A DNA stretch of 64,000 bases, taken from positions 248,001 through 312,000 of the forward strand of contig NW_019029023.1 in the NCBI RefSeq assembly GCF_002105155.1, in the 5' to 3' direction. Below the pieces are notes generated by a model, which saw only the letters and a program-made list of their open reading frames with translations, was not told the DNA's origin and ran no database searches. The translations under genes and the position numbers were made by a program. This DNA comes from Lobosporangium transversale (lineage: Eukaryota). Below are positions 1 through 64,000 of this stretch, piece after piece; position 1 is the stretch's first letter, and every line of letters starts with the position of its first letter.

Positions 1-679
1 AGGGCTGAAAGAATACACTGTTGATTTAAGCCAAGACGCATCAGCTTACCTTTCTCCTCCATTACTTTATTACTTTAGAACCACCTTTGTGGAGAATGTT
101 TGTGAGGAATGGTGTATTACGAGGTAAATATATATATTTGTACAATTATGATTTTGGTGATCGAATTATGTTTAATCGTACTTTTACTTCAAGCGCAAAC
201 AATCAGAAATAAAAATAATTAATGGCTCTGGCTCTAAACTTTTTTTATTAGACTGGCACAGCGCTTTGTTGCTGCTGCTCTCGTCCGTTGCTTTGTTGCT
301 CTCGTCCATTGCTTTGCTCTCTTCTTTCTCTCATTCATTTTGGCGGTTACTTTTTTTTTTTTTTTTCCTTCATCTCTTCTCTCAAGATCAATTCTTCCTT
401 AATTCTCCTTTCCCCTTTCTCTACTCTTTTTCTCTTCAAGTAAAAAAACAACCCCAGCAACGCCCAAAGGTTGCATTCAGCAGGTAAATAAATTTTTTTA
501 CAGTGTGAGCTAATACACTATGTAATAGAGTTTTTTTTTTACTTTTTATTTTTAATTTGTTTCGAGTTCCTGAAATTGCCATCATGTCATTTCATGCTCA
601 TTCTCTCTTAATGTCTTCACTTCCATAGTCCTTGTGCAATCACCATTTCAACTTTGCACACATTAAACCTGATTAAACA

Positions 680-3600
680 ATGGCTGAAAACAATGTCCCG
701 GCGGCATCTCTTCGCTTTCTCTTACTTGGCGACGTTGGAGTTGGGAAATCAACCTTCATCAGCACCCTCGCTTCAACCCTTTCTGCTGTTCATGCAAATG
801 ACCTTATCGAAGAGTACATCCCTGCACCTCTTTCCTCTTCCACCCCCGCACCTTCTGCAATTCGTCTGAATGGCGTTCACATCGGTGCGGGATCTGTTCT
901 CCAGGACGACGGCTCTTCCCCTTTTGACGATCCTTTAGGTCTGTTACCACCAAAGGTAGAGGTCCCTTCGAGAGACCTAACATTCCTCAGTCTGCCAGGA
1001 TATTCATCCACCACCAACCCTTCGACAATCCTTTCTCTGACGGATGATTATCTTAATCATCATCTTCATTCAGTGACTTCTATTTTCTCACCATCTATTC
1101 CCTCTGCACAACTGGCATGGTTTTTGATCGCAGGCTCGGGTGCTCATTCGCTCCCGACTTGTGCGTTCTACTTTGTGCTCTATGAACTCAAACCAATTGA
1201 TATCATATACATGAAAATGATCCATGAGCGTATCAACTTGATTCCCATCATTGCTAAAGCCGACACAGTCTCAAAGAATGAACTTTGGGTCCTAAAGAAG
1301 AGGATGCTCCGTCAACTAAAGATGAATGGTATCAAGATCCATACCTTTGGGTTAGACATGGAGACAATTGAGAAGATGACTCAGCAGCGACAATGGGGCG
1401 CACCTCCCTTCGTTGTCAGCACTCGTGAAGACAGCGAGGGTCAACTTTTGGAAAGTGAGCTGAAACTGCTGATTGACTTGTGTTTGTACAAACGTATCAG
1501 ACACCTACAGGAGGACGCCGCACGAAAAGTAATTGCTTGGAAGTAAGACATTTACCAACAGTCGAAACAAAACAAAAAACTTCTTTTGCTGCTGTGCAAC
1601 TTTGCCACATATAATTTGTGAATTTCATTTTAATATTCACCTTTTTTCTTTTTAATTAACAGACGAACAATTGAACAAACAGGAAGACAAACAAAAACAA
1701 ATGTGGAAAAAGTCTGGGAGAGAGGGGTTGCAAACACAAAGGACACAAAAACCAACCATGCGAATGGCTTTACGACAAATACCACTCCAGTTGCTGCTGT
1801 GGCGACTGTCAATGCGAGCACCTTTGTGAACAACCACAGCAACGGCTCATATTTTACTCAAGCCGACATGCTCCCTTCGGTCTCCAGCCCTGTAAACCAG
1901 ATCATCCCTGGACAATATGCGCCCCCTCCCTCTGTTCAACAGCAACAGCAGCAGGTCCTGACCCCGCCCACGCCTGCGCCACAAATTAACGGCCAACTAG
2001 CATCCCCAATCAACCTGCCTTTCACCCCACCTCCGTCTGGTAACTCTTCTAGTCTTGATAAGACCGACGTTTCTACCAACTTTGGGTTATCTCTCACTGG
2101 CTATGCACCTCCACCAAGCTTTAACAACGGAGCGACTACAGGATACAGTGCGCCTCCTTCCTCCTTTAATAAACCAGCATCTCTGGGGGCCGTATCATCA
2201 GCGTATCCAGTTCCTGGGACTGCGGCAGTTATTCCCCCTCCTCCTTCATCATCTCACGCTCACCCTAGTCAGTACACCGCTACTACAATATACTCACCTC
2301 TCCCAAAGACAACATCCGCCAACTCGGTAGTTAATGCAATTACTCCACCCATTCAGTCGCGTCTGCCCCTTGGGCATACCGTCACTGGTTTATCTGTCGA
2401 CAACTCAACACGCCCAACTGAACTTACTGGGGAGAATGTCCAGGAGACGGTACCAGATGCCCGGCGATCGTTCATGGAGAGTTATACGCCAAAGGCTACG
2501 GGTGCAGCGGATGGTGTACATTCCTCGCCTACACTGGAAGCGGCTTCCAGTGCTTCTGCTGGCGCTGAAGAGTAAGAACGCCGTTTGTTTGTTTGTTTTT
2601 TTTTTTTTTTTTTTTTTTTTTTTTGTTTGTTTGTTTATCTGGGGTTTTTCTTTTTCTTTTTCTTTTTCATATCTGAGCGTCATTCTTTTAATGGCTAGCT
2701 AATCATTATTTACTGTTATCATTGCCCAACCAAGTAGGATAGAGGTCAAAGTAGAGATTCCAAATTCGGGAAGTTCGTACCAGCCATCAGCACAGGATTC
2801 TATAACAGACTTTAGCAAGCAACTGCCTCCAACACCACAACTACAACAGACTTCATTCCTCTTGCCAGGAGGCTTCCAGCCAGCTGGAGCTTTCCTTATT
2901 CCTCCACATGACCTTTACCAGGCGACGCTCATGCCAACTGTTATTGGGGCAGCAGGAACGAACGAATATGGCGAGGCCTATCCAGACATTTGGGAAGCAG
3001 TTGAGCTTGGGGATGTGGCCACTGTTCAGATGCACCTCAACAATGGTGTTTCACCAGATCTTCGCAACACTACCCGCTCCACATTATTACACAGGACTGC
3101 ATGGCAAGGGGTGAAGCCGTTTGCGGTGATGAAGTTACTCATCTCTTATGGTGCAAATGTCAACCTGACGAACGAGAATGGGAACACGGTTTTGCAAAAT
3201 GTATTGATGAAGCATGATGATGTAGGGCTGGTCAAGTTGTTACTCGACAATGGTGCAGAGACTATGATCCCCAATAAGGAAGGGATGAATGCTCTTGAGG
3301 TGACAGCGTTGTTCAACAAGGTGGAGTTGGCACGCTATTTATTAGAGAATGATTTATCGTCCTCGGAACCGCAGAGTATCATTAATGCAATGCAACGTGT
3401 GCGTAGTCCAGATAAGAGGGCCATGAGGGTCCTTCTCAAGAGCTGGCAAGGCAAGGACGGAGAGAAAAAGCGGTTGGAGCTGATGGAGAGGTTGAGGAAT
3501 CCGCCGTCCAGTCATGGAAGCCATCAATCACAACAACATAGTCAGCATCAACAACAGAGATCTAGTGATGCTGCCAGTGTGCGCAGTTTTGAGACGACCA

Positions 3601-3688
3601 AAGGAGACGGAAAGTAAGTTTTTGTGAACCGTATTTTATCCTTGCATTACAATGTTTTTTATTTTTTTTACTTTTTTGATTCTGACCC

Positions 3689-3726
<38 letters not shown>

Positions 3727-3777
3727 ATATGCCTCTTCTACTTTAGGTCTAGCAAGTGGTTAAAACTAAAGTTTTAG
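680..3777 (+). CDS. Septin-like P-loop GTPase + Pro/Ser-rich linker + ankyrin repeats (4 exons: 680-1542, 1663-2571, 2738-3613, 3747-3777)
   Basis: GDVGVGKST Walker A, INLIPIIAKAD septin G4 motif and ankyrin motifs (TLLHRTAWQG, GANVNLTNENGNTVL). The GT..AG introns at 1543-1662, 2572-2737 and 3614-3746 each preserve frame. Confidence 0.8.
3689..3726. repeat. (ATCT)n microsatellite in intron
   Basis: Direct reading of the tandem ATCT units. Confidence 0.9.
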
Positions 3778-4215
3778 GATAGTTTACAGTAATGAGTTAT
3801 GCCCCATACTATCATATTCTTTCTAATGATGATAACACGTTTAATGAGCATTTTTAAAAGTCAAATTAAAAAATAAAAAAGTAAAATGTGATGACTAAAT
3901 TATTAAATTACTGATTTAGGCATTTTAATTTGATCAAGGCGTAAAGAAAATATAAATCTGGCTTTGCTGCGGGATTGTGGGTGGCTGGGTTTTGAATGGC
4001 CGCAGCAAAAAAAAAAAAAAAAAAAAAAATATTGTTCGTTGTTCGTGTGCTTAAAAAAGCTCTTTTTTCTTTTCGCTTTCTTTTTTTTTTTCATTATCAC
4101 AAAAAAATAAACTCAACTCGTCTTTATACGACAACAACTGATCTATAACACTTTTCCATCCCATCCTATCCTTCCTTTCACATTTTAACACTCATATACA
4201 AAGACACATTCAAAA

Positions 4216-5985
4216 ATGAGCTCAGCCTGGTTTGACGTTAGATGCAATTCATCCAGCTCCAGTAGCTTTGCCTCTAGACTTGGCATACGAGACACTGACA
4301 CCGAACAGAATACCAGGGTAAGGAAAAGGCTTCAATCTTGACTCTTGTCTTGCTTTGTCTTGTCCTGCCTTGCCTTTCCTAGCCTTGCCTTTCCTTTTTT
4401 TTTTCCTTTTTGATTCTTGATATCAATTATACTAAAAAAACTCTTTCAGACATTAAAACAGCCTTCAATAGAACAGTTGGTTGATAAAGCACAAAGCAAT
4501 GCTGGTCTGTTGTATGAAATGATCACAGCCATAAACGAACAGAGTGAGACTCTTTCCACCTTTGAACAAAACGATCTTATTCAGGTAAACAGAACTAGAC
4601 TTTTTTTTTTTTTTTTTTTTTAATTTTTTTATTTTTTAAAGGGGGGTTTCGACAGTAAATTGTATGGTGTTGCATATCATGCATGACTTGCATGATAAAC
4701 ATGAATGAAATACTATGATTTTGTCACACGTAATGAACATTATATTCTGTATTTTTTTGAAAAAAAAAAAAAAAAAAAAAAAGACTTTATATCGCGAGTG
4801 CCAAGAAATGACAAATAACCTTAATGAGCGTATCTGGGAAAGCTCTGGCTCAAGTTCCATTGGACTATCTCAGTCTTCTGAATCCAATGTGAACGATGAG
4901 GCACAAACTGGTATGTATTGGACAAACAAAATGCATCACCTTTTTCTTTTATCACTACTATCATTACTAATTTATTGTTCTTTTCCTTTTTTTTTTTTTT
5001 TTTTTCCCTTTTTTGTAAAGTATTATTAATTTCATGCCTTGAACAGGTTCAAACTTCACTACGCCGATATCAAGAATGCAAGGATTTTTTGAGCGCTAAA
5101 GCGATGCAAGAGGAAGAAAATGCACTTGAACAGGCCTATGTGTCAACCCAGCCCATCGACCACATTCAAGTTCATGGACGTCATATTGACAACAGCAGCA
5201 CTTTTGCTGCTGCTGCTGCTGCACTAGATAATCACAAAGCCAGTGATGACTATTATGATCATGGCTATGTCCGTGACAAAGAGGATTACGATCAAGGCTA
5301 TACCATGGATCAATCATTCCTATCTCACTTTCGCGAATCAGACGAACCCTATGCTTCATGGCATTTGGATCCTCGAAAGGATTTCAAGGCTAACCAGTCA
5401 AAGCTGAAGACTGGGATTAGTATGGAGCAAATACGACAGCTTTGCAATGAGCGAAAGATGAAGAGATGGGTAGAAAAGAATCCTCAAAACAGTGTTCATG
5501 GAATCAAAGAAGATCCACTGAAGCTTAGGCCTGAAATGTTGACATTGGATGATGCTACCCAGGAAGACGACCTTTTGGAAGGAGCTGCGACTGAGGAGCC
5601 AAAGGAAGCTGAAGACCATGCAGAAGAATCAAGCGCTCGGCTGAAAGTAGAAGAATCAAAACCAACCACTTCATTGGAACTAAAAGAGTCAAAGTCAAGC
5701 TCTCCAATGGGAGTAGAAGAGAATGGAGGACAAAAAGAGAACTTTGAGTGCATTCAGACCAGTGGAGATAAGGGTAATGATGATATTGGGAACGAAGAAG
5801 AAGGTGGTAAAGCTGTGCAGGTGAAGAAGGATGAACAAGACGAGAAGGTATCAGCTAAGGCTGAAAAGGATGACGACAAGGACGACAACGACGACAAGGA
5901 TGCTTTATCTGATGAATCATGGGAAGAAATCCCTGAGCATGGCATTGCGAATCTGCTGGTTGAGGATGAGAACGGACTGGAATAA
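4216..5985 (+). CDS. GAT-like helical domain protein with acidic disordered C-terminus (multi-exon; exon edges approximate)
   Basis: Spliced segments AQSNAGLLYEMI..FEQNDLIQ|TLYRECQEM..|LLISCLEQVQTSLRRY resemble a GAT three-helix bundle. GT..AG introns with poly-T/A tracts; long final exon to 5985. Confidence 0.55.
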
Positions 5986-7204
5986 GCGAGATGCAGCGTG
6001 GAACAAAATTTGTCATTGTCGCTGTTGTCGTCTCTGTCCTTATCATCCTGAAATACCAAGCCAAATACTATACTGCTATACTTTTGCTCTATCACTATTG
6101 ACCAACGATTGTTAAGAGTTGTAAAATAAACAGAGATGGCCGCAGCGGCATAAATGGCGATGTGACTCGTGGCTACTCTTTTTCCATTTTATTTTATTTT
6201 ATTTTATTTTTTTTCATATTGTCATGAATACTACAAAATCAATGTTCCTGAATCATTTTTACCGAGCAGGTCTTAAATTACTTGAGCAGATCCTCCTTTT
6301 TTTTCATGATCTCGGCAATCCATTGTTCCCTTTTCGCTTTCTCGAGCACTGTGCTCTTTCTTGCCTATCCAATTTGCAGTTGAAGAGACAACTCTGTGGT
6401 GGTGATATCCTGAAGAGAAAACCCCTCTGGCGCATGTTAAAAATAGAATGAATTGAATTCTAATCTTGATTCTATCGCTCATTGCGACAAGGTTGACAAG
6501 GTTCTCTCGCACAAATGCTCCAAGGCCAAGGTAGACAGACTTTCTGAAGGGCTTTGTGCGACTTTTATTTCCCCAAGCCGTTCTTTAAGGGTGCAAAATA
6601 AAAAATAAAAAAAATAAAAAAAAACCGTTGTTATGGTACTATTACATTCCCAAAAGAAACATCTTTATACATTTCACAGTTTGAAAGCCACCGGTAATCT
6701 TTCATTGAGGTAAGTTATGCACGACTCTTTGAATAACTACAAAGCAAATGCTCAATGATTAAATAGAATTATCTTTCAACAGCAAGCAGTGGAATAATAA
6801 TGCTCCTGCAGGATGCCTTTCGACCACTACAGGATTTGAAAGCACAACTGAAAATACCATCGATCCAATCGTTGCTCTAGGAACCTTTTTTTTTTTTTTT
6901 TTTTTTTTTTACAAGCAGAAGAGGATATGGCGGCAAGCGCCGAGTTGGAAAAAGACATAAAGTTCATAGAGGGATTTAAGTAAAGCATGGTAGAGCGGAT
7001 GATTTTGACAAAGTGCCATGAGGAAGGTACAAATGAAGGCTACTTCCAAGGCTACACAACCTCCAGCTCGATAAAAAGATAATTCAAACCAAAGGAGTGG
7101 GGATCCCCTAACATCTATCTTTAATACTGCGAGTTGTAATCATTTTTCATTTTTTTTATTTTTTACTTTTTTATTTTTACTTTTAATAGTATAAGTACAT
7201 GGCC

Positions 7205-9611
7205 TTAAATTATACCTTGTTTAGCCCCTGTTCTGAGTATTTCTGATAACATCAGATCTACTTCCTCCCCAGTTAAATTCCAATACAGGTACAAACTTAT
7301 CAAAGTCGCGTTGGTCTTGAGCGCTTCTGACAATGCGAGAGCTCCTTCATTCCTAATTTTGTTCTTCCACAAGCCCAACGTGGTTAAAGTTGTGTTGGTT
7401 TTGACCTCTAACAGTGCCAGGGCCCCTTCTTTCCCAACAGACTTGCTCTCCAATTCCAAATTGATCAAGGTCATGTTGGCCTTGAGTGCCTCCGAAAGTG
7501 CGAGAGACCCTCCGTTCCCAAATGGGTAGTCGTTTGAGTACGCCTCCGCCCGATAATTGCTCCATAAGGAAGGTGTTCCAGAAGCCCAAACTGGTCAAAG
7601 TTGAGCTAGCCTTGAGCGCATTTAACAATACTAGGACCCCTTTCTTAATTAGGTTGAACCGCAAATCCAAAGTGATTAAAGTCGTATTAGTCTTTAGTAT
7701 CTCAGAGAATGCAAAGGCCCCTTCATTCCCAATTGAGTTGTTCGTCAAGACCAAAGCGGCCAAGGTCGCGTTGACCTTGAGTGCCTCCGATAATATAAGA
7801 GCTCCTTTATCCTCAATGTTGTTGAGATGCAAGTTCAAACAGGTCAATATCATGTTAGTCTTGAGTACCTCTGACAGTGCTGTAACTCCCTTCTTCCCAA
7901 TTGGATTGGTATGCAAATCTAAATATGTCAAAGTGGTATTGTTCCTGAGTGAATCTACAAGTACCCGAAAAGCACTACCTTCAATCCTTCGAGGTCTCAT
8001 CTCAAAGGATAATCGTTGAAGATGTGCCGGTTTTCTGCTTGGTAAATTGGAAAGTTCGATATGATCCGGAGATAGTACAATACTGATCGTTTCATTTTGC
8101 GGGACTCTATATTGCGTAGATATTGACTGTAGTCCCCTGGTAAAGCTCCCTTGAGAATCTCCAAGATCTAGTCAAAGAATCAATACACTTGATCTATCTA
8201 GTGCTTCCTCAAGTGCTTCAAGATCAGCTTTGCTCCATCCCCATTTAAGCGTGATATCCAACTCGTATACTTGCTTTGCATTGACCAAGGCATTATATTC
8301 TTCAGCCCTGGTTCTGGATCCCAATTTGTTGACCACTCCACCAAAGTGTGGGGCATACTTGCCACGGTTCACCTCCACAACATTTTTGAGCGCCATCTGT
8401 TCTCTCTCTCTCTATAATTCGAATGATAATGATGAGGATAAACCCATTTGACATGCCCTGTTTCTGTTGTTATTCTGTACAAGTTGTCAAGCTTGCTATC
8501 TTCATCATTAGTTTGAAGGAACGTTCTCACCTGACGGAGACCTGTTTCTTCAAGTAGTTCATAGTCATCAATTGTGTTAATGTTATTCAAGGCTGGATAC
8601 GCCTTGGAGAGCTCATTCAAGTGGTTGAGTGAATGATCAATACAGTTTTTGCGATTTGGGACTGGTGCAAGAGGGGCAGCCAGAGGTATTCCTACTTTGA
8701 GGCACTGTAAAAGGATGACCATGTGTTTCCCATACTGTTGAAAGAACTCTGTGTTGTTTCGGATATCATATCATTCATGATTAGCAATGTGGATTCGGTT
8801 CCGGTTATCTTTGCTTGTCTTTACAGAGTGATCCCCCACATTCACATAGGAAGTGAAGGCGGAACTCGTTCCTCAAGACATTCATTGGGTCCCAATTGGC
8901 GTGGTCGAGAGGTAAAATGATAAAGAGTTGAGAGATTGGATACTCGTGTAGCTCAAAGACCTGAACAAGGATAGCTTCAGCTTCCTTTTGGAGTATAGCA
9001 AGTCTGTCGAGCGCTTGCTCTTGCAAATTTTTCATCTCCTCCTGCATCGCAAATATCTTCTCATCCTTCTCCATAGCCTCCAATTGCAGCTTAATCATAT
9101 CTGATTATAGCTTAATCATTTCATTGCCCTATTTTCGGCTCTCATCAGCAACTCCTTAATCTCTTCGTACTGAGAGTTGGAGTTCTCGTTATTGTGAACA
9201 GTAAGAGATGAGTTGGAAGATTGAATAAGGTTGGATAATGACAATAGAGCGTCATGAAAGGCCAGATTTTTCGACTCTTTTGATATCGGCAAACGGGCGA
9301 TAGCGTTGCTGTTGCTGTTATTATTGTTGTAGTTGCAGGACTGCGTTTATCCTGTAATGACATCCAGGATCTTGTCAGGATAGAGCGCAATACGTGGAGG
9401 TTCAATCCTAATGGAGTAGAAAAAAAAGTCGTGCCAAATTGGGTTCTCTTCTCTTTATTTTCCTTTCCAGAGCAATTGATAAAACAAATATGCCTGTTGT
9501 CATCAGCGTCTAAAAGGAATGGGATGGGATCCCATCCACCTTGAATCGATGTGCATCCAGAAATACATCTACAATGTCTCGCAGAAATTGTTGGTATTGA
9601 GGTTCTGTCAT
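7205..9611 (-). pseudogene. LRR-family paralogue 1 (header + coiled coil + central domain + RNI-type LRRs), multiply frameshifted
   Basis: Starts ATGACAGAACCTCAATACC like its intact paralogues. Fragments LAILQKEAEAILVQVFELHEYP, RLHFLCEC, NLYRITTETGHVKWV and LRRs lie in five different ORFs. The first-intron donor reads GC. Confidence 0.85.
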
Positions 9612-10892
9612 TTCGGTAATAATTCGAGGGATGATGATAAGATGAATTCTTTTTCCATTTCTCTATTTTAAGTAAGAGATGTGAGTGATCTAATGTGACA
9701 GCTGGATGTTTTGCTCCTGATTCTTTGCTTTCATCTTCATCAAGGATCAATCTGGAATCTGTGCGAGACGCTAAGGGGGAACTCAAGGATAAAGCTCTTC
9801 CTTGGATACCTCGCTCATAATCAGAAACGAAAATGATTGTCTTTTATACAAAATAGATTTAGATCTTTTAAAGATGCATTTGGCTTAGTATCTATCCCAT
9901 TATGGTGTAATCGAAGGATAGAAAGAGCAATCCCTAGTCCACGCGCATACTTCAAACAGGACACAAACCCATGTATCCATATTGTATTTTTCTTTTTTTT
10001 TAAAAAAAATTCGTTCCTGTCGCTCCTGTCAATAAGAGAACCATTCACTATATAAAATCCTTTTAATTGATTCAAAACCTCGGATCCATCACATGGGCGA
10101 AGCACTGCACAATGTAGCCATATAATATATATTGTAAGCCAGTCACCTCATTTGTAAAAGATTAATCATCTTATTGCTCTATCTATACCCTTTATCCAAG
10201 AGTAATCCTAGTTTTTTAATTTCATTCAATTTTATTTTTTTCTTTTTCTCTTTTTTTAACAAACAGAGTTCGCACATGGACCAGTTGTGCTAAAGCCAAG
10301 ACGATCGATCATAGCCACATGCCACACCTTAGCGGACGGATAGGAGAGCTATCCTTTACAGTGAATCTTCCGGGAGACGTAGCCTTGAAGCGTGCTGTTC
10401 AATGACCTTAACAGCGTTCGTGTATTCATTATGGTACTCGAGCGAAACCCAAGCTGGTTCCTCTTTGTTAATTGGGGATCCAAAAATACTAGATAGTAAA
10501 TGGCAAAAATGCACAGGTTCATTGATCAGTCAAGTGCGGTGCGCTGTTATGGCTGTGCTGTTCATACTGATAGCTCAAGACGCGTTTTTTTATGGCTTGA
10601 CTTGACCTCTATACTCACCTCTCTCAATCGTATCATCAGACTTTAATCATAGCAGGAGGGCAAACCATTAATTGCTGGTCTCAATCAATGCATCCTGACG
10701 GGATAAATTTACAGCACTCTGGGATGAAAATACAGCCAGCGGATTCATGCAAGATCAAGCATTATTTTCCCAGCCCTGCCACTTCAAGAGGCGAAGCTGA
10801 AAAACAATCAACTAGCATCTCCTAACATTGAGAAATGAGACAGCTTTTTCTCTTTTCTTCATCTTGTCATCATCCCTTGAATCACCACCGAA

Positions 10893-13658
10893 ATGACAGA
10901 ACCTCAATACCAACAATTCCGATACAACAACGTCCTCGAGGAAGTTTGTATCAGAACTGCCTCCATCTCCACAAGCAATGGCAACTTGTCGTGCTATGTG
11001 ACCTTGCAAGACATTCGACAAGTGTTTCCAGGTGCGCACCGATTCAAACTAAATGGGCATCCTGTCCCTTTCCTTGCAGACCATAACGGCAACTGGTAAA
11101 TTATATATAATTATGGCGACTTTGTCAATTGCTCTGAAAAATAAAAAGAACCCAATTTGACAATTTGGCACGTCTTTTTTTCTAATAGGATCGAACCTTT
11201 GCGCATTGCATCCTATCCTGGCATGATTCTAGACGTCTTTGCGGAAGTATCACAGTCCAGTAGTGGCAACAGCGAAAGCAACAGTAGCAGCAATGCCGTT
11301 GTCTATTTGCCGACATCGATAGACTCGGTGAATCTGACTGCTCAGGATCCTTCTTTGCCTTCATCAAACTTGGTTCAAGCTTACAACCCATCTCTTATTG
11401 CTCAAAGGTTGGAAGAAATTAAAGAGTTGGCACTAGAGGGGATTAAACTGCATCATCAAGCCCTTGACAGACTTGCCATCCTTCAACAGAAAGCTGATGC
11501 TATCCTTGTCCAGACCTTTGAGCTACATGAGTATCCAATCCCTCGACTCTTTATCATTCTGCCTGTTGACAGCACCAACTGGGACCCGATGAATATCTTG
11601 AGGAACAAGGTTCGCCTTCACTTCCTATGTGAATGTGAGGATCGCTCTGAAAAGGCAAGCAAAGACAGCCAGAAGAACAAAACCCATCTTGCCAGACATG
11701 AAGGATATGAGATCCGAAACAGCACAGAGTTCTTCCAAAAGTATGGGAAATACATGATCATCCTTTTACAGTGCCTCAGCGTAGGGATGCCTTTGGCTGC
11801 CTCGCTTGGGTCAGTCCCAGATCTCAAAGCCGGTATTGATTATTCACTCGACTATATGAGAACACTTTCTGTTGAGTATCCGGCCCTGAAAGACATCAAC
11901 ACAATCGAGGACTATGAAGCACTTGAAGGAGCAGATCTCCGAGGACTGAGCAAATTCCTTCAAACCAATGATGAAAACAGGCAGCTTGGCAATTTGTACA
12001 GGACTACGACCGAAAGGGGGCATGTCAAATGGGTTTGTGTCGATCACTATCGCTCAACGTATAAAGAGAAAGAACAGAAATCGTTTGAAGATGTTGTGGC
12101 GATGAATGGAGGCAAATATGACTCACAGCTCGGTAAAGTGGTCATTGAGTTGGAATCTAGGATCAGAGCTAGAGAGTTCTTCGAAGCCTTGACCAAAGCT
12201 AAACATATTTACGAGTTGGAGATCACATTCAGCAAGGACTGGGATTGGACCAGGACTGATCTGGAAGCGCTGAAGAATGCACTAAGCGTATCGAGTGTAT
12301 CGATCCTTCGACTTGACCTTGGAGAATCTCAAGGAAGCATAGTCAGGAAACTACTTTCAACAAGGCATGAAAAACTTGTAGGCATCATAGAACTTAACAA
12401 TATGAAGACGATTCATGTTGTACTTCCTCCGGAAGCCAAACATCTTTCCAATCTACAAAGCGTAAAATCGTCACATCTTCACAAGTTATCCATTGGGATG
12501 AGGCCTCGAAGGATGAGAGCTAGTGAATTTCCACCGCTTATAAATTCACTCGAGGCTTTGGCCACTTTGGACTTAGCATCTAACTCGATTGGGAATAAAG
12601 AGTCCCTCGCACTTTCAAAGGCACTCAAGACAAACACCAGTCTGACCGATTTGGTCTTGAGTTACAATTCAATTGGGGATGAAGGAGCTCTGGCACTGTC
12701 AAAGGCACTCAAGACAAACTCCAGTCTGGCCAATTTGAACTTGATGAGCAACTCTATTGGGGATGAAGGAGCTCTGGCACTGTCAGAGGCACTCAAGACA
12801 AACTCCAGTCTGAGCATTTTAGATCTGCGAAGGAACTCAATTGGGAAGAAGGGGGGTCTGGCACTCATGGATACGCTCAACAGTGGCACGGCTTTAAGCA
12901 CTTTAGGTTTGTGGGGCAGCTTAGTTGGAAAAGGAGAGGTTCATGCGCTGTCAGAGGCACTCAAGACTAATACCAGTCTGACCAATTTGAACTTGTACGG
13001 CAACTCAATTGGGAAAGAAGGAGCTCTGGCACTGTCAGAGGCACTCAAGACAAACACCAGTCTGACCAATTTGAACTTATACAATAACTCAATTGGAGAT
13101 GAAGGAGCTCTGGCACTGTCAGAGGCACTCAAGACAAACACCAGTCTGACCATTTTGGACTTGAGTTGGAACTCAATTAGGAATGAAGGAGCTCTGGCAC
13201 TGTCAGAGGCACTCAAGACAAACTCCAGTCTGACCAATTTGAACTTGTACGGCAACTCAATTGGGAAAGAAGGAGCTCTGGCACTGTCAGAGGCACTCAG
13301 GACAAACACCAGTCTGGCCAATTTGAACTTGACGGACAACTCAATTAGGAATGAAGGAGCTCTGGCACTGTCAGAGGCACTCAAGACAAACACCAGTCTG
13401 ACCAATTTGAACTTACGATACAACTCAATTGGGAATGAAGGAGCTCTGGCACTGTCAGAGGCACTCAAGACAAACACCAGTCTGACCGGTTTGAACTTGT
13501 ACAATAACTCAATTAGGAATGAAGGAGCTCTGGCACTGTCAGAGGCACTCAAGACAAATACCAGTCTGACCGATTTGGACTTACGGTACAACTCTATTGG
13601 GGATGAAGAAGCTCTGGCACTGTCAGAGGCACTCAGGGCTTTAAAGGTTTCTGTATGA
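10893..13658 (+). CDS. LRR-family paralogue 2, intact: header + coiled coil + central domain + about 13 x 28-aa RNI-like LRRs (exons 10893-11095, 11189-13658)
   Basis: The MTEPQYQQFR ORF joins the 833-aa ORF through a 93-nt GT..AG intron (TG|G = W-IEPLRI). Repeats read LxxLxLxxNSIGxEGALALSEALKTNTS. Confidence 0.9.
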
Positions 13659-14519
13659 GGAATACTTTAATCGATAAGTAAATAACTCTGGTGCTGTTAA
13701 TGCCGCTTATTATTGGCTGGCGTTGATTTAGTTGGTTGGTTTGATCATTGAAGTAGTGATGAGGTCTTAGTGGTTACGGATAGTAGTTTGATTTGGATTA
13801 AAAGCTGACTTACGGCAGCTAAGCGTCCGTAGCAGCGCTGCTTTTTTTTTTTTTTCTTTTTTTTCTTTTTTGATCGATTCTTCCTCCCCTCGCTTGCTAA
13901 TGGCTCTAGCATGCGTGGATTATTGAAAGCTCATCCTTTTGTAGCCTCTCTCTAAAGGCAAACCAAATATGGCCATCAAATGCATTATAAAGACAGAGAG
14001 ACGTGTGAGCATCAAAGAAAAGTGTCCAAGGGAATTTGGGTTTTCTATTTATTAGCCCCAAGGGAAACTAAGAGAAAATAAGATGGGGAAATATCATCCC
14101 GTCATCAAAGGATGGGAACCACGAGTGTTCCCTACTCTTCAGTATACCCTAAAGAAACTTATAAACTGTACAGCAAGACCGGACGCTTGCTGAATCAGAT
14201 GCAAAGAGTACCAAAGAGGATATAAGTGCCAGAGACATCTAGAAGTGTGTGTGGCAGTCAAAGTAGGGTCCTAACGAAGGAGTAGGCTGTTGTGGGATGT
14301 CATCCCGGTAAGGACCACCTAAAGTTAGACAGAAGAGAACTAAAAGGCGATGTTCTCCACTGAGGCCATAATTGGTAGGAGTGAGGTCCTTTGGCCAGAA
14401 GCTTTATTACAAATGGTTGCAAAAAAGACACGCTGAATGGGTGGTCTCTAATTGAAGGGTCTACATAGAGCAACCTAATACATATTTTTTTTATCCATAC
14501 ATTTTTCAAAGCAGTTTTT

Positions 14520-14669
14520 CTTTTATGCTCATCTCTACGCCTGTGAAGCTCCAAGGTCCTCCTTGGCATATTTCTATAAGTCCTGTAATGAATGACTTTG
14601 TAATAAAAGAAAACAGAGACAATATATACTCACCATGAGAAATATATTACTCGTATATAATGAGTCCAG

Positions 14670-14730
<61 letters not shown>

Positions 14731-15083
14731 TATGGCTGTGAATCTTGAAGAATTCGACCTTCTGCTTTTTATTAGATTTGGCATAGCAACACTTAAAGTC
14801 CTATATCTTCTTACATGTTCATGCTACAGTCGTGATTGCATAGAATGTGTTTTATGCTGGAGACAGATATGAAGTCAAAGTGACTAGCCATCAAATGAAG
14901 ATGAAGGCTATTTTTCCAGTTCAGTTCTTCAGCGAATCTCCCAACAAACAATAAGCCCGATGCTAACAGATACCACAGAGCTGAGGTTACCCAATTGTAC
15001 ATTATTGGCGAGAAATAACCAAGAGCGGGGCAAATTTTGTAAAAATCCCTTCTAGTCTTATTGTGCCATACACCAACACACAA
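14520..15083 (-). mobile_element. Highly decayed Tc1-like transposase relic (second copy at about 40266-40800, +)
   Basis: YRNMPRRTLELHRRR resembles YESMPRRVEELHRKK of the intact Tc1 here. SSIKHILCNHD resembles SPIEHVWAYMD. The segments are collinear. Confidence 0.5.
14672..14731. repeat. (TTA)n microsatellite, about 20 units
   Basis: Direct reading. The duplicated copy at about 40619-40640 has only about 7 units. Confidence 0.9.
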
Positions 15084-15806
15084 AAAAATGAGTCCAAGGT
15101 AACCGATCAGTCAACTTTTCTTTTTTGCTACTTAGGAACCTATCTATGTATATAGGCACTGGCCATACTTGTAGTAAATAAAGCCCCCATCTATATACGC
15201 CAAAATTGTGTATGGTTTAATTTCAACTTGACCCCTTATTATGCCAGTTCAATATAGACTTTCATTAAACCTCTTGTGCCTCCATGACATCCTAGATAAA
15301 GACCTTTATCGCCTGAAGGAGCTAAGAAGGGGTCATTAGTGCTATACTATGTCCGATAGGGTAAATTCAGTAGTATTCAAAGCCAGCAGGATCAGGCGTC
15401 ATCGCAGGCGATGTACGATTCGAGAATGGGCGACACAAAACGCGTAGTGGCAGTAAATAAATTGGAAACAATGTTGATATTACTGCAAGTAAACAACAAT
15501 AACAACAACAGCATCTTATCTTCCATGAAGAGATCACCTTGAAGGGCCAACCAATCTGAGATCTCCCAGGAGGATCGACTCAGCTTCTGGATGTAGGAAG
15601 AAGCCTGGCGACTTGTGAAGTATTTCTTCCCACCAAAGGTATGTTGGTCCCTTAGGCTGCAGGCAGTAACTTTTCACTCATGTAGACAAAATGGAGCGGG
15701 AGAAAAAATTACACATGTCTCATTTCGCGCATTTTTATTTTAATTTTATTTTATTCTTTTTTTATACAGATAACGTAAAGTATATGTACCCAAAGCTGTG
15801 TCCTGT

Positions 15807-16311
15807 TTAGTGCCTGGTTCTGAGTGCCTCTGATAGAGCCAGGTATACTTCCTTCGCGATTGACATATGACTCAATTCCAACCTTGTCAAAGTGGTGTTG
15901 ATCTTGAGTACCTCTAAAAGTACGAGAGCTCCCTCATTCCCTACTGAGTTCCGAAACAAGTTCAAATTTGTCAAAGTCTTGTTGGTTTTGAGCGCCTCTG
16001 AGAATGCGATGGCCCCTCTGTTCCCTACTTTGTTGTCCCCCAAGCTCAAGTCTGTCAAGGCGGTGTTGACCTTGAGTGCCTCTGAGAGTGCGAGGGCTCC
16101 ATTCTTCCCAATCAAGTTACTCCCCAAGCCCAAACTTGTCAACGCCGTATTGATCTTGAGTGTTTCTGAAAGTGCTATGGCTCCTTCGTTCCCGATTGAG
16201 TTATTCCACAGGCTCAGATTTGTCAAAGCCTTGTTGGTCTTGAGCACTTCTGAGAGTGCGAAGACCCCTTCCTTGCCAATTGAGTTCCAAATCAAGTTCA
16301 AACTTGTCAGA
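15807..16311 (-). pseudogene. Orphan 3' LRR cassette (about 6 LRRs + stop, no N-terminal domains)
   Basis: LTSLNLIWNSIGKEG...LALSEALRTRH*. Upstream sequence is unrelated and has no ATG or header. Confidence 0.75.
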
Positions 16312-16957
16312 GTCTGGCGCGTAATTGCAGAATTTATGCCCTTCAGTTATCGCACTGGATCATCTCACCAATCGAAAGCTCTGGGATATGGGATCGATGC
16401 TGCTACCAGCCACCATCCCTTTGCATCATGCGAGTGATACCCTCAGTTTCACTCTGATATTATATTAATATATCAGCATTTCTATTGCAAGTTTTTTTTT
16501 TATTTTTATTTTTTTATTTTTTTTTATTTTTGGATAAATGCATTCTATACCCTTCCAAAAATAATCAGACCTCAATGGCGGGTATCTTCAGTCCTCGATA
16601 AATGGTAAAACCAGACCTCAATGATACAGTGGTCATCAAAAGTCATTCAATGATTTTGAATTTTTAACATTCTCATTCCTTTTCTTCATTCTCATCTAGC
16701 ATGTGGCTAGTATATTTGGGGTAGTGCATTTGTTCCCCACACCTCATGATTACTTTCATGTCTCATTCCTAATTATGACTTCATTGTGAAATAAAACCAA
16801 TTTCAATTTGACCTGTCTATTGAATGACTTTGCTGATTTTGAATGTTGATTGCAAAAAAAACTTTTTCACTTCTCTTTTTTCTACCAAGATTACCTTCAG
16901 CTATATCTTCATACACCTCTACTTACAATTAACATTCCACATCGCTTAGTATTTATT

Positions 16958-17977
16958 ATGAGGAGGCTTTCTATGGGAAAGGTACAAAATGCTCAGGCCT
17001 TACTTCGACAAGGGAAGTCTACAAGCGAAGTGGCAAGGCAACTTGGTATCTCTATTTCATCGGCAATAAGGATCAGGAGGGACGTCAAGGACAATATTCC
17101 TAAACCCAGAATGGGCAGACCCTCATTGGTTTCCCCTGCTACCAAGAGGGTAATTGCACGCGAGGTTGATACGGGGAAACTTAGATCCATTCTGGCAGTT
17201 CAAGAATACATCAGATCGAGCCATGGAGTGCATGTCAGTGTAGAGACTGCCCGACGCTATGTAAAATCAGAGGGTTTGAAAAACTATGTCCGCCCATTCA
17301 AGCCTAGGCTGACAAAAATGCAGATTGCGAAAAGGAAGAATTTTGCCCTCAACCACCTTGACTGGACTGTTGATGACTGGAAGCGAGTGATGTTCTCGGA
17401 CGAAAAGCTTTTTGTAAGGCTAGGGTCCTTAGGAGGAAGAACACAATATAGGCGACCCGGCCACAGGTCTTTAGAAGATCGAGATGTTAGAGAGGGATCA
17501 AGGGGAGCACATAACAAACCTATGTGGTGGGGCTGTATCACTTATCATGGTATAGGCGATGGTTGCAGGATCCCTGTCACAGTTGATTCCTCTTTATATG
17601 TTGATGTTCTACAAGATTATGTCCTCGGCTCATGGAAGTGGTATGGCCAGGACCCTGAAAAGTTAATTTTTCAGCAGGACAATGCAAGTGTTCATACGAG
17701 TAGGATGGTTAAAGAGTTCTTTATTAAGTCACACATTACCACTTTGGAGTGGCCTCCAAATTTTCCTGACCTCAGCCCTATCGAGCATGTATGGGCCTAC
17801 ATGGATCATCGACTCAAGGGATATGAGAAGGTACCAAAGGATCTGGATGAACTATGGGAAAGACTACAGGATATCTGGACATCTATTCCACCTGACTTCC
17901 TTCATGAGCTATATGAAAGTATGCCACGAAGGGTAGAGGAGCTTCATCGCAAGAAAGGAGGTCGTACACATTACTGA
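16958..17977 (+). CDS. Tc1-family DD34E transposase (339 aa)
   Basis: N-terminal HTH (STSEVARQLGISISSAIRI), FSDEK, FQQDNASVH and PDLSPIEHVW. I count 34 residues between the second D and the E. Confidence 0.93.
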   Translation: MRRLSMGKVQNAQALLRQGKSTSEVARQLGISISSAIRIRRDVKDNIPKPRMGRPSLVSPATKRVIAREVDTGKLRSILAVQEYIRSSHGVHVSVETARRYVKSEGLKNYVRPFKPRLTKMQIAKRKNFALNHLDWTVDDWKRVMFSDEKLFVRLGSLGGRTQYRRPGHRSLEDRDVREGSRGAHNKPMWWGCITYHGIGDGCRIPVTVDSSLYVDVLQDYVLGSWKWYGQDPEKLIFQQDNASVHTSRMVKEFFIKSHITTLEWPPNFPDLSPIEHVWAYMDHRLKGYEKVPKDLDELWERLQDIWTSIPPDFLHELYESMPRRVEELHRKKGGRTHY

Positions 17978-18004
17978 AGAACAGAAAAAAAAAAACAAAT
18001 AAAG

Positions 18005-18102
18005 CAGTGCTCCTATTCGGTTTAAAATTTTGTCAATTATGATGTTTCAGATTAAAAAAATAAATATCAATTGACAAAATTTTAAACCGAATAGGAGCAC
18101 TG
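18005..18102. repeat. Perfect 34-bp inverted repeat with 30-nt spacer in the Tc1 3' region
   Basis: CAGTGCTCCTATTCGGTTTAAAATTTTGTCAATT at 18005-18038 and its exact reverse complement at 18069-18102. Confidence 0.9.
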
Positions 18103-18611
18103 AAATAAAGCAAAGCTCCTGTTTTTCTTCAAATGTCATTCAATGAGATGCCAATAATTGGCATTCATCTAAATTTTCAATTAGCAACAGGAGCTCATTG
18201 ACATTGTAGTAGGCGTGACATTGTCGATGGTCGAACTCGCTACGTAAGTTTCATTAGCGACAAGCAAGATCAAATTGGAGAAAGGAATGAGAATGTCGAA
18301 ATTCCTAATTCATTGAATGATTTTTGATGACCACTGTATGTGAAACAATCATAGTTTTCGTATGCTCGAGTAAAACCATTCGTCTTCTGCATATGAATAT
18401 TTGACCTGATTTCAGCTTGTTGTGTACTTTTATTACTTGCGGAGATCCTACTTAAGATGGCTTCCTTCAAGCGTTCCATGCTCACTCAACAATGGCTTTT
18501 ATGAAGCAAGCAATGTGCGGATTATGGGCAAGGGACTACATTTTGTTATCCAAGGAGAAGGATTAAAAACCAACGTTACTGTGGGTCTTTTGGTTGCCGC
18601 AAGACAGTTGT

Positions 18612-21600
18612 TTATTTGTAATAAACTACGTATATTTCCCTTAACCACTCAACACACGACCAGACAATGTGGGCCCATACCAGGCATAGGGCTCCACGGA
18701 TAATGCTCAAGGAAGGGCCAAAGCGATATTTGGCCTGTGCACCCTTGTCAACGGAGATTGGAGTGTTGTCCCCTAGTTTTAAAGTGGTCAAAGTAGGACT
18801 GAACTTGAGCGCCTCAGCCAGTGCCAAAGCCCCTTCCATCCTAATCGGGTTTCGTTCCAAGCCCAAAGTGCCCAAAGTTGCGTTGACCTTGAGCGCCTCT
18901 GACAGCGCCAAAGCTCCCTCATTTCCAATTGAGTTGCGATGCAACTTCAAGGTCGTCAAAGTCGTGTTAAGCTTGAGCGCCTCTGCTAATGCCAAAGCTC
19001 CTTCATCCCCAATTGAGTTCCAATCCAAGTCCAAAACGCTCAAAGCCGTGTTGGTCTTGAGTGCCCACGATAATGCCAGAGATCCTTCATTTCCAACTGA
19101 ATTCTCTCTTAAACTCAAATACCTCAAAGTTATGTTAGACTTGAGTGCCTTTGAGAGGGCTATAGCTCCTTCATTCCCAATTGAGTTGAGCCACAGGTCC
19201 AAAGATACCAAAGTCGTGTTAGACTTGAGTGCCTCTGATAATGCCAGGGCCCCTTCATCTCCAATTGAGTTCCAACTCAAGTCCAAGATAGTCAAAGTCA
19301 CGTTGACCTTGAGCGCCTCTGACAGTGCTAGAGCTCCTGCTTTTCTAATTGAGTTACGATTCAAGTCCAAAGTGGTCAAAGCCGTGTTTATTTTGAGCGC
19401 CTCTGACAGTTCCAGAGCTCCTCCATCCCCAATCGAATTGCGCTCCAAGCCCAGAGTGGACAACGTCGTGTTAACTTTGAGTGCCTCTGACAGGGCCAGA
19501 ACCCCTTCAACTCCGATTGAGTTCCAACTCAAGTTCAGGGTAGTCAAAGTTGTATTAACTTTGAGAACTTTCGACAGTGCGAGAGCTCCTTCTTTCCCGA
19601 CTGAATTACAGCTTAGGTTCAAGGCGGTCAAGGTCGTGTTAGTCTTGAGTGCTTCTGACAGCGCCAGAGCTCCTCCCTTCCCGATTGAGTTCCATGTCAA
19701 GTTCAAAGTGGTTAAAGTCGTGTTGTCCTTGAGTGCCTCTGCCAGTGCCAGAGATTGTTCGTTTCCAATTGAATTCCAACCCAAGTCCAAGATGGTCAAA
19801 ACCGTGAAGACCTTGAGCGACTCCACAAGTACTTGGAAATAACTGGCTCCAATGCCTCGAGGCCTAATCTCAAAGGAAAATTTTTGAAGGTGTGGCAGTC
19901 TTTTGGGCTGTAAAATAGAAAGCTGTAGGAGGTCCTGGGATAAGACTATATGAATTCTTTTCAGATTGTTAAGTCCAATGATGCGAGTAAGTATTATTCT
20001 ATAATATGTGGGTGTTGAGAATGCTTTCCTGTTGTTACTATCTTGACATTGGTCGAGCTCAAGTCGAAGGGTTGATACACTTGAAGCCTTTAGTGCATTT
20101 CCAAATGCTTCAAGCTCAATCTCGGTCCAATCCCAGCTGAATGTAATATCCAACTCATGAACACATCTGACATTTCTCAGAGTACTGAAGAAATCCTCAG
20201 CGCCAGCCCTGGAGCGCAATATAATAGTCGCTTTATCAAGGTTTGGGTCGTATTTGCCATTATACACCTTGATTGAATTTGCAAATACTTCCTGCTCTTT
20301 TTCTTTGAATGTCGAACGATAGTGATCGACACAAATCCATTTGACATGGCCTGTTTCGGTCGTGATCCTGTACAAGTTGCCAAGTTGTTTGTCTTCATTG
20401 TTGATCTGAAGAAAAGTGCCTAGCTGCTGAAGATCAGGTCCTTCAAGTCCTCTGTAGCCTTCAGCTATGTTGATGTCGCTCAGGCTCGGATACTCAATAG
20501 AGAGTGCTTTCATATACTGAAGCGAATAATCAATCTTAGCATTTGCCAGCCTTGGGACAGATGCCAAAGAAGCGGACGACAGTATCCTCAACTTGAGCCA
20601 TTCTAAAAGGACAAGCATGTGCTTTCCATACTTGCGGAAGAACTCCGTGCTATTTCGGATCTCATATCCATCATGTTGGACAATATGGATTTGGTTCTGG
20701 CTGCCCTTGCTAGGAGTTACGATGTGGTCGTCACATTCGCAGAGGAATTGAAGGCGGACCCTGTTTTTCAAGGTATTTGTTAGATCCCACTTTATATGTT
20801 CAACAGGCAGAAGTATAAACAGTCGAGGAAATAGAGAGTTTTGTAACTCAAAAGTCTGGAAGAGGATAGTATTAACATGCTTTTGGAGGATGGCAAGCCT
20901 ATTGAAAGCTTGCTGTTGCAAGCCAATGATCATTTCATCCTTCTCTTTAGCCTCTAACCGTAGTTTCAGCATCTCGTCGTCCTTTTGTTTGGCTTCCAGT
21001 TGCAGTTTCAACACCTCCAGTTGCAGTTTGAGCATCCTGTCATTCTCCTCAGCTTTCAATTGCAGTTTAGCCATCTCTGATTGCAATTTAAGCATCTCGT
21101 TGTCCTTCTCTTTCACTTGCAAGAGCAACTCTTTAATCTGCTCAAAGCCAGGATCGTCCATATCGATTTGCGCGACATTATGAGCTATATGAGATGAGTC
21201 CGAAGATTGTAAAGAAGAGTCCTGAAGAGTCGAATTTTCCGACCATCTCGATGTTGGCGAGCGGACGGCGGAGTTGTTTTGGCAGCTGCTCTGCGGTATT
21301 TCTGTAATGACATCCAGGACCTTGTTAGGGTAAAATGCAATACATGGAGGTTCGATTCTAAAGGAACAAATAATAAACAAACAAAAAATCATGTCAAACT
21401 GAGTTCCCCTTATTTCTCTTTGATAAGGGACCGTGAAAATGGTATACCTGTGACCAGTAGAGTGAACAAGGAATGGGATGGACTGTCCATCCAATTTGAA
21501 TCGCTGTGCATCTGGAAACAGCTCTCGAATGTCTTCCAAGCGCACATGGCAGAGCGAGTTGCCATTGCCTGCATCGGTAGAAGCAGTTCTGACACAAACC

Positions 21601-21653
21601 TCTTCAATGATGTTCTCAGTCCTTCGGAATTGTTGGAATTGAGGTCGTGTCAT
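18612..21653 (-). CDS. LRR-family paralogue 3: long coiled coil, about 13 LRRs, aberrant non-LRR tail (90-nt intron 21358-21447)
   Basis: MTRPQFQQFR header, PRLFILLP, RLQFLCEC, LGNLYRITTETGHVKWICVDHY and LRRs. The last repeat breaks off after LKLGDN at about 18765. Confidence 0.85.
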   Translation of the reverse strand: MTRPQFQQFRRTENIIEEVCVRTASTDAGNGNSLCHVRLEDIRELFPDAQRFKLDGQSIPFLVHSTGHRYTIFTVPYQREIRGTQFDMIFCLFIICSFRIEPPCIAFYPNKVLDVITEIPQSSCQNNSAVRSPTSRWSENSTLQDSSLQSSDSSHIAHNVAQIDMDDPGFEQIKELLLQVKEKDNEMLKLQSEMAKLQLKAEENDRMLKLQLEVLKLQLEAKQKDDEMLKLRLEAKEKDEMIIGLQQQAFNRLAILQKHVNTILFQTFELQNSLFPRLFILLPVEHIKWDLTNTLKNRVRLQFLCECDDHIVTPSKGSQNQIHIVQHDGYEIRNSTEFFRKYGKHMLVLLEWLKLRILSSASLASVPRLANAKIDYSLQYMKALSIEYPSLSDINIAEGYRGLEGPDLQQLGTFLQINNEDKQLGNLYRITTETGHVKWICVDHYRSTFKEKEQEVFANSIKVYNGKYDPNLDKATIILRSRAGAEDFFSTLRNVRCVHELDITFSWDWTEIELEAFGNALKASSVSTLRLELDQCQDSNNRKAFSTPTYYRIILTRIIGLNNLKRIHIVLSQDLLQLSILQPKRLPHLQKFSFEIRPRGIGASYFQVLVESLKVFTVLTILDLGWNSIGNEQSLALAEALKDNTTLTTLNLTWNSIGKGGALALSEALKTNTTLTALNLSCNSVGKEGALALSKVLKVNTTLTTLNLSWNSIGVEGVLALSEALKVNTTLSTLGLERNSIGDGGALELSEALKINTALTTLDLNRNSIRKAGALALSEALKVNVTLTILDLSWNSIGDEGALALSEALKSNTTLVSLDLWLNSIGNEGAIALSKALKSNITLRYLSLRENSVGNEGSLALSWALKTNTALSVLDLDWNSIGDEGALALAEALKLNTTLTTLKLHRNSIGNEGALALSEALKVNATLGTLGLERNPIRMEGALALAEALKFSPTLTTLKLGDNTPISVDKGAQAKYRFGPSLSIIRGALCLVWAHIVWSCVEWLREIYVVYYK

Positions 21654-23685
21654 CTCGGTGATGGTTCAAGGAATGACAAGATGGTTTCTCTGTTTTTGAT
21701 AACAGCATGCGGCTCTTTTTTTTTTTTTTTTTTTTTTTCTTGAACTTCGCCAAGGGAGTACAAGGCTTGATTGCTTGTCCCACTGGTCGCGCTTTCATCC
21801 AAGGATACAGTCCATTTGCGTCTTTGCGAGCAGAAATGGCTTTCGAATATTAAGTATAAGGCCCACAACAGCTGAAGACATGATCGGGCTATTAGTGTAG
21901 CCAACATAGTGGAATTAGCGCGTTGCATTTGGGTGATCAATAAATTGTGCGTTTCAGTGTACGCTCTGGAGATTTTTAGTATACGGAAGTCTGGGTTATG
22001 AATAAAACAGATATAGAAATTGGGCTTTGGCGTACTCTATCTTCCATCTCTATATCTATCCTCATGTTTACACCCGGTCTCGTCTATGATGCATATTGTC
22101 TTTATCCTTGGCAAAGATAACTAGGCAAATACTGTTCAACTGCTTTGTTTTGTTTGTTTTTGTAATTTAGTCAGAAGGAGGACTCAGAAAGAGCTTTTTG
22201 CTGAATTCAGAGTCGAAAAAAGTGTTCCAGGATATGAATGACTTCACAACAGTTACTTTACGATCAAAATCTTGAAGAGATAATCTTGATCTGTTGCACC
22301 ATAGTAGGCTCGCCTTTGGTTTGCTCGTCCCAAGTTGATAGCGGGTATCGACCGACCCAATGTGAAGCGTAACAGATGGATGCTTTGCCTTCTCTTTCCC
22401 GTTTAGCATTGAACAATGCTGTCCTGGTTGTAATCTCACCTGGGGTGAGGCCCTTATTTAGGCAAACACAATTATCCAATTCTTTTGCTATCCTTACCCT
22501 TTCTACAGCGTTACTCTGCCTTTACTTCGTCTTCTCTTCTACAGCCCAAATAGGCTAAGCTGGAGAGTTTCGTCAAAGGAGCTACATAATTCATCATGAC
22601 TTCCTCATCAGAAGGGAGAGCCTCCAAATCTCGCTTTTGCCATTGCAACTCGCATAAGCAATCCTTAATATATTGGGTCTGTGTGGTTGGGAAACATTTG
22701 GAGGGTAGGCATAACTGTAGATGATCATGGAGTAAGGCTTTCGCCCCGCCCTACTCAGGGCATTCCCTTATGGGATTGCACAGACGTGGGTATGGAAAGA
22801 CATAAGAAAGTTTGACCAGACTCGAATAGGTACTGTCCCTAGTAAAGTGTTTTAATCTGTCCAGTCATTAAACTGCCTTGTTACGCGTCACTTGGTCAAT
22901 CTCTGGATACCGATGAAAGAGGCCGTGATCTGTGATGGAAATGGTCTCCTTGATATTCTGGTAGGCATTGACATTGGCCTGGCCGACGAAATGATCAATG
23001 TGAGTGGTATGAAGCCTCAATGACAACTTTTTAGAGATACAGTTACTGAGTACTCAATTTAACGTTTTAAATTAAGACAGTGGTCCGTGCTTTTTTTTGA
23101 CAAGGAACAGCCCATTGGCATTACCAACGTGGCAATATTAAATACGAAGGATAAGTGTTTAGTGATCCATGCATAAATTATGGAATATAAAGCTGTATCG
23201 TGCCTCTTACGTTACACTAATGTCGTGGTAGCATTTTTTTATTTGTCCACTCCCGTTTGTTGGCTCCAAGTAGGAGGGGATAAGCTAGACCACATATTGA
23301 TCTCATGGCGTGTTGCTTATTAAATGGTCTACCTCCACACTACCTGCGAGAGTTTTAGAAGATCAGAAAATCAGTGTCTGCAAGCATACTTCACCAACCT
23401 GGATGGTGGCTTATTTTGACCTAATATTGTTAGTCTTTTTCCCCTATAGGACGGCCATCATTCGAATTGCTTTTGTGTTGTGCGTTGTCAAGGCTCAAGA
23501 TCTGATGAAAAGAGCACTTTTGCCTCTAACTTTCCCACTGATAGAAATTTTGAAGAAAAAAAAAATTTGTAAAGATGTAACTTAAGGGTAGTCTGTCAAA
23601 ATCTTTGAACTTTCGCCCCACCCCACAAACATTATTAACACACATCTTTTTTTTATTTTACAATTTAGCAACAACAACATTAATA

Positions 23686-24741
23686 ATGTCATTAGCAGAC
23701 GACTTTCTTGCAGATATCGATTATGAGGAGGCCGAGACCGTCACTCAGGTGCAAGAACCAGCACATGCAGGCTCATCCTCTTCTCGACAGAATCAGAATG
23801 GAGATCATGACATGGAGGAAGATGACAATAACAATGACGACGACTTTGACCCTGACATGGAGAGCGAAGAAGATAGTGCACTTGCCGCTATGATGCGTGA
23901 TGTCCAGACTGCCAAGAATGCTAGGGATATTGCAAAACTGATGGACTCTACAGAAATGAAATCTATTTTGCGGGTAATGCTGAATGGAATAATATTCTTT
24001 TTTTTTTTATTTTTATTTTTTTTTATTTTTTTGGATTGCAATTTAGGCTCACTGCCTTCTCCTCCTCCTCCTCCTCCTCGTGCTTGCTGCTCAATGATCT
24101 AACACAAAGCGTTTTTTTTTTTTTTTTTTTTTTTTTTTTCCTGCTCTTAATAGGATATTGCACATTACAAAACTGAATCAAAGTCAAAGGAATCAGAAGT
24201 CTCGGGCATGGTTGAAGATGATCCAGAATATCAGCTTATTGTTAAAGCCAATACGATTACAGTCGCCATTGACAATGAAATCCTTGTAGTTCACAAGGTA
24301 AATGAGGCAAACTGGACTTTGGAATTTCACTTTTGCAAGACAATTTTATCTCGTTTTATTTTATTTTATTTTATTTTTTTAAAAAAAACGCCTCAATCCT
24401 ATAATGTCGATCTTATATTTAACAGATTTCCATTTCTAATACCATATTTCAATAGTTCATCAGAGATCATTATGAACCCAAGTTCCCTGAGTTGGAGACT
24501 CTTGTGGCTAATCCCCTGGATTATGCAAGGACGGTTAAAAGGATTGCAAATCAGGAAGATATCACCAAGGTGGAGTTACACGACATCTTGCCTTCAGCAA
24601 CTGTAATGGTAGTTGTCGTTACAGGAACTACAACGGAAGGAAGGCCATTGACTGAGAGCGAGTGGCAAGCTTGTGAAGATGCATGTAACCTAGCTTTGGA
24701 TCTCGAGAAAGCAAAACAAACCGTAAGCATTTTGTTTAGAG

Positions 24742-24774
<33 letters not shown>

Positions 24775-25712
24775 TCGCCTAGTTTTACTTAATGACACTA
24801 ATTTTTCTACTTAATTTTCTCATATCAAAATTATAGATCATTGAATATGTCGAGTCTAGGCTAACATTTATCGCACCTAATCTTTCAGCAATCATTGGAA
24901 CAGCAACGGCTGCAAAATTGATGGGTCAAGCTGGTGGTCTTACAGCTCTCAGCAAAATCCCTGCATGCAATGTTCAAATCTTGGGCAAGGATCGAGTGTT
25001 GAACAGTGCGCTTTCCTCTGCATCACAGGCCAAGCATGTAGGGTTTATCTACAGATCGCCATTTGTCATGGCCATGCCAGTCGAGGTCCGAAAGAAGGCG
25101 CAAAAGATGATTGCAGCAAAGTTGTCTCTTGCTGCGAGGATTGACCGTATGCATTCATATCCGGACGGATCATGGGGCCGTAAAGTTAAAGAAGAGATTG
25201 AGAAAAAGATTGAGAAGCTTTTGGAGCCTCCACCATCGAAGAATATCAAGGCTTTGCCTGCACCTTTAGAGGCACCCAAGAAACGGCGTGGAGGTCGGAG
25301 AGCACGGAAAGAAAAGGAACTTTATGCAGTCTCTGAGATGCAAAAGCTCAAGAACAGAGTGGAGTTTGGAGTTGAAGAACAGGAAATTATGGGCTATGGT
25401 ACGACAGAAGGACTTGGAATGTTGGGACAAAACCATTCAGGGCCTGGTACAGGTGGGCGCATCAGAGCAGCTCAACAGAACAACAGAAACAGAGGCAAAA
25501 TTTCAAACAGGAACGCAGCGAGGTTGGCGCAGTATGGAGCCAATGCCAATGCGAATGGCTTGGCGACTGCAGGAACAGCATCTTCCATTGCTTTTACACC
25601 TGTGCAAGGAATTGAGTTGGTTGATCCTACAGCAGCAGCAGCCAAGATTAAGGCAGCGAACGAGAAGTATTTTGGCAGTGGCGGCTTCTTGAAAGTTCAG
25701 GGCAAGAAATGA
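23686..25712 (+). CDS. PRP31: U4/U6.U5 tri-snRNP splicing factor Prp31 (exons about 23686-23973, 24154-24297, 24455-24722, 24837-25712)
   Basis: MSLADDFLAD, EDDPEYQLIVKAN, FPELETLV, Nop domain AGGLTALSKIPACN, PKKRRGGRRARK and SSIAFTPVQGIEL. Confidence 0.95.
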
Positions 25713-26152
25713 AGAGGTGTAATGCGGTTGAGTGATAGAAACAGCAAGGTGCAAGTTGCGGGCTGATCCATTTTGTCTCCAAATGTAAAATAAATGAATA
25801 CAAATTAATGATAGAATGCTGATAAAATGAGTTTTTATGCATGGGGCAACGCGAATTAGGTTAGGAAAGAGCACTTCCAATGGTAATCAATGGGAATCAA
25901 TGTTAATTGACGCTTCCGGGAAGAAGCCACGCTGCAGGTTCAGTATGCAGATGCATGATGATAAAGAAGCTTTTTTAAACTCCAGTGTCATACGATTGAA
26001 TGATTTAAAAGAAATTTTCTTTCTTTTCCCCTTTCCCTCCTTCCTTTCCTTTCCTTTCCTTTCCTTTCCTTTCTCCCTATTCCTCTTTCTCCACTCACAT
26101 CGCCAATCGAAAACAGTTTGAACATCACCAAGAAAAGTACTATACAATCAAC

Positions 26153-27592
26153 ATGCTTATCAAAGAGTACCGCATCATTAACAATTGCTCCAATGCTGAG
26201 TACCAGGTGTGGAACAGGTTTCATTTTCATTCTTTTTTACATTCTCATTCTCTCATTCTCCTCATTCTCATCCTCACCCTGCACATGCAATAGCATCTAA
26301 TCACTTTTTTGTTTTATTTATTATTATTATTATTTTATTTTTTTAAAAAATAATAAAATAGGTTGCTCAACTGTACAATGTCGCTGAAATGTCAAAGGCC
26401 GAGAGCGGTGGCGGAGAAGGTGTCGAGATCCTAGTCAACGAACCTTATGATGATGGGACCCGTCAGGGCCAATTTACACACAAAGTAAAGTGATCGAAAA
26501 ACATGAAACTGTCCCAATATCTGTCAAGATCTTTTTTTTTTTTTTTTGTTCTTGTTGTTGTTATTTGTGGTTGCAAAATAAAAAGGTGCACGGTTTTTTT
26601 TTTCTGATGAAACAAAGGGTTCTTGGGGTTGTGGGAAATTTGCTTTTCCTCTGATTATAGATTTATCATCTGGAGTCCAAGTTGCCAGGCTGGATCAGAG
26701 CTCTTATGCCCGCTGGTGCTACAAAGTGTCAAGAGAGGGCCTGGAATGCTTTCCCCTGTAAGTCCTGTCTTGGAGACATTTATAAAACAAATGAGGAAGA
26801 GAGAGAGAGAGGTTGGCAATTTGGATGTGATGTGAATGAAATGGCTGTGTTCTCTCCTGTGCTCTTTTTTTTTTTTTTTTTTTTTTTTTGGGCTGCGGGT
26901 TTATTGTTTTATTGTTCTCGTGGTCTTCAACAAACTCACAAACACCACGTAATACACCATGCTGACCATCTTCTTTACCCCCCCTTCTTTTCTATTCCTG
27001 CCGGTACTACTTTTTTTTCTTTCTTTCTTTCATATTATTTGCTACAACATAACCATTAGGGTGCAAAACTGTGATTACAAATGATTACATGAAGGAGTCG
27101 TTTTCTGTTACGGTCGAGTCGTTTCATGTGGATGGTGATCGTGGCCAACTGAACAATGCACTTAACTTGTCACAGGATATTTTGAAGCAACGTGAGGTTA
27201 TTACAATTGACGTTGCCAATGATCCAAAGTCATACTACCTTCAGACATTTAACCCAGTAAAGGAGGATGTGACAACGTTCAGGTCAGAAAAGGCGCTTCG
27301 TGGTCCATTGCAAGGTCAATGGTCCAAGACTTGTGATCCTGTCATGACATGCTACAAACTTGTGTCGATCGAATTCAAGTGGTATGGGTTGCAGACAAAG
27401 ATGGAATCATACATGCACTCTGTTGAGCGTGATCTGTTTACAAAGTTTCATCGTGAGCTGTTCTGCTCAATGGATGGTTGGTATGGACTTACGATGGAGT
27501 CGATTCGTGAGATGGAAAAACGAACAAAAGAAGAGTTGGCCCAAAAATTAGCCACTCCTCTTCCTCCTGCAACAGGTGTGCAACCGAAGTAA
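26153..27592 (+). CDS. START-fold phosphatidylinositol transfer protein, PITP alpha/beta-like (exons 26153-26206, 26362-26484, 26661-26757, 27060-27592)
   Basis: [68 protein letters not shown]. All introns are GT..AG and preserve frame. Confidence 0.92.
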
Positions 27593-28659
27593 GGCTTATT
27601 TTGTGGACCCGTTGAACAAATAAATACTCTGTTTGTAGCATGAATTGACCAAAATGTTCCCGAAACAAAGCTGCTTCAATTTTATTTTCTCCTTGAGCGA
27701 TTGATAACCTTCATTCTCGACAATGGCACACCGAAAACATTGAATCTCATTTCTATTGGTGTTGTAAAGATCTTTCCAAGGAAGCCATATCGTTGATGAA
27801 TACAGCACTTTATAATATGTATAATAATATTAATAAAACACAGACCCTCTTAGTCTTGCTCGCAGGACATTCGCACATTCATATTTCTACCGCAATTCGC
27901 CACTTGACGCCTCAATGGATGGATGGACCTTGTACTTAATTTGGTGTAAATGAAAGAAAAATAGAATATTAAAGATGATACCTGGTTTCTTTTTCCTTTT
28001 TTTTTTTTTTTGTCCACTGGACTAAGTAAACATAAAGACTTGAAATAGCAACACTTCCGAAGGCACATCATGCTCCATCTTGGAAGAAAAGAGAGAAAGA
28101 AAAAAGGGGGATAATTATGGCCCTGGCTCTCTCGGATAGTAAGCCTAAGTCGTCATGTTGTTGGACTTGACTAGCTATTTACTTCATGAGGAGCGTAAAG
28201 ATATGTTAACATTGAGACCTTTGCCACCATTACTCCCACGTAAATGCAAGCTTTCAGGGTGTCTTCTTTTTGTGCGCCTTCAAATCTCATCCCCTGGTTG
28301 ATCATCTATCCTCCACTTCTCTTCCAACGATCGACTTCATCATTGTTGGTCTCATGTAGTATGATAATTTCCACATTTCATTTCCACACATACATTTCAT
28401 CACATACATTTTACTGGTGGCTCCTCCTTGGCATCACTCCTCTAGGCACTTTCCCCGCATTTCATTTTCACGCCTTCGCTTACTACTTTTTCTTTTACAC
28501 TTCCTCTTACATTTTACCGACCGTCTACTCGCTTTTTCTTTTCCTTGTCTTGTTTTTATTACACTTTAGTCTACCAACTTCTCCTACCACTTCTTTTCTT
28601 GCTTTCGCCTTATTATAAGCTCCTTCGTTGCACAACATTGGGTTACTATGACATCCTCT

Positions 28660-29200
28660 CTACATATGGCATATGGTAGCGAGCCCTGAGGTTCCCTCGC
28701 GACGGGGGATCTACTCGCAGCCCCTGCTAATTCAAACGAACAAGCCTACTATGGACCATACAACATGATTTTGACCCATACTTTCACGATACAAGCTCCA
28801 TTCCTGGTATCACCGCAAATGCATCCAAGCTGTACTAAAATAATCGGCTTCCTTAGCGAATATCTCGCTATGCTCAACCGCAGGGATGCTATGATCGTTG
28901 AGATCAACAGCCTAGCTGATTCCCAGGCGCGTGACCGCCTCAGTTCAATGCATAAAGCCATCATGCTGTCTGGAATAGTGGGATCGAGATCTTTGAGCGC
29001 TTTTGCCGTGTATACAGGTACAACCGCGCTATACGGTGGAATGAAGCCGATGATGATTGTAACGATTTGATTGCTGCTAACTGGAGCATTGATCTGCACA
29101 CACTGCAAGGTCGATTGTAGCTGGAGCCATCTTTGAACAAGTCGTACAACGCGTTGCACAGGGACTTGGCTTCTAAATACGCCTATAGTGCCACTCATTA
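28660..29200 (+). pseudogene. Decayed copy 1 of a small fungal gene family, putative PD-(D/E)XK-like fold
   Basis: PANSNEQAYYGPYNMILTHTF..VSPQ..MIVEINSLADSQARDRL, with frameshifts. DNA homology to 29780-30320 and 32850-33850. Confidence 0.55.
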
Positions 29201-29779
29201 GTTACAATGTCCCTATTACTAGTAAGGTTTTTACTTTTTACTTAACAATAACCTCGCTCTCGTTACTTGTTATGACCTCTGAGTATTTTAGGGCCTTAAG
29301 CCTCGGGCTTTGCGATGGTAGCCTCTTGCATTGATAGGGAATTCAATGCTTTACTTTGTAATTTTTTCATGGTATTAAAAAATAATAATAATAATAATAA
29401 TAAAAAACACTCTCACTATGATCTTTTTTTTTTTTAATGTGTATATGGGATTTGAGGCATACGCACTATACATTATTAGGTTAAAACACACCCAACTGAT
29501 TTCCTGTATGAAAAAGGTTTTCTACCACTTCTTAGGAACTATTTGTATACGCTCTGCTAATATATGGCACAAATAAAGCTCCTATCATCCTCTTGGTACA
29601 TTATTATGTGTTATACTTTCAACTTGGATTGGATTGTGCTTTTTTATTTGTTTTTATTTTCTTAATTTCTTTCCTTTTCTTTTTCTTTTTTTTTTTTTTT
29701 TTTTTTTTTTTCTTCTAGTCTAGCCGTGTACTCTTGTACATGGTAGTTGCGTATTATGGGATATGCAACGGGTGCGATT

Positions 29780-30320
29780 GTAATTTGCCGTGTGCCACGA
29801 CTGTATATGTACACACGGCAAAAGCATCCAAAAGATGCAAAAGGCCCCCCCCCCCACCGCTTCGGAGCAGGGCGACGTAGCCACAGATTGGGGGCGGAGG
29901 TGATCGCGCACCTTAGAATTAGCTATCCATCAAACAGCTTTGAGTCTCAAATCAATCTCGTCTTTTTGATCTCGACGGTCATAACAACTCTGTAGTTGAG
30001 CATAACGAGGTATTCGATAAGGAAGTCGATTGCTTCAGTATGGTTGGGGCGTATTTGTGGTGATACCAGGTATTCGAGCTTGTATCGGGGGAAGCATGGT
30101 CTAGGATCATATTGTATGGTTCATAATACGGCTGTTCATTTGATTCGGCAGGAGGGCGTGAGCAGGACCTCTCGTTGTTTTGAGCCATATGTAGCGCATG
30201 TAGGGTAATGTGATAATAATCCTTATGTTGCACTGAATGGTTCTCGCATCGAAATAAAAGCAAGGAGTAAAGCGGTAGGGAAAGTTGGCAGACTAAAGTG
30301 TAGGGAGGAGAAAAGCAGGA
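29780..30320 (-). pseudogene. Decayed copy 2 of the same family
   Basis: PPAESNEQPYYEPYNMILDH. It shares the upstream ACACTTTAGTCT(A/G)CCAACTT with copy 1 at 28561. Confidence 0.55.
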
Positions 30321-32849
30321 GGGCGTATGATATTGAAGTATTAAAAAAAGATTTGAAATTAACTTGCGGAAGGCGGCAAATCTGAAGGGACCAGGCAGTG
30401 TTCTGGGATCCTGATTTTGATCTGATCCCCTCCGAGCGCGGTTCCCTGTCAAGGTTGGCGAAGAAAGAGACAGAAGCAGTGCTTTGAATGTTGATGGAAG
30501 AAGCCATATTGGTCAAGGTGTAGTGGAAAAACGAACAACTTTGGTTATGCTGATAAGGGAAAATTGAATGTTGGTAAAGTTCTGGGAATGAAGGAATGAA
30601 GGAATGAGAAAGCTAAAGGAGCCTTAATTTTGCTTCCGCTACTTCTTTAATAGCGTACCACTTTCATCCTGATTCGCTCCTGACATTACAAAGTCTTTTC
30701 TGTATGGCATGGTTTGTGTTTAAAAAAAAAAAAAAAAAAAAAAAAAGAGAAGATGGAGAGAGCGATACAAGTGATAACAACCTGCGCGCCACCAAATGAC
30801 GCTCTCAAAATTGTCTGTGTCACTGAAACTTAAAGTCTTTCGTTTCAGGAACAGGCAAAAGACCGATAGGTATTACTCTACTTAAGAGGAATCAGTAGCG
30901 ATAAAATGTGTGCAAAAATAAAGCATGGAATAAAGTGCATGAATGAGCAAAGGGAACCATATGGGCTTGCTCGAGAACTAAGTCGCCAGAGGCCTAGGGC
31001 TGTGAGGCGGAAGCGAAACTAGGAAGACTTGTAGGCTAGATCGACTTTGTAAAGAGAAAAAAGAAAACTGAAGAGTGAACCATAGGACTGAAGGCTGACG
31101 ACTAAAATTTATTAGAGGGATTCTTCTGCTTCTTATACTATCCATTTACAAATCTAATTGTGGTAATCGTTGACGAGTCCTCGAGAGGAGTGCTCGCCAC
31201 TAACTAGTGAAACGCTCTTGCACAAAGAAAGTTTCTCCTAATTGTGGATTCAAACATAAAAAAAAAAAAAAAAAAACAATAACAACAACAATGGAATCGC
31301 TAACCTTAGTTGGATATTCGGTTGCCAACCGCAACAGATATGAACTACGTTAAGAACAATTAGATATATAAATCAATGTGACCAAGAAAGACACAGGTGT
31401 GCCGAAAAGCAATAATGTCCGATTACTTTCGACAAGACTCTAGAGTGTAATACAGTAGGCTATAGGCAGTGAATGTAGAAAATATTCTTAATGAGTCACT
31501 CTATACATTCCATAGGCTTTCAAGACGGAGCTGCGTACATAATAAACCACTGTTGTTCACTGGTTAGAGATGTGGATATTTGGTGCTCTTCTCTGGACCA
31601 AAAAATAAATAAAAATATTCCACAATGGGCGTGTATCCACACCTTTTTACTTTTTTTTGTTTTTTTTTTTTTTTTACTTAATTCCCGAACCATCAACTTG
31701 CCTGAAAAAGCCCCGCGGTGAGATGTAACAATGGACAGCATATAACAAAAGGAACCACCAATGTGGGAAGTTGAGACAAAGGAAAATCGACAAAATCATC
31801 CTGCATCATTTGATACTAACAAGCCAGGACCCATGACTTCGCCACAGTCAGCCCTCGCCCTCGTCCTCGTCAGAAAAAGTGAATGTTTTGCATTATGTGG
31901 GCAACATTAAAGAAAACAGAGTCTACGACAGTAAATGATAACATAGGAAGCGATATTTTCGCATATGTAGGAGATGGAATAAATACATGAAGGTAAACTA
32001 CATGTATAAAAATAATATTGATAAATAAATAGATAAAAATTAAAAAGGAATAAAACACAAAGTATAACTCACGAAGGAGGGGGAGCATATGGCAACCGCA
32101 ACATTGGGTGGAGTAGTGACAGAGAGGCGGACATAAAGGGCATGGGATCATGGGGGAGAGGGAACAAAATATCCGAAGGCCAAAAAGACAATATCTCTAC
32201 AAAGCATTATTGGAGGCAATGTTCCGTGTATATATCTCTAGAGTGCCTAGTCGCCTTGAGTAAGGCAAACAACGGTATGCTTGAGCGTCTACCTCTGGGA
32301 CCTATTGATAGTTATGGTGAAGACTGGCTGCTGGGTAGTACAGGACATGGTTTGGCCTAACCATATCTTCGTCAAGGAGATTCAAGGTAGCATACTCAAT
32401 GAATATTGCTGGAAGGGGCCCGCGAGTTCGATATCCGCCTAATGAGTAACTTCTGTGACTACGGTCCTAAACACATCTTCCTCTCGTTCAAGTTACATAT
32501 TGCAATCCTGGCTTTGTCTTCTCGGCAATCCTCATCCTTGTCTTTGAGTCGAAGGACTTTACCCAGAGGTTTGTGGAACTACAAATCCAAGGTCTTTCGG
32601 ATCTTTCCTTGTTATAGGGCTAATAGGTATTCAGAACTTCGATAGGCCTTATTTTCCATTCGGTGTATTGTAGAAATGGGTCGATTTAATCGAGTAAAAA
32701 AACAGCGTTACAATATTTGAAAAACAATCGCATGCCACTTATTTGGCACACCTTCGTCCAATCCTTGAAACGTTCTTGACAGCTTTCACTTCATCATTCA
32801 ATCGTTAGTATGGATTTTATTCTAGATTATAGGAGTTGTACCTAATGAA

Positions 32850-33850
32850 TGGTACTATGGGCGTATCTAGGAGCCAAGTTCCTGTACAACGCGTTGTCTG
32901 GCTTATTCAAAGACGGTTTCTAATTGCAGTCGACCATGGAGAGTGTGCGGATCATGTGACGAATAGTACAATCAACTCATCTCATTCCTAGTTGTGTCTG
33001 TCTAGCCAAGTCGCGTCCCCTAGGTTTCTTGCTCCATAGCCAGCTTAGACCAATGGCTATGGTCCACAATGCTTAATGGTCTTGAAGTATGATTGCACCA
33101 TATATCTTCCCTGCTGTTGTTCGAATAATTAATATGAAGTTAACTCAGCACCAGGTTTCCCCATGTGATAAAAGATATTTCAAGAAGTCTTATTTAGAGT
33201 CCTTAGATTGCGTTTCCGCTCCAGACGTTCAAGTATAGATACCTTATCTTTGTAGTATAGGAAACCCCAGTCTGCAATAGACTTATCACCTTATACCAAT
33301 CCCTGTTCCTACGCTACTTACCTTTCCTTGCAATCATCTTGTCAGAATTTAACAGATCAATCTTCCAATTAGCAGGATTCAAACCATTACAATCATCATC
33401 GGTTTCAACCCACCGTGTGGTACGGTTGTGTCTGTATACACGGCAAAAGCGCCCAAAGATCTCAACTTCACTATTTCAGACAGCATGATGGCTTCATGCA
33501 TTAAACTAAGCCGGCCACGCACCTGAGAATCAGCTAGACGCTGAACTGCTGTGCAATTCAATTTAAACTCACTGTTAATCTCAACGATCATAGCATCCTT
33601 GCGGCTGAGCATAGCGAGATATTTACTAAGAAAACCGATTATTTCAGTACAGCTTGGATGCATTTGCAGTGACATCAGGGATCCAGCTTGTATCGTGAAA
33701 GCATGGGCACAATCATATTGTTTGGCCCATATTACGCTTGCTCGTTTGAATTGGCAGGGGCCGCGAGTAGATTCTCTGTCACGAGGGAACCCATATGCCA
33801 TGTGTAGAAGGGCACCATAGTAGCCTTGTGTAGTGCACTGAATGGTTCTT
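32850..33850 (-). pseudogene. Decayed copy 3 of the same family, interrupted by a solo LTR
   Basis: MIVEINSEFKLNCTAVQRLADSQVRGRL. 32850-32954 and 33355-33850 are collinear with copy 1 once the insert is removed. Confidence 0.6.
32955..33354. mobile_element. Solo LTR (400 bp, TGT...ACA) with 5-bp TSD GATCA
   Basis: GATCA|TGTGAC at 32950-32960 and TTAACA|GATCA at 33349-33359. The uninterrupted paralogue has a single TGATC at about 29090. Confidence 0.78.
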
Positions 33851-35031
33851 GTGATAGAGCAAAAGCAACAAGTGGCCAATGGTAAGTCATTTTCGGGACC
33901 TTGGAAGACCTGACAATAAATGATGCTGGCAGAGTTTTCGGCGCAGCAAAACACGCAATCAATAAGTTTCCTGATGACCTCGTTATTGTACAAAACAGTT
34001 GATTTGGGTTTCGCACCATCGTTGGTATTGGCCACTAGCTTTTCTTTCTTAGCATGGAAATCTAGCTTGTGCAAGCGTAGATCTTGAAGTGAAGTATACC
34101 AACGTCTCCTTTTACACCTCAAAAGACATCAGACAGCATTCGAGCTGTGCCAACTCGGGGTGCACATCTCCTCCTATTCCTTGTATCATTGCCCTCAATC
34201 AATGCTTGCTCCAACAAGAGCATTTTGGTAGTGTCCATAAAGACGCTCGAAATACTGTCATAGCCAGGCTCGGTATAAAAAAGAAGTGACAAGGGAAAGC
34301 AGGCACTCCCTTACATCTAAGGAGTGATTGGTTAGGAGCCCTCGGCATCACAAAGGCATAACAGTAAGGCAGCCAGCTCCATCTTTGGCTTCTGAAAGGA
34401 TATTCTACTATCTCAATCGATTATACCAAGACCCTACTCACACAAATCCCCGTCCAACAAAGTACTTTGTGATACCAAGCAATCTTATGGTCTGAATTTC
34501 ATCGAGGCTTTCCCGTGAGCCTTGTACATCAGAGGCCTCCCTGGATCCATGGCTCTTCCATACATTATCGAACAAACGACGGCCCCAATCATTTCTTTAT
34601 ATTGCGGTTACCAATTTAGAGAAATTGAAGAGTATCTTGTATCCCAGCACCTGCTGTATGCTGGGCATGATACAAGTAGTTATATTTGTCATGAAACGTG
34701 CTCTTGACTGAAAAAAGCAGAGTAGCATAATTCAAGGATCAAAGATCCATGCGACAAATATTTAATATTTACGTAATAAGAAACGGCTGGTGGTAAAATG
34801 CATGTAACGGCTGGATTGACAGTGGTCGAAATGAAATATCAGTATAAAAGGAGCAGATCTGTCGGTATAGCTCTCTCTACATTAGTTCTCTTTATATTAC
34901 CTTGCTCACTTTTAGCTTTTATAACCCTCATTACTCTTTTCCTTCCTTCCTTTTGAAGGCCACACGACTGTATTTAATCTTCATTTCTACTTTCACCAGC
35001 CAACTCACTTTTTTGTCTATTAATCACGCCG

Positions 35032-35585
35032 ATGATGGACAAAATTTCACTCCTTTGCATCCCCAACGGGGAGTCTACCGCATTCCCAGTGGACAAAAAT
35101 CCCCAGAAGACTATCGGCCACCTCAAAAAGGCGATCAAGAAAAAAAAGAAAACGCTTTTCGAGGCATTAACGCCGACAGACTCATCCTTCATAAGGTCTC
35201 GGTTCCTGGTCAAGGCACTACAGTCAATCTCGCCAATGTTGATTCAAAGGAGCCACTCACCAGAGTAACAAGAGAGATCACCAAGGCCTTTGGAACGGCA
35301 CCACCAAAGGGAGCCATTCACATCATTGTTCAGCGGCCATCGGCAGGTAAGGAATTAGCTGTCATGTTCTCTCTGTTCTAAAATTTTTTAAATGGCGCCG
35401 CTGATCAGTATTATTTTTGTTTTTTTCTTCCTTCATCCTTCGTAGGTACTGAGAGTTGATATCTTTTGTTAATTGGGCTTAATTGAAGCCCTAATCATTT
35501 TTTTTTCTACTTGATGTACTTGTATCATTCAAATGTATTTGCTGTAGATTGAGCTTCTTGCTTTTTGTAACGACTCATTCTAACG

Positions 35586-35623
<38 letters not shown>

Positions 35624-37230
35624 AAGTTATTAATACGTTAATATCAGGAGGTAAATTATTTTAATATTTCACTTTTCAGCTAATAGAGGATATTCATTAT
35701 AGCCTATTTTAACATCTTTTTCGTCCACCGTTCCACCAATTCATCTCTTCATTCACCTTGCAACCCACTGTCACTATAAACATAAAAGGTATGCTTAGGT
35801 GAAGATATCATCGCCTCCACACTTGACCAAATTATGGAAACAGCATTACAAGATCGCATTCTGCAAAGTGTGGACAGGAAGGTGGTTGAAGACTCTATGC
35901 TTTTACAAAGACGTCAAGCGCCCGCCGTATGGACCAACTGCTGAATTTCTGAATGTGACAATGCTCGGACAGTTATCTGGTGAAGAGCCAACAAGTAACG
36001 GGTGGAAGCAGAAATTCTCTGATATTGTTGAGGCGAGTATCGGCTTGGCTGGGGGTTTTACCACAGTGGCAGTGGTGGCTCCGTCCGGATCCGGGAAGAC
36101 TGCAACGGTTGTTGAACTGGCAAGAAAGCACTTGTAATATATGCATTCTGCCAGTCTCCGAGAACTTTCACTTCCGATTTCTCTGATGAAAACTTTGCGC
36201 GGTTCGCAGATGAGGTGGAAGATATTGCTCGAGCCAACCCATTTAAGCAGCCAGACAATATAAGTGACGAGGGGAGGTTCTTGGCGGTCAAGCACTATAA
36301 CACCGATCTAACAGCACTTATAAGTCATCGTAGCAATATTAAGTCTTTGGCGCGTCAGCTACACCTACTACTTCTTTTAAAAAAGAAGACTGAATTAACA
36401 CCAGAAGAGTTTTCCTGCGATCAGATGAATGAAGAGAAAGAGACCATATGTTCGCTGGCCAACCAGTTACGCGAATATGGCCATATAACTATCAGTTCAA
36501 TGCTCTTGGAAGTACGACTTCAGCTGGAACGATTTTTTTATTTGCCTGGTCAGCCAAAGCGAGGACTCGTGATCACCCTTGACGAGGCTCATAACGCTGA
36601 GAACCACATTTTGACGGGGAAGCTAATTTGAGTCTCCGCATTCAAATGGAATTCCCTCCCAAAAGACTTTTTCTTACATACAGTACTGAGGTGAATCCTA
36701 CATACCTCTGCGGATCCCTTACGCCTTTACGTACAATATTATGCTCTATTTCAACGTTGGTGGTAATGGGAGCTCAGTTATCGCTTGCGGATGCAGATCA
36801 TGTGTATCCAGCTGTTGCCAAGCAAAATCTCAGATTTAGGATAATCACGGGATTTGCTTTATGTGGTGAACATCAGGTAGAGGAGATGTTGAAGAAGATT
36901 ATCGACACAGAGGGTTGCGTGATTCCACCCAAGAAAGCCAAGCTCGCCGGGCGGTTCAGATTTACAACATCTATCGTTGCCAAGATTGCAGCATTGCAAA
37001 TAACTCGGACAGGCCTAAGCAAGATATTCATGGATGCTATCGAGCGGTCGTTAAAGGCGGCGAAAGGGGATATCAGAAGCAACGTGCAGAGATTATTGAA
37101 AGGTGTCCGTTTTAGGATAGTAACTCACTTATTCAGTCGCCTGGTCATTGTAAGCAAGGAGGTGGGCTTTGTCTCTAAAGAAATTGACATCGTGGATGCT
37201 CTGTGCCAGTTACAGGAGAAGGATGATGTA
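35032..37230 (+). pseudogene. Crinkler (CRN)-like gene: Ubl header + P-loop NTPase, disrupted
   Basis: The header ISLLCIPNGESTAFPVD..TIGHLKKAIK / NADRLILHKV..IHIIVQRP is followed by an intron donor. Walker A VAPSGSGKT, Walker B LVITLDEAH and LAGRFRFT follow. Lesions at about 35145, 36135 and 36630. Confidence 0.85.
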
Positions 37231-37744
37231 TATAAAAGAATTGCGAGGAAAGCCAAAAGGGATTAGACGGGTTCTTATAGAAAGGAAACTTTGGAGAAAG
37301 GATCTTAAGATGATATGTGCGAGCTGCAAGGTTCGTGATTACTCTAATAATCAAAGCTCATGTTGTTGTACACGCATTTTGGAGCTACAATAGGATTTTA
37401 TGGCACAGCGATCACTTCTAGAGGAGATTGCAGGCAAGCATGAGCAGCAAATCATTTTCTATCCAAAGTACCACTGCGAACTGAACTTCATCGAGATGTT
37501 CTGGGGTGCAAGCAAGCGCTATACTAGAGCAAACTGTGATTATACTTTCAAAGGTCTGCAAGAAACAATACCAAAGGCATTGGCTTCTGTAACTATACTT
37601 AGTATTCGAAAGTATGCAAGGAGGAGTTTCCGATACATGAACGCAAAAAGGAATAATATGTCTGGCCACGTTGCCGAGCTGCAAGTGAAAAAATATAAAT
37701 CTCATAGGCGCATTCTAGCCAATTGGGATTTGAGGACAGAATAG
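37230..37744 (+). mobile_element. C-terminal fragment of a DDE transposase (IS630-Tc1-mariner-related, CELNxIE type) with a premature stop
   Basis: GKPKGIRRVLIERKLW..C..C..CCCTRILELQ*DFMAQRSLLEE..FYPKYHCELNFIEMFWGASKRYTRANC..KKYKSHRRI. Confidence 0.75.
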
Positions 37745-39049
37745 ACTACCCTTAACATCGTTATGATGTCATCTCAATTAAAGTTTTAGCCAATCATAAT
37801 TTAAGATTTTTTGGTGCAATTTTTCCCTCACATAGTAAAATAGTCCATCTTTTTTCTTTATGAACTTGGAAAGAAAAAGTCATACCGATAAAAACCCATC
37901 GTAACTTTGTAGAGAATTGGCAAACGAATAACATTACGATGAGTTTCCTTGTCTAGCTTTCATGGAGAGTGAGAACATACATTTCCCTCGTGGCCTATTA
38001 TTTTCCCTAAAAAAGTGTGTGACTAGGAGGAATACACTGTAGCAATTTGGCCTGACACTATTGCTGTTAGAGACAAAGACTTGAGCCTGCAATTAACCGA
38101 CGTTTTATAGCCTCTAATGGCAATCATTTTTAGGTTGGTATGGGGATTCGACAACATATCTATCGAAAAAGGAGCCGGAAGGAGTAGCAAAAAACAGAGG
38201 CCAGGCACTTGGTGTTTTTTATCTTTAGGCTGGAAGAAGAGGAAATAAAAAAATAGTAAAAGTTGCTAATGCGCAAAGGAGTAGAGGCTAGTGAATGGTG
38301 GATAGAGTGCATCGTATAGCTTGATATCTCTGATTTATTTTTTCTTACTTGGTATGCAATAGACGGTTATTTTCTGCTAGTAGAAAGTACAGAGAACTGG
38401 ATCTGTTCTGTCCATGAGTTGATGAAAGCTAAGAGCGTAAATTTGCCCGTTTGACGGTCCAAGGGATAAACTAAGCGAATAAGTCCAAAGAAGTATAAAG
38501 GTCTTGGTCTATGCGCCACTGGCTCGTATTCCTTAACTTTTTTTTTTTTTTTTTTTTTTTCTTTTGGAATGCATACAGATTAGTATCATGAGCAATATCG
38601 AAGGACCCCAACAACTATACTTTTGACGCTGCCCAGTATAAGGTCTAGTTATTACTGGAAGGCATACGCTTGGGACCTTGAGCGACCTCTGAAGGAACCC
38701 ATCGATTACATCATGCATCAAACCTTGATGGTATCTATCATTGAGGTCTGGTTTTACCATTAATCGAGGATTGGAGATACCTACCATTGAGGTCTGATTA
38801 TTTTTGGAAGGGTATAGAATGCATTTATCCAAAAATAAAAAAAAATAAAAAAATAAAAATAAAAAAAAACTTGCAATAGAAATGCTGATATATTAATATA
38901 ATATCAGAGTGAAACTGAGGGTATCACTCGCATGATGCAAAGGGATGGTGGCTGGTAGCAGCATCGATCCCATATCCCAGAGCTTTCGATTGGTGAGATG
39001 ATCCAGTGCGATAACTGAAGGGCATAAATTCTGCAATTACGCGCCAGAC

Positions 39050-39553
39050 TCTGACAAGTTTGAACTTGATTTGGAACTCAATTGGCAAGGAAGGGGTCTT
39101 CGCACTCTCAGAAGTGCTCAAGACCAACAAGGTTTTGACAAATCTGAGCCTGTGGAATAACTCAATGGGGAACGAAGGAGCCCTAGCACTTTCAGAAACA
39201 CTCAAGATCAATACGGTGTTGACAAGTTTGGGCTTGGGGAGTAACTTGATTGGGAAGAAAGGAGCCCTCGCACTCTCAGAGGCACTCAAGGTCAACACCG
39301 CCTTGACAGACTTGAGCTTGGGGACAACAAAGTAGGGAACAGAGGGACCATCGCATTCTCAGAGGCGCTCAAAACCAACAAGACTTTGACGAATTTGAAC
39401 TTGTTTCGGAACTCAATGGGGAATGAGGGAGCTCTCGTACTTTTAGAGGTACTCAAGATCAACACCACTTTGGCAAGGTTGGAATTGAGTCATATGTCAA
39501 TCGCAAAGGAAGTATACCTGGCTCTATCAGAGGCACTCAGAACCAGGCACTAA
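39050..39553 (+). pseudogene. Orphan 3' LRR cassette, copy of 15807-16311 with a 1-bp deletion
   Basis: Near-identical to 15807-16311. TTGGGGAC here vs TTGGGGGAC in arm A at about 39320. Confidence 0.75.
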
Positions 39554-40265
39554 ACAGGACACAGCTTTGGGTACATATACTTTACGTTATCTGTATAAAA
39601 AAAGAATAAAATAAAAATGCGCGAAATGAGACATGTGTAATTTTTTCTCCCGCTCCATTTTGTCTACATGAGTGAAAAGTTACTGCCTGCAGCCTAAGGG
39701 ACCAACATACCTTTGGTGGGAAGAAATACTTCACAAGTCGCCAGGCTTCTTCCTACATCCAGAAGCTGAGTCGATCCTCCTGGGAGATCTCAGATAGGTT
39801 GGCCTTCAAGGTGATCTCTTCATGGAAGATAAGATGCTGTTGTTGTTATTGTTGTTTACTTGCAGTAATATCAACATTGTTTCCAATTTATTTACTGCCA
39901 CTACGCGTTTTGTGTCGCCCATTCTCGAATCGTACATCGCCTGCGATGACGCCTGATCCTGCTGGCTTTGAATACTACTGAATTTACCCTATCGGACATA
40001 GTATAGCACTAATGACCCCTTCTTAGCTCCTTCAGGCGATAAAGGTCTTTATTTAGGATGTCATGGAGGCACAAGAGGTTTAATGAAAGTCTATATTGAA
40101 CTGGCATAATAAGGAGTCAAGTTGAAATTAAACCATACACATGTATTGGCGTATATAGATGGGGGCTTTATTTACTACAAGTATGGCCAGTGCCTATATA
40201 CATAGATAGATTCCTAAGTAGCAAAAAAGAAAAGTTGACTGATCGGTTACCTTGGACTCATTTTT

Positions 40266-40800
40266 TTGTGTGTTGGTGTATGGCACAATAAGACTAGAAG
40301 GGATTTTTACAAAATTTGCCCCGCTCTTGGTTATTTCTCGCCAATACTGTACAATTGGGTAACCTCAGCTCTGTGGTATCTGCTAGCACCGGGCTTATTG
40401 TTTGTTGGGAGATTCGCTGAAGAACTGAACTGGAAAAATAGCCTTCATCTTCATTTGATGGCTAGTCACTTTGACTTCATATCTGTCTCCAGCATAAAAC
40501 ACATTCTATGCAATCACGACTGTAGCATGAACATGTAAGAAGATATAGGACTTTAAGTGTTGTTATGCCAAATCTAATAAAAAGCAGAAGGTCGAATTCT
40601 TCAAGATTCACAGGCATAAATAATAATAATAATAATAATAAAAAACTGAACTCATTATATACGAGTAATATATTTCTCATGGTGAGTATATATTGTCTCT
40701 GTTTTCTTTTATTACAAAGTCATTCATTACAGGACTTATAGAAATATGCCAAGGAGGACCTTGGAGCTTCACAGGCGTAGAGATGAGCATAAAAGAAAAA
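40266..40800 (+). mobile_element. Decayed Tc1-like transposase relic (duplicate of 14520-15083)
   Basis: TATAGAAATATGCCAAGGAGGACCTTGGAGCTTCAC encodes YRNMPRRTLELH. Confidence 0.5.
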
Positions 40801-42874
40801 CTGCTTTGAAAATGTATGGATAAAAAAAATATGTATTAGGTTGTATAGTTTTTCAAATTTGTTCATTCATGTTGCAAAGAAAGAACATGACTACAAAAGG
40901 CTTTACCTAACCACATTGAACCTGCCGCACTCATGGCCCTTATGGAGCCTTCACAATTAGTATAAAAGCACTCCACTCATCAGTGTACTAGTCTAGGGCA
41001 GACATTAATGAATACTACACATTCTTGAACTCCAAATGACTGTGGCTATTTCCAATAGAGGTTATAAATAGGGATAGCAGTGAGGGGTTCCCGTGCTGAT
41101 AATTCAGGTAGTTATAGTATCGATAGTACTGAATGTAACTGATAGTGCTATACCGATACTAGACATGCGATCCGTGGCTTTTCTCACAGCCACATCAGTC
41201 CAGTTCCAGTAATCTACGCATCAAGATCCTACACATCACTAAAGATTCTTGAAGTTCCACTTTCTTCTCCCATTATGTCCTAACGTATTCCAGGTGCACC
41301 TAGCAAGCCCCTGCATAAGCCTGACTTCGCCTCAACGTTTACTGACAACTCAAAATGTTATGAATTGAGCCCTTCTCAGTCTATGCCACCATCATAACAC
41401 GAGAAGCTTGTGGCTAGAGTGAGGCCATCAAGTGAATGATACGTTATGTAGGCAAGCATATCACTTTTGTACTTGTTCTTTAACGCGATTGCGATGGATG
41501 CTGCTGAGCCAGAATGATGATCATATATATCAAGGCTTGCCCTTTACTGCTTGGACATGAGCTGTACAAATATGAAGCTGGTGGTCCTTTAGAAATGTGT
41601 AAAGAGAAGAACAATGACTTTTAAAAGACTGGTGGCTGTTTCTATCTAACGTAGGTCTTCAATCCTTCTTACTCTAGGCGCTTCCGGATACATTCGAGAT
41701 GGGCATAGGGATAAACATGGGGCCTTTGCTTGATTCGATCAACCGATATCCCTAGCAAAGTGTTATAATTTGACTTGTGATTAAATTACTTTGTAGTTCA
41801 CCGCTTAGTTGGTATCTGGATATCAACAAAAGAGCCCACAGTATCCCTCGACAATTTGATGAGTCGTTAACACTAATCCTGCGGAGACCTTGAGCAGCTC
41901 TGGCTCCTCCTCTAACGATTTGCTTCCACCTGCAAAAAGAACATCCCATCATGAGGTTGCAGCTGGCTGTAAATGTAAGGTCAAATGATAGTTAAGGAAT
42001 TGACAATATTGAAGAGTGACAAACAAGAACAAACGACTTAGGGTACTATATGAACTATCTATAATACAACACACAGCTATACGTAGGAGAGACCACCCAT
42101 TTAGCGCACCTGTCTTGCGACCATTTGTAATAAAGCTTTTGGCCAAAGGACCTCACTCCTACCGATTATGGCCTCAGTGGAGAACATCACTTTTTAGTTC
42201 TCTTCTGTCTAACTTTAGGCGGTCCTTACCGGAGTGACATCCCACAACGGCCTACTCCTTCGTTAGGACCCTACTTTGACTGCCACACACACTTCTAGAT
42301 GTCTCTGGCACTTATATTCTCTTTGGTACTCTTTGCATCTGATTCAGCAAGCGTCCGGTCTTGCTATACAGTTTATAAGTTTCTTTAGGGTATACTGAAG
42401 AGTAGGGAACACTCGTGGTTCCCATCCTTTGATGACGGGATGATATTTCCCCATCGTATTTTCTCTTAGTCTCCCTTGGGGCTAATAAATAGAAAACCCA
42501 AATTCCCTTGGACACTTTTCTTTGATGCTCACACGTCTCTCTGTCTTATAATGCATTTGATGGCCATATTTGGTTTGCCTTTAGAGAGAGCTGCTACAAA
42601 AAGGATGAGCTTTCAATAATCCTCAGATGCTAGAGCCATTTAGCAAGCGAGGGGAGGAAGAATCGATCAAAAAAAAAAAAAAAAAAAAAAGCAGCGCTGC
42701 TACGGACGCTTAGCTGCCGTAAGTCAGCTTTTAATCCAAATCAAACTACTATCCGTAACCACTAAAGACCTCATCACTACTTCAATGATCAAACCAACCA
42801 ACTAAATCAACGCCAGCCAATAATAAGCGGCATTAACAGCACCAGAGTTATTTACTTATCGATTAAAGTATTCC

Positions 42875-45846
42875 TCATACAGAAACCTTTAAAGCCCTGT
42901 TTTTCTTGAGTACCTCTGACAGTGCCAGAGCTCCTTCTTCCCCAATTGAGTTGCCGTACAAGTCCAAATCGGTCAGACTGGTGTTTGTCTTGAGTGCCTC
43001 TGACAGCGCCAGAGCTCCTTCTTTCCCAATTGAGTTGCCGTACAAGTTCAAATTGGTCAGACTGGAGTTTGTCTTGAGTGCCTCTGACAGTGCCAGAGCT
43101 CCTTCCTTCCCAATTGAGTTCCTCTCCAAGTTCAAATGGGTCAGACTGGCATTAGTCTTGAGTGCCTCTGACAGTGCCAGAGCTCCTTCATTCCCAATTG
43201 AGTTGTACTCCAAGTTCAAATGGGTCAGACTGGTGTTTGTCTTGAGTGCCTCTGACAGTGCCAGAGCTCCTTCTTCCCCAATAGAGTTGTAACTCAAGTC
43301 CAAATTGGTCAGACTGGAGTTTGTCTTGAGTGCCTCTGACAGTGCCAGAGCTCCTTCTTTCCCAATTGAGTTGCTCTCCAAGTTCAAAATGGTCAGACTG
43401 GAGTTTGTCTTGAGTGCCTCTGACAGTGCCAGAGCTCCTTCCTTCCCAATTGAGTTCCTCTCCAAGTTCAAAATGGTCAGACTGGTGTTTGTCTTGAGTG
43501 CCTCTGACAGTGCCAGAGCTCCTTCTTTCCCAATTGAGTTGCTCTCCAAGTTCAAATTGGTCAGACTGGAGTTTGTCTTGAGTGCCTCTGACAGTGCCAG
43601 AGCTCCTTCCTTCCCAATTGAGTTCCTCTCCAAGTCCAAATCGGTCAGACTGGAGTTTGTCTTGAGTACCTCTGCCAGTACCAGAGCTCCTTCATTCCCA
43701 ATAAAGTTGTATCGTAAGTTCATATTGGTCAGACTGGTGTTTGACTTGAGTGCCTCTGACAGCGCATGAACCTCTCCTTTTCCAACTAAGCTGCCCACAA
43801 ACCTAAAGTGCTTAAAGCCGTGCCACTGTTGAGCGTATCCATGAGTGCCAGACCCCCCTTCTTCCCAATTGAGTTGCTTTGCAGATCTAAAATGCTCAGA
43901 CTGGAGTTTGTCTTGAGTGCCTCTGACAGTGCCAGAGCTCCTTCATCCCCAATAGAGTTGCTCATCAAGTTCAAATTGGCCAGACTGGAGTTTGTCTTGA
44001 GTGCCTCTGACAGTGCCAGAGCTCCTTCATCCCCAATTGAATTGTAACTCAAGTCCAAATTGGTCAAACTGGTGTTTGTCTTGAGTACTTTTGAAAGTGC
44101 GAGGGCCTCTTTATTCCCAATCGAGTTAGATGCTAAGTCCAAAGTGGCCAAAGCCTCGAGTGAATTTATAAGCGGTGGAAATTCACTAGCTCTCATCCTT
44201 CGAGGCCTCATCCCAATGGATAACTTGTGAAGATGTGACGATTTTACGCTTTGTAGATTGGAAAGATGTTTGGCTTCCGGAGGAAGTACAACATGAATCG
44301 TCTTCATATTGTTAAGTTCTATGATGCCTACAAGTTTTTCATGCCTTGTTGAAAGTAGTTTCCTGACTATGCTTCCTTGAGATTCTCCAAGGTCAAGTCG
44401 AAGGATCGATACACTCGATACGCTTAGTGCATTCTTCAGCGCTTCCAGATCAGTCCTGGTCCAATCCCAGTCCTTGCTGAATGTGATCTCCAACTCGTAA
44501 ATATGTTTAGCTTTGGTCAAGGCTTCGAAGAACTCTCTAGCTGTGATCCTGGATTTCAGCTCAATGACCACTTTACCGAGCTGTGAGTCATATTTGCCTC
44601 CATTCATCGCCACAACATCTTCAAACGATTTCTGTTCTTTCTCTTTATACGTTGAGCGATAGTGATCGACACAAACCCATTTGACATGCCCCCTTTCGGT
44701 CGTAGTCCTGTACAAGTTGCCAAGCTGCCTGTTTTCATCATTGGTTTGAAGGAATGTGCTCAGCCGTCGGAGATCTGCTCCTTCAAGTCCCTCATAGTCA
44801 TCCATTGTGTTGAAGTCATTCAAGGCTGGGTTTTCCTTTGTGAGTTCATCCAAATAGTCGATCGAATATTTAATACCGGCATCGATTAGGTTCGAGGCTG
44901 GTGTCAAAGAAGAACCTGGAGATGTTCCCATCCCCAACTTGAGTCCTTGTAATAAGATGATCATGTATTTCCCATATTTTTGAAAGAACTCTGTGCTGTT
45001 TCGGATCTCATATCCTTCATGTCTGGCAAGATGGGTTTTATTCTTCTGGCTGTTCTTGCTTGCCTTTTCAGAGCGATCCTCACATTCACATAAGAAGTGA
45101 AGGCGAACCTTGTTCCTCAAGATATTCATCGGATCCCAGTTGGTGTTGTCAACAGGCAGAATGATAAAGAGTCGAGGGATTGGATACTCGTGTAGCTCAA
45201 AGGTCTGGACAAGGATAGCATCGGCTTTCTGTTGAAGGATGGCAAGTCTGTCAAGGGTTTGATGGTGCAGTTTAATCCCCTCTTGAAGCAACACTTTAAT
45301 CTCCCCTTGAAGCAACACTTTAATCTCTTTAATATCATCAGTAAGAGATGGGTTGTGAGCTTGAACCAAGTTTGATATAGGCAAAGGAGGGTTCTGAGGG
45401 ACTACATTCTCAGCCTCTCTCGATGTCGGCAAATAGACAACGGCATTGCTGCTACTGTTGCTTTCGCTGTTGCCACTACTGGACTGTGATACTTCCGCAA
45501 AGACGTCCAGAATCATGCCAGGATAGGATGCAATGCGCAAAGGCTCGATCCTATTAGAAAAAAAGACGTGCCAAATTGTCAAATTGGGTTCTTTTTATTT
45601 TTCAGAGCAATTGACAAAGTCGCCATAATTATAAATAATTTACCAGGTGCCGTTATGGTCTGCAAGGAATGGAACAGGATGCCCATCAAGTTTGAATCGG
45701 AGCGCACCTGGAAACACTTGTTGAATGTCTTGCAAAGTCACACAGTACGACAAGTTGCCATTGCTTGTGGAGATGGGGGCAGTTCTGACACAAACTTCCT
45801 CAATGAGGTTGTTGTATCGGAATTGTTGGTATTGAGGTTCTGTCAT
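42875..45846 (-). CDS. LRR-family paralogue 4, about 15 LRRs; one 1-bp frameshift at about 43795 (real or assembly error); intron 45551-45643
   Basis: Sister of 10893-13658. The 68-aa, 598-aa and 307-aa ORFs join via a 93-nt intron and by restoring one G (TGGGCAGC here vs TGGGGCAGC in the sister). Confidence 0.8.
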
Positions 45847-46562
45847 TTCGGTGGTGATTCAAGGGATGATGACAAGATGAAGAAAAGAGAAAAAAGCTCT
45901 CATTTCTCAATGTTAGGAGATGCTAGTTGATTGTTTTTCAGCTTAGCCTCTTGAAGTGGCAGGGCTGGGAAAATTATGCTTGATCTTGCATGAATCCGCT
46001 GGCTGTATTTTCATCCCAGAGTGCTGTAAATTTATCCCGTCAGGATGCATTGATTGAGACCAGCAATTAATGGTTTGCCCTCCTGCTATGGTTAAAGTCT
46101 GATGATACGATTGAGAGAGGTGAGTATAGAGGTCAAGTCAAGCCATAAAAAAACGCGTCTTGAGCTATCAGTATGAACAGCACAGCCATAACAGCGCACC
46201 GCACTTGACTGATCAGTGAACCTGTGCATTTTTGCCATTTACTATCTAGTATTTTTGGATCCATTGGTATCTTTAAGGACACTGACCCCAATTAACAAAG
46301 AGGAACCAGCTTGGGTTTCACTCGAGTACCATATTGAATACACGAACGTAGTTAAGGTCATTGAACAGTACGCTCCAAGGCACACATCCCGGAAGAATCA
46401 CCGTAAAGGATAACTCTCCTATATATCCGTCTGCTAAGGTATGCCATGATCGATTGTCTTGGCTTTAGCATAACTAGCCCATGCGCGAACTTTGCTATTA
46501 AAAAAAGAGAAAAAGAAAAAGGTCTAAAATAAAATTGAATGAAATTAAAAACTAGGATGGCA

Positions 46563-46593
<31 letters not shown>

Positions 46594-47735
46594 CCCAATC
46601 AGAGTCCCTTGCTCAGGGCGTTGGTCGACTTGCTCAAAGATGTTTTCCAAGTGCAATCGATCTTGTAGTGTGCGCGCATATGAAGATGCAAAAGTAGCAC
46701 TGGTAATCGGAAGGAAATAAAGCCAATCTTTATTCGGGGGGGAAAGGCCTGCTCTATAAAATAGTATGAGAGCTCTATTTAAGCTATTTTGGCTCTAGGA
46801 TTTGGGCGAAGCGTTGTCAATTCTAGTGCGTGTAGACTCCGTTGCAGAAGACCAATGTTCCGGTATGCAGAGTTCAAGCCACCAGTACCGCCATCGTTAT
46901 CAGTTGTAAGTTGCGCTGTAGCACAGTTGTACCTGGTAGCACACGGCAAGAGTGTTCCAAAAGATGTCGAGGCCCACGATTTCGGGCACAAGTCTCGGAA
47001 GAGACTGAGGATTCACTCTTTCTTAGGGAAGGACATTAAATACTAATTTGCGGTTAATTCTTGCAGACTCTGATTGAGGCGGACAAAATTCTTGATTGCA
47101 GAACATGCCATGGTGAGGGATCTCGATGATAGGGCCGACTGAAAAGAGTCGCTTGTACCCGCTTGACCTTGATATTGAGCTTGACCTTGACCTTGACCTT
47201 GGGCTGTAGTGGGGAAAATGATTTTCTTAATATATTTATTTATTTATCCCCCTTTTGAAAATCTATAGTCTATAGGTCGCTACGCTTTTCGATGCTTGAT
47301 GATTGATGATTGAGGGTGATTGAGAACTGGGAGTTAAGGAGGAGGAGGAAGGCTTTACTGGCAATAGAGAAATAGTTTTGATCCGTATGCGAGTGAATTT
47401 TATTTTTTTAACCTGACAAAGACTCTATTGTACCGAATTATTATTATTATTATTATTGTTGTTGTTGTTGTTTTTTGTTTTTTTTTTTTTTCTTTGACTA
47501 TATCTTATTGTTACATTATCAAGTAGTATTATTTCTGGCAGAGATGAGATCAATCTATCAGTAAATCACTTAAGAATAAAGAACAGTAGCAAGCAGTATT
47601 AAAGGGAAAAAAAAAAAAAAAAAAAAAAAAAAATAGTCTTCTTCATGCTTTTCATGCATCTTGCCTTACCTTACCTTACCTTACCTTGCCTTACCTTATC
47701 TGCTTGTGTGCTTGTGCCTGTGTTTTCAGTTGTAA

Positions 47736-47740
<5 letters not shown>

Positions 47741-47773
<33 letters not shown>
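47741..47773. repeat. (TA)n microsatellite
   Basis: Direct reading. Confidence 0.9.
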
Positions 47774-47775
<2 letters not shown>

Positions 47776-50063
47776 CTATGGTCGCGTAACAGGTTAGGTT
47801 GATTGATCAGACTGATAACGCGAGACAAGGTTATGAGTGAGCCCCGTTTAAGAAGACAAAGAGATCTGTAAAATCATTAGACGGACAGGTTTTATTTTTT
47901 CGATATTACTCCTGAGTCATCTGCTTTGCCCTGATACAGTAGTTTATTCTCTTTTTAGGATTATTTACGTGTAATAATGCTATATATGTGTATGTATATA
48001 TATATCATGTTTACAAGTGTAACAATGGTATACATGTATACTGTATATATATACATATAAGAAGGTTATTTGATCAAAGAAGAAGAAGAGGGTGTCTGAG
48101 GTAAACATATCAGATCCAAGGATTGGGGAAATCATCATGATGACTTTAATATAATTTGTCTCAAATGTAATTATAAAAGCGCGGAGTGAGAACGAGAGGC
48201 GGTGTGGCCATGCAAACTTTGGCTCTTTTTGTGTTTTTGACGCTTAGCCAACAACAACAACAACAACAAAAAAAAAAATTAAAGCTCAATGGGTCATAAA
48301 GTCGGCAGGATATTTTTTTTTGGTTTCTTAATGTTTATTTAACATTATATAAATACTTTATTTTATCTTTTTTAATGTAATGTAATATAATTATAAATAT
48401 ATACATATATATAATAATCCTTGTTATTTTATTCGAATCAAGTAGGACGAAGAAAAAAAAAAAAAGGACCAACCAACGAGAACAAAGACTGGTAATGGAA
48501 AAATAATAAAGGTCCTGGGCCTAAAGAGGAAGGGCCATTGCTTTTCTGTCTCTTTGTCTTGTCCGAACGGACAATAGAAATATAATAGTGTTTAGTTTGG
48601 GTTGCACCAGTTCATGAATGCTATTGACATGACAACAACAAGACTAGTTCTCTACAAAAGCAAAAGGGAGATTTGTTTTGATGCTGGGAAGAGAATGTAT
48701 ACAGATCAGAAATAAAAAAAAAAGGGGGGAGGAGAGAATGAAAGAAAGAAAGAAGAAAAGAGATTGGATTGAACATGGATTGGATGTGTCAAGTGTCCAT
48801 TGTGTGCAGCTGATTAAGTGATGTGCATGTGCAACTGTGTAAAGTGTAAAAAGGTATTAGTTGTGTTAGTATATTGGTGCTAGAGACAAGGGATGAATGA
48901 GGGGAGGGGGAGAGAAGAAGAAGTGAAGGAGAGAAAGAGAATGAGAATGAGAATGAGAATGAGAGAATAAGAGTAAGAATAAGAATGAAGATGTAACGAA
49001 AGACAAAGAGAGAGAGATTGAGAGAGATAGAGAGAGATAGAGAGAGATTGAGAGAGAAAGAGAGAGAGAGAAAGAGTAAATCACACGGCAAGCGGGATCG
49101 CTCCCTTTTTTCCCTCTCCCGCAACTGTCCCATCACAAACGTATGTTTTGTATCGTACCCTTTTTTACCTTTTTACCCTTCATATAGATGAATATTTTAT
49201 TGTCGGGCTTACTTCTTCCCTTGTTGATTATTGTTGATTGTTTGTTGATGAAGTCAAGCAAGTGTCTTTTCTCTCTTTCTCTTTCTCCTCTCTCTCCTCA
49301 CTCTCTCTTTCTCTTTCATTCTCTCTTGACTTTACTCCTTTTCTCTATCTCTCTTTATCTTCATTCACTCCATCGCTTTCTTTCTTTCTTTCTTTCTTTT
49401 CTTTCTTTAATACGATTGTTTATTAGTTAACTACCATTCATTACCTTATTATCTCATTACTATTTCCCTACTATACTATACGACTATACCTTTTGTATCT
49501 TTATCCTTCCCTTCTCCTCCTCCATTACTATCCTTCTCTCTCTTCTCTCTCTCTTCTCTCTCTCTCTCTCTTTTTCTCTTTTTTTTTTTTTACTTTCATC
49601 CTACATTCATTCTCTCATTCTCTCATTCTCCTCTCTCTTTCTCTCATTCACCTTTTCTTTGCAAGTCATTAAAAAAAGAAAAAAAAAGAAAAGCGCAACG
49701 TGCTCCTTTTTGTTCATTATTCTTTCATTGCTCACTGTCCTGTCCGTGCTTGTGCTTGTTAACGATCAACTGTCTATTCCCACTCTCGCCTTTTCTCTTT
49801 CTCTCCCTCTCCCTCTCCTCGCTCTGTCTTAATTCCATCCATCACATTCACCCCCCCGTTATTTTTTAATATCACGACCACGACACGACACTTGACTTGG
49901 GCATGAACTGAACATTCACCTCATCTCTCTCTCTCTTTCCTCCCCTTTCCTCTTTTTTTTTTAAACTTTTTCTTATTACCAACTTACCCTTCACTTGAAT
50001 ATCTCCCTGTTGCTTTGCTTGCTTGACTTCTGTCCTCAACCCTGTCCTGTATCATTGCCTCTC

Positions 50064-52530
50064 ATGACACCCTCGGACAGGCTGCCGCACCCGCAACAGC
50101 ATCCTCAGCGGCTTCACTATGCCTCCAGTCCTCCACTCCAACATCAATCCCATCCTCATCCCCAGCACCAGCACCAGCACCAGCACCAGCATCAGCACCA
50201 GCACCCACACCATTACCCTCTTCCAACACCCCATCCACATCCACATCCACATCTACATTTTCAATCCCATCCTTCTTCCCCATATCCACAAGAACCCTCT
50301 CAGCATCAATCCCTTCTACGCCACAACGACTCTTCAGACCATTATCAATCCCATCCCCATCACTCTCATCCTCACCGACAACAGTTCTTGACTCATCCTT
50401 CAATTCCTACCTCTCCATACACTGCCCCATACCCTCTATCCGAACCCCAGCGTGCCCTTCCTACTCCTTCACACCTGACAACTCCTCCTACACAACGACA
50501 CCATGGCTCAGACTCTTATTTCTACCGTGACCATTCAGACAGTCGTTACTCTCCCGCAACTCAATACACTCCACAACAGCATCATGACCATCCACCCTTG
50601 TCTGCCCATCACGAACCTCCATCACGCCACCATTCCTCCACACTCCAGTACTCTGATCGCTCTCCCGATCGTTCCCTTCCCTACTACTCTCATTCACCCC
50701 ATGGATCACCCTATGAACCTGATCCTCAGAGGCTCTCACCCCAAGCACGAACACTGCAGCCTCGTACTCAAGAGCACACGTGGAATCAGCAAGGGTCTTC
50801 TTCTTCATCAGTCCCCTCTTTTCAACCTGATCAGTCAATGGACCAGAATGCAGATTCGACTTGCACTCAACGACCCGATCGCCATTACGTCCTGACCAGC
50901 GTCAACTCGACTGCTTCCACATTTACACAGAGGCAACTCTCCGTCTCCACCTCGGCCAATTACTCTGCCGTTACCTCTACGTCCGCATCAGCCATGCCCT
51001 CTCCCTTATCCTCCTCACCTCTATCCACACAACGTCAACCTGCGCACGGTGACGAGCCTTCGTTCGTCCACGAGCGTCAGGGTCGAGATAACGGTACAAA
51101 AGTGCCCCAACCGAGACCAACACCTATCCGCACGAAACTGAGCAGGGACTTGAGCCGGGAGTGTCCACCCCTGTCGTTCCAGAGTAGCTCCAGTCAATCC
51201 ACAGGTAGAACAGAAAGCAGAGCCTCACCCTCAACACCACGCTCCTCCATGCTCCCCTCCATGATGCCAAGTTCTGCATTTGATGAATCAAGATCCGGTC
51301 TTTTTGAACACTCAAAGAGTATCCATCCCACCCCTTTTGATCAACATCATCACCTTCTGAAACATAACCATTTTCATCAGCAGACGACCCAGAGATCCAT
51401 CTACGTCTTCCCATCGCCTGTTGAGTATCGCGACTCGGGTCTTTACCGCGATGATCATGATATGGAACATTGTTCTGAGCAGGACGATGTTCGCGAACGT
51501 GAACATGAAGAGGAAGATGAGGATGAGGATGAAGATGAAGCTCAGCATGCTAGAAAAATTGCTCGACATAATCTGGCAACAGGCGCCAAGGATAGGGATA
51601 GGGATAGGGATTGTGATAAGGATAAGGATCGATCAGGAGTTTCCACTCAAAATAATGTTCATCATCCTCAACATCATAATAATAATATTAATAATAATGG
51701 CCAGTTTGTACGCCCGTCCAAAAATGGAGTGGACGAAGAAGGCGATGACGCTGAGGATGGCAGTGGCAGTGGCAGTGGCAGTGGCAGTGGCAGTGGTAGT
51801 AGCGGTAGTCGGAAGCCAAGTTTGACAAACAGTCCGCCGAGGGAAGAATCAAAGTCATTGCGGAAAATCGCCAAACCTAAAACTGCTCAAAAGGGAGGAT
51901 CAGGAACAGGAACAGGGGCAGGGATAGTCTCCCGACCACCTTCATTCCAGGCGGCCCTGGAAGACGCGATTGCAGAGTATGTGTTCATCTTGCAGCCCTC
52001 AAAATTTGAGGGTATAATACCGTCGTTAAGGTTTTCTTTTCTTTTTTTTTTTTTTTTTTTTTTTTTACTAATATCATGGGACTAACATGTAAAGGTTTTC
52101 TTTTATTCTTTTTTTTTTCTTTAAAAGATTTGAGGAAGAGGGTCATGGCCAGGATGGATCTGGTGCACAATCCCTGAAGGGCCAAGGACTCGGCCATTAT
52201 GCTCCACTCGTTTGTGATCTTGTGGAGAGAAGACGTGTTACCACTTATAATGATGTATGTGACTCATTCATTCTTCATTCTGAGGATATCTGATCTTTTT
52301 TTTTTTTTTTTTTCCTTTTCTTTTCGTAAACGAATGTTTTTTTTTTTTTTTTTTTTTTCTTTTCTTTTGGCAGGTTATTAATTTTTCCTTTTTTCTTCTG
52401 CTCTCCCTTTCTTTTAACCTTTCTTGTAATAATATGGTAAATAAATAGCTTGTACAAGATCTTGCGAGTAGTCAGCCGATTGAGCGCGCAGAGGGCATGA
52501 CGACTCAAGAACAAGGGGTAACAAATATCC

Positions 52531-52565
<35 letters not shown>

Positions 52566-53317
52566 TTTGTGGCAGACTAATTTCGTTTTGCTGGATAGCA
52601 ATCATCAATGAGAAGTTATTTTATGAGCATCAGATGACTAATCTTGAGGGATATATTTTCTTATTTCAAAAAAAAAAAAAATAAATTAATCCTGGTAGAA
52701 CATCCGTCGCCGAGTCTATGACGCCTTGAATATTTTGGAGGCACTTGGTATTATCTCTATGGACAAAAAGGAAATCCATTGGATCGGGATCTTGGATTCG
52801 AAACCGATTCGGGAGGTCTCTCGCAAGGTTCAACTTGCCAATCCATCACCACCCCAGACTGTATACTCCTCTCCTAGGCTTCAACAACGTGAGCGTGATG
52901 GAGCGGATGAAAGTGAGGAACCGGAGGATGATGAGATGGAGATTGAACAATTGCAGGTAAAAGCAAAAAGCAAAAAGTAAAAGCGAAAGCTTTTTTTTTA
53001 TTTGTTTTCTGTTTTTGTCAAATGGATATTTCTTATAAAACAAAACAAAACAAAAAAAAAAAAAAAAAAAAAAAAGTTGATATTTTTTCTCACCCAATGC
53101 GTGTTTTTCTTCTTCTTCTTCTGTTTATAGAAAGAGGTGGAGGCTATGAAACTTCGTAACGCTCTTGAATTGGCTCGTCTTCAAGACCAGGTCGCTCGTG
53201 TAAGTTTTTTTTTTTTTTTTTGCTCAACTAGCTACTCGTTTTTTAAGCTTTTACAAAGTTTTTTTTTTTACGATGGACGGTATGATAACCATGAACACAA
53301 AACTTTGATTTTTTGTT

Positions 53318-53365
<48 letters not shown>

Positions 53366-54421
53366 ATATACATATACACATATGCACAGCATGTCCAAGT
53401 AAATAACCTTATTGAACGTAATAAGCTCCGGGAAGAAAAAGAGTTGGAGCGACAATTACGTCGACGTCAAAGGAAACAGGAACGGAAGGAGGAGAAGCGG
53501 GCACAGGCATTATTAGGCTCTGGTGCGACTGCTCTTAATGATGGCGAATCGATGGATGTTCAGGATGATGCTGGGGAGGCGGAGGTACAGGCAAGGAAAT
53601 CAGAGAGACGTCATCGACATCATCGCCATCGTTCTCCAAGGATCGATAGAGAGAAAGATGGAGAGGATGCAGTACAGGTTGATGGAGCGAATGTTGAATC
53701 GGGAGTGGAGATGATGGATGAGGAGACTGCTCGAAAGATCCGTAAACAGGAACGTAGGGAGAGACGGGAACGTAAGGAGAAACGAGCACAGAGACGACTA
53801 GAGAGAGAGTCTGCAGCATGTGGAGAGGAAAATGGAGATGTTGAGCAGATTCAGTTGCCCTTTGTGGGTGTCAAGATCCCACGGTATGCAGGACAGAGCT
53901 CCGATTCTGAAGCTAGTATATCAGTAGTGCGCCGTGTACGTGAGGAGCAGCGATCCCGAAAGAGGTAAGGCAGCTGGGAAAAATCTTGTCCATGTCATCA
54001 CGCGTGATTGATTGATTTTTTTTTTTGTTTTGTTTTGTTTTGTTTTGTGTAATGTTACAGACGAAATTATTGACACGTAAGAATACGTTATTAATATAAT
54101 TATATGCTATGATATGATATGACATGATATCATGATTTTAGTGGCAAGAGTAAGAAACAGGGTCAGAGCACGAATGGAGATGAGACGACCATGGTAGAGA
54201 TCAAGATACCGCATCAGGAGGAGTTGAGCATCATCTCGGACACGGAGATCCTTGGGGACTTGGGACTGAACCAGGTACCACTGAATGATCTCAAGGCTAT
54301 GCTTCCGGAGGAAGCATTCAACAAATTCAGTTATACCACCACTACTACTGAAAATGGCGACGTCATCGCGACAGTCCAGGGTGGATTTGAGCGCGCCATC
54401 GTATGCTCTGGTGCTAATTAA
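50064..54421 (+). CDS. E2F/DP-family transcription factor, DP-like (multi-exon, long His/Pro/Ser-rich N-terminus)
   Basis: Spliced winged-helix [28 protein letters not shown]..|[32 protein letters not shown] dimerisation motifs IQLPFVGV and [13 protein letters not shown]. Confidence 0.88.
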
Positions 54422-57400
54422 TAATTTATTTTATTTTACTTTATTTTATTATATTTATTTATTTATTTATTACTGTGTATTTTTCGATTTTACTTTTTAC
54501 TTTTAACTTTTAACTTTTATTTTCTTTCTTTCTTTCTTTCTTTGCCACCTTTTTTTTTTTTTTTTTTTACATTCCTTGCAATCTTTGTAACATAGTCCTT
54601 ATTTATTTTTTATTTTTTTTTTTTTGCAACGATTTTTTTTTTTTTTTGTTTTTGTGTATAGTAACATCCAAAGAAAGAGAGAAATAATATTTAATATTAG
54701 CTTTATTTTTATTTTATTTTTCTTATAAAGAAAAAGAAAAAGAAAAAGAAAAAGAAAAAAGAGTAATAATAGTATTTTTAATATCAAGAGTATAGATGAT
54801 GACGAACAAAAGATGAAAAAGACCTTGTTTCGTGTTGTATACCAATGGCTATTATTATTATTTAAGACCCCGCATCCATCCATGGTGTGTGGCATGGATT
54901 ACATGAACATGTAGAGAAATAAGCAAGGGAAAAACAAAAGGTTAAGAATAGCCGACAAAAATTTCCCCATTAACACATCGTGCGTTTAGATTCATTCAGT
55001 TGATTCACATGATAATCTTTTGCTTTGCAAAGAGAGAGGAAAGCATCATAAAGCATAAAGTGTATAAATATATAAGCATAAGCAAAAAAAAAAGGATTAC
55101 GATTTTTGATGATGCAGTTGCCCATTGGACTTTTTTATTTTTTTTTTTTTTTGCTTGCAATAGTCTAAAAAATCTAAAAAAGAAAAAAAATGCCCTAACC
55201 TCCTAACCTATCAATTGCATTGATATTGGTTTTGATGTTTTGATGTTGATGTTGATGTTAATGTTAATGTTAATGTTGTGATAATGGATGGGGGTTGGGG
55301 GGAGGATGGAGCAGCTGACATGGGTGATGCGGATTGCTACACAAAGCAACAAAAAAAAAAAAAAACTGTTTTTTTTTTCCTTCCTTTTCTTCCTTTTCTT
55401 CCTTTCTTCCCGATGCGCCGCGGGAAAAAAAAAAAAAAAAAAAAAAAGTGCAATGCTTTGCCATTATCCTATCCTTGGCGAAGGAGATAATGGAGATCAA
55501 GCTGGAAAAAAAAAAAAAAAAAAAAAAAAAAGGTAATCTCTCTTTCTTACCTCATCCCAAAAAGAAAAAAAAAAGGGGAGGAATTACTTTTTTTTTTTTT
55601 TTTTTTTTTTTGTGATGGATTGATGGATCGATTGATTTGACAGATTTTGGTTTTTGGAAAAGTGGAGTTCGTGTGGATGTGTCTTTATTTACATTGTCTC
55701 CATCTCCTAAGATGCCTAGAATGGACAATGGACAATGGACAATGGACAATGAACAATGAACAGTAAGTGTATACTAATCTGTCCCCCCCCCCTTCCCCTG
55801 TTTCTCAGATATCGGTTCTCTCCTCTGTCTCTCTCCTATCTTTCACCCATCCTCTCCTCTCTTCTATGGATGTATAATATATAACATGTAATACATTCTA
55901 CAAATGTATCAAGCTCCTTTGCTTAGATCTCTTTTAAGGTCTCGCGTTTACTTTTTTTATATGCCAAAAAGAGTCCTTCTTTGGATGAAAAAAAAAGAAA
56001 AAAAAAGTTGGAGGTCAAGGCTTCAGAGTCTTGAGAGCTTATTCATTTCATGTGATCTTGACTTTGTGAGTGGAAAAAAGAAAATTTCTTTTGAGCCTTT
56101 TCTCAGTTTTTTTTTTTTTTTTTTTTTTACATGTCAATTCTTATGCAAGTCATGCATTCCTCCGGCTCTGAATCTTGGTTAGATTGTTTGATGTAACATG
56201 GGAACATTGTAACAGTAGAAGGGGACACTCACCCACTTTATGTTTTAATCTTTAAGTGTGGGGTTACAAAATGCAATGTTTGTCCATATTAGAGACAAGC
56301 AACGATTAAGAAGAAAAAAAAAAGAGAGACGTTGTGTCACAGGACAGAAGGTCAAAAAAAGGTGTAACGTGTGAGATGATTGGATACGTTGTTTATCTTG
56401 AAAGGGTCATTCGGTCGCACATTATACATCTTGAACACATTTTTTTTTTTTTTTAATTTTCATGCAAGAAAAGGTAAAGAGTTGAAGTACATAATTAAAA
56501 AAAAGTAAGACGTTAAAGAGATGTGGATTGAGACATGGGTTTCAAAACATGTTTAGGAGATGGATGGAGAGATAAAGATGGTTGAAACAGAGCAAGAAAA
56601 GTATTATATATGGATATTGGATTTGTTGATCATATATTATATAAATATTTATCTATCTATGTATTCTATTGCTATTGTGTATATATATAATAGTAAATAA
56701 TAAAATAGACAATAAAATAAAAAATAAAAAAAAGTGAGCTTGATATGCACGGCAATGGTTTAGAAAGCATGGAAGTAAAGAGGATGTAGCACACGTTGCT
56801 GCAATTGCTGCTGTTATGAACAAAGGGTCCCACGTAGCATTAGGCGGAGCAGGAATAAAAATGTAAATGACGATTTTAAATAAATTCTTGTTTTTGACAT
56901 GAACAAATGAATGGACTAGAGAAGTGTTGTTGTTGTTGTGATGTGTTTTGTGTACTACAAGAGCACATGCATGTTTACTTTTATACTTTTTTAGTTGCAC
57001 CGCATAGAGACTAAAATATTCATAAATACATCAATCAATCAATAAAAAAAGACACTATCTCTCTCTGTCTGTCTGTCTCCATGTTGAATTGTTTGAATGC
57101 AATGCATAGCATAGAGTGTAACTGCATGGATTTATGGTAGATGGCATGGGATGGATGGATGGATGGGAGATTGATACAACAAAGAGATAAGGAAAATTAC
57201 ACTAAGTTGTTGTCTTTTTATTCAATTCCTACCCACCCCCCTGCCCTGTTCCCTCTCCTTCCTCTCTATCATGCGCTCTTCTTGCTGATTGATTGTGGCA
57301 TATGCTCGGCCCTGGGACAGAACAAGGGACCCATCGTCTTTATCGTTTTGTCTTTATCTTTTTCTATTTCTACCCTTTCTCTTTCTCTTTCTCTTTTCTC

Positions 57401-58103
57401 TTTTCTCTTTTCTCTTTCTTCTCTTTCAATCTCTCTTCATTCATTCTTTCTCTCTTTCTTTCTCTCTTCCCTTTTTCCTTATTCTCTGCAACCACATCAA
57501 GTTTTATTACATACTCTCCTGTCTTTTACTTCTCCACATTGTCTTCCACATCCGTACCCTCCTCCTTTCTCTATTACTTTTTATTTTTTCTTTTCTTTTC
57601 TTTCCCTCCTTACTCTCTTCCTCGCTCATTCATTCTAAACACCCCATTCCCATTCATTCGTCCATTCATTGACAAACCTACAAAGTCGTGTGTCTGTGTG
57701 TGCTCATACATTTTGTTCTTTATCCGGGCAGACAGATTTTAATTTTCTTTTTTAGTCCGATTTACTTTATTTTGCTTATCTTTATCTGGCTCCTGACCCG
57801 ACTCCGCCCCCGCTATTAACCGCGACTAAAAAACTAAAAAAAATCTTCGCTTCCGTCACGCTAAACTATATATTCTTAAGGTCATACATAATCATAAAAA
57901 AAGACCTCTTTACTTCCTATCCCTATCCCTATCCATTCCTTCATCTCTTTTCTTTTTTTCTTCTTCTTTTTCTCGTCCTTCCTCGTTTATATCTCTCTTC
58001 ATTTGTTTCCTTTGTTTCTCTTTAACGCTCTCTATTACCTCATACCTCCCACACATCAGTTTTTTTTTTTCCCTTTTTTCCCTTGACATCAACAGGCTTC
58101 CGG

Positions 58104-59066
58104 ATGACACTTTCGATTCCTCAGCCTATCCCCTCTCGTTCCTCTCATCCGGTTCATGCACATCAACGACCCCCTGTCCGTCGTTCCCAGTCCCATTCTA
58201 CTTGCACAAATCCCTCCCAAAACATTAATGCCTCGACCAGATTTGGTCTCAGTCGACTCTTAACCACTTCAGACCATCGTCTTCATCAATCCGATATCGG
58301 CGATGAACTGACACTGACGAACGAGGATGATGAGGATGAGATCAACTCTGAGAACGATGACGATGACGATGATGATGATGATGAAGAACAAGATGAGGAT
58401 TCTTCAGAAGTACTAGTTGATAGTGGCCATTACTCCTCAGACCTCGATCTCGCCGTCATTGCAGAGAGCCGAGGTATCCCGATCGGCAAACCAAATTTCC
58501 TGTATAGTCAGAAAAACGCCAATCATCTTTACGGCACAGCCGGAGGGAGCGTTGATAGTAAGAGCCGAATGAGTCAAGGTTCACAAAGCGCATCCTCGCG
58601 ATTCCGCTACAGTCATAGTCATAGTAACAGCGATAGCCATCATAGCATCAATTTGATCTCAAACAATCTAAAGGCAACAACAGTAGGGACTAACAAAAAA
58701 AAGGATGATACCCAGTCTGACTCTTCCTTTACTCACTTTAAACAATTCCAACCACCATCACCACAACAACAGCAACAAGAAGGTTATTCCAAAAGTAGTA
58801 GACTTGTATCCCCTTCGAACAATCCATCCTCTCCCCCTTCTGCTCGTTCGCCTTCTCCTACTGCTCCCTTACCCTCGCCTTCGCTCTCCCCTGACAGCAC
58901 CCACTTTCCTCAGCGGGCAACACTCCAGAGGCATGATGCTCAAATCGGTCAACTTGATCTTGCCTCTGTTCAGGGCGAATCTGAATGTAGCCATGACCAT
59001 ATCAGCACTAGCATCAATACCAATAATAACTCTACTAGCAATGCTAGTCCTGATATCTTGAAAAGC

Positions 59067-59100
<34 letters not shown>

Positions 59101-61001
59101 GAAATAGTGTCAATCATAATGCAGCTCATTATACCCAACCCATCTCAATCGACACGTCCAAAGCTCGTCTGCATCAAGAAGATATCAAGGCACCAACCGG
59201 TGATGCATTACCGGCCTTGTCCAAGCTTAAACAAGCTGCATCAACCACTAGCCCTCCAAAGCCGCAGCAAAGCAGCCAATCCCCATTTGGGTTAAAAAAG
59301 GAAGAGAAACCTGCTCCTGTCTTCTCCCCCTCATTCCCTGCATCCTCTACAAACAACAGCTCAACACGTCCCTTGATGATGGCTAGCCAATCCCGGCTCA
59401 GCTCAGCCCTGCCGCCCACGCCCACGTTTCACCAACAGTTCATTACCACTCCAGAGTCTGTACTCTCCCCATCATCTCCTCGTGCCAACTCTGCTCTGGT
59501 CAATTCGCTTGAACAGCTCTCCGTATCTTGGAAAGCGCCGGAGAACACGCCGAGTTTCCCGATCAACCGCTTACATCGATCTAGAACAATCTCCACTGGT
59601 GCTCGGCCTTCTTTCCCTCCTTCATTCTCCTCCAATGGTTCTTCAAACTCGTCCGGGAGCATGAACCCTTACCAAAGCAACAATATCATGTCACCCAACA
59701 CAATGGTCACATCCTCCTCCTACAGCTCCTTGCCTTACTCTCCTGCTGTGGCATTCCTTTCGAACTTTGTGGATGTAACAGCGCCCCGTATGGCGCCTGA
59801 TGAGGAAGGGGAGCAAGTAGGCGATTTCATCATGGGGAAGATCATTGGACACGGTGGATTTTCTCTGGTGCGTGAGGCATTTGCAATTCATCTGGATGGA
59901 TTGGTTGCTTCAGTCGCTGTCAAGATTGTCAAGGCTCAGACGGGTGCTACCGACAATGACCGGATCCAGCGAATGTTGGACAAGGAGATCGCCATTTGGA
60001 GCCGGCTCTCACACCCGAATGTGTTGCCCTTCGTGGCAGTGGAGAAGCTTCCGTCGGACACCTTCGTTTTCTGCGAACTATGCACGGGCGGAAATCTTTT
60101 GGACTACTTGACAAAGCAAGAAGCTTCTTCATACATGTCATCACGTGCCAGTGGTGGCACAGTTGGCCTGGACGAGACACATGCTCGACTGATTTTTAAC
60201 CAGATTGCAGAGGCAGTCCGATACCTGCATGAGGAGAAGCGAATTGTTCACCGTGATATCAAGTTGGAGAACATTTTGCAGCACGAGGATGGAACGTGGA
60301 AGATTTGTGATTTTGGCTTGGCAGAGTATCAAAACGATGAGGCAGCATTGTACTTTGGATCGCCTCTCTCACCCACGATCTATAACCCTCGAGCCTCGTC
60401 TAATCAAAACCGTAACTGTCAACAGAGTCCCTCGAGCTTGCAAAGCCAGGATAGTAATAGCAATAACACCAATAATGATGACAGTGGCATGGATGTAGAA
60501 GTAGAGGAGGAGGATGATGTAGTTGGTGGCTCACTCGCTTATTGTTCGCCTGAGCAGCTCAGATCCCCAAAGCCCTTGCGATGCCCTTCCACGGATGTGT
60601 GGTCTCTGGGGGTGGTGCTGTATGCTTTGCTGACAGGCCGATTACCGTTCCAAGATGAATACGAGCCTCGTCTGCAGTTCCAGATCTTGAATGGTCGATA
60701 TGAAGATCCTACAGAGTGTAGTGCTGAGGCCCGTGATCTGTTGAAGAACATGTTCAAAGCCAAGGCTGGTGAACGACTGAAGATTGGTCAGGTCATTGAT
60801 CATCCTTGGTGCATCAACGCCACGCTGGAGGGTTCTTCTTCCTCTACAGCATCAATGACAACATCATTTGGAGGATTTGGTGGAAGTAATGGTTTTGGAG
60901 GAGGAAGCAATGGCTTTGGCGAGAGCAACAACAGCAACAATAATGGCAACCACAGTGATCATGCCAAGATGAATAACTTTTTTGCAACATTCCGGTTCTA
61001 A
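58104..61001 (+). CDS. Ser/Thr protein kinase (CAMK/SNF1-like group) with long disordered N-terminus, single exon
   Basis: IGHGGFSLV, VAVK, HRDIKLEN, DFG, GSLAYCSPE and DVWSLGVVLYALLTGRLPF. Confidence 0.92.
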
Positions 61002-61352
61002 ACGGATCTTTTTTTGTTGTTGCAATTTGTATACAAATTCTCTATTCATTTGATTTCTTTCTTTTTCGTTTTTTTCGTTTTTTCGTTTTTTCTTTGTTTT
61101 TGTTTTCGTTTTTTAATTTCAACCCTCCCTCCTCTTCCCCTCTTTAATTCGTTTACCTTTTTTTTTCTTGTAGCAATAATGTCACTCAATGTATTTATCC
61201 TTCTTCAACAAACCATTCAATTGGAATAAAAACATCTGTACTATATGAATTCTAAAATACGCATTTTCATGTCATGTCATGTCTTGTCTTATTATTATTT
61301 TTATTTTATTTTTTATTTTTTTTAAATAGTCTTGACTTGCTTTTCCAAAGCC

Positions 61353-61353
<1 letters not shown>

Positions 61354-61391
<38 letters not shown>
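61354..61391. repeat. (GA)n microsatellite
   Basis: Direct reading. Confidence 0.9.
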
Positions 61392-61393
<2 letters not shown>

Positions 61394-61520
61394 GAGAGGT
61401 TTATTTTTATATCGTTTGGGATATGAATAGGAAGAGGGGGGGATTGATATATGGGACGGGAGCAAAGGAACTTTTCTTTTCTTTTCTTTTCTTCTTTTCT
61501 TTGGCGGGAACGTTTCTAAT

Positions 61521-62268
61521 TTATTGATCAGCAGCCTCAGCAGCCTCGGCAGCCTCGCGTCTCTTTCTTTCCTCTGCAGTCTTCATTCTACGAATGCAGC
61601 TATTTTAATCGAGGGGATTAAAAAAATTAAATAAAATAAAATAAAATAAAGAGAATAGAATTAAATATTAATAATCTTGACAATCAAAAAATAATAGCAA
61701 TAAGTCTTTTTTTTTTTTTTTTTTTTTTTTTAACTGTTCTATCCTTCCATGACCATTAAAAAAAAAAAAAAAAAAAAAAAAAAGTCGTAATATTTTGGGA
61801 CGAGTCCGCTGTAATGGTAATGTTGTCTTGTTCTTATTCCCCGTAACAAATACATTTGCAACATGTTGTTTTCAAGAGGATTTACTCTCTCTTTCATCCT
61901 GAATAAAAAAATATGGCCGATACAATACAATTTCCTCTATTCATGTAATCCACTGTTGCCCCTCTGATTGTTATTATTGTTGTTGTGTTGTTTCTTTCTC
62001 TTTTTTTTTTCTTTCTTTCTTTCTTTTTTTTTTTTTTTGTCGTAGTCGTCTTCAATATGATGTTTGTATTAAATAAAAAATAAAAAAACAGTCCCCCGTA
62101 CTCATCGTATTGACATTTCTCATAGTCATGACGTTCATCCTGACACTTGAATGGTAAATAAAAAGTTTCGGAACGACACTTGTTCAAAGGAATGAGCAAA
62201 TGTGCACAAGAATCTCGATAGCCCAACGGAAGACGAGCATCCTGCATTTCCTTTTGTGTTGCGGACAT
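61521..62268 (-). CDS. NDUFB7: NADH:ubiquinone oxidoreductase B18 subunit (exons 62268-62102, 61599-61521)
   Basis: MSATQKEMQDARLPLGYRDSCAHLLIPLNKCR..KCQDERHDYEKCQYD|DCIRRMK has the twin CX9C-type pattern. GT..AG intron. Confidence 0.93.
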
Positions 62269-63355
62269 TATATTATTTATTTCCTTTGAGTCTTAAGAAA
62301 TGGTGAAAAGAGGGGGGGTGGTGAGTAAATGAATTATTCAATGTTTCCCCTCAAAATCGCTTGGAAATAAATAGATTCTATTCTATTGGATCCCTTAATT
62401 CCAACAGACGCGTCTTTTTTCATATATATTTTTTGCCACACAAAAATGTTGTCTAGATTTCTAGATTTGTAAATGTATTGTGTGGTGTGGCGAAGCATAA
62501 ATAAATTTCATCCTTTGACTTCACTTTTTGCTCGAAGGGCTCTCCACCGAGAAGAGTGAACCAATGTATTACGCGGATTCACATGAAATAAATAAAATAA
62601 GGTATAATACACGAGTAATAATTACAAATATGATAAGTTGGTGGCCAAACATTTCAGACGTAAAGTTTATGGTGTTGGCAAAAACTTTTCTTCTTTAGAT
62701 TTATAACACACAACTCAGAGCACTTTGGGGTTATCAATAATAAAACGACAGCAGCTACAATAGTCTAGTCCCTGCTTAGCGCCAAATGGACGTGGCAGAA
62801 ACATTCTAATTGCAGACCCTTATTTTGGGTTCAGTCAATACCACCATCTATAATATAAAATAAGATCTTGGTATATTTATACCTTCGTTATTTTAACTAA
62901 ATTGCAGGAGACAAAATAGAACTCTTCATGCAGAGATAAAAGACTGGATATTTGTAGTGTTAGTGAGATGGAAGGGTGGCCGAGAGGGACAAACGCAGAG
63001 GTAGAAAGATAGAAAGCGCCTCAAAAAGCTTCAGATTCTAGTTAGCTGCTTGTTCAAAACCCATCCGTTACTTCTGTACTTTGTCAACAGAGGAACATAA
63101 AAGACGCGAAATTTTTAAGCGAAATGACTATGCTTGTTGATGATAGTTCAAGGTGTGTACGCTTCTTTTTTTTTTTTTTTTTTTTTTTTTTAAGAGTTGA
63201 GTTCTATACTTTACTATCTCGTCCATACCCTCAACCATTATGGGATGGTACTACTCGAGAGCATTTTCACCCTAACGAAGATGTTCTCGCCTCCAACCTA
63301 ACGGCGTAAATTGACAGGTATGCAAAATATTCACTGTTGCCCTTGTGTAGCGAAG

Positions 63356-63390
<35 letters not shown>

Positions 63391-63448
63391 TCGACAGCAG
63401 CATCTCCATCTTGTCATCATCATCATCATTCCCTCGATCATTGCCGAG

Positions 63449-64000
63449 ATGACATGATCTCAATACCAATAATTTCGAAAAGCCAACAATGACATCATTG
63501 AAAAAGTTTGTGTAAGAACTGCCTCTGCTTCCGGAGGTAATGACGGCAATTCATTCTACGTGACTTTACAAGACGTTCGAGACGTGTTTCCTGATGCACA
63601 CCGATTCATGTCGGGGGGAGATCCCATCCCATTCCTTATAGAGCCTGATGGCAGCAGGTATCTTATTTTATTATAATGCCTTATCAAATGTTCTAGAAAA
63701 GAAAAGAAAAAAAAAATGTGAGAACTCAATTAACTGCGTCTTTTTTTTTTTTTTTTTTTTTTCCTTCCTATTTCGTTATATTAGAATTGAACCTCCACGC
63801 ATTGCGTTCTACCCTGACAAGGTTCTGGATGTCATTGCAGAAGTACCACAGTCCTGCAATTGCAACAGCAACAGCAACAGTAACAGTAGCAGCAACAGCA
63901 ATACTGTCGTCCTTTTGCCAACCTCAAAAGAGTCAAAAAACTTGACCTTTCAGGACCTTCTTTTGGCATTATCCAACTTTATCCAATCTTCCAGCTCATC
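63449..64000 (+). pseudogene. LRR-family paralogue 5, 5' part only (cut by window end), with nonsense codons
   Basis: Same leader (CCGAGATGAC). It reads MT*SQYQ*FRK..IEKVCVRTAS..YVTLQDVRDVFPDAHRF..PIPFL, then intron 63658-63784, then IEPPRIAFYPDKVLDV. Confidence 0.85.

What the first reader, a model, noticed from the sequence alone, without database searches (positions are those of the whole stretch)
12945..13635. Hypervariable LRR array with near-identical 84-bp frameworks: candidate diversifying fungal LRR receptor system
Seen: each 28-aa repeat is an 84-bp unit whose framework (GAAGGAGCTCTGGCACTGTCAGAGGCACTCAAGACAAAC) is almost invariant, even at silent sites. Variation is concentrated in the x positions of LxxLxLxxN plus the residues after NSI. 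The sister gene (42905-43765) has near-identical flanks but a different array. Here there are 8 distal units with the pre-Asn dipeptides YG, YN, SW, YG, TD, RY, YN, RY. The sister has 10 units with RY, ER, ES, ER, ES, SY, EY, ER, YG, YG. Established: these x positions form the concave ligand-binding beta-sheet of LRRs. High internal repeat conservation plus hypervariable codons is the signature of fungal non-self receptors such as Podospora HET-E/HET-D WD40 arrays, but characterised fungal NLRs use WD40/TPR/ANK rather than LRR. Inference: these are LRR-based, NTPase-less recognition proteins whose specificity is rewritten by unequal crossover or repeat-unit conversion.
Basis: partly seen in the sequence, partly recalled or inferred. 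Interest (0 to 1): 0.9.

Follow-up and report, generated by a model that had tools for sequence, protein, structure and literature searches.

The report
Shuffled fungal LRR candidate sensor family
Soil fungi of the family Mortierellaceae carry a large gene family whose leucine-rich repeats share nearly identical DNA but differ at the residues predicted to contact a ligand, joined to a domain shared with bacterial Roco proteins; these are likely recombination-diversified sensors of foreign molecules, a receptor type that published surveys did not find in fungi.

Summary
Gene A (890 aa) ends in 8 near-identical 84-bp LRR units and sister gene B in 10, with the dipeptides listed. (1) B is frameshifted upstream of its distal array, and short-read contigs hold that form. 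(2) Both genes belong to a Mortierellaceae-wide family (794 hits; 7 members or remnants in this window). The architecture is a predicted beta-grasp header, a coiled coil, a ~190-aa Cys/His domain and an RI-like LRR array, with no NTPase. (3) That middle domain has no Pfam or PDB match but is homologous to the domain after COR in bacterial LRR-Roc-COR proteins (reciprocal HMMs: 120 of 120 and 189 of 191). Recombination is shown within arrays and between paralogs. Across 72 arrays, homogenisation largely spares the strand positions (index 0.07-0.09 versus 0.27). A strict dN/dS above 1 is not established, and expression, ligand and variation among isolates are untested. Best reading (0.55): a GTPase-less, Roco-related intracellular non-self sensor family diversified by repeat exchange. 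It works like the Podospora HIC NLRs and Ectocarpus ROCOs but belongs to neither family.

The parts
10893..11095 (+). Gene A exon 1: most of the ~85-aa N-terminal header, predicted beta-grasp (TDP-43 N-terminal/PB1/CIDE-N-like)
   Evidence: ATG and GT donor read; Atlas on the matching header of P0002 (feature score 0.92, TM 0.62-0.67 to TDP-43 N-terminal models, under the tool's bar for naming a family); no Pfam hit
11096..11188 (+). Intron of gene A (GT..AG), inferred
   Evidence: the same junction is spliced in database protein P0002; the frame adds up to 890 aa
11424..11531 (+). Predicted coiled-coil helix leading into the middle domain
   Evidence: Helix 2-37 of the model
11493..12059 (+). 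Middle domain (~190 aa), homologous to the post-COR C-terminal domain of bacterial Roco proteins; near-invariant Cys/His set (C139, H158, H270, C275, H278 in P0001 numbering), candidate metal site
   Evidence: model pLDDT 79, pTM 0.73
11754..11963 (+). Mosaic block inside the middle domain (helical hairpin), exchanged among paralogs
   Evidence: A is 60% identical to B here but 97% to P0003 and P0006; B is 85-89% identical to P0004 and P0005
12060..12548 (+). Linker and degenerate LRR-like region
   Evidence: No Pfam hit in the local copy; nearly identical in A and B
12549..12968 (+). Five proximal 28-aa LRR units, nearly the same in A and B
12969..13640 (+). Gene A distal array: 8 high-internal-conservation 84-bp RI-like LRR units; hypervariable codons 6, 8, 10, 11, 16; stop at 13656-13658
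42875..45846 (-). Gene B, inverted duplicate of A; 1-nt deletion near 43793 puts the distal array out of frame
   Evidence: the deletion form is held by short-read contigs of runs X1 and X5, the in-frame form by X2 and X3
42902..43741 (-). Gene B distal array: 10 units
18612..21653 (-). Gene C: full-architecture paralog with an older, silent-site-diverged array of 12 units
7208..9617 (-). Gene F: paralog with frame changes and in-frame stops, likely a pseudogene
15807..16346 (-). D: LRR-only remnant with no header or middle domain detected
39042..39540 (+). E: inverted duplicate of D, with a frame change
63449..64000 (+). G: header and start of another paralog, cut by the window end
10205..16626 (.). 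Left arm of the inverted duplication (right arm 38736-46558)

Best explanation
This is one member of a large Mortierellaceae gene family that joins a predicted beta-grasp header, a predicted coiled coil and a domain homologous to the post-COR domain of bacterial Roco proteins to an LRR array reshuffled by recombination, and it likely acts as a GTPase-less intracellular sensor of foreign molecules. SHOWN: architecture without an NTPase; homology of the middle domain; four-gamete incompatibility among units; near-identical units shared between A and B; a block swapped among paralogs; weak homogenisation of the strand positions compared with other tolerant positions. INFERRED: unequal crossover or conversion seeded in the identical 36-nt framework changes unit number and order. 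Selection for diversity keeps several different strand cassettes in each array, and the concave face binds a microbial or competitor molecule (endobacteria such as Mycoavidus or Mollicutes-related symbionts are candidates). SPECULATIVE: binding relieves autoinhibition, the header and coiled coil cluster the proteins in place of nucleotide-driven assembly, and the Cys/His middle domain relays or executes the response, as domains in the post-COR slot are predicted to do in bacteria.
For: Observation statistics. Family: 794 hits, with every named one of the 120 listed from Mortierellaceae. 72 of 121 proteins have 4 or more tandem units, 26 of them with framework identity of 0.8 or more; positions 10 and 11 are the most variable (3.6-3.7 bits). 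Homogenisation index 0.27 (bootstrap 0.22-0.31) at 7 tolerant non-strand positions versus 0.066 (0.04-0.09) at positions 10-11 and 0.09 at 6, 8, 10, 11; Trp x7.9, Tyr x3.5, Arg x2.8 at positions 10-11; no hydrophobic N-terminus in 111 of 111 (crude test). Minimum-change nonsynonymous rate at strand positions is about 3 times the unit-wide silent rate, p 0.003. Middle domain: hhalign probability 98.2, E 4.8e-14 over 194 columns to a protein with COR-A and COR-B; 120 of 120 bacterial and 189 of 191 fungal proteins hit reciprocally at E<1e-3, reversed control best E 2.5; 29 of 32 long relatives scanned carry Roc or COR and one carries a weak SIR2-like match. PMC8195603 section 15 describes the post-COR position as a variable effector slot in predicted counter-invader systems. 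Clustered genes, remnants and an adjacent transposon indicate birth-and-death evolution.
Against: Silent changes are also enriched in codons 6-16 (8 versus 3, p 0.006), and the local rates at strand positions are kN 1.53 versus kS 1.23, so old retained cassettes explain the pattern as well as accelerated substitution does. In gene C (pN 0.54, pS 0.62) and in both arrays of L079 the strand positions do not exceed silent divergence. Framework and dipeptide identity are positively correlated (rho 0.36, p 0.002). B is frameshifted, and D, E and F are broken. Only 1 of 73 metagenome loci held canonical arrays; the 10 of 71 loci read from one assembly end in a degenerate solenoid instead. Proteins in the family tests are related, so the bootstrap overstates independence. 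The header assignment is a single weak-to-moderate Atlas result. Bacterial Roco effector roles are themselves predictions.
Confidence: 0.55

Rival explanations
1. The proteins are outward-directed, Crinkler-like conflict effectors: the ubiquitin-like header would serve delivery or processing, and the variable LRR face would bind targets in competitors, prey or symbionts rather than sense intruders.
For: The header is predicted beta-grasp, and Crinkler N-termini belong to the ubiquitin clan (PMC9815663 passages). A Crinkler-domain ORF lies in the same window. Similar LRRs occur in the bacterial GALA protein. Diversifying binding faces fit an offensive role equally well.
Against: The header does not match PF20147, and a header profile does not hit the Crinkler ORF. 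No nuclease, kinase or other toxin domain was detected. No hydrophobic N-terminus in 111 of 111, although Crinkler proteins often lack one (recalled).
Confidence: 0.18
2. Neutral turnover: an expanding, largely dispensable family in which concerted evolution homogenises the framework, the solvent-exposed positions are merely unconstrained, and diverged cassettes persist because mismatches block conversion there.
For: Local kN is close to local kS, and silent changes cluster in the variable block; pN is below pS in older arrays; 4 of 7 members in the window are broken; framework kN/kS in the young arrays is about 0.8.
Against: Other tolerant positions are homogenised 3-4 times more than positions 10-11 across 72 arrays from many genera. 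Arrays with framework identity up to 0.96 keep dipeptide identity near 0.1. The Cys/His set and LRR core are near-invariant. Gene C keeps a strongly purified framework (pN 0.15, pS 0.50).
Confidence: 0.15
3. The proteins are substrate adaptors for protein degradation: the LRR face would capture foreign or selfish-element proteins and the ubiquitin-like header would hand them to a ligase or the proteasome.
For: Beta-grasp header plus a variable substrate-binding solenoid; a ubiquitin-family model is among the structural neighbours (TM 0.52).
Against: The best header neighbours are TDP-43 N-terminal/PB1/CIDE-N types; no F-box, RING or BTB family hit; this reading leaves the Roco-related domain unexplained.
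Confidence: 0.1
4. The differences between the arrays are assembly artefacts.
For: Arrays of 84-bp units are hard to assemble, and the arrays themselves were not checked against reads.
Against: All 18 distal units are distinct (pairwise distances 1-18 nt) and stay in frame; the same pattern appears in 72 proteins from many assemblies; the B deletion is held by short-read contigs.
Confidence: 0.02

Closest known systems
Podospora HNWD/HIC NLRs (HET-E, HET-D, HET-R)
   Same: Near-identical repeats with a few hypervariable positions, repeat exchange within and between genes, association with transposons (PMC13449251 passages and section 12; PMC4986451 passages).
   Different: LRR rather than WD40/TPR/ANK; no NACHT or NB-ARC; no HET, HeLo or amyloid effector detected; Mucoromycota rather than Ascomycota; function untested.
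Bacterial LRR-Roc-COR (AP-GTPase) predicted conflict systems
   Same: Shares the unnamed post-COR domain and the coiled region before it; variable LRRs; one bacterial Roco found here has near-identical 24-aa LRR units (L001).
   Different: Roc and COR absent; domain order reversed (domain first, LRR last); 28-aa RI-like units; added beta-grasp header. Fungal and bacterial domains form separate groups on a long branch, so neither direction nor a recent transfer is shown.
Ectocarpus ROCO LRR-GTPases
   Same: Candidate immune receptors with shuffled LRRs and positively selected concave residues; the paper notes an unnamed post-COR domain (PMC3341825 abstract, sections 12 and 22).
   Different: There each repeat is an exon and the GTPase is present; here the array is intronless and GTPase-less. 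Whether their post-COR domain is the same domain could not be checked.
Tetrahymena 90-bp-exon LRR genes
   Same: Lineage-specific LRR expansion by unequal crossing over near mobile elements (PMC6564038 abstract).
   Different: Exon arrays with phase-2 introns there; intronless 84-bp units here.
RI-like LRR proteins (ribonuclease inhibitor, NOD2, NLRP, Ralstonia GALA)
   Same: 28-residue LRR_6 units; sequence matches down to E 1e-49.
   Different: Only the repeats match; none shares the N-terminal domains.

Membership tests
Fungal NLR (STAND) | Central NACHT or NB-ARC NTPase | tested here: not met
   No such Pfam family in A, B, C or 8 other homologs; no Walker-A pattern in 121 of 121 proteins
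Fungal NLR (STAND) | C-terminal superstructure-forming repeats | tested here: met
   LRR_6 arrays
Fungal NLR (STAND) | N-terminal cell-death effector or amyloid motif | tested here: inconclusive
   No Pfam match for header or middle domain; amyloid motifs not tested
HIC repeat receptors (works-like) | High internal repeat conservation with hypervariable positions | tested here: met
HIC repeat receptors (works-like) | Repeat exchange within and between genes | tested here: met
   106 of 171 site pairs incompatible; units A4 and B9 differ by 2 nt; mosaic block. Recurrent mutation could add to the incompatibility count
HIC repeat receptors (works-like) | Positive selection on variable codons | tested here: inconclusive
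   About 3 against the unit-wide silent rate, about 1.2 against the local rate; below 1 in older arrays
HIC repeat receptors (works-like) | Repeat-number polymorphism among isolates | not tested
   No read or allele data on the arrays were obtained
Roco proteins | Roc GTPase plus COR tandem | tested here: not met
   No Roc or COR Pfam hit in the fungal proteins, while the same library detects them in L001 and L007
Roco proteins | Post-COR C-terminal domain (accessory, not defining) | tested here: met
RI-like LRR class | 28-residue period with strand-loop-helix units | tested here: met
   strands at unit positions 6-9 and helix at 16-28 in the confident tail of an otherwise poor model
Crinkler/CR effectors | Crinkler N-terminal domain PF20147 | tested here: not met
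   No hit on exon 1 or on P0002
Crinkler/CR effectors | C-terminal enzymatic toxin domain | tested here: not met
   The C-terminus is LRR only
TDP-43 N-terminal/PB1/CIDE-N type beta-grasp | Beta-grasp fold | tested here: inconclusive
   Atlas features 0.92 and TM 0.62-0.67, under the bar for naming a family; my own single-sequence model of the header was unusable
TDP-43 N-terminal/PB1/CIDE-N type beta-grasp | Head-to-tail self-association | not tested
   Property recalled from knowledge of those domains
Exon-shuffling LRR genes (Ectocarpus, Tetrahymena) | One repeat per exon | tested here: not met
   The array lies in one 837-codon open frame

The most novel reading that the evidence does not exclude
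Mortierellaceae have an LRR-based immune receptor repertoire of tens to over a hundred genes per genome, built from a bacterial Roco conflict module that lost its GTPase. Specificity is rewritten by cassette exchange between identical 84-bp frameworks, activation runs by header-driven polymerisation instead of nucleotide exchange, and the unnamed Cys/His domain is a new signalling or death module shared by multicellular bacteria and fungi, possibly policing endohyphal bacteria.
Probability: 0.3. Interest if true: 0.9.

Novelty: new variant of a known kind. Interest (0 to 1): 0.72.

Why it matters
Published surveys report no LRR pattern-recognition receptors in fungi (PMC2939053 abstract) and no LRRs among fungal NLRs (PMC4986451 passages). 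A diversifying LRR family in Mortierellaceae would overturn that for early-diverging fungi, which are the lineage that hosts endobacteria. It makes the question of how such fungi recognise bacteria testable with defined genes and defined residues. It also ties an uncharacterised domain from at least 955 sequence clusters, mostly Roco proteins where checked, to a eukaryotic family, giving two systems in which to find its function, and suggests an NTPase-free receptor design.

Tried and rejected
No whole genome was held, so there is no genome-wide unit tree. The middle domain gave no match in Pfam, NCBIfam or PADLOC, the Atlas, Foldseek PDB or viral or VIA-align wide (best Z 4.5); this does not show a new fold. 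Pattern scans for it found nothing in genome contigs, plasmids or viral contigs. A profile search found it in 1 of 401 Planctomycetota genomes (loose first look, so not absence). Homodimer prediction of coiled coil plus middle domain with zinc gave no answer, which is evidence neither way. The single-sequence fold of P0004 had mean pLDDT 35 and is usable only in the last ~60 residues. No RNA holder was listed in the run search; run X5 is only guessed to be RNA. The arrays were not checked against reads. DNA-level replication in metagenome loci failed for lack of young arrays (2 arrays in 73 loci). A pore-forming hairpin reading is not supported: 14 of 58 fungal and 3 of 60 bacterial domains reach hydropathy 1.6. 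Recent transfer from the bacteria sampled is not supported by the tree (quick IQ-TREE on 29 of 58 fungal and 30 of 60 bacterial rows). One 12-nt cassette shared by unit A3 and two gene C units was judged too weak, because it consists of common codons. Three look-ups of earlier scan findings returned nothing. Zhang et al. 2016 on CR proteins is not held, and the Ectocarpus supplementary figure could not be read.
Full report
OBSERVATION. The window is intron-containing eukaryotic DNA. The closest named proteins are filed under Lobosporangium transversale and other Mortierellaceae. One of them, P0002, matches gene B (tblastn 94.5% over residues 1-535 across the intron). Period-84 arrays lie at 12582-13635 and 42899-44127. 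The 8 distal units of A and the 10 of B carry exactly the dipeptides reported. Codons 17-28 are letter-identical in 12 of 18 units, mean unit identity is 0.886, and framework silent divergence is 0.064 against 0.50 in paralog C. Of 118 differences from consensus, 53 are in codons 10-11, 14 in codon 16 and 10 in codon 6.

A and B are arms of an inverted duplication, 10205-16626 versus 38736-46558. One arm ends exactly at the TA of a Tc1/mariner element at 16627-18336, and the mirrored arm lacks the element. B has a 1-nt deletion near 43793 that puts its distal array out of frame. Short-read contigs of runs X1 and X5 hold the deletion form, and those of X2 and X3 the in-frame form. The deletion is therefore not a long-read error. 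X1 or X5 may be the source of this DNA, and because A and B are otherwise identical at this spot, strain polymorphism cannot be told from a collapsed A/B bubble. The window holds 7 members or remnants: A and C intact, B frameshifted, F with stops and frame changes, D and E LRR-only, and G cut by the window end.

ANATOMY. Gene A has one inferred intron (11096-11188) and 890 codons. In order: (1) An ~85-aa header, found in 94 of 111 full-start homologs. The Atlas likens it to TDP-43 N-terminal, PB1 and CIDE-N beta-grasp domains (score 0.92; TM 0.62-0.67; under the bar for naming a family; shuffled proteins reach 0.9 in 4-10 of 100). (2) A predicted coiled coil. (3) A ~190-aa middle domain that folds confidently (pLDDT 79). 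(4) A degenerate LRR-like region, 5 proximal units and the distal array. There is no NTPase: Pfam shows LRR families only, and none of 121 proteins has a Walker-A pattern. None of 111 has a hydrophobic N-terminus by a crude window test. In the confident tail of an otherwise poor model, unit positions 6-9 form the strand and 16-28 the helix. That positions 6, 8, 10 and 11 line the concave face follows from known RI-like LRR geometry (recalled) and parallels PMC3341825 section 22; it was not computed here.

THE MIDDLE DOMAIN. It has no match in the family or structure libraries. A profile of 37 fungal sequences hit the C-terminus of a Planctomycetota protein at E 5.6e-11. That protein is LRR-Roc-COR, and the match lies after COR-B (hhalign 98.2, E 4.8e-14, 194 columns). 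Searching with the bacterial domain returned 135 proteins; of the 120 listed, all but one carry Roc or COR families, with names from Nostoc, Planctomycetota, Chloroflexota, Poribacteria and Sumerlaeota. Reciprocal HMMs hit 120 of 120 bacterial and 189 of 191 fungal proteins at E<1e-3, with the match ending within 20 residues of the bacterial C-terminus; the reversed control reached only E 2.5. C139, H158, H270, C275 and H278 are conserved in 90-100% of both groups; a metal site is my inference. The domain spans 955 clusters at 50% identity. Of 32 long ones chosen from the best 150, 29 carry Roc or COR; of the other 3, one has a weak SIR2-like N-terminus (E 0.004, below cut-off) and two have no family. 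So the domain is mobile, and could be an adaptor as well as an effector. PMC8195603 section 15 describes the post-COR position as holding at least 24 different effector or effector-associated domains in predicted counter-invader systems. In the first places I saw of its source data, several Nostoc entries have no named domain there; I could not match them to my proteins. A quick tree separates fungal and bacterial domains by a long branch, so direction and timing are open.

RECOMBINATION. 106 of 171 informative site pairs among the 18 units show four gametes, and units A4 and B9 differ by 2 nt, less than A4 differs from any other unit of A. Recurrent mutation may contribute to the count. Outside the repeats, residues 181-250 of A are 60% identical to B but 97% to P0003 and P0006, while B is 85-89% identical to P0004 and P0005; the neighbouring segments of A and B are 98-100% identical. 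Exchange between paralogs is thus shown.

SELECTION. For: minimum-change nonsynonymous rate at positions 5, 6, 8, 10, 11 is about 3 times the unit-wide silent rate (p 0.003), and about 5 times at 10-11. Of 121 proteins, 72 have 4 or more tandem units (602 units) and 26 have framework identity of 0.8 or more, these counts including A and B; dipeptide identity is mostly 0.1-0.3. The homogenisation index is 0.27 at seven tolerant non-strand positions, versus 0.066 at 10-11 and 0.09 at 6, 8, 10, 11; positions 5, 15 and 16 (0.11, 0.05, 0.19) were left out of both groups. Trp, Tyr and Arg are enriched at 10-11 relative to the whole proteins. Against: silent changes also cluster in codons 6-16 (p 0.006) and local kN/kS is about 1.2. 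Gene C and two arrays of L079 show pN below pS at these positions. Framework and dipeptide identity correlate (rho 0.36). The data show old, diverse cassettes resisting homogenisation, which balancing selection predicts; they do not prove accelerated substitution.

FAMILY RANGE. 794 homologs were found among 7998 scored candidates, plus 70 short ones. A metagenome scan gave 280 stretches; 71 of the 73 loci kept come from one assembly. The 10 of those 71 that I read keep the coiled coil and middle domain (header seen where the locus reaches it) but end in a degenerate solenoid, and only L079 had canonical arrays. The high-conservation arrays are therefore a subfamily trait.

MECHANISM. Most likely (0.55) an intracellular non-self sensor: recombination in the identical framework re-deals strand cassettes, the concave face binds a foreign ligand, and header and coiled coil cluster the Roco-related domain without a nucleotide switch. 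The first step is shown, ligand binding is inferred, and activation is speculative. Rivals: delivered Crinkler-like effector (0.18), neutral turnover (0.15), degradation adaptor (0.10), artefact (0.02).

KNOWN AND NEW. It works like the Podospora HIC NLRs and Ectocarpus ROCOs but fails the defining NTPase test of both. Six literature searches on Mortierella, Lobosporangium, Mortierellaceae or Mucoromycota with LRR, NLR, Crinkler or Roco terms surfaced no description of this architecture; the library lacks most subscription papers. Caveats: newer Pfam families PF27087 and PF27089 mark many homologs and could not be named here; PMC3341825 section 12 mentions an unnamed post-COR domain whose supplementary figure I could not read; Zhang et al. 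2016 was not available. Papers seen: PMC3341825 abstract, sections 12 and 22, partial supplement search; PMC13449251 passages and section 12; PMC4986451, PMC7159879, PMC10507103, PMC9815663, PMC10197012, PMC11378527 passages; PMC8195603 passages, section 15 and the first places of one supplement; PMC2939053 and PMC6564038 abstracts and outlines.

VERDICT. A real feature and a new variant of a known kind; interest 0.72. The sequence evidence for a recombination-diversified binding surface and for the Roco link is strong. Function is untested.

Noticed in passing
window 16627-18336: Tc1/mariner element with CAGTG ends, TA on both sides and a 375-aa transposase frame (DDE_3, HTH_Tnp_Tc3_2). One arm of the inverted duplication ends exactly at its left TA and the mirrored arm lacks it, suggesting a transposon-mediated rearrangement.
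   Followed up: partly
window 34848-37266 (+): ORF with a Crinkler N-terminal domain (PF20147, E 9e-6) followed by frames without a Pfam hit; possibly a CR-type gene inside the duplicated region's spacer.
   Followed up: no
window 28596-29096 and 33353-33871: A second inverted repeat pair, 76% identical over about 535 bases, overlapping unannotated frames.
   Followed up: no
L001 3608-6595 (+): Planctomycetota LRR-Roc-COR protein with near-identical 24-aa LRR units varying at the two residues before Asn, the same high-conservation pattern in a bacterium.
   Followed up: partly
P0267, P0388, P0418: GTPase-less proteins carrying the post-COR domain at the C-terminus: one behind a weak SIR2-like domain, two behind an unnamed domain.
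   Followed up: partly
L010-L078, L080, L082: At least 71 loci of this family in one metagenome assembly, often in tandem; those read end in degenerate solenoids rather than canonical arrays.
   Followed up: partly
P0010, P0023, P0048, P0066, P0094: Homologs with two copies of the middle domain in one predicted protein; may be true duplications or fused gene models.
   Followed up: no
window 677-3617, 23581-25712, 26661-27592, 58026-61001 (+): Ordinary genes judged by eye from translations (labels recalled, not searched): septin-like GTPase with ankyrin repeats, Prp31-like splicing factor, phosphatidylinositol transfer protein, Ser/Thr kinase.
   Followed up: no
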